Origin: Alphaproteobacteria bacterium
Lineage (GTDB): Bacteria; Pseudomonadota; Alphaproteobacteria; CALKHQ01
DNA: 64,000 bases
NCBI GenBank assembly: GCA_965227515.1
Contig: CBDDFZ010000002.1
Coordinates: 512,001 to 576,000 of the forward strand
Reading direction: 5' to 3'
The notes beneath the pieces are model-generated. The model saw only the letters and a program-made list of their open reading frames with translations. It ran no database searches and was not told where the DNA came from. Position numbers and translations under genes: made by a program. Positions within the stretch are counted from its first letter, which is position 1, and each line of letters starts with the position of its first letter. This document shows positions 1 through 64,000 of this stretch, in pieces.

Positions 1-978
1 GTTCGGACCGGGCCAGGCCAGCGGGTCGATGTTCCAGGTGTTCTCCTCGTCGGCCATCAGCACGCCGTCGCACAAGCCGACATCCAGCGCCAGCGCGCCG
101 AACGAGGCGCTGCGGCAGACGTCGTCGCGCGCGATATAGAGGCCGGCTGCGGTCACCAGCACCAGCGCAAGCAGCGCGAGCAGCGTCATCACGCCGATGC
201 GGCGGCCCCAGTGGCGCTTGCGCTGGGCGGCAGCAGCGGCGGCGCGCGCTTCGCCCTCCAGGCCGCGCCGGCCACTCTCGCCAGTCTCGCCGGCGTCGCC
301 ATCGTCGGCATCGTCACTGGTGTCGGATGCGTCGTCGTCGGTATCGGCGCCATCCTTAGCCTCAGCAGCCCCGCCGTTTTTGGCAGCCGCGCGGCTCTCC
401 AGTTCGTCGAGGAAGGCGAGATCGCGCTCGGACCCGGCTGTGTACTCGCTCTGCGGCGCCGCGCTGGCGGCGTCGGCATCGGTCGCCGCGGCGGCGCCAG
501 CGGCCAAGCCCGCTGCACCGGCTGCGGTTGCCGCCGGCTGTTCGCCGCGGTCGCCGATCAGGGCCGAGCCCTGGCGCATCTCCGCACCCGCCGCCTCGGC
601 ATGCTGGGTCGCGACCAGCCGGCCCCGCCGCCGCCGCGCGCCGCCAACCGGCGAGGCGATCACCGGCCAGGCGATCTGCGCGTCCTCGACCGCGCCGTGG
701 GGCCCGACCAGGGCCACGGCGATGTTCATGCCGGGCTCCATGTGCGCCACCACCGATGGCCCGACCGACAGCACCAGGGTGTCGCCCTCGACATGGGCGG
801 CATCGGGGGTGAGTTGCGCCTCCGCGCCCTGCCAGCCGGTCGGCCCGAGGGTGTCGTCGGGGTAGCCGGGGCGGCGCACGGTCAGCCGTACGCCGTCGGG
901 CGCGATACGGCCGCCGGCAAAGCACAGCCGTGCGTGCCCGGCCCCGCGGGAGGTGTCTGGTTCAGCCCATGCGCGCAT
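1..978 (-). CDS. Membrane-anchored hypothetical protein downstream of srfC (runs off the left window edge)
   Basis: Not in the ORF track because it has no stop inside the window. Manual translation from ATG at 978 gives MRAWAEPDTSRGAGHARLCF..., an acidic/Ala linker and a TM helix (IGVMTLLALLALVLVTAAGLYIA), open to position 1. Same strand as srfABC. Confidence 0.75.
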   Translation of the reverse strand, partial: MRAWAEPDTSRGAGHARLCFAGGRIAPDGVRLTVRRPGYPDDTLGPTGWQGAEAQLTPDAAHVEGDTLVLSVGPSVVAHMEPGMNIAVALVGPHGAVEDAQIAWPVIASPVGGARRRRGRLVATQHAEAAGAEMRQGSALIGDRGEQPAATAAGAAGLAAGAAAATDADAASAAPQSEYTAGSERDLAFLDELESRAAAKNGGAAEAKDGADTDDDASDTSDDADDGDAGETGESGRRGLEGEARAAAAAAQRKRHWGRRIGVMTLLALLALVLVTAAGLYIARDDVCRSASFGALALDVGLCDGVLMADEENTWNIDPLAWPGPN

Positions 979-1025
979 CTTGCGTCGTCTCTTCCGGCCT
1001 TAGTCTGTTAGTTCAGCTGGCGCTG

Positions 1026-1115
1026 AAGTCTGCGCCAGCCCTCACCCCCACCCGGCCGCCCAATGGTAGTATCCTGTCTGGGTGGCCGGGTGGGGGTGAG
1101 GGCCGGTGCCGACTT
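1026..1115. repeat. Palindromic REP-like element, CCCTC/GAGGG family, copy 1
   Basis: Stem CCCTCACCCCCACCCGGCCGCCCA ... TGGGTGGCCGGGTGGGGGTGAGGG with an AGTATCC loop; related copies at 10114, 25293 and 45474. Confidence 0.85.
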
Positions 1116-1131
1116 GCATGATCATCCCCGG

Positions 1132-3792
1132 TCAATTCACGTGGACGTCGAGGCGTTCCAGAATCTCGCCGAGGCGGCTGTTCTGCTCGAAGTCGATCGC
1201 TTCCTCGCCCTGCATGACGACGTTGTCTTCCACCAGCTTCATGAAAGCGGCAATCCAGTCGACATAATAATCCTGGTCGAACTGTGACGCGGATTCGGCA
1301 AGCTGCGGATAGTCGCCGATCGGCGGCCGTTGCGCGAACACCGCGCGCTGCCCCTCGCCGCCGGTGACCGTGGGCCGCAACGCCTCTTCCTCGTCGTCGA
1401 AGCCCAGATAGTCGACGAAGGTGTTGATGCGGTTGGCCGCCAGCAGGATGACGCGGTCGATCAACTGGTCCCACTTGACGTTGCGGTACTTGGAGTGGTC
1501 GCGCACGCGCCCGGCGATGGCCTTGCGCAGCTCCTGGCGGGTGGCGCCCGACACCAGCTCGTGGATCAGGTTCGACATATCGCCGCGCGGCACGCGGTAA
1601 TAGTCGCCGGCCGAGTGGTCGTCGGCGAGCTTGTTCAGCTTCTCCACCCACAGCTCGACCGAGGCGGTGGCGAAACGGTCGGCCTGGTCGACCGCCCCGT
1701 TGCCGCCTTCGCGGGCGGCCTTGTCGCCATTGAGGCCGAGCGCGGCCAGCATCTGGCCCTTGTCGGCGGCCACGCCAACAGTGATCGCATCGCCGTTGGC
1801 GCCATTGCCGAAGCCTTCGACCCGGTAATAGACGTCCTCCAGGTCCTCTTCCTCGACCTGCAGCGCGCGCAACAGCTCGCCGAAGCGCTGGGCAGAGGCA
1901 CAGCCCACCAGCCGCTCGGCAATCGCCTGGGCCAGCCGGCGCTTCTTCTCGCGCTCCTTCTCCGCGTCGCTGGAGACGTAGAACGGCGCCAGCCGCTCGG
2001 CCAGCCGGTTGCGCCATTCGTTCAGGTCGCCTTCGATCTGCTGGCGCTTCAGGTCCGGATTGCAGACCGGGCGCAGCTTCTCGGCAAGATAGGTGATGCC
2101 GCCGTCGTTCAGCGCGAACGCGGCGTCCCACGCCTCTTGCGGGTTGTCGAAGTGGCGCTTGACCAGCTCGTTGTTGACGTAGGCCTCGCGGAACTTAGCG
2201 ATGCGGTCGGTCTCGCTGTCGCGTAGCCCCAGTTCCTCGAACACGTTCCGTTTCAGCTTCTCGTTATCGTAGTCGAGCAGGTCGGTGGCGGCGATGTTGG
2301 GGTTTCGCATCCAGTACGAGTTGCGGAACGCACCGCGCGCGTCCCACTGGTCGACCCAGCCGTGCCGCTTGCCGAAGAAGTCGACCAGCGAGGCTTGCAG
2401 GCGCGCCGTCCAGCGTTCCGACGGGCTCTCGTCGTCCTCGCGCTTGCCCTTGGCGCGCTCGAACTCGGTGTCGAACTTGGTCAGCACGAAGAACAGCGCG
2501 TTGGTGCGGCGCGTGCGCTCCTGCGGTGTGTCGCCGTGGGTGATGGTGATCCAGTTGTGGATCATGTCGGGCAGCGTCTTGACCTCCTGGTTGCTGGGCC
2601 CGATGCACAGCAGCATGGCGGTCAGTTCGCGCTCGGCGCAATAGCGGTCGAACAGGTAGGCGACCTTGCCGCGCAGGAACAGGTGCTGCAGCATGTCGGC
2701 GTGGCGCTCCAGCTCCTCCGCGATGTTGGGAATCACCTCGCGGGAGCGTGCGCCGGGGAAGTCCAGCAGGTCGGTGTGGTCGAAGAAGTCCCACGGCTTC
2801 TGCTGCACCACGATGCGCAACTCGGCGACGATGGCGGTGATCTCGGAGCGCGGCAACTCGACCGTCGTGCCCTCCGACGTCCGCAGCGCCAGCGTCTCGG
2901 AGCCGTCCTTGCCCAGCCCATAGAGGGTGCGCACATCGATGATGCTTTGCTCGCGCGGCACCAGCGCTTCCATCGGCGCATAGGCCTCCGGCGCGTGGCC
3001 AAGCTGGGCAAGTGCGCCAACCAGCCGCTTGTAGATGCCGCTGAACGAGGGGATGTCGGCCCACAGCAGGCTGAACAGCTCGGCCCGGCCGGCCAGGTCC
3101 AGATTGGGCGCCAGCCTGGCGGCCTGGCTCCAATAGCCGCTACCCAGCGCGCGCAGGCGCGGCGCGGTCGGGAACTGCTTGTCGAAATACTCCTGCAAGT
3201 CGAACACGTCGGCGGCGGTCAGGCTGTCCACCGGCTCCGATGCCGCGCTCTTCGCCAGCGTCGACAGCCGGTCGCGCACCTCCCCCGGCGCCGGGGCCGG
3301 GAACGTGTTCGGGTCGCCGTCGAGGTAGAAGGTGTTGCCGATGATCTTGACGATATCGGTCTGCGACAGCAGACGTAGCTCCACCGGATAGTCCGCGGGC
3401 GCGTTGCCGCCGGGCTGCAGGGTGAAGCGGGTCACCAGGCCGGTCGATTCCTGGCCGCCCTGCGGGTTGATCTGCTCCACGAAGTCGACCGCCTGGCTGC
3501 CGAACTCGGCGATCAGCGGGTCGGTGCCGTTCCGGGCGAGGGCGGAGATCAGGTACGACTTGCCGGCCTGGCTGGGGCCGAACACGCCGACGCACATCGG
3601 GCGGCGCACCGCCACCTCCATCTTGCGCGCGGCGTTGGCGGCCCGGCGCAGGTCGGACAGCAGGGCCTGGCCATCGGCGCCGACGCGCTCGATGTTCGCC
3701 TCCATCCAGTCGATGGCGGATTCGGCCGCCTCTGCAGTGTCGTGGCAGTTCTGCGCGGCGAGTTCGTTCTCGGGGCTGGTCAGTGCGGTCAT
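1132..3792 (-). CDS. srfC: Virulence factor SrfC family protein (P-loop GTPase-like)
   Basis: 886 aa; Walker A VGVFGPSQAGKSYLIS, GGQESTGLVTRFT, DLLDFPGARSRE, VLTKFD; directly downstream of srfB. Confidence 0.9.
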   Translation of the reverse strand: MTALTSPENELAAQNCHDTAEAAESAIDWMEANIERVGADGQALLSDLRRAANAARKMEVAVRRPMCVGVFGPSQAGKSYLISALARNGTDPLIAEFGSQAVDFVEQINPQGGQESTGLVTRFTLQPGGNAPADYPVELRLLSQTDIVKIIGNTFYLDGDPNTFPAPAPGEVRDRLSTLAKSAASEPVDSLTAADVFDLQEYFDKQFPTAPRLRALGSGYWSQAARLAPNLDLAGRAELFSLLWADIPSFSGIYKRLVGALAQLGHAPEAYAPMEALVPREQSIIDVRTLYGLGKDGSETLALRTSEGTTVELPRSEITAIVAELRIVVQQKPWDFFDHTDLLDFPGARSREVIPNIAEELERHADMLQHLFLRGKVAYLFDRYCAERELTAMLLCIGPSNQEVKTLPDMIHNWITITHGDTPQERTRRTNALFFVLTKFDTEFERAKGKREDDESPSERWTARLQASLVDFFGKRHGWVDQWDARGAFRNSYWMRNPNIAATDLLDYDNEKLKRNVFEELGLRDSETDRIAKFREAYVNNELVKRHFDNPQEAWDAAFALNDGGITYLAEKLRPVCNPDLKRQQIEGDLNEWRNRLAERLAPFYVSSDAEKEREKKRRLAQAIAERLVGCASAQRFGELLRALQVEEEDLEDVYYRVEGFGNGANGDAITVGVAADKGQMLAALGLNGDKAAREGGNGAVDQADRFATASVELWVEKLNKLADDHSAGDYYRVPRGDMSNLIHELVSGATRQELRKAIAGRVRDHSKYRNVKWDQLIDRVILLAANRINTFVDYLGFDDEEEALRPTVTGGEGQRAVFAQRPPIGDYPQLAESASQFDQDYYVDWIAAFMKLVEDNVVMQGEEAIDFEQNSRLGEILERLDVHVN

Positions 3793-3796
3793 GAGC

Positions 3797-6700
3797 TCAT
3801 CTTATGTTGAAGATGCCGGTGTCGAGCCAGTAGCCCGCCTCCGACTTCAAGGTCTGCAGCCGCAACTCCAGATCGGACTCGCGGAACGGCGTGTTGTCCG
3901 CATCCACGATGTCGATGATTTCGAAGTCGCCTTCGGTCTCTTCGTCCTGGTCGCCGTCCTGGTCGCGCATCGCCACGGTCACCTTCAGCGGCATCTTGGC
4001 TTCCTTGCGGATGCGCGGATTGGCGTAGTCCAGCCAGTAGAGCGGCTTGCCTGGCCAGCGCTCCACCGGCAACTGGCGGAAGCCGATGAAGGTGGGCGCC
4101 TCGAAGGTGAAGGTGGCCTGCGGCGGTGCGCCGGTGTGGTTGTCCAGGTCCAGTTCCTTGAACATCAGCTTGTCGTTGCGCAGCTCGCCGGTGCGCTCCA
4201 TCTCGCCGATGAAGCGCGCGGTGGAGCGCATGCGCAGCGCCGAGCTGCGGAACGAGAACGCCTCGATATCGCCCTCGCCGAGCGCGCACAGCATGGCGCC
4301 GACGACGGCGGTGGTCTTCGGATCGTTGATCCGCCCGTGGACGTCGCGGAAAGGATACCAACTGCCCACCCGGTACTGGTGCATGGCGACGATGCGGTCG
4401 GCCGCCACCGGCAGCTTCGCCATCACCGAGGCCTGGATCGCCGGGAACCGCGACGGCCGGCCGGAGAGCAGCAGCACGTCGCAATCGTACAGGTGCACGA
4501 TCTCCGACATGTCGGCGAGCACCTGGCCGATGACGCCGCGAATGGTCGCGTCGATGGCGGCCAAATTGACCGGGATCTGCAGGTCGGCGAGCGAAAAATC
4601 CTCCGCGCCCACATCGCGCGCCGCATCGGCCAGGTACCGCATGAACGGGTCGTCGTCGGTCGGCTCCGGCATGTCGTCGAAGAACTGGCCGAAGGTCCAG
4701 CTGTCCACCTTGTTGCCTTCGATCGGGCGGTAGCTCTCGTATTCGGTCAACAGCTTGAGGCCGATCGGCACCGCCACCCGGTTGGCGAACTGGCGCCTCA
4801 GCGTACGGTCGCGCTCCGACTGGTCGCCCCAGTCGCCGCCGAAAAGCTGGGTGATCAGGGTGCGCGCGTTGCCGACGCCGGCCTCTTCCAGGCCGTGGGT
4901 CACCGCCGGCATCACGTGGCGCTCGATCACCGCGCACAACAGGTCGTCGCCGGCGATGTTGAAGCCCTCGCGGAACTCCTGGTGCGGCATCACCGTGCGG
5001 TCGCCATCCAGGCGGTAGGTGGTGATGATAAGGTCGGTGGTGCCGCCGCCGATGTCGATGCTGGCGACCCGCAGGCTGGGCGCCTCGCTCGGCCCCTCGT
5101 CCGCCACCTGGATGCGGCTGGTCACCCGGGCGGCGGGCCGGCTGGCGGCCACCGGGCGGTTGCGGCCCATGATGCCGAAGAAGCCGCGGATATCACCCTG
5201 GAACTTCTGCGCCACCTCCGAATAGAGGTAGACCATCTGGGTGCAGCTCGCCTCGTCCCAGTCCAGCAGCACCTTGGGCGGGCGCGGGTGGTTGGGGTTC
5301 GACCCGTCCCAGCCCAGCGACGACCACAACAGGCGCACGGCGGCGTCGGCGCGCACCCGCAGGATGTCGCGCTCGGCCTTCGGCATCGCCGTCGGCATGG
5401 TCATGATCACCCGGTCGAGCTGGCGGGGTACGTCCTCATAGGGCCGCTTGCCGCGCTGCTCGGCGGAATTCACCATGGTCAGCGCCTGCAAGATGATCTC
5501 CGACAGCACGAAGATCATCATCGAGGAGCGCGAGAACTTGGAGCGCAGCGCCGGCACCCGGGCGGTATCGGGCAGCTTCGGGTCGTCCAGCGGGTGGCCG
5601 TCCTCGTTCATCTGCTGCACGAAGATGCCGGTGGTCACCGGCGGCTCGAACCCGCGGTCGCCATTGGTGCCATTGGCGCCACTGCTGCCCGGTGCTGCGA
5701 GCCCGTTGAACCGCCAGTCCTGGTTGCGCGGCCGGCCGTCCCACAAATAGCGCTTCGGGCTCGACATGCCGGTCGCACCCTCGGTGCCCTTGGCATGACA
5801 CGCCAGCCACGCCGCTTCCGGACCCACACGCGCGACCAGCGGCCAGTTGAAGGCGTTGGGCCGGCCGGATCGGCGCGACAGGTGATCGCGCCCGAAATTC
5901 GGCTTGGCGAATTCGATGCGGCTCTCGAACGGGCGGTTGTAGGTCTGGTGCGGGCGGCAGAGGTCGCGCAGCTCGAGCACATAGGAGTTATTGAGGTCGA
6001 TGTTATCGTCGGGATCGGCCTCGATCAGGATGCCGCAGGTCCGCGAATTGCCGACGTCGAGCACGAGGTCGACGTTGATCGGCCGGTACTTGCGCGGCCG
6101 GGTATCGGTGTCGACAAGCTGGATGCGCGGGAACATCTCCAGGTCGGCCAGCACCTGCAACAGCGTCAGATAGCGCGCATAGTGCTCGCAGGCCCACTGC
6201 AGGTCGTTCTCGTCCACCGGACGGCCGCCGCGCAGGCGCCGCCGGTAGTCGATGAACAGCTCATAGAGCCACTCGTCGACCCAGTCCTCGGTCAGGAACC
6301 AGGAGTTGTCGCGGTCGTCGTGGGAGAGCGCGAACACCTGGCCGGAGCGTGCGTCCTCCGGCGAGGGCGTGAGGTAGGGCGCGCCGTCGTCGGCTTCGGT
6401 CAGCTCGGTGTCGAAGGCGAGCGTCAGCCGGTAGGTGTTGCCGTCGCGGTCGGGCGCGTCGAGCTGCACGATGCGCACCCGCGCCCAGTTGGCGGGCCCG
6501 CGCGCGAACACCGGCCGGTCATCGACCGCCTTCTCGCGGATGCGCAGATAGGGGATCGGGATCCACTGGTCGAGATAGACCTCCAGCGCGCGGTCGGCGT
6601 TGATCACGTAGCTGGGCTCGATCTCGCGCCGGTCCTCGTCCTTGGTCACATAGGCCCGGGTCTGCGCATCGCGCTCCAGGCAATGCAGGTTGACCGGCAC

Positions 6701-6880
6701 GTCCTCGCCGGTGCCGACCGCCTCTTCCCAGAACGCGCGGCTGGTGCGCGCGACGGTGTCGAGCGAAAAGCCGAAGTCGAGGAACTGGATGCCGCTGCGC
6801 GGGATAAGGCTGGTCAAACGGCGATACGCCGGAACCGTCTTGAGCATGTTCACGCTGCTGGGTGTTGCCGTCTCTGCCAA
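3797..6880 (-). CDS. srfB: Virulence factor SrfB family protein (Hsp70/actin-like ATPase fold)
   Basis: SGIQFLDFGF N-terminal motif, VDLVLDVGNSRTCGILIE, SSPKRYLWD, WDEASCTQ, SIDIGGGTTDL, LLLSGRPSRFP, YWLDTG C-terminus. Start is either TTG 6880 or ATG 6847. Confidence 0.92.
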   Translation of the reverse strand: MAETATPSSVNMLKTVPAYRRLTSLIPRSGIQFLDFGFSLDTVARTSRAFWEEAVGTGEDVPVNLHCLERDAQTRAYVTKDEDRREIEPSYVINADRALEVYLDQWIPIPYLRIREKAVDDRPVFARGPANWARVRIVQLDAPDRDGNTYRLTLAFDTELTEADDGAPYLTPSPEDARSGQVFALSHDDRDNSWFLTEDWVDEWLYELFIDYRRRLRGGRPVDENDLQWACEHYARYLTLLQVLADLEMFPRIQLVDTDTRPRKYRPINVDLVLDVGNSRTCGILIEADPDDNIDLNNSYVLELRDLCRPHQTYNRPFESRIEFAKPNFGRDHLSRRSGRPNAFNWPLVARVGPEAAWLACHAKGTEGATGMSSPKRYLWDGRPRNQDWRFNGLAAPGSSGANGTNGDRGFEPPVTTGIFVQQMNEDGHPLDDPKLPDTARVPALRSKFSRSSMMIFVLSEIILQALTMVNSAEQRGKRPYEDVPRQLDRVIMTMPTAMPKAERDILRVRADAAVRLLWSSLGWDGSNPNHPRPPKVLLDWDEASCTQMVYLYSEVAQKFQGDIRGFFGIMGRNRPVAASRPAARVTSRIQVADEGPSEAPSLRVASIDIGGGTTDLIITTYRLDGDRTVMPHQEFREGFNIAGDDLLCAVIERHVMPAVTHGLEEAGVGNARTLITQLFGGDWGDQSERDRTLRRQFANRVAVPIGLKLLTEYESYRPIEGNKVDSWTFGQFFDDMPEPTDDDPFMRYLADAARDVGAEDFSLADLQIPVNLAAIDATIRGVIGQVLADMSEIVHLYDCDVLLLSGRPSRFPAIQASVMAKLPVAADRIVAMHQYRVGSWYPFRDVHGRINDPKTTAVVGAMLCALGEGDIEAFSFRSSALRMRSTARFIGEMERTGELRNDKLMFKELDLDNHTGAPPQATFTFEAPTFIGFRQLPVERWPGKPLYWLDYANPRIRKEAKMPLKVTVAMRDQDGDQDEETEGDFEIIDIVDADNTPFRESDLELRLQTLKSEAGYWLDTGIFNIR

Positions 6881-7011
6881 TTGGCAATCCTACTCGTCTA
6901 ATATGGCGGTGCTAAGGCGCAGGCACCACCGGCCCGACGCGACACCGCTCTATATGGTACGCCGATCCGCGCGATGATGCTCTTTTTCCGCGGGTCGACC
7001 GTTGCGGGAGC

Positions 7012-8520
7012 CTACCGGCTGAACAGCGGCACCGGGTATTCGCCGCCGCCGGCCTGCTGGCCGGTGCAAGATGCGATGCCGTCGTCGCCGATCATGCACA
7101 CCACCTCCGAGCGTTCGAATTCGGTGCCGTCGGAGCACTGCGGATGGTCGCGCTCCTGGATCACGATCATGTCAGGGCTCAGGAACGCGGCGTCCACGTC
7201 CGCCTCGCAGATGGTGCCGTCTTCCAGGTTCAGGCGCGAGCGGCCGCTGCCATCCGGCCCAAAGTCGTACTCGATCACCAGATCGTTGCCGTTGCCCTGG
7301 TCCATCAGCGCCCGCCCGGTGTGCCAGTCGCCCTGCAAGGCGGCGATGTCCATCGCCTCGCGGTCCTCGGCATCGACAACCAGGGGATCGCCTTCGGGTT
7401 CCTGGTCGGTCGCGGCATCTTCGTCCGGCGGGACCGTCGGATCGTCGAGGTCGTTGGCGGCGGTGTCGATATCCGGGTCGATATCCGGCTCCACATCCAC
7501 GGGACGATCGGGCCGGTCGATGCGGTCGATGTCGATGCCGCCGGGCCGGGTGACGATCTCCGGATCGCGGTCAATGGTGGCAACGTCCGGCGGGTCGGGC
7601 GCGACGATATCGGGGCGCGGCGGCGGATCGGCGCGCGGCGGCAGTGGCTGCAACGGCAGTGGACACGCGGCCAGCGCGTCCTGGTAGCGTTGGTCCAGGC
7701 TGGCCAGTTCCACCAGCAGCTCGCGCTCGCGCTCCTGCGCGACCAGCAGGGGGGTGTTGTCGGCCGGCGGCGGCCCGGCGCCGTTCGAGCCCGATGGCGG
7801 GGTCGCCGGGCCATTGCCCGCGCCGCCATTACCCGCCACGACCGGCCCTTCCTCGCTCGGGCCGTCGAGCCAGGCCAGGCCGGGCACGTCGACGCCGAAC
7901 GCCGCCTTCAGCAACAGGGCAGCGGCCAGCAGGAAGATCAGCAGTGCGGCCAGCCACATCAGCCAGCGCCAGTCGAATCCGGCCCGAGCGACAGCGACGG
8001 GTGCGGCGGCGGCGGCTACCGGGGCAGGGGCCGCGGCGACCGAGCCGATGCCGTGCAGCGGCGTTGACGCGGCCACGCCGGAGCGCCGGTTGAAGCCCCA
8101 AAACGTCACCACCGGCTGGTCGCCGACCAGGAAGATGCGGTTGGCGTCGGCGGTTTGCAGCGCCAGCGCGATCAGCTGGCCGAGCGCCTGGTCGCTCTCG
8201 TTGGCGCTGGCCTGCATGGTCTTGGAGAGCGCGTCGAGTTCGGTGCTGAGCTCGGCGAGCCGCGCCTGGGCGGCGGTCGCCTGCTCCGGCGAGGTAGCGT
8301 CCAGCCGCGCGCCTTCACCCGATACCGGCGAATACCAGTCGATCCGGTTGTCCTGATCGTGGCGCACCGGTTCGGCGAAGATGTCGGCATGCGCCTGGCT
8401 CAGCCGTGCCGCCACCACCGCGCGCAACTGCGGATACAGCGTGTGCACCGGCCGGCCGAACGCACCCAGCTCTTGCAGGTCGCCGACCGACCCGAAGTCG
8501 AGACGTTGTCGTTCACTCAT
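7012..8520 (-). CDS. srfA: SrfA family protein, paralogue 1
   Basis: LQELGAFGRPV...FAEP...IDWYS and IFLVGDQPVVTFWGF motifs; single TM helix, Pro/Asp-rich stalk, Cys-containing C-terminal domain; upstream of srfB. Confidence 0.85.
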   Translation of the reverse strand: MSERQRLDFGSVGDLQELGAFGRPVHTLYPQLRAVVAARLSQAHADIFAEPVRHDQDNRIDWYSPVSGEGARLDATSPEQATAAQARLAELSTELDALSKTMQASANESDQALGQLIALALQTADANRIFLVGDQPVVTFWGFNRRSGVAASTPLHGIGSVAAAPAPVAAAAAPVAVARAGFDWRWLMWLAALLIFLLAAALLLKAAFGVDVPGLAWLDGPSEEGPVVAGNGGAGNGPATPPSGSNGAGPPPADNTPLLVAQERERELLVELASLDQRYQDALAACPLPLQPLPPRADPPPRPDIVAPDPPDVATIDRDPEIVTRPGGIDIDRIDRPDRPVDVEPDIDPDIDTAANDLDDPTVPPDEDAATDQEPEGDPLVVDAEDREAMDIAALQGDWHTGRALMDQGNGNDLVIEYDFGPDGSGRSRLNLEDGTICEADVDAAFLSPDMIVIQERDHPQCSDGTEFERSEVVCMIGDDGIASCTGQQAGGGEYPVPLFSR

Positions 8521-8541
8521 GGATGCGATTCCGTCCGTCCC

Positions 8542-9969
8542 CTATTGGAGACAATGGGCCGGCACTGCTTGCTGGCCTGTGGCACGCCGCAACATATCGG
8601 TCAAGCCCGGACCGCCTTCCGGCCGCACCAGGATGCCGCCGGTGATGTTCGCGATGCACTGCACATTCGCGGCACCGGAAAGGTCGATCACGTTGATGGT
8701 GAGGCCGGGGAAGGCGCTCTTCAGCGCCTGGGCGACGGCGCACGGATTGCCGCCGCAGGAGTCCTCGCCGTCGGTCACCACCACCATGTAGGCCGGGTCG
8801 CTGTACGACCGGCCGCCGCGGATCAGGCCGCCGGCCGCTGCCATGGCGTCCGCCAGCGGGGTGCCCTGGCCGGTGCGGATGCCGCTCAGCCGGCTCATCA
8901 ACACGCCGCGCGCCGGCGGCGAGAAGTAACCGTAGTCGCGGATGTCGCGGCAGTCCTGGAAGGTGACCAGACCGACATCGACGTCGGCGGGCGCGTTGCG
9001 GATGGCGCCGGCAATCGCTTCGCGGGCGCGGGAGATGCGGCTGGGGCCATTCGGCTGGGTCATGAGTTGCGCCAGCATGCCGCCGACGTTGCCGCCGAGC
9101 TGCAGGCCCTGGCCGCGCTGGCCATAGGGAATGTCCATGCTGCCGGAGGCATCGAGCACGAACAGCACCTCCGGCGCCTCCTCCGGCGGGCGGATCGGCG
9201 GACACCCGGGCGGCACCGGCTGGGTCGACGTCGGCGTCGGTGTCGGGGCCTGGGTCGGTTCCGTCGGCACCGGTGCGGGCGGCGGATCGGCGGCCGCGAC
9301 CACCACCGGCGGTGGCGGCGGCGGATTCGGGTCCTCGTAGCGCTCCGGCATCATCACCGGGGTCGGCGGAGGCGGAGGTGGCGGCGGTGCTGCGGCCACC
9401 TCGGGCGCGGGCGGCGGTGCCGGGGGATCGGGCTCGACCGGGGTGTCGGCCAGCGCGATCACGACGGACTCGTCGCGTTCCGGCTCAACCGGCGGCTCTT
9501 CTTCAACGGGCTCTGCGGGCGGCTCGGGCGCCTCGGCGACCTGCGGCTCCTCCGGCGGGTCTTCTGGCTCGTCTTCGGGCGGGGGTGCCGTCGGCGGTTC
9601 CGGCGGCGGGGTTGCCTCGGCGACCTGCGGCGGCGGCGGGTCCTCGGGCACGCAGACCCGGCGTTCGTTGAGCAGGCTCCAGCGCAGGCGCGACAGTTCC
9701 TCGGCCAGCGCGGCCTCCTGGCCCTTGGCGCTGTCCAGGGCGGTCATCGCGACCTGATGCAGTATCGCGGCCTCGGCCTCGATCGCCGCCTGGATCTCGG
9801 CGGCCTCGCGCGCCTGGCGCGCTTCCTCGGCGCGGTCCAGCGCAAGCTGCTCCTGCCGCTCGGCCTCTTCCTGGTCGGCCATCACCTTCAGGCCAACGGC
9901 GGCGCCGCCGGCCAGCACAAGTGCTGCCATGCCGGCCCAGGCCGGCCACGGCACACCGTTGCGGCTCAT
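8542..9969 (-). CDS. Membrane-anchored von Willebrand factor A domain protein with Pro-rich stalk
   Basis: N-terminal TM, coiled coil, poly-Pro/Glu stalk; MIDAS VLDASGSM, GTPLADA, VVTDGEDSCGGNPC. Confidence 0.88.
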   Translation of the reverse strand: MSRNGVPWPAWAGMAALVLAGGAAVGLKVMADQEEAERQEQLALDRAEEARQAREAAEIQAAIEAEAAILHQVAMTALDSAKGQEAALAEELSRLRWSLLNERRVCVPEDPPPPQVAEATPPPEPPTAPPPEDEPEDPPEEPQVAEAPEPPAEPVEEEPPVEPERDESVVIALADTPVEPDPPAPPPAPEVAAAPPPPPPPPTPVMMPERYEDPNPPPPPPVVVAAADPPPAPVPTEPTQAPTPTPTSTQPVPPGCPPIRPPEEAPEVLFVLDASGSMDIPYGQRGQGLQLGGNVGGMLAQLMTQPNGPSRISRAREAIAGAIRNAPADVDVGLVTFQDCRDIRDYGYFSPPARGVLMSRLSGIRTGQGTPLADAMAAAGGLIRGGRSYSDPAYMVVVTDGEDSCGGNPCAVAQALKSAFPGLTINVIDLSGAANVQCIANITGGILVRPEGGPGLTDMLRRATGQQAVPAHCLQ

Positions 9970-10113
9970 GACCGGTCTCCGGTCTCGGCGTGATGCATGC
10001 GGCTCTTGTCCATGGCGATCACAATCCTGCTATCCGCCCAATCGAGCCCGGTCCGCCGCCGCCCGGGCCTGAGGGGAATGATGGGCCTCTACTCTTTAGC
10101 CAGCTTGCGCTGG

Positions 10114-10198
10114 AGTCTGCGCCAGCCCTCTCCCCCACCCGGCCGCCCAACAACAGTATCCTGCCTGGGTGGCCGGGTGGGGGAGAGGGCCGGCGCCG
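10114..10198. repeat. Palindromic REP-like element, CCCTC/GAGGG family, copy 2
   Basis: CCCTCTCCCCCACCCGGCCGCCCA ... TGGGTGGCCGGGTGGGGGAGAGGG, loop CAGTATCCTG. Confidence 0.85.
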
Positions 10199-10213
10199 AA
10201 TGAACCAAAATTC

Positions 10214-11656
10214 TTATCGCTGTATCGCGACCTCGAACGTGGCGCCGTCCTCGTGCACGCCCTGGCAGTCCGACCGGGTATCGTCATCGCTGGTACATTC
10301 GATGGTCCACGCCCGGTAGGAACCGCCATTGTCGCACTCGATTGCCTCGTGGGTTGCAATGGTGAGCCCACGATTGGGCGACAATGTGGCGTCGACGGGG
10401 CCGGAACATGCAATCCCGCCTTCCTCTGCGACATTGACCACGCCGGTGCCGTCGGTCTCGAAGCAGTATTCCATCGCGATCGGCACGTCGTCCTGGTTGA
10501 CCAGATCGGTGATCGACTGCCAGCAGCCCTCCAGGAACGCCATGTCGTCGCCGACCTCGGCGCTGTCCGGCACGACCAGGGACTCGATGACCTCCTCGTC
10601 GCTTTCCTCGTCCGGCGCGTCGTCTTCGACAGGTTCTTCGTCGGCAGGCTCTTCGTCGGCAGGGTCTTCGTCGGATGTCTCGTCCTCGGCCTGTTCGTCC
10701 TCGGCCGGCTCCTCGTCGGCGGGTTCGTCCTCGGCCACCGAATCCTCATCCTCCTCGGGCGGCACATAGGGGATGATCAGCTCCGCCGGTTCGCAGGCGG
10801 ACTTCTCCTCCGCCAGTTCGTGCTCCAGGGCGGCGAGCCAGATGCGCAGGTCGCGGGCGCGGCCAAGCTCTTCGATCAGCGGCGAGGTGTCGACCGGCGG
10901 CGGGGGCGGTGGCCCGGTGTCCGGCGGCGGGCCATCGTTGTCGGCCACGTCGGTGGTGTCGTCCTCCAGCCCGATGTCGTGCAGCAGCCACGCGGCGAGC
11001 ACAACCAGCGCCACCAGGCCGACCAGGAACAGCGCCCACTGCCAGCCGCCGCCGGCGGGTGCCGGTGCGGGCGCCACAGGAGCAGCCTGGGCCGGCGGCG
11101 GGGCCGGTGTGAACGCGGCCGCGGTGGGCGTCGCCGTGCCGCTGGCGGGGGCAGCTGCCGCGGGCGGCGGTGCCGCCGGAATGAACTGGGCGAGCGGGCT
11201 TGGCGCATCGTCCTCGGTGGCGTCCTCGACATGGGCCCAGCACACCGCAACCGGCTGGTCGCCGACGACATAGAGCCGCTCGGTCGACGGCACCTTCAGC
11301 GCCAACTCCAGCAACTGGCCGAGCAGCACTTCGTGGTCGCGGCCGCTGTCGATCAATTCCTGGGCGATGCGGCCGATGTCGACCACGATCTCGCCGACCT
11401 CCGCCTCCACCTTCTCGCGCTCCTCGTCGGGCAGCAGCAGGAAGGGGGTCACTGTGCCGGTGGCCTTGGTGTACCAGTCGACGCGCTGGTCCTTGCCGGT
11501 GAACAGCGGCTCGGCCAGGAAGCGGGCGTGGCGCTGCGACAGGCGGGCGGCAAGCAGTGCCGTGAACTGCGCATGACCGGCCAGCGCCGGCTCGCCCTGC
11601 AGGCCGAGCGCCCTCAGCCCGCGCATATCGGTACTTGTGATCAGCGTGTCGGCCAC
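10214..11656 (-). CDS. srfA: SrfA family protein, paralogue 2
   Basis: LRALGLQGEPA...FLAEP...VDWYT and LYVVGDQPVAVCWA align with paralogue 1; TM helix, acidic stalk, C-terminal domain beginning DMAFLEGCWQS; GTG start. Confidence 0.82.
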   Translation of the reverse strand: MADTLITSTDMRGLRALGLQGEPALAGHAQFTALLAARLSQRHARFLAEPLFTGKDQRVDWYTKATGTVTPFLLLPDEEREKVEAEVGEIVVDIGRIAQELIDSGRDHEVLLGQLLELALKVPSTERLYVVGDQPVAVCWAHVEDATEDDAPSPLAQFIPAAPPPAAAAPASGTATPTAAAFTPAPPPAQAAPVAPAPAPAGGGWQWALFLVGLVALVVLAAWLLHDIGLEDDTTDVADNDGPPPDTGPPPPPPVDTSPLIEELGRARDLRIWLAALEHELAEEKSACEPAELIIPYVPPEEDEDSVAEDEPADEEPAEDEQAEDETSDEDPADEEPADEEPVEDDAPDEESDEEVIESLVVPDSAEVGDDMAFLEGCWQSITDLVNQDDVPIAMEYCFETDGTGVVNVAEEGGIACSGPVDATLSPNRGLTIATHEAIECDNGGSYRAWTIECTSDDDTRSDCQGVHEDGATFEVAIQR

Positions 11657-11808
11657 GGGCTCTCGGTCGTCATTCGATTATCGGGAACAATGGCGGCAGA
11701 ATGCGCAACGCGGCACGATAGGCAAGGGATTGCGACGATTTTCGGGCGAAATGGTCGGCATTGCGGCCGGCATGGGCCGGCGATCACTTGCGCGGTTCGC
11801 CCGGCGAC

Positions 11809-14781
11809 TCAGGTCACGACCTTGGGGAAGCTGGGCTTCAGCGTCTTCAGCAGATCGGCCCACTCCAGGACCTTGCTCAACGTGATGTCGACACTGAATC
11901 CCCACAGCACCGCGGCCATGAAATCGTCGAACGTGCCGGCGAAGCTGGGCCTGAAGATCGCAAAGCCGCCCAGAATGACGAACGCGGCGGCGACAAGCGT
12001 CTGTACGGCATTGATCATCCATACCGACTTATGGCGCGCCACCGCCGCCAAATAGCCTTGTGGCGGCAGGACTTGGAGGTCGTGGTCCGCCACACGCGGC
12101 TTGGGATCGGCAACGGTGTATGCCACCGCACGCACCGGCACGCGGCCGAGGCGGTTCGGCGTGAAGGTAAACTTCAAGCCGCCCTCATCCGGGAACTGAG
12201 GTCGGCCATCCACTGACCACTGGATCTTGAAACCCGACGGCACCTCGTCCGTCGCCGGATCGAGCACAGCTTCAATCTCAATCGGCACGTCCTTGTAGGC
12301 GAAATCGGCAACTTCCAACCGGATCGACCACGACGCTTCCGCTTCCTTGTCTTCCGGTTCCGGTTCCGGTTCCCCGCCCGGGAGGCGCAGAGCCGGCAGG
12401 CCAAGCGACGTCAGCGAGAACCTGCCGGCCAGAAGCGATTGCAACTGCAACAATTCGGGTGCCTGTTGAACGGGCGGGGTCAGGGTCTCCAGCGCTGCCA
12501 GGAATTTGCCCTGCTCCAGGTCGTCGGCGCCGGCATGGCCGGCGACTATGCCGGCGGCCTCAAGCGCCTCCGACAACGCAATCCATAGGCCGTTCAAGTT
12601 CTCGACGAGCTTCTGCGTGCCGGGCGTGGCGGCTTCGCTGACGTTGTCCCCCAACGCCTCGATGGCATCGCGCAATTTCTCCACCGGCTTTGTATCGGCG
12701 GTGCCAGACTGGCCTTCCAGCTCCCGCAGCACGGTGCTCGCCGCGGCGTGAATCGAAAGCCCCGCGTGCTGGCGCAGGCGGTAGTCGACATCGCGCCACA
12801 ATCTGGCGAGTGCCGACAGCATCGTCGTGAACTTGGTCGCGTCCTTTACGTTTTTGGCGGTGTCTTCGAAGGCTCCGATCCTGGCAACAATGTCGGCGAC
12901 CGACGTGGCCCATTCCGCCCCGCCGACCTTGATCTCCGGCCACGGCTTGGCTTGTTGCAGCCACAATCGCGCTTGGTCGGCCCACGCGGTGGCGGCATCG
13001 CGGATGGCAGGTATGCGCTGCTTGGCCAGCGACGTGTTGAAGGTCTCAACGCTGCCGAGCACGCCAGTGGCGAGCAGGGTTCGTTGCTGATCCAGCTCGG
13101 TCTGCAGATTGCGAAGGGGTTCTGCGACCACAGGCGGCCACAATCCGGGCGTGCGCAGGGCGGCATCCCACGCGCTTAGCGTCTCGTTCGCTGTCTTCTG
13201 CCGTTCCTTGGCGTTCTCCAAAACCTTGTTCAGTTCCTCTTCGGCGGTGGTCTTGGCATCCGCGATCGAGTCGGTTGATGCCAGCACGCTGTTGATGTTG
13301 CGGGTCAGCTCCTCTCGGACAGCCTGCAACCGGCCGATGATTTCCTTGTCGACCGTCGAATTGATGATGCGGTCGAGCTTGGCCTCGAGCAAATGGGCGG
13401 GGATCATCGCCTCGTTGCGCACACGCATTTTGTTCAGCAGCCAGCGAACGATCAGCCCGAGCAGGACGCCAAAACCGATGGCGAGGATCAGCCAAAGGAA
13501 ATCGAGGCGGGTGGTGATCTCGACCGGGATGGTGATGTCCTGGGCCAGCAGGTCCGAGCGGACCACGATGCGGCCGCTCACGGTGCCGACCTCCAGGTCG
13601 TTCTCAACCGCCAGGGTTGCGTTGCCCTGGTGGTGCGGTGGCGTGACATCGGGAAACGTGACCTTCAGCACCGCGTCCACCGGGTGGGTATCGCTCGACA
13701 CCAGCGCCACCGACAGCTCCGTTTGGACCGGGCTGAAGTACGACTTGCCGCCGGTTTCGGCGAAGACGATCCGGTCGGCGGACATCTCGTCGTCTTCAAG
13801 AACGGCGCTGATGAACTCGATTTTCAGCGGGTCGGTCAGGTCCAGCACGGCCGCCGGGCGCACGATCTTCAGCGACAGCGTATCCACTGGCTTGTCCGCG
13901 CCCGGCAGGTTCACATCGACATCGACGGTGTAGACGCCGGCCGGAACGATGGCGTCCGCCTGCATGGTGACCGACAGCGCCCGCGCGTCCTGGTCCAGCG
14001 CCAACACGACGGTGGCATGGTCGATTTCCTGGTTGTCGCGCTGCACCCGGCGGGTCAGGAATTCCAGCGAGTCCAGATCGATATCGGTGGCGACGATGCG
14101 GACCGGAATGCTGCGCACCACCGGCGCATCGGGGGGCGCGGCCAGGTCCAGCTGGAGGCCGGACTCGCCGACCACGTCCAGCACGTTGTCCGGCAGCGGC
14201 GCGGGCCGCTCGACCGTCAGTGTCACCGTGTCGACCGGCTGCGCCACATCGGCCAGCATCACATCGATGTCTACCGTGTAGGTGCCGGGCGGAAAGATGG
14301 CCGCGGGCTGCATCGTCAGCACCAGCCGCAATTCATCCTGGTTCAGGTCCACCGCGATGGTGGAGACGTCAATGTCCTGGTCGTCGCGGCGCACCCGCCG
14401 GGTGACGAAGTTGACCGTATCGAGGTCGATGTCGGGCGCGGTGATGCGGACCGGGACGTTGCGCACCACCGGCTGGCTGGGCGGCTCGGCCAAGGCCAAG
14501 GTCAGGGTGGGCGTGCCGGCCACCTCCAGAATGTCGTCGGGCGGCGGCGACTCTGGCGCGGCCGGCTGTTCGGTGTCGGCCTGTGGCGGGGCGTCGGCCT
14601 GTGGCGGGGCGTCGGCCTGGTCCGTGTCCTGGGCGCTGGCCGTCCACGATGCCGCTGCGCAAAGCAACAGGCCGGCCAGGCCAGTGCGCGCAATGCCAAC
14701 CAGGCGCCGTCGAATATCCAATGAATCGGATTGGAGAGAATAAAGCGACCGCGAATATGTGCGGCGTTGCGGGATGCCCAT
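11809..14781 (-). CDS. Large hypothetical membrane protein (signal peptide, duplicated beta-rich domains, TM, coiled coil, C-terminal TM segments)
   Basis: 990 aa; signal-like LAGLLLCAAASWTASA; two ~116-aa repeats (GTYTVDIDV / GVYTVDVDV); TM FLWLILAIGFGVLLGLIVRW; hydrophobic C-terminus. Confidence 0.75.
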   Translation of the reverse strand: MGIPQRRTYSRSLYSLQSDSLDIRRRLVGIARTGLAGLLLCAAASWTASAQDTDQADAPPQADAPPQADTEQPAAPESPPPDDILEVAGTPTLTLALAEPPSQPVVRNVPVRITAPDIDLDTVNFVTRRVRRDDQDIDVSTIAVDLNQDELRLVLTMQPAAIFPPGTYTVDIDVMLADVAQPVDTVTLTVERPAPLPDNVLDVVGESGLQLDLAAPPDAPVVRSIPVRIVATDIDLDSLEFLTRRVQRDNQEIDHATVVLALDQDARALSVTMQADAIVPAGVYTVDVDVNLPGADKPVDTLSLKIVRPAAVLDLTDPLKIEFISAVLEDDEMSADRIVFAETGGKSYFSPVQTELSVALVSSDTHPVDAVLKVTFPDVTPPHHQGNATLAVENDLEVGTVSGRIVVRSDLLAQDITIPVEITTRLDFLWLILAIGFGVLLGLIVRWLLNKMRVRNEAMIPAHLLEAKLDRIINSTVDKEIIGRLQAVREELTRNINSVLASTDSIADAKTTAEEELNKVLENAKERQKTANETLSAWDAALRTPGLWPPVVAEPLRNLQTELDQQRTLLATGVLGSVETFNTSLAKQRIPAIRDAATAWADQARLWLQQAKPWPEIKVGGAEWATSVADIVARIGAFEDTAKNVKDATKFTTMLSALARLWRDVDYRLRQHAGLSIHAAASTVLRELEGQSGTADTKPVEKLRDAIEALGDNVSEAATPGTQKLVENLNGLWIALSEALEAAGIVAGHAGADDLEQGKFLAALETLTPPVQQAPELLQLQSLLAGRFSLTSLGLPALRLPGGEPEPEPEDKEAEASWSIRLEVADFAYKDVPIEIEAVLDPATDEVPSGFKIQWSVDGRPQFPDEGGLKFTFTPNRLGRVPVRAVAYTVADPKPRVADHDLQVLPPQGYLAAVARHKSVWMINAVQTLVAAAFVILGGFAIFRPSFAGTFDDFMAAVLWGFSVDITLSKVLEWADLLKTLKPSFPKVVT

Positions 14782-14866
14782 GGCAGCGCCCCTTCTCGGT
14801 GGGACCCGGAGCGAAGTATGAAATTTCAGAGAGAATTATGAATGGCGATGCGCCACAGGGCAATTG

Positions 14867-16219
14867 CTAGGCGCCGGCGGCACCGCCGCGCGAGGCCAGG
14901 CCGCCGGTCTCAACAGCCGGCGCGTCCGCTGCCGTGGGCAGCCGGCGCGGCAACGTCGCGACCGCGCCGATGATCACCAGAGCGGCCCCCGCCAGGCAGT
15001 AGAACAGGGTGTCGAAGCCCCAATTGTCGTAGATCACCGCGATCAGCGGCAGGGTCAGCGCCAGCACCACGAACGCCACCACATAGCGCACGCCATAGAT
15101 GCGGGCGCGGAACTCGCCGCTGGCCATCTTGCCGATCATGAAGTCGTTGATCGGGATCTGGCCGAACGCCCCCAGCATGAAGCCGAGCGCGACCGCCAGC
15201 GCCAGGCCGTCGCTCAGCCCTGGCATCAACAGGAAGAAGACGACCTGGATGGCGGCGACGCCGAGATAGACCCGGCGCGGGCCAAGCCGGTCGAGCAGGC
15301 GGCCGACCACCAGTTGCGCGCCGGACGCCACCGCGAACACGACGAAGGCGAGGATGCCGACCAGGGTCGCCGCGCCGCCGGTGGCGCCGTCCGGCGCGCC
15401 CTCGGCGATGTCTTCGGCTTCGATGGCCGGCTGGTCCAGCCACGTGGAGAGGTCGTCGGCGAGCCCGCCCAGCCGCTCGTCGAAGATCTTCGGCAGCGCG
15501 AACGTGGTCGACTGGAACACCACCGAGGCGACGGCAGTGGTCAGGAACACGATCGCCGACACCCGCACGATCGCTGCCCGCACCTCGGGTGCCAGGGCTG
15601 GCGCCTTGGCCTTGGGTGTCTTGGCGCTGGGTGTCGTGGCCGCCTGCTTGGCCGGACGCGGGGCCACGATGCCGTCCCACCGCAGCCAGATGTAGACCAG
15701 GCCGACCGCAATCGACACCGCGCCGGGCAGGATGAACGCGAAGCGCCAGCCGCCATGGTCGATCAGATAGCCGGTGATCAGCGCGGCACTGGCGACCCCC
15801 AGGTTGCCCCACACACCGTTGGCCGCGATCCGCCGGCCCATGTCGCGCCACCGCATGGTCACGATGGCGAGCCCGACCGGGTGATAGATCGCGGCGAAGG
15901 CGCCTATCACGAACAGGCCGATGCCCATCTGCAGCGGCGTTTCGGTGAAGCTGGTGGCAATCGCCGCCAGCCCGATGCCGACGAAGAACACCGCCATCAT
16001 GCCGTCGCGGCTCCACTTGTCGGCCAGCCAGCCGGCCGGCAGCGCGAACAGGCCGAAGGCGAAGAAGCCGGGCGAGGCGTAGGCCAGCAGCTCGGCGTAG
16101 TCCATCTGCCATTCGCGGTGCAGTGCCAGCGCCGCCACCGTGGCGAAGATCAGCGTGAACAGGTGGTCCAGGAAGTGGCCGATGTTCAGCAGCAGGAAGA
16201 AGGCGCGGTCGCGGGTCAT
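14867..16219 (-). CDS. MFS transporter
   Basis: About 12 hydrophobic segments; MFS motif GWLADKWSR and second-half GRLLDRLGPRR. Confidence 0.92.
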   Translation of the reverse strand: MTRDRAFFLLLNIGHFLDHLFTLIFATVAALALHREWQMDYAELLAYASPGFFAFGLFALPAGWLADKWSRDGMMAVFFVGIGLAAIATSFTETPLQMGIGLFVIGAFAAIYHPVGLAIVTMRWRDMGRRIAANGVWGNLGVASAALITGYLIDHGGWRFAFILPGAVSIAVGLVYIWLRWDGIVAPRPAKQAATTPSAKTPKAKAPALAPEVRAAIVRVSAIVFLTTAVASVVFQSTTFALPKIFDERLGGLADDLSTWLDQPAIEAEDIAEGAPDGATGGAATLVGILAFVVFAVASGAQLVVGRLLDRLGPRRVYLGVAAIQVVFFLLMPGLSDGLALAVALGFMLGAFGQIPINDFMIGKMASGEFRARIYGVRYVVAFVVLALTLPLIAVIYDNWGFDTLFYCLAGAALVIIGAVATLPRRLPTAADAPAVETGGLASRGGAAGA

Positions 16220-16372
16220 GGGTGTTTCCTAGCCGAATTTGCAGAGCAGCACACGTCGCAGCACACGCCGCGGCGTATGTGGCGGCGATGGCTCACGCGA
16301 TCCTGGGCTTGGCGATATCGCGAAGTCATGCCAATGATCGTCGCGAAACAGACAAGATGATGCCTGTCCCAC

Positions 16373-17158
16373 ATGGGCCAATTGCGCAGCACCAATGCCG
16401 ACGACTACCAGCACCTGCCGCAGCCCATCGGCGCGATGGCGAAGCGGTTCGCGGACGGCTTCGTCATTCCGCTGCACAGCCATCCGCGCGACCAGCTTCT
16501 ATATGCCATCAGCGGCGTGATGCGGCTGCGCACGGAGGGCGCGGCCTGGGTGGTACCGCCGGACGGCGCCGCCTACATCCCAGCCGGCACGCCGCACGCC
16601 GTGCACATCCACGGCCGCGTCGACATGCGCACGCTCTACATCGACACGGCGCGGACCAAGGCCGAGCACGGTGCCGCGCGGCCGGACCTCCGGGTGGTCG
16701 CCGTTTCCGGCCTGTTGCGCGAACTGATCATGGCGCTGTGCGAGGAGCCGGTGGACTATCCCTCCGGCGGCCGCGCCGAGCTGCTCGCCAGCCTGATCGC
16801 GCACGAGCTTCGGGCTGCCCCGGCGCTCGCCCTGCACGCGCCGCTACCAACGGACCCACGGTTGCAGCGGGTCTGTGCGGCTTTGCTGGCCGATCCGGCC
16901 AACCGCTATAGCCTGGAGGCATGGGCGACGGACGCAGGAGCCTCGGCGCGCACCCTGGCCCGGCTGTTCCAGAGCGAACTTGGCATGAGCTTCGGCGCTT
17001 GGCGCCAGCGGGTGCGGTTCCAGGGCGCGCTGGAGGCACTGTCCGCTGGAGCCTCCATCGCCCAGGTGGCACACGCGCACGGCTATCAGAGCCCGAGCGC
17101 CTTCACGTCCGCTTTCGGCAAGGCGATGGGCTTTGCCCCATCGCAGGCGCGCCGCTAA
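16373..17158 (+). CDS. AraC family transcriptional regulator (cupin + HTH)
   Basis: HSHPRDQLLYA cupin; ASARTLARLF...GYQSPSAFTSAF AraC HTH; divergent from the MFS gene. Confidence 0.93.
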   Translation: MGQLRSTNADDYQHLPQPIGAMAKRFADGFVIPLHSHPRDQLLYAISGVMRLRTEGAAWVVPPDGAAYIPAGTPHAVHIHGRVDMRTLYIDTARTKAEHGAARPDLRVVAVSGLLRELIMALCEEPVDYPSGGRAELLASLIAHELRAAPALALHAPLPTDPRLQRVCAALLADPANRYSLEAWATDAGASARTLARLFQSELGMSFGAWRQRVRFQGALEALSAGASIAQVAHAHGYQSPSAFTSAFGKAMGFAPSQARR

Positions 17159-18486
17159 GCCCCGATCCGGTCGAAGAAGTCGGTGATCACGTTGCGGCCC
17201 TCGGTCGGCGGGCAGCCGCACATGACAGCGATGGCAAGCCCCACGGTCGAGGTGACCGGCGTGTGGATGGCGCTGCCCATCCCATGCCCGGCCGAGAGGT
17301 TCATCACCAGGGTCGGGCAGCAGAACAGCGCCCGCCGCACCGTGGTCTGCCAGTCCTGGGGCAGCATGTTCTCGCGCTTCAGGGCGGCGATCATCGGCCG
17401 CCAGTAGCGCGCGATCTTGTCGGCCAGGAAGGCGGCGCGCAGCGGCGAGAGCTTCCAGTCGTGGCCGACCTCCAGCGTATCGCCGACGCGCTGCACGCTG
17501 GCCCGCAACTGCCCCACCGTCTCGCCCGGCTGATAGAGCCACAGCGGGTGGGCGAAGATATTGTGGAAGGTCGCCTTCACCTCGGCCAGCAGGGCGGGCA
17601 CGTGGCGGCCGGCGAACGCCGGGTCGAACCAGCTCAGGCTGGTCTTGCCGTCGGCGTCGGTCTGGTACCAGACATTGGCGTTATGGGCGTCGCCATGGGC
17701 GACCACGGCGGGGTAGCGGTCGATGGCGTCGGGGTGCAGGCGCTTCAGCGAGTCCGCGAACAGGTCGTCCAGCGTCATCGGATAGTCGCGGCCGTTGATC
17801 CGCCACTTGAGCTGGCGCAACTCGGCGGCCGGCAAGGTCACGCCTGGCAGCTCCATGATCCGGTCGTCGCCATAAAACCGGCGCACGCGCCCGCCCACCC
17901 GGTCGCGCCCACGGTCGTCGGTCAGCCGCCAGGTGAAGAGCTGCAGCAATGGCTCGGCCGCGTAGTCCGCCTTGTCGGCCCAGTGCAGCGTCTCCAGCGC
18001 GCGCTTGAGCACGATGTCGTCCAGGTCGGCCTGGGCGGTGATAAGCGGGCGCAGCTTGTCGAGATCGAACACGTCGTCGTGCGCCTTGCACACGTCGGCG
18101 AAGCGCGGCGCCTCGCGCACGTCATAGAGCAGGATCTGGCGCCCGACCTCCTTGCTGACATAGCGCGCGGTATCGACCGGATAGCCGGCCTCGGCCAGCA
18201 GCTCGGCGCGGTAGTATTCGCCCACCGTGTCCTCCTCGCCCTCCTCCTGGTGGAACTTGAAGAACATCCGGCTGCCGTCTTTCATCGACACGAACCCGTT
18301 GACCGAGTTCAGCGAATAGCCGTCGCGGCGAATGTCGACCCCAGCCACATCAAGCCGGAAGGTGGAGCCGATCAGGTCGGCCAGCAGCGCCTCGGCCGCC
18401 GGCTGGTCGCCGTCGGCCAGCCGCGCCCGCACTGCGGCCAACGGGCCGATCGCGGCCTCCGGGCCAACCGCCGCGCTGTCAGTCAT
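17155..18486 (-). CDS. Phosphotransferase (APH/choline-kinase-like) fold hypothetical protein
   Basis: Start ATG 18486 overlaps the hisD-like stop; FFKFH, Brenner-type motif HGDAHNANVW, and WFDPAFAG. Confidence 0.7.
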   Translation of the reverse strand: MTDSAAVGPEAAIGPLAAVRARLADGDQPAAEALLADLIGSTFRLDVAGVDIRRDGYSLNSVNGFVSMKDGSRMFFKFHQEEGEEDTVGEYYRAELLAEAGYPVDTARYVSKEVGRQILLYDVREAPRFADVCKAHDDVFDLDKLRPLITAQADLDDIVLKRALETLHWADKADYAAEPLLQLFTWRLTDDRGRDRVGGRVRRFYGDDRIMELPGVTLPAAELRQLKWRINGRDYPMTLDDLFADSLKRLHPDAIDRYPAVVAHGDAHNANVWYQTDADGKTSLSWFDPAFAGRHVPALLAEVKATFHNIFAHPLWLYQPGETVGQLRASVQRVGDTLEVGHDWKLSPLRAAFLADKIARYWRPMIAALKRENMLPQDWQTTVRRALFCCPTLVMNLSAGHGMGSAIHTPVTSTVGLAIAVMCGCPPTEGRNVITDFFDRIGA

Positions 18487-19816
18487 CGAAATCGTGCATG
18501 ATCCGCATGCGCTCGGCCGAGACCGCGTGGGCGTGGCCGTCGAAGCCCTCGTAGCGGGCCAGGCGCTCGGCATGCTGCGCCATTTCGCCATAGGCGGTGG
18601 CGGTGACCTGGCCGATGGAGATACGCTTGGTGAAGTCGTAGACCGACAGCGGCGAGTGGGTGCGCGCGGCACCCGAGGTCGGCAGCACCGCGTTCGGCCC
18701 AAGCACGAAGTTGCCCAGCGGAATCGGCGTGTAGGGGCCGAGCAGCACCTCGCCGGCATTCACGATGCGGCCCAGATAGGCCAGCGGATCGTCGGACACG
18801 ATCTCCAGGTGCTCCGGCGCGTAGGCGTTCACGAAGTCGATGGCGTCGTCCATGTTCTCCGCGACGACGATGCCGCCGCGCGGCCCGCACAGCACGGTGG
18901 ACGAGAACTCGACCCGCTGTGCGCCCATGGCCTGCCAGTGCTGCGGGATGGCCTGCGCCGCCACCTCCGCCACCAGGTCGCTGTCGGTGACCAGGAAGGC
19001 TGAGCTGTCCGGCCCGTGCTCGGATTCCACGATCAGGTCCATGGCGGCGATGGCGCCGTCGGCGCTGGCATCGGCGAGCACGATGGACTCCGACGGGCCC
19101 GCCGGCAGGCCGGTGTCGATGACGCCGGCCAGCACCCGCTTGGCGGCCACCACCCAGGGGCTGCCCGGCCCGACGATCTTGGCGCAGCGCGGCACGGTCT
19201 GGGTGCCGTAGGCGACCGCCGCCACGCCCTGCGCGCCGCCGCACTTGTAGACGTTCTCCACCCCCGCGACCCTTGCGGCGACCAGGGTTGCCGCGTCGAT
19301 CCCGCCGTCCGGCGTCGGCGGCGTGATCAGCGCGATCTCCGGCACGCCGGCGACCACGGCCGGGATCGTCGTCATCAGCGCGACCGACGGGAAGGCGCCC
19401 TTGCCGCGCGGCACGTAGCAGGCGACCGAGGGGATCGGCACGGTCTTCTCTCCGGCAAACACGCCGGGGCGGACCTCGTGCATCCACATCGGCTCAGGCT
19501 TCTGGCGCTCATGGAAGTTGCGGATGCCGTCGGCGGCATAGCGGATGGAGGCCAGCACGTCCGGCTCCAGCGCCTTGAACGCGGCGTCGAAGTCCGCCTT
19601 GGTGGCCTTGATCGCGTCCGCCTTCACGTCCGCCTTGTCGAACTCCTGGCCGAACGCCGCCAGCGCCTTGTCGCCCTCGATCCGTACCCGGGTGATAATA
19701 GGCGCGACCCGCGCGATGAAGTCGTCGAGGTCGGCCTCGGAGCGCACGAACAGGGCTTCGCGGTCCTTCTGCGAGAGGGAGCTCAGGCGGTGGATGCTGA
19801 TCTGGCGGTCGGACAA
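18479..19816 (-). CDS. hisD: Histidinol dehydrogenase homologue (atypical metal ligands)
   Basis: YVPRGKG, GGAQGVAAVAYGT, KIVGPGS, AGPSES, EHGPDS, YAPEHLEI; TTG start 19816 with GGAG RBS. Confidence 0.88.
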   Translation of the reverse strand: MSDRQISIHRLSSLSQKDREALFVRSEADLDDFIARVAPIITRVRIEGDKALAAFGQEFDKADVKADAIKATKADFDAAFKALEPDVLASIRYAADGIRNFHERQKPEPMWMHEVRPGVFAGEKTVPIPSVACYVPRGKGAFPSVALMTTIPAVVAGVPEIALITPPTPDGGIDAATLVAARVAGVENVYKCGGAQGVAAVAYGTQTVPRCAKIVGPGSPWVVAAKRVLAGVIDTGLPAGPSESIVLADASADGAIAAMDLIVESEHGPDSSAFLVTDSDLVAEVAAQAIPQHWQAMGAQRVEFSSTVLCGPRGGIVVAENMDDAIDFVNAYAPEHLEIVSDDPLAYLGRIVNAGEVLLGPYTPIPLGNFVLGPNAVLPTSGAARTHSPLSVYDFTKRISIGQVTATAYGEMAQHAERLARYEGFDGHAHAVSAERMRIMHDFDD

Positions 19817-20127
19817 TGCAGGCTCCGGATGCGTGCGGGAAACGGGCGGCCCTGCTCTAGCGGTTAGCCTCGCGGCTGTCGACCCCAACGTTGCCACAGG
19901 CAGGGGGCCGGCCTGGGCTGGTCTGGGCCAAAGTGGGAAATGGCGGGAAAGTTCGGGATTGCCGGGGCCTGGCGGGGAAGTTCCGGGAGATTTCTGGGGC
20001 GGCATGGAATCGCATGGGCGGCTGGCGGCAATTTGACCGCTATTCCAACCCGGCAGGCCCGGATACGGTGCCTCTCGCTACAGTTCTGGCGCCAACTTTG
20101 CCCGATTTTCGGTGTTATGGACCCGGT

Positions 20128-20457
20128 ATGAGCTCCCAAACGACGACGCACTCCGCCAGGTTCCGGGTTGGCCAGGTGATTCAGCACCGCCTGTTCGAGT
20201 ATCGCGGCGTGGTGTTCGACGTCGATCCGGTGTTCCAGGGCAGCGACGAGTGGTACGAGCGGATGGCGCAGACGCGCCCGCCCAGGAACCAGCCCTGGTA
20301 CCACGTGCTGCCGGACGGCGAGACCCACACCACCTATGTGGCGGAGCGCAATCTGACCGAGTGCGAGACGCCGCACCCGATCAGCCACCCCGAGCTCGAC
20401 CGGCACTTCACCCGCTTCGCCCGTGGGGCCTATGTGCTGCGGCGCCGGGCGAACTAA
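20128..20457 (+). CDS. hspQ: Heat shock protein HspQ (YccV-like)
   Basis: ARFRVGQVIQHRLFEYRGVVFDVDP, QPWYHVL, TTYVAERNL. Confidence 0.92.
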   Translation: MSSQTTTHSARFRVGQVIQHRLFEYRGVVFDVDPVFQGSDEWYERMAQTRPPRNQPWYHVLPDGETHTTYVAERNLTECETPHPISHPELDRHFTRFARGAYVLRRRAN

Positions 20458-20482
20458 GCACCAATAGACCACACACTCAATC

Positions 20483-20593
20483 GTCATGCCCGCACTTGTT
20501 GCGGGCATCCACGTCTTTGTTCGAGAGCAAAAAGTCGTGGATACCCGTGTCTCGGCCCCCGCATAAAAAATCGGGGGCCGGCCCGGGCATGAC
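20483..20593. repeat. CGTC-type palindromic repeat (GTCATGCCCGCACTTGTTGCGGGCATCCAC ... GTGGAT...CATGAC)
   Basis: Identical left arm also at 29248 and 62804. Confidence 0.85.
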
Positions 20594-20692
20594 GTGGTGG
20601 TCGTGTGGGTCGCATGCAGCTTGCGAAGCCTCCTTGCTGACTTCCCCCGATTGACTTCCGGGACGGCGGGGACCAGACTCCCGTTCACAACA

Positions 20693-20779
20693 TGGCTGGG
20701 GTGTCCGTGGCCGATGGCGGCGACGGGCTGAGATCACACCCATCGAACCTGATCTGGATCATGCCAGCGCAGGGAGCCC
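20693..20779 (+). ncRNA. TPP (THI-box) riboswitch
   Basis: GGCTGGGGTG...GGGCTGAGATCACACCC ATCGAACCTGATCTGGATCATGCCAGCGCAGGGAGCC carries the conserved CTGAGA, ACCTGAT and GCGnAGGGA elements; P1 GGCT/AGCC. Confidence 0.92.
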
Positions 20780-20810
20780 GACCGGACCGCGACAGAACGC
20801 ACCTCCGGAC

Positions 20811-20864
20811 CCTCCCGAAAAGCCGGCATGCCACCACCGAACGGTTCGGCGCCTGTTTGGGAGG
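20811..20864 (+). promoter_or_regulatory. Riboswitch expression platform: anti-SD/SD sequestering hairpin
   Basis: CCTCCCGAA (20811-20819) can pair with TTTGGGAGG (20856-20864), the RBS of the ATG at 20871. Confidence 0.65.
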
Positions 20865-20870
20865 TTGAAC

Positions 20871-22022
20871 ATGCTTATCCGGACGACACGTATGTGCGGG
20901 ATCGCCGCGATGGCCGCATTCGCCCTTGCCACATCCGCCATTGGCGCCGGCCAGGCCGCGGCCGAGGACATCTCGCTGCCGATCCTGGTGCCGATCACCG
21001 GCTTCCTGGCGCTGGAGGGGACCAGCCAGCGCAATGGCGCGCTTTTGGCGCTGGAGAATCTGCCCGCGTCCCTGACCGTCGAGGCGGAGGTCACCGACAC
21101 CGGCACGTCGCCGGAGGGCGCGGTCACCGCGTTCGAGCGCGCGCTCAGCGGTGGCAGCCCGCTCGCCATGGTCGCGCCGATGCTGGGCACCCAGATGCTG
21201 GCCATCCTGCCGCTGGCCGCCGACTACGAGGTGCCGCTGATCACCATCTCCGGCACCGCCGCGATCACAGAGCAGGGCAACCCCTGGATCTTTCGCTTCT
21301 TTCCCGGCGACGCGGTGGTGAAGGTGGCGCACGCCCGCTATGCGGTGGAGGAGGTCGGCATGGCGGCGCCCGCGATCATCTACCAGACCACCGCCTATGG
21401 GCAGAGCGGCCACGCCCATCTGGTCGAGAACCTGACCGTGCTTGGCGCCGCCCCGGTGCTGGAAGAAGGCATCGCCACCGATGTGCGCGAGATGGCGCCC
21501 GTGCTGGCCCGCGCGCAGGAGGCCGGCGCCGACGGCCTGATCCTCCACCTGCACGCCGGGTCGACCGCGCTGGTCATCCGCCAGGCCCGCGCCATGGGTT
21601 GGGACGTGCCGATTGTCGCCGGCTCCGCCATGCACCAGCCGTCGACCGCCGCGCTGCTGGAGCCGGCCGAGCTTGCCGGCGTGTGCGCCGAGACCGGGTC
21701 GTCGCCGATCTCCGGCGGCTCGCCCGAGATCGAGGCTTGGGCCGCGCGCTACCAGGAGCGCTTCGACGGGCCGCCCGACGCCTTCGCGCTGGCCCAGTAT
21801 GATGCAGTGCGCATCGTGCTCCAGGCGGCGGCCGATGGCGTGACCTCGCCCGAGGCGTTGCGCGACTGGCTGGGCCATTTCAGCACGCCGGGGCTCGCCA
21901 TGACCTACAAGTCGGACGGCACCGGCAACATGGCCCATGACGCGGTGATCATCTGCTACGGCGGCGAGGACCGGGTGCCGGAGATCGTGAAGCGCTACGA
22001 GAACGTCGACGGCGTGCTGTAG
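20871..22022 (+). CDS. HAAT/Liv-family ABC transporter substrate-binding protein
   Basis: Signal peptide; PITGFLALEG, NPWIFRF, YGQSG and YDAV motifs of LivJ-type binding proteins. Confidence 0.9.
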   Translation: MLIRTTRMCGIAAMAAFALATSAIGAGQAAAEDISLPILVPITGFLALEGTSQRNGALLALENLPASLTVEAEVTDTGTSPEGAVTAFERALSGGSPLAMVAPMLGTQMLAILPLAADYEVPLITISGTAAITEQGNPWIFRFFPGDAVVKVAHARYAVEEVGMAAPAIIYQTTAYGQSGHAHLVENLTVLGAAPVLEEGIATDVREMAPVLARAQEAGADGLILHLHAGSTALVIRQARAMGWDVPIVAGSAMHQPSTAALLEPAELAGVCAETGSSPISGGSPEIEAWAARYQERFDGPPDAFALAQYDAVRIVLQAAADGVTSPEALRDWLGHFSTPGLAMTYKSDGTGNMAHDAVIICYGGEDRVPEIVKRYENVDGVL

Positions 22023-22041
22023 CGCGCGGCAAGCTGCCGCC

Positions 22042-22917
22042 ATGCTCACCGTCCAGCTCATCGCCAACTGCCTGGCGCTGGGGGCCGCCTACACGCTGGC
22101 CGCCCTCGGCTTCGTGCTGATCCTGAACGCGGTCAGCGCGGTTAACTTCGCCCATGGCGACCTGGTGGTCTCCGGCGGGCTGCTGGCGGCGGCGACCGCC
22201 AGCGCGGTGCCGCTGCCCGGCATCGCATTGCTGCCTGCGATCATGCTGGCGATGGCCTTCGTTGGCCTGGTGGTCGCCGTTGTCGCCTACTTGCCGCTGA
22301 GGCGGCAGCCGCCGGTCAGCGTGTTCGTCAGCACCATCGCGGTCGGCATCATCCTGCAGAACGGGCTGCTCGGCGCGTTCGGGCCGGAGCCGCAGAGCGT
22401 GCCGGCGATGCTGCCGGCCATGCTGCCGGCCACTGGCAGCGTGGCCGGTGTCTCGGTGCAGCAGGTCGCTGTCATTGCCGCCGCGGCGGTGCTGGTGGCC
22501 GGGCTGTGGGCGCTGCTGGAGCGCACCCAGATCGGCCGCCGGCTGCGCGCCAGTGCCCAGGACCCAGACATGGCCCGCGCGCTCGGCATCCCGGTCCGCC
22601 GCATGGTGCTGCTGAGCTTCGCCTTGGCGGCGGCGCTGGCGGGTGCCGCCGGTGTGCTGCTGGGCCACAATTTCTTCATGGAGCCGCACCAGGGCACCGA
22701 CTTCATGCTGAAGGCCTATATCGCCGTCACCATCGGCGGCTGGGGGCGGCTGAGCGGGGCGGTGCTCGGCGCCATGATCATCGCCGCGTTCGAGGTGCTG
22801 GTGGCGGCCTGGATCTCCTACACCGCCGGGCAGGTGGCACTCTATGCCGCGCTGCTGCTGGTGCTGATGGTGCGGCCGCACGGCCTGATGGGCGAAGTCG
22901 CCTACCGCCGGGCATGA
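22042..22917 (+). CDS. HAAT ABC transporter permease (LivH-like)
   Basis: ALGFVLI...VNFAHGD, TQIGRRLRASAQDPDMARALGI, IGGWG. Confidence 0.92.
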   Translation: MLTVQLIANCLALGAAYTLAALGFVLILNAVSAVNFAHGDLVVSGGLLAAATASAVPLPGIALLPAIMLAMAFVGLVVAVVAYLPLRRQPPVSVFVSTIAVGIILQNGLLGAFGPEPQSVPAMLPAMLPATGSVAGVSVQQVAVIAAAAVLVAGLWALLERTQIGRRLRASAQDPDMARALGIPVRRMVLLSFALAAALAGAAGVLLGHNFFMEPHQGTDFMLKAYIAVTIGGWGRLSGAVLGAMIIAAFEVLVAAWISYTAGQVALYAALLLVLMVRPHGLMGEVAYRRA

Positions 22918-24638
22918 GCGCGCGCGCCGGCACGGCCGTCGACATTGGCGCGGGCATCGTTGCCGCCCTGCTGATCGCCGCGGCGGCCCTGTTCGGCGAT
23001 CCCTACACCCAGCGCGTGCTGACCATCGCCGGCGTCTACGCCATCAACGTCATCGGCTACCAGCTTGTGTTCGGCCACCTGGGCGCGCTGTCGCTGGCAC
23101 AGGGCGCCTTCTTCGGCCTCGGCGCCTACACCACCAGCCTGCTGGCGCTGAACGCCGGCCTGCCGTTCCCGTTGACGCTCGCCGCATCCGTGGCGGTGCC
23201 GACGCTGCTGGCGGCGGTGATCGCGCTGCCGGTACTGCGCCTGGAGTCGCACTATTTCGCGCTCGCCACCCTCGGCATCGCGCAAGTGATCCTGGTCGTC
23301 GCAGTCAACTGGACGGCGGTGACGGGCGGCGCCAATGGGCTGCCCAACGTGCCCGGCATCGCGTTCGGCGAGGTGCCGCTGGGGCGTGGCTGGCCGACCA
23401 TGCTGGCGGTGTGGACGGGTGTCGTGGTGGTCGCGGTGGCCGCGCTGGCCTGGCTGCGGCCGCGCCGCCGGCTGGCGCTGGGGCTCGCGCGGCAACAGCC
23501 GATGGCCGCCGCCGCTGTCGGCATCGACATCGCGCGCCTGCGCTTCGCCGCCTTCCTGATGAGCGCGGCCTGCGGCGGGGTGGCGGGCGCGCTCTACGTC
23601 CATACCACGCGGGTGATCTCGCCCGACGCGCTCGGCTTCTCGGTGATGGTGACCACGCTCGCCATGACGGTGATCGGTGGCCGCCTGCGCATCGCCGGTG
23701 CCCTGATCGGCGCGCTGTTGTTGGCCCACGTGCCGGAGTGGCTGCGCTTCCTGGGCCAGTATTATCTGATCGCCTATGGCGTGGCTTTGCTTGCCTTCGT
23801 GGTGCTGGCGCCGGACGGGATCGCCGGCTGGCTCGCGCGCCTGGTGCCTGTCGGCAAGCCATCCCATGTCGGAGAGCCGCCCAGTGCCCCACACCCTGTG
23901 CCGGCGGCGGCGTCGCTGGCGGGCCCGGTGCTGGCGGCGGCGCAGGTCTGCAAGCACTATGGCGGCGTGTGGGCGGTCGATGGCGTCGATCTTGAGGTCG
24001 GCGCCGGCGAGGTCCACGGCATCATCGGCGCCAACGGATCGGGCAAGACGACGCTGCTGAACTGCCTCGGCGGCACGGTCCGCGCCGATGGCGGCACGAT
24101 CCAATTCTGCGGTGAGGACATCACCGCCTGGTCCGCCGACCGCCGCGCCCGCGACGGCATCGCGCGCGCATTCCAGACCTCGATGTTGCTGGAGGGCGAG
24201 ACCGTGCGCGACAACGTCGCGGCTGGGTGGCTGGGCGAGGGCGGCCTCGATGGCGCGCGCGCCGAGGCCGATGCGGTACTCGCCCGCTGCGGCTTGGCCG
24301 GTGCGGGGGACAGCGCGGCGGGTGAGCTGCCGATGGCCCTGCGCCGCCGGGTCGAGATCGCCCGCGCGCTGGTCGGCCGGCCCCGGCTGGTGCTGCTGGA
24401 CGAGCCCGCCGCCGGCCTGACCGAGGGCGAGCAGGAGATCCTGGCCGACATGATCGCCGGGGCCGCGACGAACGGTGTCGCCTGGATCGTCGTCGACCAC
24501 CATCTGCCGTTCCTCCGCCGGGTCGCCGGCCGGTTGCACTGTATGGCCGAGGGTCATGTGATCGCCAGTGGCGCACCCGATGCGGTGCTGGACGACCCGG
24601 CGGTGCGGCGCGGTTATTTCGGCGAGGCGTCCCCATGA
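22914..24638 (+). CDS. HAAT ABC transporter permease/ATPase fusion (LivM-LivG-like)
   Basis: ATGA overlap start; LSLAQGAFFGLGAY, YFALATL; then IIGANGSGKTT and LLDEPAAGL. Confidence 0.9.
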   Translation: MSARAGTAVDIGAGIVAALLIAAAALFGDPYTQRVLTIAGVYAINVIGYQLVFGHLGALSLAQGAFFGLGAYTTSLLALNAGLPFPLTLAASVAVPTLLAAVIALPVLRLESHYFALATLGIAQVILVVAVNWTAVTGGANGLPNVPGIAFGEVPLGRGWPTMLAVWTGVVVVAVAALAWLRPRRRLALGLARQQPMAAAAVGIDIARLRFAAFLMSAACGGVAGALYVHTTRVISPDALGFSVMVTTLAMTVIGGRLRIAGALIGALLLAHVPEWLRFLGQYYLIAYGVALLAFVVLAPDGIAGWLARLVPVGKPSHVGEPPSAPHPVPAAASLAGPVLAAAQVCKHYGGVWAVDGVDLEVGAGEVHGIIGANGSGKTTLLNCLGGTVRADGGTIQFCGEDITAWSADRRARDGIARAFQTSMLLEGETVRDNVAAGWLGEGGLDGARAEADAVLARCGLAGAGDSAAGELPMALRRRVEIARALVGRPRLVLLDEPAAGLTEGEQEILADMIAGAATNGVAWIVVDHHLPFLRRVAGRLHCMAEGHVIASGAPDAVLDDPAVRRGYFGEASP

Positions 24639-25273
24639 GCCCGATCGGCGCCGTGCTGGACATTCGCGGGCTGGAGGTGCGCCGTGGCGGCGCGCCGGTG
24701 CTGGACGGGTTCTCGCTCGATGTGGAGGGGGGAGCGCTGGTCGCGGTGGTTGGCCCGAACGGCGCCGGCAAGTCGACGCTGCTGCAGGCGGCCATGGGCC
24801 TGCTGCCCGTGTCCGGCGGGTTCGTTGCGCTGGCTGGCCGCGATATCACGAGACTGCCGCCCGAGGCACGGGCGCGGGCCGGCATCGGCTATGTGCCGGA
24901 GGGCAGGCGGGTCTTTCCCGGCATGACCGTGCGCGACAATTTCATGGTCGCGGCCGATTGCGCGGCGGCCGCGCGGGCGGAGCGCCTGGATCGGGTGCTG
25001 GCCCTGTTCGGCGGGCTGCGCGCCAAGCTGGAGGACCGGGCGTGGACGCTCTCCGGTGGCCAGCAGCAGATGGTCGCCATCGGTCGCGCGCTGATGACGG
25101 CACCGCGCCTGCTCCTGCTCGACGAGCCGACCCTGGGGCTTGCGCCCGCGCTGGCCGGCGAGGTGATGGCCCAACTGCGCCGCATCGCCGACGAGGGCAC
25201 CGCCGTGCTGGTCGCCGAGCAGAACGTCGCCGCCGTGAAGCCCTGGGCGGATCGGCTGGTTGAATTGAATTAG
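24635..25273 (+). CDS. HAAT ABC transporter ATPase (LivF-like), short C-terminus
   Basis: GPNGAGKST, YVPEGRRVF, LSGGQQQMVAIGRAL, DEPTLGLAP, EQN. Confidence 0.9.
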   Translation: MSPIGAVLDIRGLEVRRGGAPVLDGFSLDVEGGALVAVVGPNGAGKSTLLQAAMGLLPVSGGFVALAGRDITRLPPEARARAGIGYVPEGRRVFPGMTVRDNFMVAADCAAAARAERLDRVLALFGGLRAKLEDRAWTLSGGQQQMVAIGRALMTAPRLLLLDEPTLGLAPALAGEVMAQLRRIADEGTAVLVAEQNVAAVKPWADRLVELN

Positions 25274-25292
25274 TTTGTTTCTCGCTTACGCG

Positions 25293-25379
25293 AAGTCGGC
25301 ACCAGCCCGCACCCCCACCCGGCCGCCCAACGATAGTATCCTGCCTGGGAGGCCGGGAGGGGGTGTGGGCCGGCGCAGA
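25293..25379. repeat. Palindromic REP-like element, CCCTC/GAGGG family, copy 3
   Basis: CCCGCACCCCCACCCGGCCGCCCA...TAGTATCCTG...GGGAGGCCGGGAGGGGGTGTGGG. Confidence 0.8.
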
Positions 25380-25562
25380 TCGAACAAGAAGCGCTTTAGC
25401 TGCATGATTGCCAGCGCCCGCGCTGCCCTGATATCGGTGTCGCGGCGGTTCGCCGTGGCTGGCTTGCGAGTCGGCCGGCAAGCCGTCGCTGCCCGGACCC
25501 GGCGATGCCCTATCTGTTGACGTTCGTTCTGCTCTGTCTGCTTGGACTGCTGGTGACCTGCG

Positions 25563-26429
25563 TTGCGTAAGACCCTGCTCGTCCTCACCGCTGTCATGGC
25601 CGCGCTGGTCGCGGGCTGCGAAGTGGTGCCGCGCGTGATGGAGCCTGGCGCCGCACCGCCGGGCCTGGCCCTGCTGCCGCAGGATCGCGCCGGCATAGTG
25701 GTCGATCCGGTGGGCGGCGTCTCCGAGCCCTTTGCCACCGATATGGCGCGCGAGGTGGTCGAGGGCCTGATCGATGCCAACGTCCCCGCCAGCCTGGGGC
25801 GCGGCGCCGCGCAGAGCTATCGCCTGAAGGGCTCGGCCAGCATGGTCGACCGTGGCAACGGCATGATGCAGCTCTATGTCGACTGGGCGCTGCGCGACCC
25901 GGCCGGCGCACTGGTCGGGCAGTTCGAGGACAACACCCTGGCACCCAGGGAGAGCCCGGAGACCGCAGGCTATCTGGCCGACCTGGCGCGCGATGCCGCA
26001 CCGCGGCTGGCAGCCCTGATCCAGGACGAGGTGCCGGTGTCGATGGTTCCGGTGGCGGCGCCCGCTGGCGGTGTGACGGTGGCTGTCGGGCCGATCACCG
26101 GCGCGCCCGGCACCGGGTCCGACGATCTTATGCGGGCGGTGCGCGGCAACCTGCCCTTGTTCGGCATGCGCATCGTCGACGACGCGGCGGTCGCCAGCCA
26201 CCGGTTGACCGGCGAGATTGCGGTCGGCCCCGTAAGCAATGGCGCGCAAAGCGTGTCGCTAACCTGGCGGCTGTTGGATGCGGCCGGCGAGGAACTCGGC
26301 CGGCTCGATCAGGATAACCAGGTGGCGGCCGGCAGCCTGGACGGCAGCTGGGCCGGCGTCGCCTCGGTCATCGCCGAAGGCGTGGCCGGCGGCGTGGCGC
26401 AGATCCTGGCCCAGACCGGCGCGTTGTGA
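25563..26429 (+). CDS. Hypothetical lipoprotein with two similar alpha/beta domains
   Basis: Lipobox LVAGC; duplicated motifs VDWALRDPAGALVG / LTWRLLDAAGEELG. Confidence 0.8.
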   Translation: MRKTLLVLTAVMAALVAGCEVVPRVMEPGAAPPGLALLPQDRAGIVVDPVGGVSEPFATDMAREVVEGLIDANVPASLGRGAAQSYRLKGSASMVDRGNGMMQLYVDWALRDPAGALVGQFEDNTLAPRESPETAGYLADLARDAAPRLAALIQDEVPVSMVPVAAPAGGVTVAVGPITGAPGTGSDDLMRAVRGNLPLFGMRIVDDAAVASHRLTGEIAVGPVSNGAQSVSLTWRLLDAAGEELGRLDQDNQVAAGSLDGSWAGVASVIAEGVAGGVAQILAQTGAL

Positions 26430-26455
26430 TTGCGGAGGCGTTGTAGCGGCGAATT

Positions 26456-26565
26456 CGTAGCCCGGGTGGAACAACGTGGAACCCGGGTTGCGCTGCGCTC
26501 CACCCAGGCTACGGTCGCTGGTCAATTACCCTGGTTGTCACCCTCGCCACGAGGGCGAGGATGAC
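26456..26565. repeat. GTAG-type REP followed by a CGTC-type hairpin between convergent genes
   Basis: CGTAGCCCGGGTGGA...TCCACCCAGGCTACG, then GTCACCCTCGCCACGAGGGCGAGGATGAC. Confidence 0.6.
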
Positions 26566-26765
26566 AAGGGTGTGTGGGGCAAGCGCTCTCGGTACCGCGC
26601 GCGTCACCAAACGGCGGCGCGGGCGACCGCGGTGACGAGCAGGCTGCCGAAAACGATCAGCAACAGCGTAACAGGGCGACGCGACGCCCAGAGCACCGCC
26701 CGCAGCGTGATCCGCATCGCGGCGATGATCATCGAAAGGCCGGCGGCGTTGCGCCCGTCACGCCG

Positions 26766-28298
26766 CTACATCACCGCGCCGATCTGCCACGGAATGAACT
26801 CGTAGTCGCCGAAGCCCTGGGCCTCGCTCTTCGACGGTTCGCCGGAGGCGACGCGCACCACGAGGTCGAAGATGTGCTGGCCCAGTTCGGCCACCGACAC
26901 GCCTTCGTCCACCACCACGCCGCAGTTCACGTCCATGTCGTCGGACATGCGCTGGTACATGGCCGAGTTGGTGGCGAGCTTGATCGACGGCGCCGGCTTG
27001 AAGCCGAACACCGAGCCGCGCCCGGTGGTGAAGCACACCACATTGGCGCCAGAGGCGACCTGGCCGGTCACCGAGCACGGGTCGTAGCCGGGCGAGTCCA
27101 TGAACACGAAGCCCTTGGTGTCCACCGTCTCGGCATATTTGTAGACGCCGCACAGGTTGGTGGTGCCGCCCTTGGCCGCCGCGCCCAGCGACTTTTCCAG
27201 GATTGTGGTCAGCCCACCGGCCTTGTTGCCGGGCGACGGGTTGTTGTTCATCTCGCCGCCATTGCGGCCGACATAGTCCTCCCACCACTTGATGCGGGCG
27301 ACCAGCTTCTTGCCGACGTTCTCGTTGATCGCGCGCCGGGTCAGCAGGTGCTCGGCGCCATAGATCTCCGGCGTTTCGGAGAGGATCGCGGTGCCACCAT
27401 GGCGCACCAGCAGGTCGGCGGCCGCGCCCAGGCCGGGGTTGGCGGTGATGCCGGACAGCGCGTCCGACCCGCCGCATTGCAGCGCCAGGGTCAGCTCGCT
27501 CGCCGGGCAGGTCTCGCGGGTCGCGGCATTGGCCGCCGGCAGCATCGACTTGATGATCTCGACCCCGCGCTCCACCGTCTTGGCGGTGCCGCCGGTGTCC
27601 TGGATCGTCATGGTCTGGAACGTGTCGCCGATCTTCAGGTCATAGGCGTCGAGCAGGAACGGGATCTGGTTGACCTCGCAGCCCAGGCCGACCAGCAACA
27701 CGCCGGCGAAGTTCGGATGCCGGGCGTAGCCCCACATGGTGCGCTGCAGCGCCTCATAGCCGTCGCCATTGTCGGCCATGCCGCAGCCGGTGGAATGCGA
27801 CAGCGCGACCACGCCGTCGACGTTGGGGTAGTCGTCCAGGATGCCGGAGCGCTCGACGGCGCGGGCAATGTACTTGGCGGCGGTGGCCGAGCAATTCACG
27901 CTGGTCAGCACGCCGATGAAGTTGCGGGTGCCGCAGCGGCCGTTGGCGCGGCGAAAGCCCTGGAAGGTCGCCTGGGCGTCGCCCTCGAAATAGTCGGTCG
28001 GCCGCATATCCTCGCAGAACGCGTAGTCGCGGCTGAACTCCTGCATCACGCAGTTGTGGACATGCACATGGTCGCCGGGTGCGATGTCGCCCTGGGCGAA
28101 GCCTATGATCTGGTTGTACTTGCGCACCGGTTCGCCGTCGGCGATGGCGGCGGTGGCGATCTTGTGGCCGGCGGGGATGTGGACGGCGGCGCTGACGCCC
28201 TCGGCCGGGACCTCCGCGCCGGGCAGCAGGTCGGCACGGGCGACAACCACGTTGTCGGCCGGGTTGAGGCGGATGGATAGCGCAGGCGCGGTGCTCAT
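26766..28298 (-). CDS. uxaA: UxaA/GarD family sugar-acid dehydratase with N-terminal SAF domain
   Basis: IPAGHKIA, GTRNFIGVLTSVNCSAT, LGCEVNQ, QCGGSD, NNPSPGNKAGG, FTTGRGS. Confidence 0.92.
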   Translation of the reverse strand: MSTAPALSIRLNPADNVVVARADLLPGAEVPAEGVSAAVHIPAGHKIATAAIADGEPVRKYNQIIGFAQGDIAPGDHVHVHNCVMQEFSRDYAFCEDMRPTDYFEGDAQATFQGFRRANGRCGTRNFIGVLTSVNCSATAAKYIARAVERSGILDDYPNVDGVVALSHSTGCGMADNGDGYEALQRTMWGYARHPNFAGVLLVGLGCEVNQIPFLLDAYDLKIGDTFQTMTIQDTGGTAKTVERGVEIIKSMLPAANAATRETCPASELTLALQCGGSDALSGITANPGLGAAADLLVRHGGTAILSETPEIYGAEHLLTRRAINENVGKKLVARIKWWEDYVGRNGGEMNNNPSPGNKAGGLTTILEKSLGAAAKGGTTNLCGVYKYAETVDTKGFVFMDSPGYDPCSVTGQVASGANVVCFTTGRGSVFGFKPAPSIKLATNSAMYQRMSDDMDVNCGVVVDEGVSVAELGQHIFDLVVRVASGEPSKSEAQGFGDYEFIPWQIGAVM

Positions 28299-28453
28299 GT
28301 GATCTCTCGTGGCAATGGGCGGCGCGTTCTGTCGTCGTGGGCAGGCGCGCGGCCGGGCTTGGGTTCGTCTCGCACCTAGTGTACATCGGCGCCCAAGGCC
28401 AGCGCACGACAATTGCTGGTTTGGAGACAAGGCTTGAACATGAGGGGACGCGC

Positions 28454-29225
28454 ATGACGGGGCGTTTGGCCGGCAAGACGGCACTGATTACGGCGGCGGC
28501 ACAGGGCATCGGCAAGTCGTCGGTGGAGGCATTCCTGCGCGAGGGCGCGACGGTGGTCGCCACCGATGTCAACGACGACGGGCTGGCCGCGCTGCAAGGG
28601 CCGGATGGCGCGCCCGATGGAGCATTGACCACCCGTCACCTGGACGTTCTCGATCCTGATGCGGTGGCCGGGATTGCCGCCGATGTCGGCGCGGTCGACG
28701 TGTTGTTCAACTGCGCCGGTTTCGTCCACCACGGCACGATCCTGGACTGCGACGAGAAGGACTGGGACTTCTCGTTCGACCTCAACGTCAAGGCGATGTA
28801 CCGGATGAACCGCGCCTTCCTGCCGGCGATGCTCGCGGCGGGCGGCGGCACCATCATCAATATGTCGTCGGTCTCCGGCTCGATCAAAGGCATCGTTAAC
28901 CGCTTCGCCTATGGCGCCAGCAAGGCGGCGGTAATCGGCATGACCAAGGGCGATCGCCGCCGACTTCGTGGGCCAGGGCATCCGCGTGCACGCGATCTGC
29001 CCGGGCACTGTCGACACGCCGTCGCTGCGCCAGCGGGTGGCGGAGCTGGCCGAAGCGCAGAACGTCAGCTTCGACGAGGCGATGGCCGGCTTCGTCGGTC
29101 GCCAGCCGATGGGCCGGCTCGGCACCGCCGAGGAGATCGCTGCGCTGTGCGTCTACCTGGCCTCCGACGAGGCGAGCTACACCACCGGCCAGGCCCATCT
29201 GATCGACGGCGGCATCATGATCTGA
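28454..29225 (+). pseudogene. SDR oxidoreductase (BDH2 / 2-keto-3-deoxy-sugar-acid dehydrogenase type), frameshifted as sequenced
   Basis: TAAAQGIG, LFNCAG, YGASK; an extra G at 28948-28950 (AAGGGCGATC instead of AAG GCG ATC) shifts the frame, and the C-terminus (ICPGTVDTPSL...IDGG) is in ORF 28968-29225. Confidence 0.8.
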
Positions 29226-29247
29226 CCCGGTCGGGCCACTCTCCGCC

Positions 29248-29332
29248 GTCATGCCCGCACTTGTTGCGGGCATCCACGTTTTGCGATCCGCTGATGAAAG
29301 ACGTGGATGCGCGGATCAAGTCCGCGCATGAC
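29248..29332. repeat. CGTC-type palindromic repeat
   Basis: GTCATGCCCGCACTTGTTGCGGGCATCCACG...CGTGGATGCGCGGATCAAGTCCGCGCATGAC. Confidence 0.85.
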
Positions 29333-29382
29333 GACAGGGATTTGCCAGGGAGTCCACAGGCCATGGTAAGTGGCGGGAAGAT

Positions 29383-29784
29383 CTACCGCCCCGCCATGGC
29401 GGCCGTGGCCAGGTCGATGCCGGCCGCCGCGGCGCCTTGTTCCAGCACCGACACGTCGCGGCCTTCCGGCACCCGGATGCGCAAGAAGAACCCGGCATGC
29501 CGCACACCGGGCGTCACCACGGCGCCGGCGCCGTCATGCGCGGGTAGGGTCGCCCATCCGCCGACGCGGATCGGCGTCACCGACCAGCCGCCTTCGGCAT
29601 CGGAATAGCCCGCCGGCCGCCACGTCCACAGCGCCGGATCGGCCGGGTCGGTCGTCTCGCGGTCGCCACCTTCCTCGGCCGGCGTCACCAGCCAGTCGCC
29701 GTGCAGCAGGCCGAGTTGCACCGCCACCAGCGTCGCCGTGGCCTCGTCGGGCGCGCGCAAGAAGATATCGCGATAGCCGCTCAT
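29383..29784 (-). CDS. Small phage-like hypothetical protein, translationally coupled to the fibre gene
   Basis: ATGA overlap; YRDIFLRAPDEA...GFFLRIR resembles small genes that follow phage fibre genes. Confidence 0.65.
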   Translation of the reverse strand: MSGYRDIFLRAPDEATATLVAVQLGLLHGDWLVTPAEEGGDRETTDPADPALWTWRPAGYSDAEGGWSVTPIRVGGWATLPAHDGAGAVVTPGVRHAGFFLRIRVPEGRDVSVLEQGAAAAGIDLATAAMAGR

Positions 29785-31079
29785 GCCAGCGCCCCCCAGC
29801 GGTCGCCGTTCCAGACACGCAGGCTGCGGAGGGTGCCGTTGAGGTGATTGGCCGCGCCAACGCTTTGGCCGATCGCCATGTAGCGCGGCTGAACAAAGGC
29901 GCCGCCGCTATCGGTTTCGAACGCGGCCCCATTGAGGGACACGGCCAACGCGTCGTTGCCGAAGTCCACGACGCAGCGCGCGGCGTACCTCGTGTCGGCA
30001 GCCAGCACCGTTGCCGGCGATACGGTGGCCTGTGCCGCATTGGCATTGAAGGCGCGGAACTGGAACCGTCCGCTGGACGCATTGATGGTGCCCAGCGTGC
30101 GATTGTTGCCATTGGACGCGCTGTCGCTGAGCTCGAAGATCCGCGGGTTGTTCGCGTTGTCGGCGTGTGAACGCGCCCACGCGCATTCGATGCTGACGAC
30201 GCTCGACAGTACGTCGGCGCCGAAATCAATTTCGGCCACCTCCGCCGTCCGGTCCGACGCCGCCGGGCTCGACACCGCCGGCAGGATCGGCGAGGACACA
30301 TGCGCCGCCTCCTCGGTCGTCGGCACCCCGATGTCGAACGTGATGTCGACCGCCGCCGACGTGTTGAGGCCGACCCCCACCTGCGCCTGGACGCTATCGA
30401 CCGTGGCCTCGTCCATGGTGTCGTTCTCGAATTTGAACCGCTGGAACGAGGACGTGAGCGATCCCAGGAAGTCACTGCTGGTGTTGGTCGACAGATAAGA
30501 CGGGCCGCTGTTCTGCTCGTTGTGGTCGATGACGATCTGGGTCACGTCGTCGATGTCCGCGTCGTCCACCAGGCGCAGGAACACCGCCGACGACACCGGG
30601 TCGTTCTGCGACAGGCCGGTCAGCTCCCCGGCGGCCAGGAACGCGATGGCGTAGAAGCCGGTGCTGCTGTCCGTCGTGCCGCTGAGCCGCACCCGGATAT
30701 AGTCGATGCCGTCGTCCTGGCCGACCGCGACGATGGTCACCGTCAGGCCGGTGTCGCCATAGCCGGCCCAGCCGGTCGGCCACGCCCCGCCGGACCCGAT
30801 TGCCCCAGCGGTCGCCCCTTCGGCGCGCGGGTTCGGGACCTGGTTGGTCGACGGACCCTCGATCTGCCAGCCGTTCGACAGCCTGGGTACGTCGGCGTCA
30901 TAGACGACCAGCGCGCCGCTCGCGTCGAATTGCGTGGCACTGCCCGTGCGGGAGAGGGCGACATCGTCGGGCAGGCCGCTGGGCCATTGCCAGTCGAACA
31001 GCTTTCCGGCTTCGGCGCGGCGGATCGGCACCCAGGCCGGCGGCCGCGCCGCGTGGGCCTCGACGAGCGCGTGCAGCAT
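29781..31079 (-). CDS. Phage/GTA virion fibre- or head-spike-like protein with lectin-like beta domains
   Basis: ATG 31079 (TGATG overlap); LSRTGSATQFDASGAL...DVPRL...IEGPSTN and SSPILP...SDRTAE motifs; C-terminal LNGTLRSLRVW resembles a ConA/LamG end. Confidence 0.7.
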   Translation of the reverse strand: MLHALVEAHAARPPAWVPIRRAEAGKLFDWQWPSGLPDDVALSRTGSATQFDASGALVVYDADVPRLSNGWQIEGPSTNQVPNPRAEGATAGAIGSGGAWPTGWAGYGDTGLTVTIVAVGQDDGIDYIRVRLSGTTDSSTGFYAIAFLAAGELTGLSQNDPVSSAVFLRLVDDADIDDVTQIVIDHNEQNSGPSYLSTNTSSDFLGSLTSSFQRFKFENDTMDEATVDSVQAQVGVGLNTSAAVDITFDIGVPTTEEAAHVSSPILPAVSSPAASDRTAEVAEIDFGADVLSSVVSIECAWARSHADNANNPRIFELSDSASNGNNRTLGTINASSGRFQFRAFNANAAQATVSPATVLAADTRYAARCVVDFGNDALAVSLNGAAFETDSGGAFVQPRYMAIGQSVGAANHLNGTLRSLRVWNGDRWGALA

Positions 31080-31369
31080 CAGAACCGCACCGCTTGGGCA
31101 TCGACGCTGACCCCGGACCCGCCGGTGATGCTGGCCCGCACGAAGCCCGGCGCCAGCTCGAACACGCGCACGCCGGCGGCCGTCAGTTCGGCGTCGCTGC
31201 CGAGGTCGAGCGCGGTCGACTGGTCGGGCGAGAACTCCAGCGCCACGGTAGAGCCGCCAAAGGTGCCGAACGCCTGGAAATGCCCGCGGCCGCCGGGCCA
31301 TGCCACCCAGGACCCGCTGCTGGAGGCCCCGTCCAGCAGGGTAACCCGGTCACCGGTCGATAGTGTCAT
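31079..31369 (-). CDS. Small beta-rich phage-like protein
   Basis: 96 aa, GGAG RBS; WPGGRG...GTFGGSTVALEFSPD motif. Confidence 0.7.
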   Translation of the reverse strand: MTLSTGDRVTLLDGASSSGSWVAWPGGRGHFQAFGTFGGSTVALEFSPDQSTALDLGSDAELTAAGVRVFELAPGFVRASITGGSGVSVDAQAVRF

Positions 31370-31405
31370 CGCTTTCTCCTGAATTGCCGAGATCGAATGA
31401 TGTTT

Positions 31406-31420
31406 GTTCCCTTTTAGTTC
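31406..31420. promoter_or_regulatory. Alphaproteobacterial LexA (SOS) box GTTC-N7-GTTC
   Basis: GTTC CCTTTTA GTTC in an AT-rich divergent intergenic region. Confidence 0.8.
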
Positions 31421-31554
31421 TTATCGATGAAAATTGCAAGAACATTTTGTTTGTCATGCACGCATGGCGGGTATTGTCGGTGCTTGCGCTGTGACGATGC
31501 CGTGCCACAATGGCGTGGCCGGAGAAGGCCCCGCCAACAGCGAACGCCATTGCC

Positions 31555-32025
31555 ATGACCGATACGTCTCCGACCACTGCGACCGGGCCTGCGTTCCTGG
31601 AACGCCAGTCCATCATCGACCAGCCGATCGTGCCTGCGGTCGCGGTGCTGGTGATCGTGGTGTTCGCGATCTTCAGCCCCGGCTGGCTGATGGCGGTGAT
31701 CGCCGTGATCTGGATCGCCTTCATCTGGGCGGTGCGGCTGAGCGTGTCAGTGGACGCCGCCGGAGTGTCGATACGCTACCGCCCCGTCGCCAAGCGGCAG
31801 ATCCCGCTCGCCGAGATCGCCGAGGTGAAGGTGGTCAAGTACAGGCCGATCAAGGACTTCGGCGGCTGGGGGCCGCGCACCGGGCGTGGCGGCGTGCGTT
31901 GCTTCACCCTGTCGGGCACCGATGGCGTGGAACTGAAACTCACCGGCGGGGACACCGTGCTGATTGGCAGCAACATGCCGGCCGGGCTGGTCGGCGCCAT
32001 CGAGCGGGCGCGCTCGGGCTCGTGA
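31555..32025 (+). CDS. Small membrane protein (2 TM + PH-like domain)
   Basis: Two TM segments, then RQIPLAEI, FGGWG and GVEL...VLIGS; stop overlaps the photolyase start. Confidence 0.75.
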   Translation: MTDTSPTTATGPAFLERQSIIDQPIVPAVAVLVIVVFAIFSPGWLMAVIAVIWIAFIWAVRLSVSVDAAGVSIRYRPVAKRQIPLAEIAEVKVVKYRPIKDFGGWGPRTGRGGVRCFTLSGTDGVELKLTGGDTVLIGSNMPAGLVGAIERARSGS

Positions 32026-33428
32026 CCGCACCCACTGTCGTTTGGTTCCGGCAGGATCTCAGGCTTGCCGACAATCCTGCGTTGGACGCCGCCATAGCGC
32101 GCGGCGCGCCGCTGGTCGCGGTCTACGTGCTGGACGACGACACGCCGGGCGACTGGAAGGCCGGCGGCGCCTCGCGCTGGTGGTTGCATCATAGCCTGGC
32201 ATCGCTGGCGAAGAACCTGGACGACCTCGGCCAGCGGCTGGTGCTGCGGCGTGGCGCGGCCGACGAGATCATCAAGGCCCTGGTCGAGGAGGTCGGCGCT
32301 GGCGCGGTGTTCTGGAACCGCTGCTACGAGCCCTCGGCCATCGCGCGCGACACCAAGCTGAAGTCCGGGCTGGGCGAGCGCGACGTCGAGGTGGCGTCGT
32401 TCAACGGGTCGCTGCTGGTCGAGCCCTGGACGGTGAAGACCAAGTCGGGCGATCCGTTCAAGGTGTTCACGCCGTTCTGGCGCGCGGTGCAGGAGGGCGA
32501 TCCGATGGATGCGCCGTCCGACCGCCCGGAGAAGCTGCCGGCGGCGCCCGATGGCGTCGACAGCGACGACCTGGACGATTGGGAGCTGCTCCCGACAAAG
32601 CCGGACTGGGCAGGCGGCATGCGCGATGCCTGGACGCCGGGCGAGGCGGGGGCGCGTGACCGGCTGGCCAGATTCCTGGACGACGCCATCGCCGACTACG
32701 CCGCCGCCCGCGACCGGCCGGACAGTGAGACCACGTCGCGACTGTCGCCGCACTTGCACTTCGGCGAGATCAGCCCGCGCCAGGTCTGGCAGGCGCTCGA
32801 CGACGCCGACCGGGCGCCGAAGGGCACGGCGAAGTTCCGCTCCGAGCTGGGGTGGCGCGAGTTCAGCTATCACCTGCTGCACCAGTTCCCCAAGCTGCCG
32901 GAGGAGAACTTCCGGCCCGAGTTCGACGCCTTCCCGTGGCAGCCGGACGAGGCGCACCTGCGCGCCTGGCAGCGGGGCCGCACCGGCGTGCCCATCGTCG
33001 ATGCCGGGATGCGCGAGCTGTGGGGCATCGGCTGGATGCATAACCGGGTGCGCATGGTGGTCGCCTCGTTCCTGGTCAAGCACCTGTTGCAGCCCTGGCA
33101 GGACGGCGCGCGCTGGTTCTGGGACACGCTGGTCGACGCCGACCTCGCTAACAACTCGGCAAGCTGGCAGTGGGTCGCCGGCTGCGGCGCCGACGCCGCG
33201 CCCTATTTCCGCGTTTTCAATCCGGTGCTGCAGGGCGAGAAGTTCGACCCGAAGGGCGACTATGTCCGCTGCTGGGTGCCGGAGCTGGCCGACGTGCCCG
33301 ACAAGTACGTGCACAAGCCGTGGGAAATGGGCTCACCGCCCAAGGACTACCCGGCGCCATTGGTCGACATCGGCGAGGGCAGGCGCCGCGCGCTCGCCGC
33401 CTATGACGAGGTGAAGGGCGGGGACTAG
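32022..33428 (+). CDS. phrB: Deoxyribodipyrimidine photolyase (CPD class I/III)
   Basis: GTG start; VWFRQDLRLADNPAL, TSRLSPHLHFGEIS, GWMHNRVRM, DADLANN, WQWVAGCG. Confidence 0.95.
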   Translation: MTAPTVVWFRQDLRLADNPALDAAIARGAPLVAVYVLDDDTPGDWKAGGASRWWLHHSLASLAKNLDDLGQRLVLRRGAADEIIKALVEEVGAGAVFWNRCYEPSAIARDTKLKSGLGERDVEVASFNGSLLVEPWTVKTKSGDPFKVFTPFWRAVQEGDPMDAPSDRPEKLPAAPDGVDSDDLDDWELLPTKPDWAGGMRDAWTPGEAGARDRLARFLDDAIADYAAARDRPDSETTSRLSPHLHFGEISPRQVWQALDDADRAPKGTAKFRSELGWREFSYHLLHQFPKLPEENFRPEFDAFPWQPDEAHLRAWQRGRTGVPIVDAGMRELWGIGWMHNRVRMVVASFLVKHLLQPWQDGARWFWDTLVDADLANNSASWQWVAGCGADAAPYFRVFNPVLQGEKFDPKGDYVRCWVPELADVPDKYVHKPWEMGSPPKDYPAPLVDIGEGRRRALAAYDEVKGGD

Positions 33429-33467
33429 TGGAACCCCCGCGTCGGGTCGGTGTTTGCCAGTCAACCC

Positions 33468-35006
33468 ATGCCTGAACGCGACACCACCAGAACGCGCCAC
33501 GTTGTCGTGGTGCTCGGCCACCCGCGCGGAATGGACAGCCTGTGCGGTGCGCTGGCCCTGGACTATCACCGGGCAGCCAAAGCGGCTGGCGCTGTCGTTG
33601 ACCTGATCGACCTGTCGCGCGCCGACTTCGACCCCAATGTGCAAGTGGCGCGCCCGCAGGACCAGACCCTGGAGCCCGATCTCGCGGCGCTGAGGGCTGC
33701 GGTCGACGGCGCCGATCACGTGGCATTTGTCTACCCGACGTGGTGGGGCACCATGCCGGCGCTGATGAAGGGGGCGCTGGATCGACTGCTCGTGCCTGGG
33801 TGGGCGTTTCGCACCACCACCGGCGGCACCGGTTATGAACCTATGCTGCGCGGCCGCACCGCCGAGCTGATCACCACCATGGACACGCCGGGCCCGGTCT
33901 ACCGGTTCATCTACGGCGCGCCGGGTCATCGCGCGATGGCCCGGGCAACACTCGGCTTTTGCGGCTTCCGGATGACGCGGTTCACCCGCTTCGGGCCGGT
34001 CCGCGACAGCGCCGCGCCGGAGCGTCAGCGCTGGATCGCCGCGTCGGCCCGACTAGGCCGGGACGGCGGTGCCGGCAACACTCGCCCGGTGCGCGCCACC
34101 TGGACCTCGGTGGCACCGTGGCTGCAGGCGTTGCGGCTGCAATTCTACCCGATGACCTTCCTGGCGTATTGGATGGGCGCGCTGGCGGCGGTGCCGGAAC
34201 ATGTCCTGCGCGATCCGCTCGCGTTCTGGCTCGGGTATGCGCTGTTATTCCTGCTGGAAGCGGCGACCGTCTTCACCAATGACGTCTTCGACGCCGAAAG
34301 CGACCGCCGCAATGCGCACTACGGGCCGTTCACTGGCGGATCGCGCGTCGTGCAAAGCGGCGTGCTGACACCGCGCAAGTTGCTGTTGGGCGCGGCTGTG
34401 GCGTTGGTATTAGCGGCGGCTCTGCTCGCCGTGCTCGCGATACGTTCGGACCGTGCGGCATTCACCGTGGGCTTCTTCCTCACGTTCGCCGTCATCGCAC
34501 TCGGCTACACCTTGCCGCCGTTGAAGTTCTCGCACCGCGGGCTCGGCGAACTGGTGGTCGCCATCACCCACAGCTTCGGTGCGATCTACGCTGGCCTTCT
34601 GCTCCAAACCGGCGACCTGGGCGATTCGCTGCCTCTGCAATTGAGTGTCCCGCTTGCCATCGCCGTACTTGCCGCCATCGCGCTGTCGGGCGTTCCTGAT
34701 GTCGCGGCGGATCGCGCGGCCGGAAAGCGCACGCTGACGGTCATTTTTGGGCCTCGGGCAATTCGCTGGATCGCGGTGGCCTGCGTCGCCGTATCGGCGG
34801 CGTTGGCAAGCTGGCTCTGGGCGCGTGGCGAGCCGGCGTGGGCCGGGGCGGTCTATGTGGTCCCGGTGCACGCAGTGCTGCTGATCTGGTTACTGCTGCG
34901 CTGGAGACCACCTGCCAATACGCCCGCGCGCATCGACGGGCTGATGATGGCGAGCCTCGGCTACATCATCTGGTTCGCCGCCATACCGCTGGCCAATCTG
35001 GCCTGA
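33468..35006 (+). CDS. Fusion of flavodoxin-like NAD(P)H:quinone reductase and UbiA/MenA-family prenyltransferase
   Basis: N-terminal LGHPR, YPTWWGTMPALMKGALDR; C-terminal multi-TM domain with NDVFD, GYTLPPLKF, GLGEL and PDVAADRAAGKRT. Confidence 0.85.
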   Translation: MPERDTTRTRHVVVVLGHPRGMDSLCGALALDYHRAAKAAGAVVDLIDLSRADFDPNVQVARPQDQTLEPDLAALRAAVDGADHVAFVYPTWWGTMPALMKGALDRLLVPGWAFRTTTGGTGYEPMLRGRTAELITTMDTPGPVYRFIYGAPGHRAMARATLGFCGFRMTRFTRFGPVRDSAAPERQRWIAASARLGRDGGAGNTRPVRATWTSVAPWLQALRLQFYPMTFLAYWMGALAAVPEHVLRDPLAFWLGYALLFLLEAATVFTNDVFDAESDRRNAHYGPFTGGSRVVQSGVLTPRKLLLGAAVALVLAAALLAVLAIRSDRAAFTVGFFLTFAVIALGYTLPPLKFSHRGLGELVVAITHSFGAIYAGLLLQTGDLGDSLPLQLSVPLAIAVLAAIALSGVPDVAADRAAGKRTLTVIFGPRAIRWIAVACVAVSAALASWLWARGEPAWAGAVYVVPVHAVLLIWLLLRWRPPANTPARIDGLMMASLGYIIWFAAIPLANLA

Positions 35007-35013
35007 GACCCGC

Positions 35014-35952
35014 CTAGATTTGCGTCGGTGCCGGCAGGTCGCCCAGACGCGCGGCGATGGCGGCCCCGTCGACGAAGCTCGACTGGCAGCCCAGCGTCAG
35101 GCAGGCCAGCGCCGCGCCGACCGAGGCGCGCACCAGCGCATCCGGCAAAGAGAGGCCGGCGTCCAGACCCTGGCCCAGGATGCCGACGAAACCGTCGCCC
35201 GCACCCGTGGTGTCGACCGCCTCCACCGGCAAGGCGGCGACCCGCCAGCCGCCGTCCGGCCCATGCGCGATGGTGCCCTGCTTTCCCAGGGTCACGATGC
35301 AGGTCAGCCCGTGGGCGTCGGCCAGCGCCTTGGCGGTCGCCGAGCGGCTCTGACCGGCATGGCCGCCGGCCTGCGCGATCATCTCGGCCTCGATCTGGTT
35401 GACCACCAGCACGTCGATGGCGTCCAGCACCTCGGTCGGCACCGGGGCCGCAGGGGCGACGTTCAGCATGATGCGGCAGCCGGCGGCGCGGGCGCGCTTG
35501 ACCAGCGCCCAGTTCTCCTCCACCGGGATTTCCATCTGCATCAGCATGGTGGTGTCCGGCCCCAGCATGCCATCCGGCACCATGTCGGCGCGTGCTTCCG
35601 CGTTCGAGCCGCTGGCCACCACGATGGAGTTCTCGCCCGCCGCATCGACCCAGATCAGCGCGCAGCCGGTGGGCTTCTCCCCGGTCGCCAGTGCCGACAG
35701 GTCGACCCCGGCGTCGCGCAACATCTCAACGGCGCGCGGACCCAGGCTGTCGTCGCCGACCGCGCCGACCATCGCGACTTTGCTGTCGTGGCCGCTGCCG
35801 GATGCCGCGCGCGCCGCCGCGCAGGCCTGGTTCGCGCCCTTGCCGCCGGGCACCATGATGTAGGACGGGCACAGCACCGTTTCGCCCGGCTTGGGCAGGT
35901 GGTCGACCTTGGTGATCATGTCGACGTTGAGCGAGCCGAATACGACGATCAT
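35014..35952 (-). CDS. rbsK: Ribokinase (PfkB family)
   Basis: GSLNVD, PGGKGANQA, DTTGAGDGF. Confidence 0.92.
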   Translation of the reverse strand: MIVVFGSLNVDMITKVDHLPKPGETVLCPSYIMVPGGKGANQACAAARAASGSGHDSKVAMVGAVGDDSLGPRAVEMLRDAGVDLSALATGEKPTGCALIWVDAAGENSIVVASGSNAEARADMVPDGMLGPDTTMLMQMEIPVEENWALVKRARAAGCRIMLNVAPAAPVPTEVLDAIDVLVVNQIEAEMIAQAGGHAGQSRSATAKALADAHGLTCIVTLGKQGTIAHGPDGGWRVAALPVEAVDTTGAGDGFVGILGQGLDAGLSLPDALVRASVGAALACLTLGCQSSFVDGAAIAARLGDLPAPTQI

Positions 35953-35964
35953 GGAACAGGCCCC

Positions 35965-36681
35965 TCACGATCCACCGCGGGCGGCGGCAACGGCGGCCTG
36001 CAAGGTGGCGAGCGACTGCTCGCCGACCAGCAGCCGGTCGCCGATGATGAAGGCGGGCGTGCCGTCGATGCCCAGCTCCTGGCCCAGCGCCAGGCTGTCG
36101 TTGATGTGCTGGTCGATGACCGCACTGTTGGCGAGCCCCTGCACCAGGTCTTCGCGGTCGATGCCGGCCATGCCGCTCACCTGGTCGACGATCCGCTCGC
36201 TGCGCGCGGTCACCCCCAGCATCGTGTGGTGAAAGGCCTCGTACGCGCCTTCCCGGTTGGCGATCATCGCCACGCGGGCCGCGTACCACGAGGTCGGCGC
36301 CAGGATCGGGAACTCCTTGTAGACCAGGCGGATACCGTCGTCCTTGGCCAGCAGTTCCTGCAGCACCGGCAGCATCAGCTGGCAATAGGGGCAGTTGTAG
36401 TCGACGAACTCGACGATGGTGACGTCGCCGTCGGGGTTGCCGCCGACCGCGTCCAGCGGGTGGTTGAAGATGACGTCGCGGTTGGCGCGGATGCGGCTCT
36501 GGGTCTCGATGCGCTCGATCGCCTCCAGAATCACGTCCGGATTGGCCATCAGGTAGTCGATCACCGCCTCGCGGTCGAACGGGGCCACGCCTTGCGCCCG
36601 TGCATCTGTTACCGGCCATCCGGCGCTCAGCAACACGGCCAGCGCCATCACGCCTGCCGCGATTTTCGATATCCGTATCAT
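35965..36681 (-). CDS. DsbA/Com1-like thiol-disulfide protein
   Basis: Signal peptide, EFVDYNCPYC, KEFPIL, GIDGTPAFIIG. Confidence 0.92.
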   Translation of the reverse strand: MIRISKIAAGVMALAVLLSAGWPVTDARAQGVAPFDREAVIDYLMANPDVILEAIERIETQSRIRANRDVIFNHPLDAVGGNPDGDVTIVEFVDYNCPYCQLMLPVLQELLAKDDGIRLVYKEFPILAPTSWYAARVAMIANREGAYEAFHHTMLGVTARSERIVDQVSGMAGIDREDLVQGLANSAVIDQHINDSLALGQELGIDGTPAFIIGDRLLVGEQSLATLQAAVAAARGGS

Positions 36682-36847
36682 GCCGGCAATCTATCCCCGC
36701 CGCGCGAAAGCGCAAGCCGATGGGGCGCGGTTGACCGAAGCGTGAGGCGCGCGCGAGTGGAGATCGGCGGGTCAGGCCGCTTGCATCTCGGGCCTGCCTC
36801 GTGCCCAAATCGCCGCGATTGTCAGCCTCATGTCTCGCTGAGCACAT

Positions 36848-38089
36848 ATGTATTCATCGCTTTCCGACCTTGTTACGCTTGGCGCGCGCGGCGTTGCCGA
36901 AACCGGTGACGACGCAGCAGCGGCGGAGTTCACCCTCGGCGCGCACCGCAGCGTGCCGCCGGCCGAAACGCTCGCCCGGATAGAGCCGGAGAAGGCGCGC
37001 TACGGCATCACGCGGGTGGCGCGGGTCACCGGGCTCGACCGCATCGGCATCGAGGTCTTCATGGTGGTGCGGCCGAACCAGTACGGGCTGGCCGTCACCC
37101 AGGGCAAGGGTGTCACCCGAGAGGCGGCGCGGGTCTCCGGCCTGATGGAGGCGATGGAATTCTGGCACGCCGAGCGGCCCGACTTGCCGCTGCGCCACGC
37201 CACCGCGCGCGATCTCGCCCGGCACTACCGGATGCCGCCGATGGCCGCCCTGCCGCTGGTCGGCGCGCCGCCATCGGATACGGTTCCGCTGTTCTGGGCA
37301 ATGGCGACCGACCTGTTCACCGGCGATACGGTGCCGGTGCCCTACGACCTGGTCCATGCCTGCTTCCTGGAGGACGACCGTGCGGCGGAGTCGCCGTTCC
37401 AGATCTCAACCAACGGGCTCGCCTCCGGCAACTCGATGCTGGAAGCGGCGACCCATGCCGCCAGCGAGCTGGTGGAGCGCGACCAGATCATCCGCTTCGA
37501 CCGGCGCGAGGCAGCGTCGCGGGAGGCGGCGCGGATCGATCTCGCCAGCGTCGACACACCCTACCTCGCCGAGCTGATCGGCCGGGTCGCCGCCGCCGAG
37601 ATGTCGGTGGCGCTGTGGGACATGACCAACGCATGGGGTGTGCCGGGCTACATCTGCCAGATCGTCGACACCACAGCACACCCCGGGCCGCCCGGCATGG
37701 GGGCCGGGTGCCATCCGCGCCGCGACGTGGCCGCCGCCCGCGCGATCACCGAGGCGGCGCAGTCGCGGCTGACCCGCATTTCAGGTGCGCGCGACGACCT
37801 GACCGGGCGCCTGTTCGGCGGCGCGATCCAGACCCGCACCCTGTGGCTGAACCAGCGCGCCGGCGAGGCGGCCGAGGCAACACCGCAAGCGTTTGCCAGC
37901 GGCGTGGACCTGTCGGCCAGCGGCCTGGAGGCGGAGTACCTGGCCGTGCTGGGCGCCCTGCGCGCGGCCGGGCTGGAGATGCTGCTGGCGGTCGACCTGG
38001 CGCCCGACGCGCCGTTCAGCGTGGTCCGGCTGATCGCGCCCGGCGTGCTCGGCATGCTGTCCGGGGCCGTGGCGGGTGCGAACGGATGA
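36848..38089 (+). CDS. ycaO: YcaO family protein (TfuA-associated, thioamide-forming type)
   Basis: GITRVARVTGLDRIGI, QGKG, SGLMEAME, STNGLASGN...EA...ELVERD, GAGCH, AITEAAQSRLTRISGARDD; no C-terminal PxP. Confidence 0.93.
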   Translation: MYSSLSDLVTLGARGVAETGDDAAAAEFTLGAHRSVPPAETLARIEPEKARYGITRVARVTGLDRIGIEVFMVVRPNQYGLAVTQGKGVTREAARVSGLMEAMEFWHAERPDLPLRHATARDLARHYRMPPMAALPLVGAPPSDTVPLFWAMATDLFTGDTVPVPYDLVHACFLEDDRAAESPFQISTNGLASGNSMLEAATHAASELVERDQIIRFDRREAASREAARIDLASVDTPYLAELIGRVAAAEMSVALWDMTNAWGVPGYICQIVDTTAHPGPPGMGAGCHPRRDVAAARAITEAAQSRLTRISGARDDLTGRLFGGAIQTRTLWLNQRAGEAAEATPQAFASGVDLSASGLEAEYLAVLGALRAAGLEMLLAVDLAPDAPFSVVRLIAPGVLGMLSGAVAGANG

Positions 38090-39447
38090 GCGACGCACCC
38101 ACCGCCGTCGTCTTCATCGGGCCGAGCCGGGGGCGCACCCCGCTGGACGTGCCCGGGAACGTGCGCCTGGCGCCGCCGGCGGCGTTCGGCGATCTCTATC
38201 GCGCGGCGCGGGCCGGGGTCGGGCGTATCGGGCTGGTCGACGCGGTGTTCGAGGACCAGCCCACGGTCTGGCACAACGAGATCCTGTGGGCGCTGGACCA
38301 TGGCGTCGAGGTCTATGGCGGCGCCAGCATGGGCGCGCTCAGGGCGGCGGAATGCGCGCCGTTCGGCATGATCGGGGTCGGCGCGATCTTCGAGATGTAC
38401 CGCGACGGCACGCTGGAGGACGATCACGAGGTGGCGGTGCTGCACGGACCGGCCGACCTGGACCACATGCCGCTGACCGAGCCTTTGGTGAACGTGCGGG
38501 CCACGCTTGCCGCCGCCCGCGATGCCGGCGTGCTGACGCCGGACGAGGCGGAGGCGATGCTGGGTAAGGCGCACGACCGCTACTACAAGACCCTGACCTG
38601 GGCGAGCCTGCTGGACGATGCGCAGCTCGGCGGGCTGTCGGCGGCGGCGGACCGGCTCGCGCCATGGCTGCCGAGCGGGCGCATCGACCTGAAGCGCAAC
38701 GACGCGCAGGCGCTGATCGCGCGGGTGTCGTCCGACCCGCCGCCCGCGCCAGAAGCGGGCAAGACCACGCCGTCCTTCTTCAATGTCACCTCGTTCTGGA
38801 GCCACGCCGCCGACCTGCTGGACGATGCCGGCGCCGCGCTCAGCGATGGCGAGCGGCTGGTGCTGGACGAGATGCGGCTGGACCCTGCCGCCTATCGCCG
38901 GGCGCTGCTGCGCGCCTTCGCACGGCGCAACGCGGTGGCCGAGGACGGGTCCGCGGCGGCCGCCATCGACGGGTTCCGCGAGGCTGCCGGCCTGATGAGC
39001 GCACAGGATTATGCCGCCTGGTGCGCCGCGCACCATGTGGCCCGGCCCGACCTGGAACGTGCGGTCGCCGAGGATGAGGGCCTGGAGGCGACATTGGATG
39101 ACATGGCGGCCGAGCTTGCCGCCGATATCGTGATGGAGGCGCGGCTGTCCGGGCGCTACCCACGCCTGCACGCCCGCGCCATGGCGAAGCTGCGGGCGCT
39201 GGACCGCGCGGGCGACGTCGGCCCTGCGCTGTCGCTGGGGCAGCTCCTCGACTGGTTCGCCGCCACACGCGGGACCGATGTTGTGCCCGAGGAGGCGGAT
39301 GATTTCGCCCGCGGTCTCGGTCTGCCGGACAGGAACGCGCTGCACGATCTTCTGCTGCGGGAGTATGTGTCCGACGGCGCGGCCGAGCCCTCTGGGCCGG
39401 ACAGCAGCAGTTCGATGAGCGAACCCGGCCGTCGAGGGGGCGCATAA
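38086..39447 (+). CDS. tfuA: TfuA-like protein with C-terminal helical extension
   Basis: ATGA overlap with ycaO; VVFIGPS, GDL, VWHNEIL, GGASMGALRAAEC, GMIGVG, DDHEVA, EPLVNVRATL, DLKRNDA. Confidence 0.93.
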   Translation: MSDAPTAVVFIGPSRGRTPLDVPGNVRLAPPAAFGDLYRAARAGVGRIGLVDAVFEDQPTVWHNEILWALDHGVEVYGGASMGALRAAECAPFGMIGVGAIFEMYRDGTLEDDHEVAVLHGPADLDHMPLTEPLVNVRATLAAARDAGVLTPDEAEAMLGKAHDRYYKTLTWASLLDDAQLGGLSAAADRLAPWLPSGRIDLKRNDAQALIARVSSDPPPAPEAGKTTPSFFNVTSFWSHAADLLDDAGAALSDGERLVLDEMRLDPAAYRRALLRAFARRNAVAEDGSAAAAIDGFREAAGLMSAQDYAAWCAAHHVARPDLERAVAEDEGLEATLDDMAAELAADIVMEARLSGRYPRLHARAMAKLRALDRAGDVGPALSLGQLLDWFAATRGTDVVPEEADDFARGLGLPDRNALHDLLLREYVSDGAAEPSGPDSSSSMSEPGRRGGA

Positions 39448-39549
39448 AGACGGCTTGCGCTCGTGTGCGGGCCGGGCCAGCATTGCGGTGTGGTGCGGTC
39501 GTCACCGCAAGGACGGGCGCGACCGCTGTGGTGACCCGGGGGGAGAGCG

Positions 39550-40275
39550 ATGTCTGAGGATCATGCGGCCGGTGCGCCCCGTGTGGAATTTGTCAACGCC
39601 AGCCGTGGCGTTTCGGCACAGAAAGAAAACTGTGCGCTCTGCTCCGCCGCGGGCGCCGTGAACCTCACGATCGGATCCAGCAGGTATTCGTCAAACGATG
39701 TCGCCAGCCTGACCGGTGTGGCCACGGCGGGCGCTTTCGCGGCAGTCGCCGGCCACGAAGAGGCGATCATCGCGTTTGTGGAGGCGAAGACGCAGCCGTC
39801 ACGAACGGCGGCGTCGATCGTGGAAACGGGCACACCGCTTGCCGATGCTATCGACGCTATGCTGGCCCAGCCTATCGGGACGGTCTTCGTTCTTCACCTC
39901 AGCGGCAAGACTGTCGCCTCGGTCGACGATCCGAACACCAACAGCCATTGGCTGAACGCCATCCTGGTCGAGAATGGGGGTGCCGGAGAACTCCGCTACT
40001 TCGATTTCCAGACCAACCGCAAGCTGCCGAACGCTGAGCGCAGCAGGTTTCTCAGGTCATGGGTCGGGGGAGCCAATCCCTCGTCGTCGTTGGCACCGTT
40101 CATCGGCATCGTCGGCCAGGCCGAGCTGAGTTTCGAGAAGCGGAGGCTCGGCGGCATTGGCCAGGAACTCGATGAAGGCGCGCACCGCACCATGCATGCC
40201 GCTCACCAGGCCGGGACCTTTCTGCCCGAAACGACGACGGCGCAAACAATACTGGCGTTTCCACCGGCCGGTTGA
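39550..40275 (+). CDS. Papain-fold (Tox-PL-like) cysteine peptidase/deamidase-like protein
   Basis: GGAG RBS; ENCALC, SHWLNA and YFDFQ give a C-H-D triad pattern. Confidence 0.6.
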   Translation: MSEDHAAGAPRVEFVNASRGVSAQKENCALCSAAGAVNLTIGSSRYSSNDVASLTGVATAGAFAAVAGHEEAIIAFVEAKTQPSRTAASIVETGTPLADAIDAMLAQPIGTVFVLHLSGKTVASVDDPNTNSHWLNAILVENGGAGELRYFDFQTNRKLPNAERSRFLRSWVGGANPSSSLAPFIGIVGQAELSFEKRRLGGIGQELDEGAHRTMHAAHQAGTFLPETTTAQTILAFPPAG

Positions 40276-40356
40276 AAGTGTGGTCAAACGCAGAAGAGTC
40301 CGGAGCCAACAGCTTGTTGACGGCGGGAGGTATCGGCGGAATAATCGCAGTCGATT

Positions 40357-41721
40357 TTGATATGCCTGCAATATCTCGCAAATGGAAGTGTCGTATTGCC
40401 CAACACATACACCAGCACGTTTCCGGGCCATAAGCACGGTAATCACATCCCCGGCGGGACCAGGTTCCGCATCTTTCCGCAGGCCCCGCTGACCGACCGC
40501 ATGCCGCCGCTGGAGACGGTGACGGTTTCCTCGCCGGCCGGATCGCTCGGCCCCGGTCCGTCCGACGACCGCATGTACGCCATCGTGCCGCTGGGCGGGC
40601 CGACGCCCTATGGCGTGACGCCGGGCCGTCGCGGCATGGAGCTGAACCTGCCGCCGTGGCGCGGCTCCATCGTCCCGCCGGCAGCACCTTCGCCCGCCGG
40701 CCATTTCGACCATGTGCCGGTCACCTCCCCGCAGTTCCCGGCTGTGCATATGTTTGGCGTCGCGCGGTTCACCCTCGACGTCTGGGAGCGTTATCTCGGC
40801 GGTCCGGTGGCCTGGCATTTCGACGACCTGCTGGACCGCCTGGAACTCTCGACAGTGCCCGGCTGGCGCAACGCGCAGATGGGCTTCGGCTTTCTTCAGG
40901 CCGGTGAGCGGCCGGGACCGGACGGGCTGATCGACGAGTATGCCCTCAACTTCGATGTCATCGCGCACGAGATCGGCCACGCGCTGCTGCTGGCGCTGGA
41001 GGGGCCGTTCGACCGCCATGCCGGCACCTGGGACTACGAGGCGTTCCACGAGATGTCGTCCGACTGGGTGGCGCTGATCACCCTGCTGCACCTCGACACG
41101 GTGGTGGATGCGCTGCTCGACGGCACCTCGGGCAATCTCGACACCTACAACCAGCTCAGCCGGTTCGCCGAGCTGTCCGACAACGAACAGATCAGGCTGG
41201 CCAACAACAAGCTGACGCTGGATGACTTCCGCGACGGCTGGCACGACGAGCACGATATCGCCAAGCCGCTGATCGGCGCGTTCTTCGACTACTTCATCGA
41301 CCTCTACCACGAGCTGTTGGTGGAGCGCGGCGCCATCTCGCCGGAACTGGAAATGCTGGCCGACGCGGCCGAGCGCGACCCCGCGCTGCTGGACGATGTG
41401 CAACGCGGGTTCGAGGCTGCCTACGCGGCCCGGCGGGGCGAATTCCGGCGCGCCCTGGATGACGCGCGCGACATGGCGGCGATGGTGATGATCGACCTGT
41501 GGGGCAGCGTCGACCCGGAGCGCGACGTATTCGCCGACATCGCGGCGTTCTTCGAGACCCGCAACCTGGGCGCGAGTGAGGCGGATCGCATCCATGCGCG
41601 GATCGCCCGCACCCAGTTGGAGCGCCGCGGCATCGGCCGGGTGCCGCTGGGGCCGCGGTTCGAGGAACCGCCCCACGACAGCCATACCCGGTCGTCCCGT
41701 TTGGTGTTGCCTGTAGGCTAG
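40357..41721 (+). CDS. Gluzincin zinc metallopeptidase (M4/M36-like)
   Basis: WRNAQ, DVIAHEIGH, AFHEMSSD (HExxH plus ExxxD), EHD; start uncertain (TTG 40357 or 40396). Confidence 0.8.
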   Translation: MICLQYLANGSVVLPNTYTSTFPGHKHGNHIPGGTRFRIFPQAPLTDRMPPLETVTVSSPAGSLGPGPSDDRMYAIVPLGGPTPYGVTPGRRGMELNLPPWRGSIVPPAAPSPAGHFDHVPVTSPQFPAVHMFGVARFTLDVWERYLGGPVAWHFDDLLDRLELSTVPGWRNAQMGFGFLQAGERPGPDGLIDEYALNFDVIAHEIGHALLLALEGPFDRHAGTWDYEAFHEMSSDWVALITLLHLDTVVDALLDGTSGNLDTYNQLSRFAELSDNEQIRLANNKLTLDDFRDGWHDEHDIAKPLIGAFFDYFIDLYHELLVERGAISPELEMLADAAERDPALLDDVQRGFEAAYAARRGEFRRALDDARDMAAMVMIDLWGSVDPERDVFADIAAFFETRNLGASEADRIHARIARTQLERRGIGRVPLGPRFEEPPHDSHTRSSRLVLPVG

Positions 41722-41726
41722 AATCG

Positions 41727-41746
41727 TGGTTAATTTGCGTTAACCA
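41727..41746. promoter_or_regulatory. Perfect palindrome TGGTTAA-N6-TTAACCA upstream of the repeat-tailed gene
   Basis: Seen directly in the AT-rich intergenic gap, about 35 bp before ATG 41781. Confidence 0.5.
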
Positions 41747-41780
41747 TATTTCGGACCAAGGTTATTGGGGGAGCATATTC

Positions 41781-42446
41781 ATGGCGACAAATTACGGCTC
41801 GGGTAACTTCGATACATTGTTGTCCGATACTAGTGTCCGGCTGTTCGGCCGGGAGATGTTCGACATCAAGCTGGCCGGCAATCGCGACGAAGCCTACGAC
41901 TACAAGGGCGGCAACGACACCCCGCCGCCGGCCGTTCACTCCAGCAACAATTTCCTGCTCCATCAACTTAAGCGGGAAGATGCGCGCTTGGCGCGGATCT
42001 ACAGTTTCTCGTTCCAGAACCAGATCTTCGACCTGATGAAGCCGGCGCTGTTTGTCGTGCACGGCGAGGGCAACGTCCCCGACCCGCCGGAAATCCAGTT
42101 CAGCGCGACCGACGTGAGCACCCGCCGCGGCATCAAGCCGGCGATCACGGTCCGCTCCGGTGTGTCCGGTCAGGACGCACGGTTCACCGAAGACATCCGC
42201 ATGTGGCTCTATGACATCGCCGACTTCACCGTACGGCTGGACATGGAGGCGGGACCGTTCGAGCGCGTGCTGCTGGAGTTCGAGCTTGGCGGCCCGGGCA
42301 GCTTCGATGCCGGTGCGACCGCCGGTGGCGCTGCGGGCTGGACCGCTGGCGGTGCCGCGGGGTGGACCGCGGGCGGCGCGGCAGGGCCCAGGCGCGGCCC
42401 GCGGCAGCGCTATCGCCGGGGTCGCTGGCGCGGCGACGACGAGTAG
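41781..42446 (+). CDS. Hypothetical protein with C-terminal (TAGGAAG-W) repeats; candidate YcaO/TfuA substrate
   Basis: Strong RBS GGGGGAG; 221 aa; C-terminus ATAGGAAGWTAGGAAGWTAGGAAGP followed by an Arg-rich tail. Confidence 0.8.
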   Translation: MATNYGSGNFDTLLSDTSVRLFGREMFDIKLAGNRDEAYDYKGGNDTPPPAVHSSNNFLLHQLKREDARLARIYSFSFQNQIFDLMKPALFVVHGEGNVPDPPEIQFSATDVSTRRGIKPAITVRSGVSGQDARFTEDIRMWLYDIADFTVRLDMEAGPFERVLLEFELGGPGSFDAGATAGGAAGWTAGGAAGWTAGGAAGPRRGPRQRYRRGRWRGDDE

Positions 42447-42502
42447 GTCGCCGCTCCCGCGCCGGTTTGGCGGCTGCCTCCTGCGGTCACATCCATATTG
42501 GT

Positions 42503-42611
42503 GTCATCCTTGACCGAAGCCCGAAGGGCGAGTGTTGAGGATCCATTTCAGTTATCGCGCAAGAGGCGAAATGGATCCTCGGCGCTCGGCTTCGCCTCGG
42601 CCAAGGATGAC
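42503..42611. repeat. CGTC-type palindromic repeat variant
   Basis: GTCATCCTTGACCGAAG...GAGGATCCATTTC ... GAAATGGATCCTC...CCAAGGATGAC. Confidence 0.75.
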
Positions 42612-42704
42612 AATGAAAGGATTGACGATCCCCAGCAATCCTTGGCCGGTCTGACGCGATGAAGTGTCGAGGCCGAGGGTGACTCGGGTTTTGTGTCCGT
42701 TGCT

Positions 42705-44450
42705 CTAAAGGCCCGCCCGCCGCAGCCCCTCGGCATAGATTTCCCGCGCCCGCGGGTTCTTGTCCGGCACCACCGACACCCAGGTGTCGACGTCGAAGTC
42801 CGGCTCGTTGGCACGGATGCGCCGCGCCCAGTCGCCAGCCTCCTGCGCGCGCCCCAATTGCGCGTGGCTCGCCGCCATCACGTAGCGCACGATGGCCGGG
42901 TTCTCCATCGACTTCCCGAAGCGGATCGCGGTGTCGTAGTCCTCCAGGAAGAAGTACGCGCAGGCCAGGTCGCGCAAGTAGTTCTCGCGGCCGAACGGGT
43001 TCAGGCGCATCGCGTGCTCGTACTGCGCGATACCCTCGTGCGCGCGCCCGCCGTGGGTCAGCGTGTCGCCATACTCGGCGATGACGTCGGCGTCGCTGGG
43101 GTTCAGTTCCAGCGCCCGCTCATAGGCCGCCAGCGAGCGGTCGTGGTCGCGCAGGTAGAGCGAGACGAAACCCAGTTCCACGTGCCCGCTGGGATCGTTC
43201 AGGTCCATGTCGATGGCATATTGCGCGCGCGACTGGGCCTGGTGGATGTTGTTGTCGCGGTCGTCGACCCAGGCATATTTCCAGTTCAGGCAGTGCGCCC
43301 GCGCTGCCACCGCGTGGGCGCGCGAGTAGTGCGGGTCGAGGGACGTCGCCTGGTCGACGAAACGCAGGGCGCGCCCGGTTGCCGCCGCGTTGAACTGGTC
43401 GATCTCGTGACGGCCGCGCAGCATCAGGGCATAGGCGCCCAGCGATTCGGGCGCCCTGGCGCGGGCCAGCGCGCGTTCGCGTGCCTCGATCTGCACCGCC
43501 ATCGCTGACACCGCGCACTGGGCGATGTCCTCCTGCACGTCGAACACGTCCTCGAACGTGCGGTCGTAGGTCTCGGCCCAGATCACCTTGTCATGCAGCG
43601 CGTCGAGCAGGCGCACCTTGACCCGCATGCGCTTGCCGGACACCTGCACCCGGCCCCGTGCGAGATAGCGAGAATTCAGGCGCCGGCCGATGGCGTCGTC
43701 GGCAATCGGCGTGCCGCCGACCTTGCCGGACGACTCGCGCGACGTCACATCCAGGCTGCGGAAGCGCGTCAGGTAGCCAATGATCTCGTCGTCGAAACCG
43801 TCGGCGACCGTGAACAGCTCCTGCTCCATGGCCGCGACTTCGAACGGGAGCACGGCGACGGAGGGCTGGGCCTGGCGCTCCAGCGGATCGTCGGCCAGAT
43901 GACCGTTCATCACCACTGGCGCCGGCGGCGGTGCATCGTCGCTGACGCGCACCCGGTAGATCGTGATCTCGTCGCCGATGTTCTTCAGCTCGGGGTTGCC
44001 CATCGCCTCGAACGTCAGGTCTTGCGCGGTGTCCAGGGCCGCGCGCACCTCCCCGCTGACGCAAACGCCGCCGGCCTCGGCCACGCCCTCCAGCCGGGCC
44101 GCGACGGTGACCGCGTGGCCCAGCAGTTGCTCGCCGCTCTCGAAGGTCTCGCCCATATGGATGCCGATGCGGAACCGCACCGGGCTGCCGTCGCCCGGCG
44201 GCCGATCCAGGTTGCCGGCCTGGGTCTGGATCGTCAGCGCGCAGCGCACCGCCCGCTCGACACTGTCGAATGTGGCGAACACGCCGTCGCCGAAATACCG
44301 CTCGACCTTGCCGTCGAAATTCCACACCAGCGCACGAATGGTGCGGGTGACATGGTTGATGGCCTCGACCGACGCGACCTCGTCGGCCTTCATACGCGCG
44401 CTGAACGCCACCGCATCTACGAAGACGAGCGCTTTTAGTTGCCGTTTCAT
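42705..44450 (-). CDS. Class III nucleotidyl cyclase domain + TolB_N-like + TPR protein
   Basis: VFVDAVAFS, GDGVFATF, FRIGIHMG, AARLE, LKNI; PSVAVLPF; TPR repeats (ALELNPS, AMRLNP). Confidence 0.9.
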   Translation of the reverse strand: MKRQLKALVFVDAVAFSARMKADEVASVEAINHVTRTIRALVWNFDGKVERYFGDGVFATFDSVERAVRCALTIQTQAGNLDRPPGDGSPVRFRIGIHMGETFESGEQLLGHAVTVAARLEGVAEAGGVCVSGEVRAALDTAQDLTFEAMGNPELKNIGDEITIYRVRVSDDAPPPAPVVMNGHLADDPLERQAQPSVAVLPFEVAAMEQELFTVADGFDDEIIGYLTRFRSLDVTSRESSGKVGGTPIADDAIGRRLNSRYLARGRVQVSGKRMRVKVRLLDALHDKVIWAETYDRTFEDVFDVQEDIAQCAVSAMAVQIEARERALARARAPESLGAYALMLRGRHEIDQFNAAATGRALRFVDQATSLDPHYSRAHAVAARAHCLNWKYAWVDDRDNNIHQAQSRAQYAIDMDLNDPSGHVELGFVSLYLRDHDRSLAAYERALELNPSDADVIAEYGDTLTHGGRAHEGIAQYEHAMRLNPFGRENYLRDLACAYFFLEDYDTAIRFGKSMENPAIVRYVMAASHAQLGRAQEAGDWARRIRANEPDFDVDTWVSVVPDKNPRAREIYAEGLRRAGL

Positions 44451-44628
44451 GGGCAGACGCCGGTATTTGGCAGGTATCGCCAAATGAGACCACATTCGGT
44501 CCTCAGATTCAATTGTTGCTGCATATTTGCCGGGGGCTGATGTCGCAAAAACGCAGTACTTCGATGCTCTGGGAATGCGGATCGGGCCGGATTTGCCGAC
44601 CGGAGGCGTCTCGAAGCGTCTTGCGGGG

Positions 44629-45585
44629 TCAGGCCTTCACGGCACCGGCCGTCAGCCCGGCCACGAAATAGCGCTGCAGGAAGAAGAACAGCACAATCAC
44701 CGGCACCGACACGATGACCGAGCTCGCCATCAACTCGCCGTAGCGGATGCCGTACTGGCCGATGAAGTCGTTCATGCCCACCGGCAGCGTGCGCATCTCC
44801 TTGGTCGATGTGAAGGAAAGCGCGAACAGGAACTCCTGCCAGGTGACGATGACGATCCACACCGTGGTGGCGATGATGCCGGGGCGGGCCAGCGGCACCA
44901 CGACCAGGAAGAAGGCTTTCAGCCGCGTCGCGCCGTCGATCATCGCCGACTCCTCGAGCGCGGCCGGGATGCGGGCGACGAAGTTGCGCAGCATCCAGAT
45001 CGACACCGGCAGCGTGATGGTGACGTAGGCGATGATCAGCGATGCATAAGTGTCCAGCAGGTCCAGCCACTTCATCGTCTTGTAGATCGGGATGATGATG
45101 GCACCGGCCGGGAACATCTGCGCGATGATGATCGCGACCATGATCACCGACAGCACCCGGAACTGGAACCGGGTGAAGCTGTAGGCGGCCAGCAGGCCCA
45201 GGCTGACCGAGATCACCACGGTGGAGACCGAGACGATGACGCTGTTCAGGAAGTAGCGCTGGAACTCGGGGTAGAACGCATTCTCGTAGTTGGCGGTGGT
45301 GGGATTCTCGGTCCACAGCCGGGCCGGAATGCTGAATGGCTCGTCGCCAGGCTTCAGCGAGACCGAGAACATCCAGAAGAAGGGCAGCAGCACCGCCAGC
45401 GCCAGCAGGATCTGCAGCGCCAACAGGCCGGCCTTGCGCCCGGTCCATTGTTTGGCGATAGGCGTATTGTTTCTGCGCCGGCCCTCTCCCCCACCCGACC
45501 TCCCGACGACAGTATGATCAGTGGGAGGTCGGGTGGGGGAGAGGGCTGGTACCGACTTAGCGTTAGCGTCAGATTGCCTAGACAT
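44629..45585 (-). CDS. Carbohydrate ABC transporter permease (MalG-like) with in-frame palindromic insert at the N-terminus
   Basis: ATG 45585 with GGAGG RBS overlapping the upstream stop; EAA motif LEESAMIDGAT; AGAVKA C-terminus. Confidence 0.9.
   Translation of the reverse strand: MSRQSDANAKSVPALSPTRPPTDHTVVGRSGGGEGRRRNNTPIAKQWTGRKAGLLALQILLALAVLLPFFWMFSVSLKPGDEPFSIPARLWTENPTTANYENAFYPEFQRYFLNSVIVSVSTVVISVSLGLLAAYSFTRFQFRVLSVIMVAIIIAQMFPAGAIIIPIYKTMKWLDLLDTYASLIIAYVTITLPVSIWMLRNFVARIPAALEESAMIDGATRLKAFFLVVVPLARPGIIATTVWIVIVTWQEFLFALSFTSTKEMRTLPVGMNDFIGQYGIRYGELMASSVIVSVPVIVLFFFLQRYFVAGLTAGAVKA
45474..45558. repeat. Palindromic REP-like element, CCCTC/GAGGG family, copy 4 (inside a CDS)
   Basis: CCCTCTCCCCCACCCGACCTCCC...CAGTAT...GGGAGGTCGGGTGGGGGAGAGGG. 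Confidence 0.85.
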
Positions 45586-46477
45586 TGCCGCCCCCTCCGC
45601 GCTGGCGCGACAGGAACAGGTACGCGGCGACGAATACGGCCAGCACCAGCACCGACATGGTGCCGTAGGCGGCGGCATTGCCGAACCGGAACTGGCCGAA
45701 GCCGAGCTCGTAGATCATGGTCGGGAAGATGTGGGTGGCGTCCAGCGGTCCGCCGCGCGTGGTCACCCACACCATGTCGAAGTAGTTAAACGTGAAAATC
45801 GTGGTCAGCACCATGTTGAGCAGGATCACCATCCTGAGCGACGGAATCACGACATGGATCAGCCGCTGCCACGGCGTGGCGCCGTCGATAACCGCCGCTT
45901 CCACCTGCTCCTTGTCCACCGTTTGCAGGGCGGCCAGGTAGATGACGGCGGAGAACGGGAACCCCTTCCACACCGCGGCAAAGACCACCGAGGCCATTGC
46001 AAGATCGGTGTCGGCCAGCCAGGCGACGGGGTCGCCGGCGATGCCCCAGCCCACCGCCACCGAGTTGATCAGGCCAAGCTGCGGGTCGTAGAGGAAGCGC
46101 CACAGGATGGCGGCGACCACGCCCGGCAGCACCCACGGCAGCAGCACCAGCGAGCGCACCACGCCGGTGCCGGGCAGGCTCTTGTCGAGCAGCAGGGCCA
46201 CCGCGAAGCCGATGACGTTCTGGAACAGCACGACAGCACCCGTCCAGATGAACGAGTTCTCCACCACCTGCCAGAATCGCGCGTCGTCCAGCATCTGGGC
46301 GTAGGTGTCGAACCAGATGAAGGTCGGCTCCGGATTGGTGAACGAGGTGGTGAACAGGCTTTCCCAGAACGTGCCCAGCATCGGCGCGTACATCAGCACG
46401 CCGACCAGCAGCGCCGCCGGCATCACGAAGCCGATGGCGAACCAGTTCTCAGCGCGGCTGGTGTGATTGGGGGTCAT
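45578..46477 (-). CDS. Carbohydrate ABC transporter permease (MalF-like)
   Basis: LPWVLPGVV, WKGFPF, EAAVIDGAT, TRGGP. Confidence 0.92.
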   Translation of the reverse strand: MTPNHTSRAENWFAIGFVMPAALLVGVLMYAPMLGTFWESLFTTSFTNPEPTFIWFDTYAQMLDDARFWQVVENSFIWTGAVVLFQNVIGFAVALLLDKSLPGTGVVRSLVLLPWVLPGVVAAILWRFLYDPQLGLINSVAVGWGIAGDPVAWLADTDLAMASVVFAAVWKGFPFSAVIYLAALQTVDKEQVEAAVIDGATPWQRLIHVVIPSLRMVILLNMVLTTIFTFNYFDMVWVTTRGGPLDATHIFPTMIYELGFGQFRFGNAAAYGTMSVLVLAVFVAAYLFLSRQRGGGGNV

Positions 46478-46510
46478 GGGAGAGTCGTGTGCGTGGATTG
46501 CGGGGCGTTC

Positions 46511-46740
46511 TAACCCTCTCCCATTTCGGGAGAGGGTGGGACCCGCGAACCGAAGGGTCGCGGGAGGGTGAGGGTCAGCATGGTTTGCTGCGGCGACGTT
46601 GCCGCCGGTGTCCCATTGCCAATTCGATCCGGCCCACGACGCCCTCGATATTGCCTGTGATGAACATACGCTCTAGCCCTCACCCTCCCGTCGCCTGCGG
46701 CGCCGGGCCCCTCCCTCTCCCGAAATGGGAGAGGGGTTGG
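46511..46740. mobile_element. Inverted pair of CCCTCTCCC/CCCTCACCC REP-like repeats enclosing a 30-codon ORF remnant (REPIN/MITE-like)
   Basis: CCCTCTCCCATTTCGGGAGAGGG...GGGAGGGTGAGGG and its reverse complement at 46676-46740; internal minus ORF 46575-46667. Confidence 0.6.
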
Positions 46741-46801
46741 CCGCGACTTGTGGATCGGCTGGCGAGAGGTGTGAGGGCCAAAGCCTGTGGGCGCGACGCC
46801 C

Positions 46802-48034
46802 CTAGTTCCCGATCGCGTCGATGCGCTCGCAGGCGGCATCGGCGGCTTCCTGCGGGCTCGCCTCGCCACCGAAGATCTGCTGCATCATGTCGATCTCGAT
46901 GTCGGCGACCTGCAGGTAGTTCGGCGACAGCGGCCGCGGCGACGCATTGTTCAGGTGCTCGAAGATGCGGTCGGGGCCGACCCGGTTCTCCTCCAGGAAC
47001 GGGCGTGCCGCGTTCACGTTGGCCGGGATAAGGTCGACCACGTCGCCGTTCACTTCCGGGCTGGTCAGGAATTCGATGAACTTCCAGGCCGCTTCCTTGT
47101 GCTCCGACTGTTCGTAGATCACCAGGTTCCAGCCGCCATAGGTACCCACCGGCACCGCGTCGCCGGGCGCGTGGCCGACGATGAACTCCCAATCCAGGTC
47201 GGAACCCTGCAGGGTCGGCTGCTCCAGCGCCGGCCAGAACTCCATCGCCAGCGACCCGTTCAGGAACAGCTCGCGCATGTCGCCGGACGAGGCGTTCAGC
47301 ATGCCCTCCGGCGCATAGGGCGCCAGCGACAGCATGTACTCTAGCGCCTCCACCGAGGCCGGCTGGTTCAGCGCGCACGCGCCGCTGTCGTCCAGCACCG
47401 CGCCGCCGTTGGAATAGATGAACGAGTTCATCACCACCACCGTGTCCTCGCCGCGATGGGAGAACAGGCCGATGCCGTACTGGCCGGCATCGCGGTCGGT
47501 CAGCGCTTCGGCGGCCGCCTTCAGGCCGTCCCAGTCGGAGGCGGATGCCGGGTCGATGCCCGCCGCCTCGAACAGGGCATTGTTGTAGAAGGTGAACGAC
47601 CAGACATCGACGTTGAACGGCACGCCCCAGGTGTGGCCGTCGTAGTTCGCCGAGTCCCAGGCGCCGGGGAAGAAGTTCTCGGCGGCGACGCCCTCGCTGG
47701 CCGCGATCTGCTCGTCCAGCGGCACGATGGCGCCGGCGACCGCGAAGGCGGAATTCCAGATCTGGTCGACGGTGGAAACGTCCGGCGGATTGCCGCCCTG
47801 CACCGCCAGCATCAGGCGCTGCTGGTATTCCGGATAAGGCACCGTCACCACCTCGACCGTGATGCCGGGGTTGGCGGCCTCGAATCGGTCCACCGCCTCC
47901 TGCTGGTATTGGCTGAGGCCGGACTCGGTCTGCTGATTGTCCCAGAAGGTGAGCGTGATTTCCTGCGCCGACGCCAGGGCGGGCAACGCCACGCTGCCGC
48001 ACAGGGCAGTGGCCAGTAGTCTCAACTTCGTCAT
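46802..48034 (-). CDS. Carbohydrate ABC transporter substrate-binding protein
   Basis: GAGGAGG RBS, signal peptide, FEAANPGITVE, GNPPDV, AAWKFIEFL. Confidence 0.92.
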   Translation of the reverse strand: MTKLRLLATALCGSVALPALASAQEITLTFWDNQQTESGLSQYQQEAVDRFEAANPGITVEVVTVPYPEYQQRLMLAVQGGNPPDVSTVDQIWNSAFAVAGAIVPLDEQIAASEGVAAENFFPGAWDSANYDGHTWGVPFNVDVWSFTFYNNALFEAAGIDPASASDWDGLKAAAEALTDRDAGQYGIGLFSHRGEDTVVVMNSFIYSNGGAVLDDSGACALNQPASVEALEYMLSLAPYAPEGMLNASSGDMRELFLNGSLAMEFWPALEQPTLQGSDLDWEFIVGHAPGDAVPVGTYGGWNLVIYEQSEHKEAAWKFIEFLTSPEVNGDVVDLIPANVNAARPFLEENRVGPDRIFEHLNNASPRPLSPNYLQVADIEIDMMQQIFGGEASPQEAADAACERIDAIGN

Positions 48035-48083
48035 CCGGGTTTCCTCCTCGGTGTGGCAGGCCGGCGCGTGGATTCTTCCGATC

Positions 48084-48959
48084 CTAGCGGCCTGTGGTGA
48101 TGGGCAGCGGCACCCCCTCCGCGACATTGTCGATGGCGGTGACGTGCCAGCGGCCGAGATTGCTGGTGAACAGCGTCGTGCCGCGAAACGCGATGTTGGT
48201 CGGGTGGCAGAGCGTGTGGGCCAGCGGGTCGTCCACCAGCACCCGCACGTTGCCGGCCGGGTCGGCGCGCAGCACGCGCGAGGGCTCGTAGAGGCTGATG
48301 TAGAGGTTGCCGGCGGTGTCGAAGGCAAGGCCGTCGGGCAGGCCGGGCAGATTGTCGACGAACACTTCCGCGCCAGCCGGGTTGCCGTCGGGGCCGATGG
48401 CGATGCGCGCCACCCGGTTGGCGAAGGTCTCGATCACATAGAGCGACCGCCCGTCGGGCGCCAGGGCCATGCCGTTGGCGAACACCATGTCATCGCCATG
48501 CCACAGCCCGCCGTCGCCGGTCGCCAGGTCGAACCGCCACACGCCGGGCCCCGGTTTCGCGAAATCGAAGCTGTCGCTGACATAGAGGCAGCCGCGCCCG
48601 GCATCCACGACCGGGTAGTTGGGGATCTTCGGCCCTTTGGCGAAGGTGGTGACGGCGCCACTGTTGGGATCCAGCCGCTTTACATCGGCGGCCTTCAGGT
48701 CGCAGGCATAGACCGCACCCGCCGCGTCGAAGCACAGGCCCAGGATGAAGCCGCCGGTCTCACCCATCTGGCGGATGCTGCTGCCATCGGCCTCGACCCG
48801 CACCAGCAGGCCGGTCTCGGTGCCGCACCAGACCGCACCGTCGGGCGCCACCGCAATCCCTTCGGGATGGGCCAGCTTCGGCTCGGCGAATATGCCGTCG
48901 AAATGGACGCGCATGGCGTCCGCAGGCAGCACCGGCTCACCGTCGAATGGAAACCCCAT
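48084..48959 (-). CDS. SMP-30/gluconolactonase family protein
   Basis: HPEGIAV, PNY, ANGMALAPDG, PDGLAFD, PTNIAF beta-propeller motifs. Confidence 0.9.
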   Translation of the reverse strand: MGFPFDGEPVLPADAMRVHFDGIFAEPKLAHPEGIAVAPDGAVWCGTETGLLVRVEADGSSIRQMGETGGFILGLCFDAAGAVYACDLKAADVKRLDPNSGAVTTFAKGPKIPNYPVVDAGRGCLYVSDSFDFAKPGPGVWRFDLATGDGGLWHGDDMVFANGMALAPDGRSLYVIETFANRVARIAIGPDGNPAGAEVFVDNLPGLPDGLAFDTAGNLYISLYEPSRVLRADPAGNVRVLVDDPLAHTLCHPTNIAFRGTTLFTSNLGRWHVTAIDNVAEGVPLPITTGR

Positions 48960-49075
48960 GTCTGAAACGTTGCCTCCCCCTGCGCGCCGGTGTCGGCCGC
49001 ATTTCCGCCGCGATGGCGAGCATATACCAACGATCCCGGTTTGCCAGAGGCAGGGTGCCCCGGCGATGTTGCCCT

Positions 49076-49219
49076 GACGGCCAATTGCCCAGACGGCCAA
49101 TTGCCCAGACGGCCAATTGCCCAGACGGCCAATTGCCCAGACGGCCAATTGCCCAGACGGCCAATTGCCCAGACGGCCAATTGCCCAGACGGCCAATTGC
49201 CCAGACGGCCATTCGCCCG
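49076..49219. repeat. 16-bp tandem repeat (GACGGCCAATTGCCCA) x8 plus one degenerate unit
   Basis: Eight identical units at 49076-49203; ninth unit GACGGCCATTCGCCCG. Confidence 0.95.
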
Positions 49220-49292
49220 GACAAGCTGTCCGATGGACAAACCTGCGGCCCGCGTACCAGGATGCGGCAATCGCAGGAATGGAGGTGTTGCC

Positions 49293-49712
49293 ATGATAAA
49301 CGTCGCGCGCCTGCTTGGCGCTTGCCTGGTTGGCCTTGTCGTATTGCCGGTGCTCGCTACGTTGCCGGCCCATGCGCAGAACGCGATCGACAAGCCGATT
49401 GCGAGCTACGTGGCGCTGCTCAGTTCGCGCGACCATTTCAACTCCAACGGTGTGCGCCTGACCGAGCCTTGGCAGATCATCCGCCAGGACCGGGCCAACT
49501 TCCACCGCTACGGCATACGCGACCCGCAGGACGAGTGGGACAGCTTCTTCGCGTCGATCGACAATCGCGCCGCGGCCGAACAGATGCTGATGAACGGCTA
49601 TATCGAGCCGAGCGCGCGCAATGCCATCGTCAATGGCGAGGTGCTGGTGCGGGTGTTCGTCATCACAGGGCCCGGCGATGTCGGCCTGGTCATTCGCGTC
49701 GAGGTATTGTGA
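49293..49712 (+). CDS. Secreted hypothetical protein
   Basis: GGAGG RBS; signal peptide ending AHA; DHFNSNGVRL...IIRQDRANFH motif. Confidence 0.8.
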   Translation: MINVARLLGACLVGLVVLPVLATLPAHAQNAIDKPIASYVALLSSRDHFNSNGVRLTEPWQIIRQDRANFHRYGIRDPQDEWDSFFASIDNRAAAEQMLMNGYIEPSARNAIVNGEVLVRVFVITGPGDVGLVIRVEVL

Positions 49713-50536
49713 GGCGCCTTCTGCCCGCGCTCGCGGTCCTCTTCCTTCCGCTCGCCGCTGCCGCCCAGGACTGCGCGCTGGTCGACTGGCTTGCGGTGCC
49801 ATTGGACGTGCGCAACGCCGACCCGATGGAGCTGGCGCTGGAGCAGGCCTATCCGGGGCTGGACCTGGACATGGCGGCCGGCATCGTGCGCATGCCCAAT
49901 GGCGGCGAGGTGCCGTTTGCGCCGGCCCAGGACGTGGCGCCGGCGGTGCGGCTGGAAACGGCCACGGTCGGCGACCAGTTTGTCTACGTCTACCCGCTGG
50001 CTTTCGACCTGGAACCGCGGCGCGCGCCCTATGTCGATCCGGGCCGGCCGCGCAACGATGCCTTCTTTCGGGCGCTGTGGTTCGCCGAGCAGGGCAGTGC
50101 CGCCGCGAGCCTGGTCGGCGTCAGCTTCAACGGGCAGACGCTCACCGCGCCCTTCCAGGCGACCCACAAGTTCTGCGTCGATGCGCAGCTCGATGCAGCG
50201 CTCGATGCCATCGCCCAGCTTGGGCCGGAGTTCGAGCGTTTCCTCGACAACTCCGGCGGCAGCTTCAACTGGCGGGTCATCGCCGGCACCCAGCGGCTGA
50301 GCGCCCACAGCTTCGGTATCGCCGTTGATTTCAACGCGCAGCTTGGCGGCTATTGGCGCTGGTCGGGGGCGGCGCCGGGCGAGGCAACCGAATTCAACAA
50401 CCAGTTCCCGCCTGAGATCGTGCAGGCGATGGAGCGCTACGGCTTCATCTGGGGCGGCAAGTGGCACCATTTCGACGGCATGCACTTCGAGTACCGGCCG
50501 GAGCTGATCCTCTACGCCCGGCTGGTCGGCGGGTGA
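49709..50536 (+). CDS. M15 family peptidoglycan metallopeptidase
   Basis: GTGA overlap start, signal peptide, FNWRVIAGT, SAHSFGIAVD (SxHxxGxAxD), GFIWGGKW, DGMHFEYRPE. Confidence 0.9.
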   Translation: MRRLLPALAVLFLPLAAAAQDCALVDWLAVPLDVRNADPMELALEQAYPGLDLDMAAGIVRMPNGGEVPFAPAQDVAPAVRLETATVGDQFVYVYPLAFDLEPRRAPYVDPGRPRNDAFFRALWFAEQGSAAASLVGVSFNGQTLTAPFQATHKFCVDAQLDAALDAIAQLGPEFERFLDNSGGSFNWRVIAGTQRLSAHSFGIAVDFNAQLGGYWRWSGAAPGEATEFNNQFPPEIVQAMERYGFIWGGKWHHFDGMHFEYRPELILYARLVGG

Positions 50537-50550
50537 GGCGAGGGCGTTGC

Positions 50551-51867
50551 ATGATCGGCTCCCTGCGCGCCGGTCTCGCGATTGGCACCGTCTGCCTGGC
50601 GCTTGTCGCCGTTGCGCCTGACGCGCGGGCCCAGGATGCGGCGGCGTGCCATCAAGACCCGTCGCCCGCGTGTGCGGTGGAACTGGGGCGCGAGGCATTT
50701 GGCCGTGTCGCGTTCGACCCGGAGCATCCGCACGACTGGCTGCTGGCCGCCATCGACCTGGCAGGTGCCGAAGTCGCCATGGGCAACCGTGGCGACGCCT
50801 ATGCCACCCTCGGCGCGGCGACCAACAACATCTACGGGATCGAGGATGCGCCGGGCCGCGAAGGCGAGCTGATCTATTTGGCCGAGGGGCTGGCCGGGAT
50901 CGGCCTGTTCGAGGAAGCGGCCGACGTCGCCGCGTCCATCGGTGCCGACGGTTATCGCTATTCCGCCAAGGTCGGGATCGTGCGCGCCTATGCCGCCGCC
51001 GGCATGTATCGCGACGCCGCCATTTTCATCCGCACCATCCCCGACCCGCCCTCGCAGCGCGATGCCTGGCGCGCCATGGTGTTCGCCTTTGCCGAGGCCG
51101 GGCTGGACGATGAGGCGGTCACCGCCGCGATGCAGATCGACAACCCGTTCGCGCGCGTCGAGGCGCTGCGCGGGGCCGGCGTGGCGTTCGAAGGCACGGA
51201 GGTGGTGGACGATCCGCAGGCCATGATTGATGAAACACTGGCGGAGATCGGGGCCGGCGGCCCTGGCCCGTTTGCCGTCTACGACCTTGTCGACACGGCA
51301 CTGGTCATGGCCGCTCTTGGCATGACCGCGCAGGCCGACGAGGTGCTGGCCCATGCGGCGGAGCAGGCGGCCGGCGCCGACCACGCCACGGCCCATGCCA
51401 ATACCCACCTGCGCATCGCGCTCGCCCACGCCGCCTTGGGGCAAATGGACCGGGCCCAGGCGGTTGCCGACCTGATCCAGATCTCGAATTACCGGTCGGG
51501 CGCGTACCGCGACATTGCGCTCGCCTACGCCAACGCCGACATGGCGGCAGAGGCGGCCGCCGCGTTCGATGCGGCACTCGACGCCATCGGCCTGGAAGCC
51601 GAGCCGGTTCGCAGCGGCGGGCAGCTCTGGATCGTGCAGGCGATGGTCGCGGCCGGCGACCTCGACCGGGCGCGCGCGGTCGCCGAGGGTATCGAACGGC
51701 CCGAGGACCGCGCGTATGCGCAGCGCGATGTCGCCGAGGCATTGGCGGTGGATGGACGCTTCGCAGACGCGCTCGACATCGCTGCCGCGATCACGGACCC
51801 GCTCTTCGCCACGCGCGCCTACGCCGCCACCGCCCTCGCGATGACGGAGGCCGCCAACGGCGGCTGA
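50551..51867 (+). CDS. Secreted TPR-like helical repeat protein, paralogue 1
   Basis: Signal peptide, CHQDPSPAC motif, Ala-rich helical repeats. Confidence 0.75.
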   Translation: MIGSLRAGLAIGTVCLALVAVAPDARAQDAAACHQDPSPACAVELGREAFGRVAFDPEHPHDWLLAAIDLAGAEVAMGNRGDAYATLGAATNNIYGIEDAPGREGELIYLAEGLAGIGLFEEAADVAASIGADGYRYSAKVGIVRAYAAAGMYRDAAIFIRTIPDPPSQRDAWRAMVFAFAEAGLDDEAVTAAMQIDNPFARVEALRGAGVAFEGTEVVDDPQAMIDETLAEIGAGGPGPFAVYDLVDTALVMAALGMTAQADEVLAHAAEQAAGADHATAHANTHLRIALAHAALGQMDRAQAVADLIQISNYRSGAYRDIALAYANADMAAEAAAAFDAALDAIGLEAEPVRSGGQLWIVQAMVAAGDLDRARAVAEGIERPEDRAYAQRDVAEALAVDGRFADALDIAAAITDPLFATRAYAATALAMTEAANGG

Positions 51868-51902
51868 CCGGCCACGATCCTGCGCCGGGTGCAGGCTGCA
51901 GA

Positions 51903-52310
51903 TCAGTAGACGTTGATGATGATGCCGCGGCTCTTCAGGAAAGCCACCAATTGCGCGCGACCGGCCTCGGTCGTCACTTCCTCGGAATCGTTCTCCGCGG
52001 CGGCATTCTTCAGCGCTTCTATGCATTCCTGCGGCTGCTCGCTGCAATCGTAAATATTACCGCTGTCGATCACGTAGCTGCCATTCCCGAGTATTACATA
52101 TGAACCTTTGTCGATGACGCCTTCGTCTGCTTCGCCATTCACGGCGACATAGGCCGTCGTCTCACCGACGCGAATCCATGTCTCTTCGCCGGAAAGGATG
52201 GAGGCGTTCAACATCTCCTGGTACCAGTCGACGGCAAACACTGGCGTGGCGGCGGCAAAGGTCGAAATGCAGGCAGCCGCAAGCGCGGCCGGGATCAAAG
52301 CGGTCTTCAT
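51903..52310 (-). CDS. Secreted hypothetical protein
   Basis: GGGAG RBS; signal peptide MKTALIPAALAAAC...VFA; 135 aa. Confidence 0.7.
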   Translation of the reverse strand: MKTALIPAALAAACISTFAAATPVFAVDWYQEMLNASILSGEETWIRVGETTAYVAVNGEADEGVIDKGSYVILGNGSYVIDSGNIYDCSEQPQECIEALKNAAAENDSEEVTTEAGRAQLVAFLKSRGIIINVY

Positions 52311-52707
52311 TGTTTCAAGCTCCCGTGGATTGTCATTCGGCGACCGGGGGCGCGCGCTGTGGTTGCCTTGGTGCCAAGGCGCGTGCAACCCGTAAGCCGG
52401 CAACAACACAATTGGGTTGCGAATTTGGCGAAATCCGGCCGGCTCGATGAAATATTGTGAATTCGCGCATACATCTTTGCCCGTTTTTCGCGCTGCTTTT
52501 TTTGCGGCCGGATTGCAAGGCAACGCAATCGGAACGCAGGCGTGCTGACAATACAAAGAGGAAATTGAGAAGTCAAAAGGCCAGGTTTCACCTTTTTGGC
52601 GTAGATTCAACCCGCTCAAAGTTGCGTAACAATGTTTGGGTCTTGCGGTCTGGAAGGCCCAGCGCTAAGAACTTGATTGAGCAGATCATTGAAGAAGGGG
52701 TTGGCAA

Positions 52708-54051
52708 ATGGCATTCACGGTTCATCGCTCGCGCTCAATGCTTTCGCCCTCAATGCCATTTTGGCACGCTATTGCCGTGTCGCTCTTGTTCTTCGGCCTC
52801 AGTTCGTCGCCGGCTCAATCTTCCGAAGACTGCTTTGCGGTGCCAACCGCTAGTTGTTTGGCAGCTTCGGCATTCGATCTGTCCCAGCAAGCCGACTTCG
52901 ACGGCGCTGCGACGGAAACGGTCGAGGCCTGGTCATGGGCCGTCGCTGAGATAGCCGTGGCGCTCGATGCCGTGGGACGGACCGAAGATGGGGCTGCGGT
53001 TCTCCAACGGCTGATCGAACCGGCCAATGAGATATCGAACTTTGGTACCCGCAGCAATGCCATCAGCCGGATCGCCCAAGCTTACGCGAGAATGGGGCTG
53101 GTGGATGAGGCGATGGCGGTGACCGATACACTGGACGGCACGGATTCCGTGCACGGAATCCGCATGGAGATCGTCAGCCACCTTGCCATTGCCGACGAGA
53201 TCGCGCAGGCAACCGAGATTGCCGAACTGATAGAAGGCGGACTCCAGCGCGATTGGGCAATGTCGTTCTTGGCCGTTGCCTACGGTCGTGCCGGCCAAGT
53301 CGACCCGGCAATGGATGCTGTGGCCGCCATCCAAATGCCAGAGGTTCGTGCAACTGGCCTGCGGCAAGTTGCTTTGGCGTTGTGTGCCAATGGATTTCAT
53401 GACCTGGCCCCGGGGTTCCTGGAACGTGCTATCGCAACATGGGACGAGGCATCGCCTAGTGGCTCGCAACGCCTGACGGGCGATTTCTGGATCACCTTTG
53501 CATTCGCCGAGTGCGGCTTGACGGAGCAAGCGCTCGAGCGCCTCGCCCGCGCTGCGGACGAGATAGCGGCTCTCGGCCCAGGGTCGCAGCAAGAACAATT
53601 CCTGTCGTCCCTGGCGGATGGATACGCGCGGGCGGGAATGTTCGAAGCTGCCGAGGAAGCCGTTCTTCAGATCCCAGCGGGCTTTAGACGCGAGAGTGCG
53701 TATCAGAGGGTCGCAAATGCATGCCTTGCATCGGGTCAGACGGACCGCGCGATCGAGAACATGCAGCGGGCCCTGGATGTTTTTGCCGAGCGGACCTCGG
53801 TCTCCGATTGGGCGATCGGCTGGATAGTGGGCGATCTCGCAGCCGTGGGCATGTTCGAGAGTGCCGATGATCTTGTGCGAGGAATCGAAGACCCGCAAAC
53901 GCTGATGGCCGCCAGTCGAGATATTGCATTGTCATACGTGCGGGAGGGCATGCTGGGCGACGCTGTCGCTACGGCGATACTGAACGAGGAACCGCACTGG
54001 CGCGCGATGGTTCTTGCGAGCATTGTCGCTGAAGTCGTGGTGCTCGAATAG
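52708..54051 (+). CDS. Secreted TPR-like helical repeat protein, paralogue 2
   Basis: Signal peptide, CFAVPTASC motif, helical repeats; start may be 52738 or 52753; visibly more A/T at third codon positions. Confidence 0.72.
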   Translation: MAFTVHRSRSMLSPSMPFWHAIAVSLLFFGLSSSPAQSSEDCFAVPTASCLAASAFDLSQQADFDGAATETVEAWSWAVAEIAVALDAVGRTEDGAAVLQRLIEPANEISNFGTRSNAISRIAQAYARMGLVDEAMAVTDTLDGTDSVHGIRMEIVSHLAIADEIAQATEIAELIEGGLQRDWAMSFLAVAYGRAGQVDPAMDAVAAIQMPEVRATGLRQVALALCANGFHDLAPGFLERAIATWDEASPSGSQRLTGDFWITFAFAECGLTEQALERLARAADEIAALGPGSQQEQFLSSLADGYARAGMFEAAEEAVLQIPAGFRRESAYQRVANACLASGQTDRAIENMQRALDVFAERTSVSDWAIGWIVGDLAAVGMFESADDLVRGIEDPQTLMAASRDIALSYVREGMLGDAVATAILNEEPHWRAMVLASIVAEVVVLE

Positions 54052-54163
54052 GCGCGGTCTCGGCGGCAGTTGACAGCAGCCGCGAACGGCAATTGATCCG
54101 GAGCTGAAATTCCCCTCTCCCGTCGTGGGCCACCAGATTCACGCATCTCGCCGGTACCAAATT

Positions 54164-54339
54164 GTCATCCTCGCCCTTGTGGCGAGGATCCATTTATGTC
54201 CGAAATATCAATAGTTTACAGGATATTCGCCCGCCTGGGGGCGGCTAACTCGCGCTGAGCCCGCGCAGGCTTCGAGCACACCAAGCTCCTCTTCAGGCCT
54301 TGCACGTCGATGGGTCCTCGGCACAAGGCCGAGGACGAC
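54164..54339. repeat. CGTC-type repeat pair flanking a ~115-bp spacer
   Basis: GTCATCCTCGCCCTTGTGGCGAGGATCCA ... TGGGTCCTCGGCACAAGGCCGAGGACGAC. Confidence 0.75.
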
Positions 54340-54442
54340 AAATTCTCTTGTGGTTGGGATCGAGCAACCCAGGCGCGAGATGTGTGAATGTCGTAGGCAC
54401 AGCCGGACGGGAGGGTGAAAGGGGAAGCCTCTTTGGCGCCAC

Positions 54443-56869
54443 CTACTCCGGCAGCAGGATCTCGCGCTTGCCGACGTGGTTGGCGGCCGAGACCAGGCCC
54501 TCGCGCTCCATCCGCTCGATGATGCGGGCGGCGCGGTTGTAGCCGATCTGCAGATGGCGCTGGACGAAGCTGGTCGAGGCCTTGCGCTCGGCCTGGATCA
54601 GCTCCACCGCCTGGCGGTAGAGGTCGTCGCCATCGTCCCCGTCGCCGCCATCGGTCGCTGCGCCGAAGCCCGGAATGCCGGCGGCGACGTCCTCGTCCTC
54701 GGTGACTGAGCGCTCGTAGAGCGGGTCGCCCTGCGCCTTCAGGAACGCACACACGCGCTCCACCTCGTCGTCGCTGACGAACGGGCCGTGGACACGGGTC
54801 ACCCGCCCGCCGGCCGCCATGTAGAGCATGTCGCCCTGGCCCAGAAGCTGCTCGGCGCCCTGTTCGCCCAGGATGGTGCGGCTGTCGATCTTCGACGTGA
54901 CCTGGAAGCTGATGCGGGTCGGCAAGTTGGCCTTGATGGTGCCGGTGATGACGTCGACCGAGGGCCGTTGCGTCGCCAGGATCAGGTGGATGCCAGCGGC
55001 GCGCGCCATCTGCGCCAGGCGCTGGATCGCGGCCTCGATGTCCTTGCCGGCGACCAGCATCAGGTCGGCGATCTCGTCGGCCACCACCACGATGAAGGGC
55101 AGTGGCGCCAGGTCCAGCTCCTGCTCCTCGAACACCGGCGCGCCGGTGTCGTCGTCGAAGCCGGTCTGCACGGTGCGCATCAGGGGCTTGCCCTTGGACC
55201 GCGCCTCGGCGAGCTGGGCGTTGTAGCTGCCGATATTGCGCACGCCCAGTTTCGACATGGCGCGGTAGCGGTCCTCCATCTCGCGCACCACCCACTTCAG
55301 CGCCACCACCGCCTTGCGCGGGTCGGTGACGACGGGGGAGAGCAGGTGCGGGATGCCGTCGTAGACCGACAGCTCCAGCATCTTCGGGTCGATCATGATG
55401 AAGCGCACGTCGCGCGGGGTCAGCCGGTACAGCAGCGACAGGATCATCGCGTTGATCGCCACCGACTTGCCGGAGCCAGTGGTGCCGGCGACCAGCAGGT
55501 GGGGCATCTTGGCCAGGTCGGCGATCACGGCTGAGCCGCCGATATCCTTGCCCAGCACCAGCGGCAGCTTGGTCGCCGCCTTCTCGTAGGCGCGGCTGGC
55601 CAACAGGTCGCGCAGCAGCACCATCTCGCGCTCGCGGTTCGGCAGCTCGATGCCGATGGTCGACTGCCCCGGCACCACCGCCACGCGCACGGATACCGCG
55701 CTCATCGACCGGGCGAGGTCGTCGGCGAGCCCGATGACCCGCGAGGTCTTGGTGCCCGGCGCCGGCTCCAGCTCATAGAGCGTCACCACCGGGCCGGGGC
55801 GCACCTTCACGATCTCGCCGTTGACACCGAAATCCTTCAGCACGGACTCTAGCAGGTGGGCGTTGTTCTTCAGCCCGGCCTCGTCGATCTTGCGGCCGGT
55901 GTTGACCTGCACCTCGTCCAGCAGGTTCACGTCCGGAATGTCGAAGGCGAAGGTCTCGTCCAGCGCCAGCGACTTCTGCGCCGCGTTGCGGGTGCCGCGC
56001 GCCGGCCTGGGGGCGGCCGGGGTCTCCACCAGGTCCTCGCTGACAGCGGCGGGTTCCACCCGCGGCCCGGGCGTCGCCGGGGCTTCCGCCGGTGTGTCCT
56101 GCAGATGCGGCTCCACCCGCACCAGCGGCGCCACCGTCTCCTCGGCTGCCGATTGGGGTGCCGCTCCGCGCGCCGGGCGGCGTAGGCGCGCCCGGCCGGC
56201 GCCCGCCAGTGCGCCAACGCCGCGCACCGCCCACCAGATGCCGCGACCGAGCGCGCGCCAGTCGCCACGACCGAGCGCCACCGCCGGCACGAAGGTAATC
56301 AGCGCCAATGCGCCCGCCGCCCAGGCGACCATGCCCGGGCCGACCGAAGGCGCCAGGCTCTGCACGCCCACGGTCACGTCGCGCAGCAGAACGGTGCCCA
56401 GCGTGCCGCCCAGCCCGGCGCGCAGCGACCACGCCTCGCCGGGGGCGAGCCCGGCCAGCGCCATCGCCGCTGCGATCACGCAAATCGGCAGCATGGTCAG
56501 CCGTACCCAAACCGGGCTGATGCCGCGATAGCCGATCAGGCGCCAGCCCCAGGCGGCGAAAATCACCACCAACAGGACGGCGGCGACGCCCAACGGCTGC
56601 AACAGCGCATCGGCGGCATAGGCGCCGGGGCTGCCCAGCCAGTTCGAGGTGCCGCTATCGGCGGTCGCGGTGTTCCACGACGGGTCGCTCGGCGAATAGC
56701 TCAGCAGGGCCACGGCCAACGCGACCGCCAGCACGACGAGCCCCAGGCCGGCCAGCTCGGACAGCCTTCGGTGCAGAAACCACACCGCGGTCTGCGGCAG
56801 GAACGGCGCCCGCCCCTGGCTGGAAGATTTCGCGCGGCCGCGGCGGCCCTCGCTTGCCGTTACCGTCAT
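54443..56869 (-). CDS. ftsK: DNA translocase FtsK
   Basis: N-terminal TM domain (DPSWN, NWLG), [39 protein letters not shown], gamma domain [11 protein letters not shown]; ATG 56869. Confidence 0.96.
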
Positions 56870-58131
56870 GTCGCGGGTTCCTCGATCTCGGCAGAAACAG
56901 TGGTTGCGGCCTGCACGAGCGGTGCAAGCCGGTTGAATGCGGGCTCCAGCACGCTGGGCGGGTCGACCAGCGCGATGCGGACGAACCGTCCGCCGACGGT
57001 GCCGCCCGGGTCCTGGCCATAGGTCATGTAGCCGCCCGGCATCAGTTTCACCGCCGCCTCGCGCCAGGCGCGCGCGGCGAACGCCTCGCCATCGCCGACG
57101 TCCAGCCACAGGAAGAAGCCGCCATCGGGCTGCGTCGGTACTGCCGCGGCACCCAGCGTCTGGCGGGCGAGTTCGAAATTGGCGGCATAGAACGCGCGGT
57201 TGTCGGCCACATGCGCCTCGTCGCGCCACAGGGCGGCGGCGGCATCCTGCAACGGCCCCGGCGTCGGGCTGCCGGCAAAGCCGCGCAGCAGTTGCATCAG
57301 CCCGACCAGGTCGGCGTCGCCGGCGATGAAGCCGGAGCGCAGGCCGGCGGCATTCGACCGCTTGGACAGCGACTGGAACATCAGCACGTTGCGCATGTCC
57401 GGGTTGGTGGCGGCGCAGACCTCGGCGAGCCCGATGGGCGGCGGACGGTCGGGTGGGTAGAGTTCGGAGTAGACCTCGTCGGCGACCAGCACGAAATTGT
57501 GCTGCAGCGCCAGGTGCACCGCGCGCTCCAGGGCGGCGAACGAGCCCACCGCGCCCTGGGGGTTGGCGGGCGAGCACAGATAGGCGGCGCAGGCGCGGGC
57601 CAGCGTTTCTTCCGGCAGGCGCCCGAAATCGGGGATGAAGCCGGTGTCGGGGCCGGCCGGCACGAACACCGGCTCCGCGCCCGCCATCAGGGCGGCGGCG
57701 CGGTAGACGTGATAGGCGGGGTCGGGCATCAGCACGACCGGGCGGCCGCCGTCGACGAAGTCCTTCTCCACCGCCATCTGCGCGATCAGGAACAGCGGCT
57801 CGCGGGTGCCGGAGACCGGCAGCACGTGGGCGTCCGGGTCGATCATGCCGGCTGGCAGCCCGAACCGCCGGCTCAGCCAGTCGGCGCAGGCGAGCCTGAG
57901 ATCGCGCTTGCCGCCGATCAACGGGTAGCGGCCCCATTCGTCGAACGCGGCCTCGATCGCGTCGGCGATCAGGCGCGGCGGCGGCCGGCGCGGCTCGCCG
58001 ATGGACAGGATCGCGGGCTCGGCGCCGGGCAGCGGCGGCACGTCGGCCAACAGCGCGTTCAGGCGCGAGAACGGGTAGTCGCGCAGTGCTGCGACCACCG
58101 GGCGGTCGACAAGGCGTCGGCCCTTGATCAC
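56866..58131 (-). CDS. PLP-dependent aminotransferase class I/II (DapC/DapL-like)
   Basis: [32 protein letters not shown]...GLRSG. Confidence 0.92.
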
Positions 58132-58305
58132 CGGGCGATCCGCCCCTGCGGTGTGTTGGTGGCGTTGTGAGGGGGCACTGTGCAGGTCCCAGGCTGCGGC
58201 AACGACTCAATAAACCAGCCTACAGCATTGTCATAATGGGCAAACTAATCAACGCAGAGTTGGGTTGTGTTGGTTTTCGCCGGCTCCACGTGAGCTACCG
58301 CGAAC

Positions 58306-58341
58306 AAAAAAGTGGCCCGGAGGGGCGATCCCCGCCGGGCC
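58306..58341 (-). terminator. Rho-independent terminator of glnK-amtB
   Basis: Minus strand GGCCCGGCGGGGATCGCCCCTCCGGGCC followed by ACTTTTTT. Confidence 0.75.
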
Positions 58342-58406
58342 TGTAGTTGCCGGATGCAGTGAACAAGCTGGATGGCCGCCTACGTGGCGGCCATCCGTAA
58401 GCCCCG

Positions 58407-59873
<1,467 letters not shown>

Positions 59874-59919
59874 CTTTCAGATCCCGTGCATGTCTTGAAT
59901 GCGCAAACGCGCGCGTTTC

Positions 59920-60381
<462 letters not shown>

Positions 60382-60468
60382 CTAGGCGCTGCGCCAATGC
60401 GCGCGTTGCAGGTTGGCGGCTTTCGCGGGACGCTGCGGGTGCGGAACGGCCTCACAGGGCCGTGAAGA

Positions 60469-60509
60469 TGCCTAATTGTTAGGCAGAAAAATTGCACAAT
60501 AATTGTGCA
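60469..60509. promoter_or_regulatory. Tandem NtrC-binding sites
   Basis: TGCCTAATTGTTAGGCA (60469-60485) and TGCACAATAATTGTGCA (60493-60509), about 110-150 bp upstream of the sigma54 site. Confidence 0.8.
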
Positions 60510-60588
60510 TGATTGCGAATTGGGCACTGGTAGCGACGATGCGCGACGCCAACGCCAGGATGCCAAGTAGGACGCCAAGTAGGATGAC

Positions 60589-61851
60589 GTGATGGAGCAG
60601 CGCTACGATGTCGCCGTGGTCGGCGGCGGTCTGGTCGGGCTGACGCTGGCGGCGGCGCTGGGCCGCGTCGGCGTGCGGGTGGCGCTGATCGAGCAGCGGC
60701 CGCTGGAGGCGATGGTCGACCTGTCCTATGACGGCCGGACCACGGCGGTCGCCCATGGCGCGCAGTGTGCGCTGGCCGGCATCGGGGCGTGGCCGCGGAT
60801 CGCCGACCATGCCTGCCCCATCCTGGATATCCGGGTGTCGGACGGCCGCATGGACGGCACCACCTCCCCCTTGTTCCTGCACTACGACCACACGGCGGTC
60901 GGCGACCAGCCGATGGGCCATATCGTCGAAAACCGCTGGCTGCGGCGCGGCTTGATGGACCATCTGGCCGAGATCGAGGCGGTGACCATCCTGTCGCCGC
61001 GTCAGGTGGCGGACGTGAGCGAGGATGCAGGCGGCGCGGCGGTGAGCCTGGACGACGGCAGCACCGTGCGCGCCAGTGTCGTCGCGGCGGCCGACGGCCG
61101 GCAGTCGCCGATCCGCCACGCGCGCGGCGTCGCCACCTGGCACCACGCCTATCGCCAGACCGCATTGATCGCCGTCATCGGCCATGCCCGCCCGCACGGC
61201 AATGTGGCGCACGAACGCTTCCTGCCGGCCGGGCCGTTCGCGATCCTACCGATGGTCGATGACCCGACCGACGAAGAGGGGGCCGGCACGCCGCATCGCT
61301 CCTCTATCGTCTGGACCGAGTGCGCGGACCTGGCGGCACAACTGGTCGACGCCGACGACGCCGCGTTCCTGAGCGAGCTGCAGCGCCGCGTTGGCGATTT
61401 CCTGGGCGAGGTGTCGCTTGCCGGGCCGCGCCATGCCTATCCGCTCAGCCTGCATCTGGCAGGACGCTATGTCGACGGCCGGGTCGCCCTGGTCGGCGAG
61501 GCCGCGCACGGCATCCACCCGATCGCCGGCCAGGGCCTCAACATGGGCTGGCGCGACGCGGCGGCGCTGGCCGAGGCGGTGGTGGACGCACTGCGCCTGG
61601 GCCTCGACCCGGGGTCGCCGCACGCCCTCGCCGCTTATCAGGCGCGCCGGCGGTTCGATAACATGAGCCTGGCGACCGTGACCGACGTCCTCAACCGCCT
61701 GTTCTCCAACGATCTGACATCCGTGCGCCGGGTCCGCGACGTCGGCTTGGCGGTGGTCGACCGGCTGCCGGCGGTGAAACGCACCCTGATGCGCCACGCC
61801 ATGGGCGTGCTCGGCGACGTGCCGCGCCTGTTCCGTGGTGAAGCGCTGTAG
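60589..61851 (+). CDS. UbiH/UbiL/Coq6-family FAD-dependent ubiquinone hydroxylase
   Basis: VGGGLVG, DGRTTA, AADGRQS, ERFLPAGPFAILP, GEAAHGIHPIAGQGLNMG. Confidence 0.93.
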   Translation: MMEQRYDVAVVGGGLVGLTLAAALGRVGVRVALIEQRPLEAMVDLSYDGRTTAVAHGAQCALAGIGAWPRIADHACPILDIRVSDGRMDGTTSPLFLHYDHTAVGDQPMGHIVENRWLRRGLMDHLAEIEAVTILSPRQVADVSEDAGGAAVSLDDGSTVRASVVAAADGRQSPIRHARGVATWHHAYRQTALIAVIGHARPHGNVAHERFLPAGPFAILPMVDDPTDEEGAGTPHRSSIVWTECADLAAQLVDADDAAFLSELQRRVGDFLGEVSLAGPRHAYPLSLHLAGRYVDGRVALVGEAAHGIHPIAGQGLNMGWRDAAALAEAVVDALRLGLDPGSPHALAAYQARRRFDNMSLATVTDVLNRLFSNDLTSVRRVRDVGLAVVDRLPAVKRTLMRHAMGVLGDVPRLFRGEAL

Positions 61852-61953
61852 CTGAGGCCCTCTGGGCTTGCTTAAGGAAAACGCAACGCTGACGCTGCTA
61901 GGCTGTCACGGACGCCAGAAGTGCGTCTCGTGGCAGGTAGCAACGACGCGGCG

Positions 61954-62754
61954 ATGTTGGAATTCGACGCATTCAATATACCCAGCCTGGTCTCCGGCAT
62001 CGTTCGGCCGGCCGATGGCGCGCGTCCGGCGTCCGGCGGCAACGGGCCGGCTGACACGTCCGCGCCGCAGGCCGACGAGGCGGTGGTGCTGGACATCTCC
62101 GAGGCCGCGCGTGCCCGCGTCGGCGAGAGCCAGGGCGCCGGCAATGACCCGTCTCAGGGATCCGAGGGCGAGGAGGGGGCTGAGGATGCGGCGGCTTCGG
62201 CCGGGCCGCGGGGTACCGACGGCGAGCCTCTGAGCGAGGAAGAGCAGCAGGAAGTCAAGGAACTTGAGGCGCGCGACCGCGAGGTGCGGGCGCACGAGCA
62301 GGCCCACAAGGCGGCGGGCGGGCAATATGCCGGCTCGCCCAGCTACGACTACGAGACCGGGCCGGATGGCAAGCAATACGCCACCTCCGGCGAGGTCAAG
62401 ATCGACACCGCCGCCATCCCCAACGATCCGCAGGCCACCATCGAGAAGATGGAGACGGTCAAGCGCGCGGCGCTGGCGCCGGCCGAGCCCTCGTCGGCGG
62501 ACCGCCAGGTGGCGGCCAAGGCCGAACAGGCGATCCAGCAGGCCCGCCGCGAGTTGGCCGAAGAACGCATCGAAGGCAAGGGCGACGAGGCCAGCGAGGG
62601 CAGTTCCGATCCGCTGCAGGCGAACCAGCCTGGCGAACCGGGCCAACCTGGACTGGTTTCCGCCGACAATGCTCGTGCCGATGACGCCTACCGCGCATTG
62701 TCGCTGGTCGCGGGCGCCAACACGGACGGCCCGCGCCTCAGCATCTCGGCGTAG
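61954..62754 (+). CDS. SprA-related family protein (putative metalloprotease)
   Basis: RDREVRAHEQAH, GPDGKQYATSGEVKID, AALAPAEPSSADRQVAA. Confidence 0.85.
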   Translation: MLEFDAFNIPSLVSGIVRPADGARPASGGNGPADTSAPQADEAVVLDISEAARARVGESQGAGNDPSQGSEGEEGAEDAAASAGPRGTDGEPLSEEEQQEVKELEARDREVRAHEQAHKAAGGQYAGSPSYDYETGPDGKQYATSGEVKIDTAAIPNDPQATIEKMETVKRAALAPAEPSSADRQVAAKAEQAIQQARRELAEERIEGKGDEASEGSSDPLQANQPGEPGQPGLVSADNARADDAYRALSLVAGANTDGPRLSISA

Positions 62755-62803
62755 TGCCGCCGTTCCCCCTCATCAACACTGGTGCTTGCATCCAACCTCT
62801 ACC

Positions 62804-62888
62804 GTCATGCCCGCACTTGTTGCGGGCATCCACGTTTTGGCAACAGCTGATGAAAGTCGTGGATGGTCGGGACTAGCCCGACCATGAC
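62804..62888. repeat. CGTC-type palindromic repeat
   Basis: GTCATGCCCGCACTTGTTGCGGGCATCCACG...CGTGGATGGTCGGGACTAGCCCGACCATGAC. Confidence 0.85.
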
Positions 62889-62906
62889 GATGAAGATTGG
62901 CGGCGA

Positions 62907-63575
62907 CTACCCGCCAAGCCGCGCCTTGATGAACGCCAGCGCGGCGGCGGCACCCTCCGGGTCGATGCCGTGGGGCAAGCCGGGGCGGACCATCAGTTCC
63001 ACATCGAAGCCGGCGTTCTGCAGCGCCTCGTTGGCCATGATGCTGGCGCGGACCGGCACAACCGGGTCGGCATCGCCGTGGACCAGCAGCAGCGGCGGGC
63101 GGGCGGTCGCCTCGTCGATCAGGGTGTCGGCCGCCAGCAGCGCGCCGGAGAACCCCACCACCCCAGCGCAGGCGTTGGCGCGGCGTGGTGCGACATAGAG
63201 CGACATCATCGTGCCCTGGCTGAAGCCGACCAGCAGCAGCCGGTCGTCGGCGAGCCCGCGCGCGGCAAGCTGGGCATCGAGAAAGGCGTTGAGGGCTGGC
63301 GCGCTCGACTGGATGCCGGCCAGCATCGCGGGGCCCGACGTCTCCTGCAGGCTGAACCACTGATAGCCCATCGGCGCCATGTCGCACGGGAAGGGTGCGT
63401 TGGGCGCGGCCCAAGCGACACTCGGCAGGTCGGGCGCCCACTGGCTGGCGAGACCGATCAGGTCGTTGCCGTCGGCGCCGAGCCCATGCAGCAGCACCAC
63501 AAGCGCGTCGGCGTCTCCGCCGTTGTGCGGTTCCAGGGTGGGGCCGCTGAGTGTGGGGCCGTCTTGGTCGGTCAT
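62907..63575 (-). CDS. Phospholipase/carboxylesterase (alpha/beta hydrolase)
   Basis: LLHGLGADG, GFSQG, HGDADPVV, PHGI; ATG 63575. Confidence 0.92.
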   Translation of the reverse strand: MTDQDGPTLSGPTLEPHNGGDADALVVLLHGLGADGNDLIGLASQWAPDLPSVAWAAPNAPFPCDMAPMGYQWFSLQETSGPAMLAGIQSSAPALNAFLDAQLAARGLADDRLLLVGFSQGTMMSLYVAPRRANACAGVVGFSGALLAADTLIDEATARPPLLLVHGDADPVVPVRASIMANEALQNAGFDVELMVRPGLPHGIDPEGAAAALAFIKARLGG

Positions 63576-64000
63576 GATTTCTGCTTTCGTGTCGGTTTCG
63601 GTGGTGCCTTGGCCGGCGCGCGGTCGTCGAACTGCTTCTGGTTGCCCAGCCGATGATAGTAGTGCCACATCAGCATCGCCATGGGGCCGCGCCAGGGACG
63701 CCACGGCTCGGCGGCTGCGTCCATGGTGGCGCGGTCGGGCCGTTCGTCGAGGCCGAGCATGCGCTGCACGCCGACCCGCACCGCCAGGTCGTCGGCCGGC
63801 CAGATGTCGCGCCGGCCCATCGAGAACAGCAGGTAGATCTCGGCACTCCAGCGCCCGAAGCCCTTCAGCGCGGTGATGGCGGCGATGGCGTCGTCGTCGC
63901 CGAGCCGGTGCAGGCCATCGAGGTCGAGGCTGCCGCCGTCTACGGCTGAGGCCAGCCCGCAGCCATAGGCGAGCTTCTGCCGGCTGAGGCCCAGCAGGGC
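63572..64000 (-). CDS. alkA: DNA-3-methyladenine glycosylase II (HhH-GPD), 5' end outside the window
   Basis: GLSRQK, ITALKGFGRWSAEIYLLF, WPADDLAV, WRPWRG. Confidence 0.9.
   Translation of the reverse strand, partial: ALLGLSRQKLAYGCGLASAVDGGSLDLDGLHRLGDDDAIAAITALKGFGRWSAEIYLLFSMGRRDIWPADDLAVRVGVQRMLGLDERPDRATMDAAAEPWRPWRGPMAMLMWHYYHRLGNQKQFDDRAPAKAPPKPTRKQKS

Follow-up and report, generated by a model that had tools for sequence, protein, structure and literature searches.

What does a transporter of Liv/Urt type carry when its genes lie behind a TPP riboswitch? The question is raised by a locus in an alphaproteobacterial window (the whole stretch of DNA analysed, 64 kb), where a TPP aptamer is followed by four transporter genes. 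The TPP regulons known so far hold genes of thiamine synthesis and transport. The initial annotation had proposed that thiamine itself, one of its thiazole or pyrimidine precursors or a product of its breakdown is imported, and this is supported by the riboswitch, the conserved pairing of aptamer and operon, Liv/Urt scores below cut-off and the auxotrophy of the carriers. Judged from these features, the operon very probably imports some thiamine-related compound and is repressed by TPP.

The riboswitch and its leader

Within the window only one element matches Rfam at gathering threshold. With the full RF00059 covariance model (TPP riboswitch, THI element) it is placed at 20687-20792 on the plus strand, spans model positions 1-105 and scores 63.8 bits against a gathering cut-off of 54.3 (E 3.5e-10). 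The full THI-box aptamer originally described at 20693-20779 is the core of this match, and the Rfam comparison proposed with it bears the description out. In alignments fitted to the model, 72 distinct orthologous aptamer sequences have 93.5% of cells paired, with 8 pairs changed on both sides; the observed covariation score was reached by 0 of 500 shuffles, and slid controls were 36-63% paired. At the level of sequence, model score and covariation together confirm the leader aptamer as a genuine TPP riboswitch.

The surroundings of the aptamer are less clear-cut. The promoter first reported there, TTGACT at 20651 and CAGACT at 20674 (20651-20679, plus strand, 17 nt spacer), exists as letters and makes a weak sigma-70-like candidate, matching the consensus at 5/6 and 3/6 positions, but it is not listed by a consensus promoter scan of 20300-25800, which returned 0 sites. 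The operon starts 79 nt after the end of the aptamer, and the expression platform (20793-20870, plus strand) holds CU-rich anti-SD segments at 20803-20807 and 20811-20818 and an SD, GGGAGG, at 20859-20864, within which GGAGG occupies 20860-20864. An anti-SD hairpin over the ribosome-binding site had also been claimed; the MFE fold does contain it, as a pairing of 20811-20818 with 20857-20864 that takes in the SD, but its energy is not distinct from that of shuffled sequences (z -1.26; 15 of 200 shuffles fold equally well). None of the leader fold energy tests was significant against shuffles, and no terminator-like site was found in the leader. An alignment of 18 related leaders contains a conserved CUCC able to pair with either the 3' GGAG of the aptamer or the GGAG of the SD. 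RNAalifold on the 18 leaders returns a single helix, the 4 pairs between aptamer GGAG and CUCC, with covariation absent. By eye, the coding region begins directly after the aptamer in the 18 orthologous leaders.

The leader RNA would act as a TPP sensor. Binding of TPP to the aptamer would release the CU-rich anti-SD segment for pairing with the Shine-Dalgarno sequence, and plentiful TPP would turn translation of the operon off, the direction of regulation being presumed.

The Liv/Urt-type operon and its distribution

The four-gene HAAT transporter operon of the initial annotation is recovered by domain searches as binding protein, permease, permease-ATPase fusion and ATPase, all on the plus strand. 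The first gene (20871-22022) encodes a periplasmic substrate-binding protein of 383 aa and type I PBP / Peripla_BP_6 class (PF13458, 139.1 bits), whose N-terminus resembles a signal peptide by eye. It is followed by a LivH/UrtB-like BPD_transp_2 permease of 291 aa (22042-22917; PF02653, 133 bits), by a 574 aa fusion of a LivM-like permease to a LivG/UrtD-like ATPase (22914-24638), and by a LivF/UrtE-like ABC_tran ATPase of 212 aa (24635-25273; PF00005, 112.2 bits). The ATG of the fusion gene overlaps the stop codon of the preceding permease gene, and the domains of its product are PF02653 at residues 34-294 and PF00005 at 356-499, with a candidate PF12399, the LivG-type C-terminal motif, at 549-572 that stays below its cut-off (23.9 bits, cut-off 25.5; E 3.1e-5). 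The same fusion occurs in 62 of 81 sources, with a median length of 576 aa. One Peripla_BP_6 protein, two BPD_transp_2 domains and two ABC ATPase domains are the composition of a HAAT (Liv/Urt) system, and by predicted domain content the operon is a complete periplasmic-binding-protein-dependent HAAT-family ABC importer.

No component attains any NCBIfam Liv or Urt equivalog cut-off. The sole NCBIfam match of the binding protein is the LivJ-type PRK15404 at 45.8 bits (cut-off 477), with no match to UrtA. The permease at 22042-22917 scores 129.6 bits with UrtB (cut-off 250.3) and 101.9 with LivH (379), the fusion ATPase 153.7 with UrtD (304.1) and 146.7 with LivG (362), and the ATPase at 24635-25273 190.6 with UrtE (285.8) and 145.2 with LivF (441). 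The AF2 model of the binding protein has a pLDDT of 92.6; its best PDB matches reach no more than 21% identity, and Leu-binding proteins are among the closest structural neighbours. Other members of the family with PDB structures have aromatic acids, keto acids, urea or pyroglutamate as ligands. In HMMER alignments with two amino-acid binders, invariant Ser252 stands opposite an Asp and invariant His228 opposite a Tyr, residues which we take to be alpha-amino acid contacts.

These results bear on whether the system could be a true amino-acid importer, de-repressed at TPP shortage and offsetting stalled TPP-dependent synthesis of branched-chain amino acids. Family membership (Peripla_BP_6, BPD_transp_2 and the sub-threshold LivG-type C-terminal motif) and the Leu-binding structural neighbours speak for such a role, but the LivJ-type score falls far short of its cut-off, the residues aligned to the presumed alpha-amino acid contacts are replaced, and the system is tightly tied to thiamine-precursor auxotrophy, as set out below. 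TPP regulons are, moreover, described in a passage of PMC3766115 as containing thiamine synthesis and transport genes. Amino-acid import is considered very improbable, and a thiamine-related cargo is preferred.

The pairing of aptamer and operon is conserved across many alphaproteobacterial families. The suggestion that orthologous binding-protein genes might also carry TPP switches was borne out: the aptamer lies just upstream of the operon in 5/5 orthologous loci of other families and upstream of it in 74 of 80 further loci, a recurrence that excludes chance. Three of the 6 aptamer-less loci among the 80 end at a contig edge, without upstream DNA. The close orthologous loci L073, L079 and L087 have no riboswitch upstream, and among distant orthologues the aptamer is present in 3/8 and missing in 5/8.

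In a sample of 401 alphaproteobacterial genomes the transporter was found in 29, belonging to 19 families, and it sits mostly in genomes that have neither ThiC nor ThiG. Cultured carriers include Thalassobaculum fulvum, Azospirillum brasilense and Skermanella pratensis. The family numbers no fewer than 1858 proteins in the databases (E <= 1e-60); databases give the four-gene importer generic names only. A link to thiM, thiD or tenA near the operon, put forward as a further check, was not found there, and the operon neighbourhoods share no conserved thi gene or kinase. The neighbours are unrelated housekeeping genes, with YccV-like, phosphoribosyltransferase, SBP_bac_5, aminotransferase, epimerase and thioesterase genes recurring.

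Thiamine genes of the carriers and the proposed cargo

The genome from which the window was taken (G000; completeness 99.67%) has two TPP riboswitches only, that of the Liv-type operon and one before thiZXY (ABC_tran / BPD_transp_1 / NMT1-THI5). It contains ThiE (TIGR00693, 171.8 bits, cut-off 145.1), ThiD, ThiL and TenA, and searches of it for ThiC, ThiG, ThiM, Thi4 and TPK found none; the sole ThiG-like match (24 bits) is a nitronate monooxygenase. The best match to ThiB (TIGR01254) reaches 63.9 bits against a cut-off of 93.4 and lies outside the Liv-type operon, and ThiW (PF09512) has no match in this genome, although the control likewise matched in no genome. The best ThiK-like match (66.8 bits, cut-off 299) is a choline-kinase/APH-family protein adjoining a long DAO-family frame, for which a link to choline metabolism is more likely. 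As to a thiazole kinase, the other Phos_pyr_kin matches are PdxY and two ribokinases, and a search for the missing kinase around ThiE yielded aldolase, epimerase and EF-P as its neighbours.

The same pattern recurs elsewhere. Among 50 other carrier genomes, ThiE is present in 49, ThiG in 4, ThiC in 7, ThiM in 5, and Thi4 and TPK in 0, counts that include many MAGs, with no completeness figures, and are inflated by kinship among the genomes. ThiE occurs without ThiG, ThiC, ThiM, Thi4 and TPK in 38 of the 50. ThiE is useful only with thiazole phosphate at hand, so the carriers must have a source of thiazole. A thiZXY or thiXY operon stands behind a second riboswitch in 19 further carriers checked (20 genomes with G000). 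Mostly, then, the carriers are thiamine-precursor auxotrophs in which thiZXY is the only other TPP-controlled unit, and those that logically need to import thiazole have no other importer candidate in their TPP regulon. In the sample of relatives, ThiG was found in 15 of 19 genomes of at least 3 Mb without the transporter vs 1 of 6 with it.

Taken together, the gene content of the hosts suggests uptake of the B1 thiazole half or of the whole vitamin. The thiazole moiety of thiamine, as HET, carboxy-HET or a closely related compound, has about an even chance of being the cargo, with the substrate read from gene content only. A Liv/Urt-family importer would have been recruited to thiamine metabolism and would bring in the thiazole moiety, ThiZXY, the second importer under TPP control in G000, would supply the pyrimidine moiety, and ThiD, ThiE and ThiL would assemble TPP from the imported halves. 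Against the thiazole reading, ThiM (the HET kinase) is absent from 45 of the 50 carriers and from G000, and imported HET or cHET therefore has no known route to thiazole phosphate; genomes without ThiM would need an additional step yielding it. The absence of thi genes beside the operon, the orthologues without a riboswitch and the SD-covering fold that shuffles match in energy also count against the reading. In its favour are the carriers with a logical need for imported thiazole. Of these, G081, G084, G085 and G076 have thiM under riboswitch control (together with thiE in G081) as well as thiXY and the Liv-type operon. The thiM operons of G081, G084 and G088 contain no transporter gene. G088 combines thiC, thiM and thiXY with a Liv-type operon whose putative aptamer seems to sit at the edge of a separate contig, and G096 has no more than thiC and the Liv-type operon.

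Among ThiG-less, ThiE-bearing relatives, ThiM is present in 4/9 without the transporter and in 0/4 with it, which could point to a cargo that has no need of ThiM, such as thiamine phosphate. The operon could import thiamine whole or as a phosphate ester (TMP, TPP), as ThiBPQ does, with ThiL, which G000 has, converting TMP to TPP. Such import needs neither ThiM nor ThiG, both absent in most carriers; in G000, with no ThiB above cut-off, no recognised thiamine importer was found; and the ThiM counts among the relatives point the same way. Free thiamine, however, could not be activated, as neither TPK (0 of 50 carriers, none in G000) nor a ThiK above cut-off is available. Thiamine or TMP import also leaves unexplained the retention of ThiE in nearly all carriers, together with riboswitch-controlled thiZXY, ThiD and TenA, and the presence of riboswitch-controlled ThiC without ThiG in G096 and G088, and one carrier (G075) has an additional riboswitch-controlled ThiB-like binding protein. 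Import of thiamine or its esters, the main alternative to thiazole, is possible, if on the unlikely side.

A different thiamine-related compound, either a pyrimidine vitamer (HMP, AmMP, FAMP) or a breakdown product with an amide or carboxyl group, is also conceivable. Each of UrtB, UrtD and UrtE outscores its Liv counterpart (LivH, LivG, LivF), which places the permease and ATPase components closest to the urea/amide branch; the ligands of the PDB family relatives and the presence of TenA also speak for this class. But in the 20 checked genomes pyrimidine uptake is already served by thiZXY with a riboswitch of its own, and a second pyrimidine importer would leave the shortage of thiazole unsolved. 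Cargoes of this class are regarded as improbable, and the thiazole moiety is retained as the preferred substrate.

Tentatively, and with the odds rather against so wide a claim, a large alphaproteobacterial group (relatives of Thalassobaculum, Nisaea, Reyranella and Azospirillum) might build vitamin B1 wholly from two imported halves. The Liv-type importer would then be the hitherto unrecognised thiazole-vitamer uptake system of Proteobacteria, and salvage would be ThiM-free, through a new thiazole kinase or through a phosphate-bearing cargo such as a phosphorylated or adenylated carboxythiazole.

Comparison with known systems

A search of the full-text literature found no account of a Liv/HAAT transporter under TPP control; the 19 thiamin transporter orthologues in Additional file 5 of PMC3766115, which lay outside that search, may bear on novelty. 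Table 1 of a survey of B1 cycling (PMC10881298) lists thiB, thiT, thiY, thiV, cytX, ykoF, thiPerm and omr1, and within that table there is neither a thiazole importer nor a Liv-type system; thiazole auxotrophs are termed rare in a passage of the same survey (PMC10881298). Studies of vitamin B1 cycling work from a set list of transporters, and here a Liv-type family is tied to TPP sensing. Should the substrate be confirmed, proteins now annotated for "branched-chain amino acid" transport would be renamed in their thousands, models of B1 vitamer exchange would gain a missing uptake step, and attention would be drawn to a thiazole kinase step that is still missing.

The leader resembles the E. 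coli thiM-type TPP riboswitch, which exerts translational control through SD sequestration, in having an aptamer followed by an anti-SD segment and SD and no terminator; it differs in the genes regulated and in the 18 leaders where coding sequence directly follows the aptamer. Among thiamine importers, ThiBPQ, the ABC importer of thiamine, TMP and TPP of E. coli and Salmonella, is likewise a TPP-riboswitch-controlled, binding-protein-dependent system for thiamine supply. However, ThiB comes from another family of binding proteins and the permease ThiP is of BPD_transp_1 type, in contrast to the Peripla_BP_6, BPD_transp_2 and two ATPase domains found here. ThiXYZ, the ABC importer of the pyrimidine precursor, shares the TPP riboswitch, the precursor salvage proposed here and co-occurrence in the same genomes, but all of its protein families differ, which makes it a partner system and no homologue. 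The Liv-type operon has no NMT1/THI5-like binding protein, and the ThiY of G000 sits behind the other riboswitch. ThiW, the predicted thiazole transporter of Firmicutes, shares the proposed class of cargo, thiazole, but is a small membrane protein rather than an ABC system. In its components the operon resembles the HAAT family (TC 3.A.1.4), in which LivJHMGF and BraCDEFG import branched-chain amino acids and UrtABCDE imports urea: component families, fold and the order binding protein, permease, permease, ATPase, ATPase are all shared. Unlike these importers, the present system scores below the equivalog cut-offs, has its LivM and LivG parts fused, has a binding protein distant in sequence from solved relatives and carries a TPP riboswitch.

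A conserved TPP riboswitch and its operon

The TPP riboswitch controlling the HAAT-type importer is real and conserved. RF00059, the Rfam TPP family, is the sole Rfam family that reaches its gathering threshold anywhere in the 64 kb, and matches 20687-20792 (+) over the whole model length (63.8 bits against a gathering threshold of 54.3, E 3.5e-10). The full THI-box aptamer of the initial annotation lies within this match, and its four-gene HAAT operon is also recovered. The aptamer ends 79 nt before the first start codon at 20871, with GGAGG at 20860-20864. The genes are tightly packed on the + strand. The first (20871-22022) encodes a Peripla_BP_6 binding protein and the second (22042-22917) a BPD_transp_2 permease. 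In the product of the third (22914-24638), 574 aa long, another BPD_transp_2 permease is fused to an ABC ATPase; the start of this gene overlaps the preceding stop codon. The fourth (24635-25273) encodes a second ATPase. The nearest NCBIfam models are UrtB, UrtD, UrtE and LivH, LivG, LivF, all components missing every curated cut-off by far; the binding protein, for instance, scores 45.8 bits against a LivJ-type model with a cut-off of 477.

The flanking genes in the window are unrelated to thiamine, comprising an MFS transporter, an AraC-type regulator, a histidinol dehydrogenase (hisD) and a YccV-like gene upstream and a galactarate dehydratase downstream. Two ORFs in these flanks have no Pfam or NCBIfam match. 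One, of 443 aa (17155-18486, -), has a GC3 of 0.93 and separates hisD from the AraC-type regulator gene; the other, of 288 aa (25563-26429, +), has strong coding bias (GC3 0.87), begins 290 nt past the operon and is not kept beside it at other loci.

CU-rich segments lie 3' of the aptamer at 20803-20807 and 20811-20818. In the minimum-energy fold the second of these pairs with 20857-20864 and buries the SD, as the initial annotation had proposed, but leader fold energies are no better than those of shuffles of this GC-rich RNA, so the hairpin alone is no proof. Three elements are common to 18 alignable orthologous leaders: a GGAG in the 3' part of the aptamer, a CUCC about 30 nt further on, and a GGAG right before the start codon. 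RNAalifold on these leaders pairs the aptamer GGAG with the CUCC segment. By analogy, this layout is the one expected of a riboswitch that turns translation off, the type to which the TPP riboswitch of E. coli thiM belongs; a terminator scan returned no terminator-like site in the leader. In another orthologue set, read by eye and not formally counted, the coding region starts directly at the aptamer end. The proposed promoter, TTGACT-17-CAGACT, is present in the sequence but matches the consensus at only 5/6 and 3/6 positions, and a promoter scan of the leader region reported zero sites. Two GC-rich hairpins visible by eye at 20486-20508 and 20554-20579, downstream of the YccV-like gene (stop at 20457) and ahead of this candidate promoter, are absent from the terminator-scan output.

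Conservation of the aptamer-operon pairing

Among 60 relatives, mostly one per family, five genomes besides the window's own (G000) hold an orthologue of the binding protein (59-70% identity), and all five loci have a TPP aptamer just upstream (60.6-68.8 bits). A second set, the best 80 of 125 relatives (57-68% identity) found by scanning 185,579 species genomes, includes Thalassobaculum, Nisaea, Stella, Reyranellaceae and Azospirillum as well as many alphaproteobacterial MAGs. Using a covariance model built from six aptamers (the five relatives and the window), a same-strand aptamer was found right before the gene at 74 of these best 80 loci. The suggestion that orthologous binding-protein genes also carry TPP switches thus holds in both sets. 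Three of the six misses (L014, L033, L069) start at the gene, upstream DNA being absent; the other three, L073, L079 and L087 (Stella vacuolata), lack a TPP match at a threshold as loose as E <= 1. The genomes of L073 and L087 have both ThiC and ThiG, and that of L079 is a ThiC-bearing MAG. Across the 74 aptamers (72 distinct), in an alignment fitted to the model, 93.5% of cells are paired and both partners have changed in 8 pairs; 0 of 500 shuffles reached the observed covariation. One MAG (G105) has two copies of the operon (L044, L062), each with its own TPP aptamer, and a third aptamer elsewhere.

ORF clustering of 81 sources (80 loci and the window), crude and limited by contig ends, recovered the genes in unchanged order: 68 sources yield the binding protein, 60 the first permease, 62 the permease-ATPase fusion (median 576 aa) and 43 the last ATPase. 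In an even class-wide sample of 401 genomes from about 208 families, the orthologue occurs in 29 genomes spread over 19 families, all matches having E <= 3.3e-95 and none falling between 1e-60 and 1e-95. Of eight more distant orthologues (49-57% identity), three have the aptamer; five (L124-L127 and L129, from G418, G296, G444, G136 and G116; 49-56% identity) show no match at E <= 1 in the roughly 700-800 nt before the gene, and may be under other regulation or have another substrate. The association therefore holds in the core clade but weakens beyond it.

Thiamine gene content and the candidate cargo

The importer is very probably a thiamine-related uptake system. G000 (2 contigs, 99.67% complete) has exactly two TPP riboswitches, the second ahead of an ABC_tran / BPD_transp_1 / NMT1-THI5 operon, that is, the pyrimidine-precursor importer thiZXY. 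Bona fide ThiE (C1:818785-819330), ThiD (C2:72031-72768), TenA (C1:1262882-1263493) and ThiL (C1:3856775-3857740) are present in this genome; ThiC, ThiM, TPK and Thi4 were not found, and ThiB and ThiK gave no match above cut-off. The lone ThiG-like match (24 bits) is a nitronate monooxygenase.

Gene content was searched in 50 carriers, i.e. genomes with an orthologous operon, drawn from those of the 80 loci, mainly long-contig and including the three riboswitch-less loci. ThiE occurs in 49, ThiG in 4, ThiC in 7, ThiM in 5 and TPK in none; Thi4 is absent from all 51 genomes when G000 is added. ThiE without ThiG, ThiC, ThiM, Thi4 or TPK is found in 38 of the 50, including the single-chromosome assemblies G070, G078, G092 and G095. 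None of the 50 lacks a TPP aptamer (one in 5, two in 34, three in 7, four in 4), and in 19 carriers examined the non-Liv aptamer is followed by thiZXY or thiXY. The TPP regulon of the common carrier type, then, consists of two importers and nothing else, one being the known pyrimidine system. This system is thiX-thiY at L097, L109 and L117-L120, where the sequence examined shows no ATPase gene, and thiZ-thiX-thiY in other carriers. One carrier has a third TPP aptamer, at L104 (G075:C180); downstream of it lie a gene for a ThiB-like binding protein (SBP_bac_6/8/1/11) and then an MFS transporter gene.

ThiE requires thiazole phosphate. Since ThiE is near-universal even in carriers in which no thiazole synthase was found, a thiazole supply must exist. 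In the relatives sample ThiG is present in 22 of 61 genomes, in 15 of 19 transporter-less genomes of at least 3 Mb versus 1 of 6 with the transporter. The Thalassobaculum-like G081, G084, G085 and G076 combine the Liv-type operon with thiXY and a thiM under riboswitch control (together with thiE in G081); G088 has thiC, thiM, thiXY and the operon, and G096 thiC and the operon, both without ThiG. These six logically must import thiazole, and no further candidate importer was found in them; the three thiM operons read (G081, G084, G088) contain no transporter. This leaves the Liv-type system as the best candidate thiazole importer, and the thiazole moiety as its best-supported cargo.

A serious weakness of the thiazole reading is that ThiM is missing in 45 of the 50 carriers; among ThiG-less, ThiE-bearing relatives it occurs in 4 of 9 without and 0 of 4 with the transporter. 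Either an additional kinase exists or the cargo bypasses ThiM. A kinase search in G000 gave nothing convincing: a 298-aa choline-kinase/APH-family protein (C1:3486365-3487258; L133:566-1459), encoded immediately ahead of a long DAO-family frame, could be the missing hydroxyethyl kinase but is not a convincing candidate, scoring 66.8 bits as thiamine kinase (cut-off 299) and 138.9 as GntI (cut-off 357). The main alternative is uptake of thiamine or TMP. TMP would bypass ThiM, ThiL completing TPP, but its import leaves ThiE, ThiD, thiZXY, TenA and the thiC of G096 and G088 purposeless; for free thiamine, carrier genomes have no known activating enzyme. The initial proposal of thiamine or precursor import agrees with the conserved aptamer pairing and with carrier gene content, which favours the thiazole moiety as predicted substrate and reveals that a kinase is missing.

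Binding protein and relation to known systems

AlphaFold2 with 58 orthologues models the binding protein confidently (pLDDT 92.6, pTM 0.89), in a type I periplasmic binding fold. The top Foldseek match is the Thermotoga Leu-binding protein 3td9 (E 2e-23, 21% identity), followed at no more than 21% identity by Atu2422, Anabaena and Rhodopseudomonas keto-acid/aromatic-acid binders, and urea and pyroglutamate binders; the best PDB match by sequence has 64 bits. In HMMER alignments Ser252 falls on the G-D-G turn Asp of 3td9 and 4gnr and His228 on a Tyr of 3td9, both residues being invariant across the 58 orthologues. In LivJ the corresponding residues contact the alpha-amino acid group; if this correspondence is right, these contacts are replaced and the protein would not bind amino acids as Liv proteins do.

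Public database names are generic, e.g. "ABC transporter substrate-binding protein". The transporter list of a 2024 B1 survey (PMC10881298) holds neither such a system nor a thiazole importer. The 19 transporter orthologues of a RegPrecise-based study (PMC3766115) are given solely in a supplement. Full-text searches found no description of this TPP-controlled HAAT transporter, and within that scope the importer is so far uncharacterised. It shares the translational OFF-switch anatomy with E. coli thiM, and fails the NCBIfam equivalog tests for both Liv and Urt. Like ThiBPQ and ThiXYZ, known ABC importers of a vitamin and of a precursor, it is under TPP control, but its components come from another ABC family, HAAT.

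Follow-up and report, generated by a model that had tools for sequence, protein, structure and literature searches.

In the thiovarsolin system of Streptomyces varsoviensis (varA/varY/varT), a repeating precursor, a YcaO and a TfuA are reported to suffice, and the products are released as N-acetylated thioamide tripeptides (PMC6511847). As described there, var precursors range from non-repeating forms to forms with up to five imperfect repeats, the cluster encodes no protease, and the multi-core RiPP precursors used for comparison are those of cyanobactins and phomopsin (PMC6511847). The 64,000-nucleotide stretch of alphaproteobacterial DNA analysed here (the window; contig CBDDFZ010000002.1, positions 512,001 to 576,000) carries a gene set, uncharacterised so far, that probably gives rise to small sulfur-modified peptides; a literature search found no published description of it. 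The gene set and its surroundings comprise the following features:

36848-38089, + strand: ycaO; Pfam YcaO (PF02624), E 5.7e-64
38086-39447, + strand: tfuA, long form, 453 aa; Pfam TfuA (PF07812), E 1e-43
39550-40275, + strand: 241-aa ORF; rare family, Cys/His/Asp invariant
40317-40345, + strand: sigma-70-like promoter match, TTGACG-17-AATAAT
40357-41721, + strand: gluzincin-type metallopeptidase-like protein, 454 aa from TTG, with an AHEIGH motif
41781-42446, + strand: repeat-tailed protein, 221 aa, candidate substrate/precursor
42502-42612, no strand: nested palindrome, inverted repeats I1 and I2
42705-44495, - strand: cyclase-TPR gene, convergent; Pfam Guanylate_cyc and TPR

All genes that an initial annotation had assigned to the locus are present at or near the positions it proposed, and GC at the third codon position is 0.74-0.89 in all six (window GC 68%), indicating that they are coding-like. 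The coupling of ycaO to tfuA by the overlap aacggATGAgcg (ATGA) at 38086-38089 was confirmed; the cyclase-TPR gene is present and convergent as described, but ends at 44495 instead of 44450. Likewise, a Pfam scan of 12 flanking ORFs found no ThiS, ThiF, dehydrogenase or exporter, and no plausible short precursor ORF was found across the five intergenic gaps, in line with the absences reported earlier. The promoter match agrees with the consensus at 10 of 12 positions in the AT-richer gap (GC 50%) 5' of the gluzincin gene; it is no more than a resemblance to the consensus, and 0.7 sites of this quality would be expected in the region. Where the two convergent genes meet, a nested palindrome has 32 matches across the window's own genome; it belongs to a dispersed genomic repeat and is not specific to the cassette.

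The synteny is seen across at least 80 species. The gluzincin gene lies directly upstream of, and co-oriented with, the repeat-protein gene in 70 of 80 loci, ycaO and tfuA lie upstream in 51 of the 70 loci whose upstream DNA extends for 4.3 kb or more (to which this count was restricted), and the cyclase-TPR gene, present in 70/80, is a conserved cassette partner. This co-occurrence of repeat-protein homologues with the gluzincin and ycaO-tfuA, which the initial annotation had itself named as a test, leaves its hypothesis unrefuted on that count. Clustering of all ORFs in the loci revealed no further gene common to more than 21 of them, and neither the clustering nor the Pfam scan of flanking ORFs identified a conserved exporter or immunity gene. 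The gene set is retained in many soil and marine bacteria, with hosts among Alpha- and Gammaproteobacteria, Burkholderiales, and MAGs of Chloroflexota and Acidobacteriota. Among 401 genomes of the class, 8 encode the repeat protein, all 8 of these also the long-TfuA extension, and 390 neither; in 7/7 placeable genomes, the two lie on one contig about 2 kb apart. Of the 19 loci (out of 70 with enough upstream DNA) in which ycaO-tfuA is absent, 18 form one nested Rhizobium/Mesorhizobium clade that keeps the cyclase-TPR gene, the gluzincin and the repeat protein, flanked by unrelated metabolic genes. None of five searched genomes of this clade contains a cassette-type long TfuA, and four of the five have short TfuAs elsewhere. 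Given the lack of ycaO-tfuA in 18 loci together with the missing long TfuA, the core module does not depend on thioamidation for its role.

From its sequence matches, the ycaO product is predicted to activate backbone amides using ATP and to be of the TfuA-associated, thioamide-forming kind. Its top NCBIfam match is TIGR03266 (McrA-glycine thioamidation YcaO; 192 bits against a cut-off of 365), and its best relative with a solved structure is MJ1094 of M. jannaschii (6PE3/6PEU, E 4.8e-25). In TfuA, the TfuA domain (residues 1 to about 217) is followed at the C-terminus by a conserved extension of some 235 residues (about 38737-39447) that is all-helical, with ten helices at pLDDT 85 in an AF2 model. 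A profile built from 35 cassette TfuAs matched PDB 6XP8 (217 aa) from position 2 to 217 (E 7e-66), and the rest of the profile had no match in the PDB profile search. Most cassette TfuA ORFs (n=52) are about 430-460 aa long. G064 has a long TfuA, weakly related, that adjoins ThiS-like and ThiF/rhodanese-like genes, and no repeat protein lies close to it, so the extension is not strictly bound to a repeat-protein substrate.

The 221-aa protein, preceded by a Shine-Dalgarno-like run (GGGGGAG) directly 5' of its ATG, belongs to a large unnamed family of 660 representative clusters whose members are 150-420 aa long and hold up to about 10 near-perfect tail units. The first 170 or so residues (41781 to about 42290) form a conserved N-domain, and the tail is hypervariable: tail identity falls faster than N-domain identity, to a mean of 25% at 40-50% N-domain identity (n=1460 pairs). 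AF2 gives a beta-rich core with 56 residues at pLDDT >90 and values <50 for residues 178-219, and the window tail is accordingly predicted to be disordered. This tail reads ...GATAGGAAGWTAGGAAGWTAGGAAGPRRGP..., with TAGGAAG(W) three times at 42318-42386, and closes after the repeats with the basic/acidic end RRGPRQRYRRGRWRGDDE. The three units share one protein sequence, and 9 of 15 compared codons differ, all nine synonymously, indicating that the reading frame is real and the repeat beyond chance. Strict tandem repeats occur in 38/78 analysed tails and in 99/149 family representatives, with units of 5 residues in 55 and of 7 in 30 of these 99 and lengths from 4 to 9 across the family; most tails hold only 3-10 units. 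The 78 distinct units in 136 proteins include 57 with exactly one Lys or Arg, a basic residue that the window unit lacks. Comparison of codons between adjacent units gave 391 identical, 462 synonymous and 31 non-synonymous pairs, where the informative figure is synonymous against identical, since the repeat finder picks stretches of identical residues and thereby deflates the non-synonymous count. The codon pattern points to repeats kept by selection at the peptide level. About 14 tails are repeat-free, including those of the window's nearest relatives (L001-L005 and L011), and multiple copies are therefore no family-wide rule. The earlier picture of the N-domain as a large leader and the tail as core fits the conserved N-domain, the hypervariable, predicted-disordered tail and the repeats under peptide-level selection; the tail would be the substrate of YcaO and TfuA, and the N-domain may act as the recognition element.

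In the gluzincin family, H204-E205-x-x-H208, E232 and D236 are invariant (39 sequences), and the HExxH...E stretch aligned with angiotensin-converting enzyme in a PDB profile search (E 0.014). Weak matches to Peptidase_M36 were obtained for 13/39 members (best E 0.0017) and to Peptidase_M4 for 8. The family has at least 531 relatives, nearly all annotated as hypothetical. The database gene call is 441 aa rather than 454, and the start is therefore probably near 40396. Judged by eye, the protein is cytoplasmic, and it may be the protease that cleaves the tail. A second peptidase had been claimed in the initial annotation, which read the 241-aa ORF as papain-like; this gene occurs in 0/80 loci and 0/40 relatives, and only one peptidase is conserved. 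The 241-aa ORF is an insertion in the window's lineage outside the conserved cassette. Its GC is 63% (72% in neighbouring genes), and it occurs in contigs about 97% identical (run X2). Its family has 11 members, itself included, among 5.8 billion clusters, with N27, C28, C31, H133 and D152 invariant in the 11 sequences; searches of Pfam, NCBIfam and PDB sequences gave no match. The label 'papain-fold' is putative, with no database sequence match behind it.

The cyclase-TPR protein combines a class III nucleotidyl-cyclase domain (about 43956-44429; Pfam Guanylate_cyc, 30.5 bits against a cut-off of 21.9, and also NCBIfam) with a helical region containing TPRs (about 42816-43283). Among 70 aligned homologues, the metal-binding Asp residues are conserved in 68 and 67, the Asn in 63 and the Arg in 67; the window protein has Thr at the Asn position. 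Long forms of 1030-1164 aa at about 10 loci join a zinc ribbon, the cyclase, AAA_16 and TPRs. TPR identity is 0.33, 0.50 and 0.63 at cyclase identities of 0.3-0.4, 0.4-0.5 and 0.5-0.6, respectively.

Most likely, although at little better than even confidence, the cassette turns a multi-copy protein precursor into short thioamidated peptides. The 221-aa protein would be made in the cytoplasm as a small folded N-domain followed by a disordered tail, YcaO would activate tail backbone amides using ATP, and sulfide from TfuA would yield a thioamide at one or more amides per unit. The adjacent thermolysin-like gluzincin would then cleave the tail into unit-length peptides, 8-residue AGGAAGWT-type in the window and mostly of 5 or 7 residues in relatives, and the cyclase-TPR protein may be a sensor or regulator linked to the module, with a STAND ATPase in its long forms. 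This reading draws on gene content, synteny, conserved catalytic motifs, the predicted-disordered hypervariable tail and repeat selection, all computed here. Of the first interpretation, the co-occurrence of the substrate family and the leader/core picture thus stand, and the papain-like gene and the pair of peptidases fall away. Counting against a peptide product are the lack of a conserved exporter or immunity gene, unusual for a secreted natural product, the persistence of the module without its own thioamidation in the Rhizobium/Mesorhizobium clade, the repeat-free tails, a window unit free of Lys/Arg, and a TfuA extension not confined to this substrate.

The missing exporter and the single, non-repeated tails of some members would also suit a protein-level modification, in which the thioamidated tail stays attached, the whole protein is functional (for example through a metal-binding or regulatory tail) and the gluzincin serves turnover or single-site maturation. 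YcaO enzymes do thioamidate folded proteins, such as McrA, the closest family by NCBIfam, and the ribosomal protein uL16 in Pseudomonadota (PMC13063428), and in place of a short leader there is a conserved N-domain whose fold is predicted with confidence. However, the most constant neighbour is a protease gene (70/80 loci), the tail is predicted to be disordered, and many identical selected short units of 78 kinds family-wide suit a released multi-copy peptide better, making a retained tail a doubtful alternative. Somewhat more doubtful is a signalling module whose core is the cyclase-TPR (STAND) protein, the gluzincin and the repeat protein, the TPR/STAND part reading processing or peptides and answering with cyclic nucleotide, and thioamidation being ancestral and dispensable, for example as protection from proteases. 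Persistence of the three-gene core without ycaO-tfuA in the nested 18-locus clade agrees with it, as do the metal-binding and transition-state residues kept in 63-68 of 70 cyclase homologues, the AAA_16 STAND ATPase and TPRs of the long forms, and the predominance of 5- and 7-residue units. Peptides read by RRNPP-family TPR receptors in Firmicutes are of similar size (5-7 residues). In contrast, the TPR region diverges no more than the cyclase domain and so gives no suggestion of tracking the hypervariable units, Thr replaces the conserved Asn in the window cyclase, and ORF clustering of the loci revealed no conserved cyclic-nucleotide-binding effector nearby.

That the tail is no substrate, but a short pentapeptide-repeat-like beta-helix, appears very improbable: although Pfam Pentapeptide (PF00805) does pick up the SGANL-type tail of L054 (E 2.8e-10) and many 5-residue units follow A-x-(L/V)-x-G by eye, no Pentapeptide match at E<=0.01 was found in 42 aligned family members, nor in the 6-residue SGANLG tail of L034. 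Units ranging from 4 to 9 residues do not suit a single solenoid geometry, the number of units is only 3-10 in most tails, and the window tail is predicted to be disordered. A functionally unrelated, chance adjacency of the repeat-tailed protein and ycaO-tfuA, to which the absence of ycaO-tfuA from 19/70 loci might point, is strongly disfavoured and the least probable of all, as the gene order recurs across phyla and the long TfuA accompanies the repeat protein in 8/8 genomes among the 401 sampled.

Among known systems, the gluzincin resembles thermolysin/fungalysin gluzincins (MEROPS M4/M36, names derived here from Pfam matches) in HExxH, the downstream Glu and weak profile similarity, whereas all members score below the Pfam gathering score, the cassette protein has no evident signal peptide or propeptide (by eye), and its His and Glu, spaced 24 residues apart, align with the ACE (M2) motif. 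Cyanobactin and phomopsin precursors likewise carry several short core copies on one precursor, and RRNPP systems join 5-7-residue peptides and a TPR protein in one locus; these are likenesses by feature alone, with no homology shown, and the cassette differs in having no export signal and a nucleotide cyclase as output domain. The McrA thioglycine system (MJ1094 6PE3/6PEU; TfuA 6XP8) is the closest solved or curated kin of both enzymes; Gly/Ala/Ser-rich targets are plausible. Yet the scores fall short of the NCBIfam equivalog cut-offs (192 bits where 365 are required, and 172 where 235 are), the proteobacterial host has no methyl-coenzyme M reductase, and the cassette TfuA has the extra domain of ~235 aa. 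The E. coli-type YcaO/uL16 system of Pseudomonadota shares backbone thioamidation of a full-length protein but is described as working without TfuA on a folded, highly conserved substrate (PMC13063428), in contrast to the TfuA and the predicted-disordered, hypervariable candidate target found here. With thiovarsolin, as far as its published description goes, the cassette shares adjacent YcaO-TfuA, a core in series and, by prediction, very short thioamide peptides, and the N-acetylation is paralleled by a GNAT acetyltransferase gene between the repeat-protein and cyclase genes of L034 (an ORF in a 21-locus cluster). The cassette lacks heme-oxygenase, ATP-grasp, amidinotransferase and MFS transporter genes (ORF clustering, flanking scan), and its candidate precursor is a 150-420-aa protein in which a folded conserved N-domain precedes as many as about 10 near-perfect units, accompanied by a conserved dedicated gluzincin and a cyclase-TPR gene. 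By analogy with the description of VarA rather than by sequence comparison, the repeat protein may be likened to a thiovarsolin precursor, but one that comes with its own protease and a cyclase-TPR protein.

The six genes of the locus span 36848-44495, and their third-position GC contents of 0.74-0.89 are of the coding type (window GC 68%):

36848-38089, + strand: ycaO, matching Pfam PF02624 (YcaO) above the cut-off (E 5.7e-64)
38086-39447, + strand: tfuA, 453 aa, matching Pfam PF07812 (TfuA, E 1e-43), with an ATGA start/stop overlap with ycaO
39550-40275, + strand: 241-aa ORF between tfuA and the gluzincin gene
40357-41721, + strand: gluzincin-like ORF, 454 aa with the motif AHEIGH (441 aa in the database gene call)
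41781-42446, + strand: repeat-tailed protein ORF, 221 aa, with the C-terminal end ...GATAGGAAGWTAGGAAGWTAGGAAGPRRGPRQRYRRGRWRGDDE
42705-44495, - strand (convergent): cyclase-TPR gene, 596 aa, with a class III cyclase domain and TPRs

Pfam matches, ORF coordinates, the ATGA overlap and the tail sequence all bear out the gene set that the initial annotation had read at this locus. Inspection of the five intergenic gaps yielded no convincing short ORFs, and Rfam models had no match in 36000-45000. In PADLOC searches, five of the six genes had no match, and the similarity of the cyclase gene to cyclases (PycC) and TPR proteins was no more than generic. Comparison of contigs from four sequencing runs with the region revealed contigs in run X2 that are ~97% identical to the window and span ycaO to the gluzincin gene, the 241-aa ORF included; the tail region is partly uncovered in some runs, which has no bearing on its presence. 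According to Pfam, the flanking genes (photolyase, PfkB kinase, a DsbA/ScsC-like protein and a sugar ABC importer) are unrelated. Among these neighbours, the photolyase ORF (31434-33428) is 664 aa long from a TTG start, yet its photolyase domain begins at residue 201, reflecting either an N-terminal extension of ~200 aa or a start codon placed too early. A 518-aa ORF at 33450-35006 fuses a flavodoxin-like/FMN-reductase domain with a UbiA prenyltransferase domain, which may be an unusual fusion. Within the locus, the repeat-protein and cyclase genes converge on a nested palindrome of ~110 nt (42502-42612). This palindrome is one copy of a dispersed repeat, matched 32 times in the window's own genome, and so looks REP/MITE-like.

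The repeat-tailed protein belongs to a large family that carries no name. A word-indexed search returned only 10 relatives, and a 42-member profile run against 1.84 billion representatives then retrieved 660 representative clusters when the threshold was E<=0.001, or 275 when it was E<=1e-30. In a scan of one genome per species, 102 loci encoded the protein, 80 of which were retained. Searching these 80 loci with the window proteins by tblastn revealed the gluzincin gene in 74, immediately upstream of the repeat-protein gene and co-oriented in 70. Upstream DNA of at least 4.3 kb is available for 70 loci, of which 51 carry ycaO and tfuA and the remaining 19 carry neither. A cyclase-TPR gene occurs in 70 of the 80 loci, most often downstream and convergent (29 loci), otherwise upstream and co-oriented (22) or downstream and co-oriented (17). 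Clustering of all locus ORFs revealed no other widely shared gene and no conserved exporter; the next largest cluster comprises 21 loci, and its only member scanned against Pfam is a GNAT acetyltransferase. This member (locus L034:10507-11079, - strand) lies between the repeat-protein gene and a co-oriented cyclase-TPR gene.

The same association was observed at the genome level. Across 401 genomes of the class, the repeat protein occurs in 8 and the C-terminal extension of the cassette TfuA in 11, and all 8 repeat-protein genomes have the extension. In all seven genomes in which both could be placed, they are located on the same contig ~2 kb apart. The three genomes with only the extension comprise one fragmented assembly and two with weak matches, including genome G064. 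In a sample of nearest relatives, the repeat protein was found in all three other genomes of the window's family and in none of 37 genomes from other families. With 51 of 70 loci and 8 of 8 genomes, the genetic linkage of YcaO-TfuA with the repeat protein is strong, and this protein is the putative substrate of the pair.

The nearest solved structure to the cassette YcaO in the PDB is the thioamide-forming MJ1094 of Methanocaldococcus (E 4.8e-25), and the NCBIfam models for McrA thioglycine formation match both YcaO and TfuA, in each case under the equivalog cut-off. Residues 1 to ~217 of TfuA match the 217-aa TfuA of PDB 6XP8 (E 7e-66), and a PDB profile search gave no sequence match for the remaining ~235 residues, which are predicted as ten helices in a confident AF2 model (pLDDT 85). 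Structure comparison of this extension returned Ttg2D (VIA Z 5.3), a SurA fragment with peptide (2pv3_B, 5.0), PEB4 (4.2), PrsA (3.7) and SurA (3.6), as well as a best Foldseek E of 1.0, all under the noise level for helical models. Alongside a weak NCBIfam match (E 0.0099) to TIGR04500, a peptide-maturation protein related to PpiC, these sub-threshold SurA, PEB4 and PrsA matches hint, as a lead only, that the extension may be a SurA-like chaperone domain that binds or holds peptides. A domain common to TfuA and the gluzincin was not detected by hhalign (probability 0.6%). One study describes TfuA as a hydrolase that hands on sulfide from a ThiS-type carrier (PMC13063428), and the window's genome contains one ThiS gene, located away from the cassette. 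A sister arrangement in G064 (locus L091, G064:C1:1647000-1666000, at ~8064-12281) pairs ycaO with a long tfuA whose extension is weakly related. There, the long tfuA lies beside genes for a ThiS-like protein (92 aa, C-terminal GG) and a rhodanese plus ThiF-like protein, and neither a gluzincin nor a repeat protein is encoded nearby.

The gluzincin-like protein has an HExxH motif with a downstream Glu as third zinc ligand, and none of the residues H204, E205, H208, E232 and D236 varies across 39 sequences. Its motif aligns with the HEMGH...E stretch of angiotensin-converting enzyme (E 0.014), and weak matches to Peptidase_M36 and Peptidase_M4 occur in 13 and 8 of the 39 sequences, respectively. 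No curated peptidase family was matched above threshold; the best Pfam hits (E 0.0017 for M36, 0.0018 for Reprolysin_4 and 0.042 for M4) fall short of the gathering scores. The protein has at least 531 relatives, named hypothetical almost throughout. For the adjacent 241-aa ORF, labelled papain-fold in the initial annotation, searches of Pfam, NCBIfam, PADLOC and PDB sequences returned nothing, profile search included. It belongs to a rare family of 11 members, one from a Pseudomonas genome, which share the motifs N-C-x-x-C, H-W-L-N and F-D-F-Q-T and the invariant residues N27, C28, C31, H133 and D152. The ORF has a GC content of 63%, below that of its neighbours, and is missing from all 80 loci as well as from 40 relatives. 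It is an insertion specific to this lineage, placed after tfuA and before the gluzincin gene; downstream of it, positions 40317-40345 resemble a promoter.

Pfam, NCBIfam and PDB sequence searches, including a PDB profile search, gave no match for the repeat protein itself. The alignment consensus of its N-domain contains three conserved motifs, ETLLSPS..LFGR, LARIY.FSYEG.YY.LP.PAIFLVHG.G and W.YDK.DFS.RLD...G.FE.ILL., the last of which is followed by the hypervariable tail. Some family members have a variable insert between motifs 1 and 2; P0059, P0094, P0162 and other members of 290-420 aa carry an extra domain of 100-250 aa after the first motif. An AF2 model built on the family alignment predicts a core rich in beta structure; 56 residues reach pLDDT>=90, whereas the tail (residues 178-219) stays below 50. 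No clear fold emerged for this model from VIA-align, whose best matches were GroES and T4 gp31 (Z 3.0, rmsd 5-7 A), or from Foldseek, where the GroES-like N-domains of MDR dehydrogenases came first (E 0.64). GroES-like barrels rank top in both comparisons, which is a weak lead only.

The tail of the window protein carries TAGGAAG(W) three times. Strict tandem units are present in 38 of 78 locus tails and in 99 of 149 family representatives, and many further tails contain visibly imperfect repeats, such as SRSGGxx x3 in Rhizobium. Among the 99 representatives, units of five (55) and seven residues (30) prevail, followed by eight (6), six (5), four (2) and nine (1). In total, 136 proteins yielded 78 distinct units rich in Gly, Ser, Ala and Arg, 57 of which contain exactly one Lys or Arg. 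Codon-by-codon comparison of adjacent units revealed 391 identical codons, 462 synonymous and 31 non-synonymous differences (6, 9 and 0 in the window protein), the low non-synonymous count being partly built in by a repeat finder that prefers identical residues. That synonymous differences outnumber identical codons does not stem from this bias and shows that the unit copies are old and kept identical at the peptide level. Between proteins, tail identity falls faster than that of the N-domain, averaging 25% at 40-50% N-domain identity (n=1460 pairs). GGGKV units replace the window's unit in a genome of the same family. About 14 tails are without any repeat, including those of the window's nearest relatives (L001-L005 and L011), and in L001 a single ATAGGMTG stands at the place of the window's three units. 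Also among these repeat-free tails is a Geminicoccaceae-type subgroup (L032, L056, L057, L058 and L061), in which one unrepeated sequence, ..(M/P)PYFRG..TR.RG.., takes the place of tandem units. Pentapeptide repeats (PF00805) were rejected as a general explanation of the tails, as neither the window protein nor any of 42 members matched and only the SGANL-type tail of L054 did so.

To examine the distribution of loci without ycaO-tfuA, we placed 67 gluzincins on a quick maximum-likelihood tree with midpoint root, counting three short contigs of undecided ycaO status (L027, L056 and L065) with the ycaO-bearing set. The 19 loci require two changes on this tree, one in L033 and one in a clade of 18 nested Rhizobium/Mesorhizobium rows (SH-aLRT 99), whose sister L040 carries the pair. 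A cassette-type TfuA extension was not found anywhere in five genomes of this clade with a query that detects the window's own genome, and four of the five encode short TfuAs elsewhere. Thioamidation looks ancestral in the sampled, midpoint-rooted tree, yet dispensable. In the ycaO-less loci, unrelated metabolic genes flank the cyclase-TPR, gluzincin and repeat-protein genes, so that the conserved core consists of these three genes.

The cyclase domain of the window protein scored 30.5 bits against a Pfam cut-off of 21.9 bits and retains the metal-binding residues D27 and D70. In 70 homologues, the metal Asp residues are kept in 68 and 67 sequences, and Asn and Arg, the transition-state residues of class III cyclases, in 63 and 67; the base-specifying position is variable. 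The window copy has the Arg, and its Thr130 at the Asn position is the sole Thr in this alignment, so that its activity is uncertain and may be altered or lost. About ten loci encode longer forms of 1030-1164 aa combining a zinc ribbon, cyclase, AAA_16 and TPR, i.e. a STAND architecture. The TPR region diverges no faster than the cyclase domain, and the 24 loci available for a comparison of repeat unit and TPR domain contained too few same-unit pairs to assess their co-variation.

Taken together, a multi-copy precursor mechanism is the best-supported reading of the cassette. YcaO and TfuA would thioamidate the disordered tail of the repeat protein, and the gluzincin would afterwards free unit-length peptides from it. 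The two main rivals are that the modified repeat protein is itself the product, as is the case for McrA and uL16, and that the module serves signalling in the first place, with thioamidation as an optional addition. Both stay alive because the loci have no conserved exporter and because a whole clade manages without ycaO. A rather unlikely form of the signalling reading is a peptide system of Gram-negatives, in which the gluzincin would cut the precursor into many copies of a species-specific peptide of 5-8 residues, hardened by backbone thioamides in most lineages, and the TPR/STAND protein would sense either this peptide or how far the precursor has been processed, giving a cyclic-nucleotide signal. 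If true, it would be a functional analogue of RRNPP sensing with thioamides and a second-messenger output. The unremarkable divergence of the TPR region argues mildly against TPRs that directly read the hypervariable units. The constancy of the cyclase-TPR/STAND partner, together with the thioamidation-free core in Rhizobium/Mesorhizobium, raises the question whether the output is a signal rather than an antibiotic.

Under the multi-copy precursor mechanism, the family would be a natural library in which a single scaffold bears at least 78 different short cores and is accompanied by its own protease; such a library could aid the study or engineering of thioamide installation. Culturable hosts include Roseibium, Mesorhizobium, Rhizobium and Paracoccus. 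The chemistry of YcaO-TfuA thioamidation is already known, and a full-text literature search retrieved no description of the cassette. The main text of a 2021 global survey of TfuA clusters does not contain the words repeat, cyclase or tetratricopeptide, and its supplementary gene-cluster families, proteobacterial ones included, might depict the cassette (PMC8120280). According to the same survey, the thioamidated TfuA-YcaO RiPPs characterised by 2021 were all actinobacterial and more than 1000 proteobacterial clusters were orphan. For part of these, the 660 representative clusters described here constitute a concrete candidate substrate family. Being a protein of 150-420 aa, this precursor would probably escape tools designed to find short precursor ORFs.

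The closest precedent for the cassette is the thiovarsolin pathway, in which, according to PMC6511847, a repeating precursor, YcaO and TfuA are all that is needed to produce N-acetylated thioamide tripeptides. The accessory genes named there for the var cluster (heme-oxygenase-like VarO, ATP-grasp, amidinotransferase and MFS) are represented neither in the Pfam matches of the window's flanks nor in the gene clusters common to the loci. Both systems share a repeating core in the precursor. In contrast to thiovarsolin, the cassette has a large N-domain predicted to be folded, a putative dedicated protease and a cyclase-TPR/STAND partner, and its units are near-perfect, numerous and hypervariable.

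Follow-up and report, generated by a model that had tools for sequence, protein, structure and literature searches.

The question raised by this locus is what a protein ending in three perfect copies of a short peptide does beside a YcaO enzyme and a TfuA protein. The protein (P0001) is encoded by an ORF at 41781–42446 on the plus strand of the window, i.e. of the whole 64,000-nucleotide stretch analysed here, and comprises 221 amino acids in translation. Its C-terminus reads ATAGGAAG-W-TAGGAAG-W-TAGGAAG-PRRGPRQRYRRGRWRGDDE. The heptapeptide TAGGAAG thus occurs three times without change, with a tryptophan between copies and a period of 8 residues (42318–42386, plus strand). These copies are candidate core peptides, and the Arg-rich segment PRRGPRQRYRRGRWRGDDE (42387–42443, plus strand) forms a basic follower. 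Tandem Repeats Finder detects the array at 42317–42387 (period 24, 2.9 copies, 78% matches, score 84). The composition of the ORF is of the coding type (GC3 0.83); that of the overlapping ORF 42160–42513 is not (GC2 0.80, GC3 0.72).

The preliminary description of this DNA held that the units are the same at the protein and not at the DNA level, and took them for an old repeat under purifying selection rather than for recent slippage. Both statements are borne out by the codons. The units differ pairwise at 5, 5 and 4 of 7 codons, and all these differences are third-position and synonymous. The array requires at least 8 substitutions with no residue changed. The chance that all 8 are synonymous is (1/3)^8, or ~1.5e-4 by our own arithmetic, because the codons of the unit are all four-fold degenerate and one site in three is synonymous. 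Codons drawn at random from the local codon usage would be expected to differ at 3.9 of 7 positions, and therefore the synonymous sites of the array are saturated. In two closely related strains (X2 and X3), contigs with a depth of only 3–5 span the array without indels and keep the same three units; they differ from the window at four positions in the array and at three in the rest of the CDS, all seven differences being synonymous.

P0001 belongs to a large family. The profile search collects 654 representative clusters at E≤1e-3, 272 of them at E≤1e-30, and the family-wide design is a conserved beta-rich N-domain of ~170 residues followed by a disordered hypervariable tail. Most hosts are Alphaproteobacteria from soil, plants or marine habitats, among them cultured strains of Roseibium, Mesorhizobium, Paracoccus and Lichenifustis. 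Tandem arrays of 4–8-residue units are present in 59 of 81 locus proteins, and repeat arrays in 98 of the 149 best library representatives. When codons are paired between the units of the 59 arrays, 1104 pairs are the same, 1254 are synonymous and 134 are non-synonymous; only 27% of possible single-base changes are synonymous. Synonymous divergence reaches ~86% of saturation in the family arrays, and in some of them serine codons swap between AGC and TCN. It could be supposed that slippage during replication of a GC-rich gene has left a low-complexity tail with no selected function, as Gly/Ala-rich, GC-rich sequence is prone to slippage and the repeat has a 24-nt period. However, recent copies would be identical in DNA, and here most codons of the unit differ without changing a residue, only 2 of 177 adjacent unit pairs in the family are DNA-identical, synonymous differences outnumber non-synonymous ones about tenfold, and the two related strains retain all three units. 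We regard such an origin as very improbable. Selection against DNA repeats was considered as well and rejected: 1254 codon pairs differ while 1456 are expected to, and the expectation is exceeded in 16 of 59 arrays. The differences are no more than random codon choice would give, so the arrays are simply old.

The sequence of the unit varies freely across lineages, and the N-domain is conserved. Among relatives with the unit SGAGV the copy number ranges from 5 to 9. In P0002, the nearest relative, a single unit (TAGGMTG) occupies the corresponding site, and the window protein has 16 residues more. Repeats are lacking in the six proteins closest to that of the window (L004–L008, L014), the closest relatives carrying one unit only. 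The expectation that homologues carry repeat tails holds for most locus proteins but fails among the closest ones. An Arg-rich end of the form RRxRWR followed by acidic residues is common to the nearest relatives of the window protein and is found also in the representatives P0033, P0098, P0101, P0126 and P0140. No cysteine occurs in the repeat units of any of the 59 arrays, which fits thioamidation rather than thiazoline formation.

In the predicted structure of P0001 residues ~13–170 form a confidently folded N-domain (pLDDT up to 93), and the tail, residues ~177–221, is disordered (pLDDT below 50 across residues 180–221). The N-domain shared by homologues, with its hypervariable short tandem-repeat tails, is the outcome that had been named in advance as support for a leader/core design. 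The disorder suggests that the tail would be accessible to enzymes. P0001 matches no family in NCBIfam or in Pfam, even when E values up to 10 are admitted for the latter, no curated precursor model (NHLP, Nif11 and other NCBIfam/Pfam precursor models) and no PDB entry. The N-domain fold has no hits at E≤1e-3 in Foldseek against PDB or in BFVD, its best match in VIA wide is a GroES chain with Z 2.9, the family profile of the domain finds nothing under E 0.39 among PDB sequences, and ESM Atlas contains no usable hit. Among the weak fold matches GroES-like barrels and alcohol-dehydrogenase-type proteins recur, which is a lead only. A description of the family was not found in the literature; the supplementary cluster lists belonging to PMC8120280 might bin these clusters under another label.

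The gene lies in a conserved module with YcaO, a long TfuA protein, a thermolysin-like Zn protease and a class III cyclase-TPR protein. The ATP-dependent backbone-activating enzyme YcaO (36848–38089, plus strand; GC3 0.89) is full-length, aligning with positions 1–324 of 325 of PF02624 (E 5.7e-64, 216.9 bits, cut-off 25.7). Its best NCBIfam match is TIGR03266 (McrA-glycine thioamidation; E 1.5e-56), where 192 bits fall under the cut-off of 365. The next gene (38086–39447, plus strand) codes for a TfuA domain at residues ~2–216 (PF07812, E 1e-43) with a conserved C-terminal extension of ~235 residues. The profile of 22 TfuA homologues matches the TfuA structure 6xp8 from the PDB (1.9e-65) at profile positions 2–216 only, and the match to NF033432 (2.4e-50, 171 bits) lies under the equivalog cut-off of 235. 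The extension belongs to no known family and can be aligned in related loci to query residue ~430. The ATG of TfuA at 38086 overlaps the stop codon of YcaO as ATGA; judging by sequence, the two genes are translationally coupled. Between TfuA and the protease the window has a further conserved hypothetical gene, orf241 (39550–40275, plus strand), which gives no tblastn hits in the 82 other loci (L002–L083). Its 10 homologues elsewhere share invariant N27, C28, C31, H133-W-L-N and D152, and it matches nothing in Pfam, NCBIfam, PADLOC or PDB.

The protease (40357–41721, plus strand, start codon uncertain) is a gluzincin with the motif HEIGH. Residues H204, E205, H208, E232 and D236 are invariant across 40 homologues and HExxH is found in 74 of 77 homologous ORFs; we take HExxH...ExxxD to be the zinc-ligand motif of thermolysin. 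Its model (pLDDT 85.3, pTM 0.89) finds thermolysin 4tnl as the top Foldseek match (E 4.9e-6, probability 1.0), followed by aureolysin, vibriolysin and M36 proteases, at 10–19% identity to the PDB hits. No peptidase family is reached at threshold in Pfam, where only a weak match to Reprolysin_4 (E 0.16) appears, and the ESM Atlas hits are all clusters without a name, ~10% of whose members carry Peptidase_M4 or M36. The protease is thermolysin-like by its predicted fold, and we do not assign it to family M4. The complex prediction for the protease family with the precursor family scored 0.02 (mark 0.32), which counts neither way.

The cyclase-TPR gene (42705–44495, minus strand) is convergent with that of P0001. 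The product consists of a class III nucleotidyl cyclase domain (PF00211, residues 23–180, E 3.3e-7, 30.5 bits, cut-off 21.9), a middle domain and TPR families at residues 437–527. In the alignment of 60 homologues both metal Asp are present in 59, Arg in 60 and Asn in 55; these columns presumably correspond to the catalytic metal Asp and to the transition-state Asn and Arg. The window protein has both Asp and the Arg, and Thr at the position of the Asn. The convergent intergenic region contains an inverted repeat with 21-nt arms, 86% complementary (42529–42588), which is not followed by a T-run and is missing from the terminator scan. The promoter and terminator scan gave counts near those of shuffled sequence, and Rfam found nothing over the cluster.

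Beyond these families, all-against-all clustering of ORFs from the 82 related loci and the window gives only families confined to 25 loci or fewer, and neither a conserved exporter nor an immunity gene, which RiPP clusters commonly but not always have. The ABC genes adjacent in the window are of the sugar type (SBP_bac_1, BPD_transp_1) and do not accompany the module in other loci. The protease is found near the repeat gene in 74 of 80 loci, the cyclase-TPR homologue in 70 of 80, and YcaO together with TfuA in 51 of 80. The link to YcaO implied in the preliminary description therefore stands for these 51 loci but not for the Rhizobium/Mesorhizobium clade, where 17 loci keep the protease, the repeat protein and the cyclase and lack YcaO/TfuA up to a distance of 10 kb (in the quick tree 18 rows counting L017, SH-aLRT 98). 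Elsewhere in the genomes of this clade only short TfuA homologues occur, in 4 of 5 genomes, and these align with residues 5–240 of the query. Since this clade keeps the rest, thioamidation is not essential to the core module. The Paracoccus loci L077 and L080 have no protease and retain cyclase-TPR, and the loci L056, L071 and L074, which have long flanks, give no cyclase hit. PADLOC hits in the module are limited to weak, generic matches of the cyclase-TPR protein (to the cyclase PycC and to TPR); a defence-system reading was rejected, there being no effector and no PADLOC system match.

The reading that we favour, with little better than even confidence, is that P0001 serves a pathway of thioamidation and proteolysis as its multi-core precursor or substrate, with the neighbouring genes supplying modifier, cutter and regulator. 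At the level of sequence the family has the leader/core layout of RiPPs, namely a conserved N-domain and a hypervariable tail encoded beside modifying enzymes. P0001 would be the dedicated substrate of the conserved module, with the folded N-domain as its recognition or "leader" part and the disordered tail as the variable core, here three copies of TAGGAAG(W) before the Arg-rich follower. YcaO and the long TfuA most likely exchange backbone amide oxygens of the tail for sulfur, giving thioamides; the cytoplasmic thermolysin-like protease most likely cleaves the tail to release several copies of a short peptide; and the cyclase-TPR protein may act as regulator or sensor of the module. The module thus probably makes sulfur-modified peptides. 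The family comparison supports the multi-core substrate with 8-residue period and basic follower that had been proposed for this ORF, modification and cleavage of the cores being the steps that the enzymes would perform.

A folded "leader" of 170 residues instead of a short peptide is unusual for RiPP precursors. It is possible, though we consider it unlikely, that P0001 is thioamidated as a whole protein, the tail staying on the N-domain and the modified repeats forming a structural, metal-binding or interaction surface, while the protease merely trims P0001 or turns it over. The N-domain is well conserved, confidently folded and far above the usual leader size. No exporter is conserved and all proteins of the module look cytoplasmic: a crude hydropathy scan finds no signal-like or membrane-like segment in any of the six proteins, so that a secreted product would have no obvious route out of the cell. 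Thioamidation of proteins by YcaO is moreover established for McrA (PMC5589413) and the ribosomal protein uL16 (PMC13063428). However, nearly every locus has a dedicated protease beside the gene, and identical short units whose copy number differs between close relatives are a trait of multi-core precursors. The freedom of the unit to change between lineages beside a conserved N-domain argues against a retained surface too.

The constancy of the cyclase-TPR protein bears on a further alternative, in which the units, free or tethered, are ligands of the TPR region and the purpose of the module is signalling instead of an antibiotic-like product, thioamidation being an optional tuning. TPR proteins bind peptides of about 4–8 residues. 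Apart from the protease, no partner is as constant as the cyclase-TPR protein: the clade without YcaO keeps it, so do the two Paracoccus loci without a protease, and its catalytic residues are conserved among homologues. Regulators, however, often adjoin biosynthetic genes without sensing the product, the three long-flank loci do without a cyclase hit, and the window cyclase itself carries Thr in place of the conserved Asn. We therefore hold this conversion of peptide into second messenger to be doubtful. The corresponding picture of a cytoplasmic device, where 4–8-residue peptides cut by the protease would be read by the cyclase TPR and give rise to a cNMP signal, is a tentative one, and we give equally low credence to the notion that thioamidation by YcaO/TfuA in most lineages would make such peptides resistant to proteases or more specific.

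According to the survey PMC8120280, the characterised bacterial thioamidated peptides of YcaO-TfuA origin all come from Actinobacteria, and more than 1000 proteobacterial TfuA clusters are counted whose products are not known. The P0001 family is a concrete candidate substrate for one large group of proteobacterial TfuA clusters. As the precursor is ~200 residues long, genome mining for short peptides would miss it. On our preferred reading both the precursor class and its protease partner would be new, and the tie to the cyclase may mean that backbone thioamides serve in signalling and not in antibiosis. Should the signalling alternative be true, Gram-negative bacteria would have here a peptide-sensing system whose signal includes backbone thioamides. 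The YcaO-less clade and the relatives with a single copy offer natural points of comparison.

The thiovarsolin pathway, as presented in PMC6511847, can be compared with the module in architecture only (VarA, the YcaO protein VarY and the TfuA protein VarT of Streptomyces varsoviensis). In both cases a YcaO-TfuA pair lies beside a precursor with short C-terminal repeats. The VarA family has from 0 to 5 of them, and this range from non-repeating to five repeats is like that in the P0001 family; the thiovarsolin products are short thioamidated peptides, namely tripeptides, made from each repeat. VarA is a short peptide whose repeats are imperfect, whereas P0001 has a folded 170-residue N-domain and perfect ones. 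The var cluster as described has no protease and host peptidases are invoked, in contrast to the dedicated thermolysin-like protease of the window module. The module also differs from that pathway by the ~235-residue TfuA extension and the conserved cyclase-TPR gene, and it lacks the accessory genes of the var cluster (heme-oxygenase-like, ATP-grasp, amidinotransferase, MFS). The hosts are Actinobacteria for thiovarsolin and mostly Alphaproteobacteria for the P0001 family.

The archaeal YcaO-TfuA pair that forms thioglycine in the methyl-coenzyme M reductase McrA supplies the best NCBIfam matches of the window pair (TIGR03266 and NF033432). According to PMC5589413, its target is a Gly backbone amide, and the window units are Gly/Ala-rich; the McrA substrate is a large enzyme with a single site, no protease and no repeats, unlike in the window. 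The window protease shares with the thermolysin (M4) and fungalysin (M36) proteases the predicted fold and HExxH with the downstream ExxxD, but it has neither signal peptide nor propeptide and would be a cytoplasmic enzyme tied to one substrate gene. In contrast to multi-core RiPP precursors, units of the P0001 family follow one another directly, conserved recognition sequences being absent from between the cores, and the modification chemistry of cyanobactins and the fungal phomopsin differs from that of the P0001 module. What P0001 has in common with these two, which PMC6511847 names as comparable, is several short cores on one precursor and a copy number that varies.

The repeat-tailed protein P0001 (221 residues, ORF 41781-42446 on the forward strand) terminates in ...ATAGGAAG-W-TAGGAAG-W-TAGGAAG-PRRGPRQRYRRGRWRGDDE. 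Its three TAGGAAG units are encoded at 42318-42386, exactly where the preliminary description had placed them, and the array is detected by Tandem Repeats Finder with a period of 24, 2.9 copies and 78% matches. Among the units 5, 5 and 4 of the 7 codons differ, at the third position only and in every case synonymously; at least 8 substitutions are required and none of them has changed a residue. As 3.9 differing codons of 7 are expected under a random draw from the local codon usage, the synonymous sites are saturated. The earlier proposal that one peptide is spelled with differing third positions, being an old repeat under purifying selection and not a recent slippage product, is thus borne out. 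This codon pattern excludes slippage without function as the origin of the array. Base composition is of the coding type in the P0001 frame (GC3 0.83) and not in ORF 42160-42513, which overlaps it. In contigs from two closely related strains (depth of only 3-5) the array is free of indels, and the coding sequence shows 7 differences, 4 within the array, every one of which is synonymous. The repeat pattern is far beyond chance. The 59-nt gap that separates P0001 from the preceding protease gene contains a palindrome, TGGTTAA-TTTGCG-TTAACCA, at 41727-41746, which is followed by a ribosome-binding-like GGGGGAG site.

P0001 belongs to no Pfam or NCBIfam family. Ten homologues were obtained by a word-indexed search, and when each species was scanned through a single genome, 102 relatives came up, with 80 loci retained; a profile run against 1.84 billion representatives matched 654 proteins at E ≤ 1e-3, of which 510 reach ≤ 1e-10 and 272 reach ≤ 1e-30. 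The loci are mostly from Alphaproteobacteria (Rhizobium, Mesorhizobium, Roseibium, Paracoccus, Lichenifustis and many MAGs), with a few from Gammaproteobacteria, one labelled Chloroflexota and one Acidobacteriota. Family alignments reveal conserved N-terminal blocks (ETLLS..I.LFGR; ARIY.FS.EG....L..PA.FLVHG.G; D.R.W.YDK.DFS.RLD...G.FE.ILL) and no conserved sequence in the tail that follows. The N-domain, modelled with 48 sequences, is predicted to be beta-rich with pLDDT of up to 93 in the blocks, and residues 180-221 fall below 50. Searches against solved structures, viral predicted structures and PDB sequences gave no match for this domain. GroES chains and proteins of the alcohol-dehydrogenase type turn up repeatedly among its weak structural matches (best Z 2.9, Foldseek E at least 0.6); this hints at a GroES-like beta-barrel at a level far below significance.

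The preliminary description had suggested comparing homologue tails, and this comparison supports its interpretation: a conserved N-domain is followed by hypervariable short tandem repeats. With at least 2.5 tandem copies demanded, arrays are found in 59 of the 81 locus proteins (minimum length 120 aa, counting that of the window) and in 98 of the 149 best library representatives, many of the rest carrying imperfect repeats. The period of the 59 arrays is 4 in 2 cases, 5 in 20, 6 in 14, 7 in 22 and 8 in the window alone. Among the units are SGAGV (in as many as 9 copies), SGANL, LSSGAS, SGSDLR, GMNAR, SGAKV, GGGKV, AGGHAR, SSGGR, SRAELA, SRMAMA, SFGQNA and GYNV; relatives sharing SGAGV have 5, 7, 8, 8 and 9 copies. 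None of the 59 units contains Cys, and a hydrophobic residue is present in 53, Gly in 52 and a basic residue in 38. Codon pairs from all arrays are identical in 1104 cases, synonymous in 1254 and non-synonymous in 134, with only 27.4% of the possible single-base changes being synonymous. Of 177 pairs of neighbouring units, 2 have the same DNA sequence. In some arrays AGC and TCN serine codons alternate at one unit position, a switch that has to go through a non-serine codon or through two changes at once. Of the 2303 comparable pairs, 1254 differ synonymously and 1456 would be expected to do so under full randomisation, which shows that the arrays of the family are old and not over-dispersed. 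The tails of loci L065 and L033 read as if frameshifted within the array (in L065 GVSGAGVS is followed by an Arg/Gly/Gln-rich reading, and L033 is similar); the protease ORF of L065 is truncated too, and both may be decaying copies or assembly errors.

The nearest relatives of P0001 (loci L004-L008 and L014, and library representatives such as P0033, P0098, P0101, P0126 and P0140) are all devoid of repeats: their tails consist of one Gly-rich variable stretch, often with prolines, and an Arg-rich ...RRxRWR... end with acidic residues. The closest one, P0002 (51% identity), has a single TAGGMTG at the site of the three TAGGAAG units, and the window protein is longer by exactly 16 residues. The window pairs with L004 (SH-aLRT 80) in a quick tree of 79 rows, from which L050 and L075 (shorter than 140 aa) and the frameshift-like L033 and L065 were left out and the last 40 residues of each row removed. 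Two genomes from the window's own taxonomic family have AGGHAR x4 and GGGKV x5 instead. Since its nearest relatives are single-copy, the window array arose inside a normally single-copy subfamily, early enough for synonymous saturation and for being common to strain-level relatives.

Four genes precede P0001 on the same strand: YcaO (36848-38089; PF02624, E 5.7e-64), a long TfuA (38086-39447), a 241-aa gene without assigned function (39550-40275) and a 454-aa protease (40357-41721). The ATG of TfuA overlaps the stop of YcaO. Upstream of YcaO a DsbA-like and a PfkB-like gene lie on the opposite strand, so the gene unit begins at 36848. The TfuA domain matches PDB 6xp8 (profile positions 2-216), and no Pfam or PDB family was matched by the C-terminal ~235 residues. 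Downstream, a convergent gene (42705-44495, reverse strand) encodes a 596-aa protein in which TPR repeats accompany a cyclase domain of class III (PF00211, scoring above its cut-off). The convergent gap contains two inverted repeats, 42529-42588 (21-nt arms, 86%) and 42598-42648 (11-nt arms, 100%), neither followed by a T-run. Elsewhere in the window there are a TPP riboswitch (RF00059, 63.8 bits, 20687-20792, forward strand) ahead of an operon for a periplasmic binding protein and an ABC transporter (20865-25273), and two large genes matching SrfB (E 0) and Virul_Fac (PF10139, E 1.7e-264) at 1132-6880 on the reverse strand, with large unannotated ORFs and a VWA-domain protein upstream of them (7012-14781).

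The 454-aa protein contains HEIGH, and H204, E205, H208, E232 and D236 are invariant across 40 homologues; HExxH is found in 74 of 77 homologous ORFs and is missing from L029 (a fragment of 109 aa), L057 (an incomplete ORF) and L050. The protein was modelled with confidence (pLDDT 85.3, pTM 0.89), and thermolysin, gentlyase, aureolysin, vibriolysin and M36 fungalysins take the top Foldseek ranks (best E 4.9e-6, probability 1.0). By motif and predicted fold it is a thermolysin-like zinc protease; as every Pfam peptidase model stays below threshold, we do not call it an M4 member. When 60 cyclase-TPR proteins are aligned, the columns which we take to be catalytic hold the two metal Asp in 59, Arg in 60 and Asn in 55. 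The window protein has Thr130 at the Asn position of the conserved ..V-N-x-A-A-R.. block, the only Thr among the 60, and its cyclase activity may be weakened by this residue. Only in this window does the 241-aa gene separate TfuA from the protease, and it has no tblastn counterpart in the 82 other loci (L002-L083); 10 rare homologues occur elsewhere, one in a Pseudomonas genome. Its product has no family match in Pfam, NCBIfam, PADLOC or PDB, and the invariant residues (N-C-x-x-C near residue 28, H-W-L-N at 133 and D152) look like a Cys-His-Asp catalytic set.

According to tblastn of the window proteins against the 80 loci, YcaO and TfuA are present in 51, and absent within 10 kb on both sides in 17; in 11 the flank is too short for a decision, and in 1 a single member of the pair lies at a contig edge. 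The protease is found in 74 and the cyclase-TPR protein in 70; the long TfuA aligns over ~420 residues in most loci. The 17 YcaO-less loci (L009-L013, L016, L018-L021, L023-L027, L034 and L054) are all of Rhizobium or Mesorhizobium type and form with L017 one clade in the quick tree (SH-aLRT 98). There the order on one strand is cyclase-TPR, protease, repeat protein, the units being imperfect (SRSGGAL / SRSGGVM / SRSGGF...) or SSGGR x5-6; at one locus the three genes stand amid unrelated metabolic genes. TfuA homologues exist elsewhere in 4 of 5 genomes of this clade, matching residues 5-240 of the long TfuA only. These three genes are therefore a core that persists without a dedicated thioamidation pair. 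In the Paracoccus loci L077 and L080 YcaO, TfuA and cyclase are present, no protease homologue was found within the locus, and TfuA is directly followed by the repeat protein, whose tail in L077 contains numerous GMS(V/A)x units.

On the best-supported reading, P0001 is the substrate of this module. TfuA-associated YcaO enzymes are described as established thioamide-forming pairs (PMC6511847, PMC5589413, PMC8120280). The reading draws on this enzyme type, on the Cys-free cores, on the near-constant protease and on same-sequence units in variable number, which are the hallmark of multi-core precursors. The N-domain would be the constant part recognised by the enzymes, and the disordered tail the variable part to be modified and cut. 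In an all-against-all clustering of ORFs every other family was confined to 25 loci or fewer, hence there is no conserved exporter or other tailoring enzyme, and a crude hydropathy scan found no membrane-like or signal-like segment in any of the six proteins. Because the exporter is missing, the proteins look cytoplasmic and the cyclase-TPR partner persists, two alternatives stay alive: P0001 may be a modified protein that is never released, or the units may be TPR-domain ligands in a peptide-to-cyclic-nucleotide signalling circuit. On the substrate reading, P0001 would belong to a widespread undescribed family of repeat-tailed substrates of the YcaO/TfuA-protease-cyclase module, its own three-unit array being unusual and of recent birth.

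Neither this precursor family nor its gene combination is described in any paper that our full-text literature search brought up. More than 1000 proteobacterial TfuA clusters are reported in a survey of thioamidated clusters from 2021, and a text search of its main text gave no mention of repeats, adenylate cyclase or tetratricopeptide proteins (PMC8120280). The family thus appears undescribed, its kind, thioamidated ribosomal peptides or proteins, being already known and the chemistry here predicted from the genes. The finding is of real interest, and thioamidation of the tail is putative. The closest described system is thiovarsolin, where a YcaO-TfuA pair likewise accompanies a repeat-bearing precursor; as described there, the precursors range from no repeat to five and the products are thioamidated tripeptides (PMC6511847). 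The window module departs from thiovarsolin in that its precursor combines a folded N-domain of 170 aa with perfect repeats, its TfuA is long, a dedicated protease (thermolysin-like) and a cyclase-TPR protein accompany them, and the hosts are proteobacterial.
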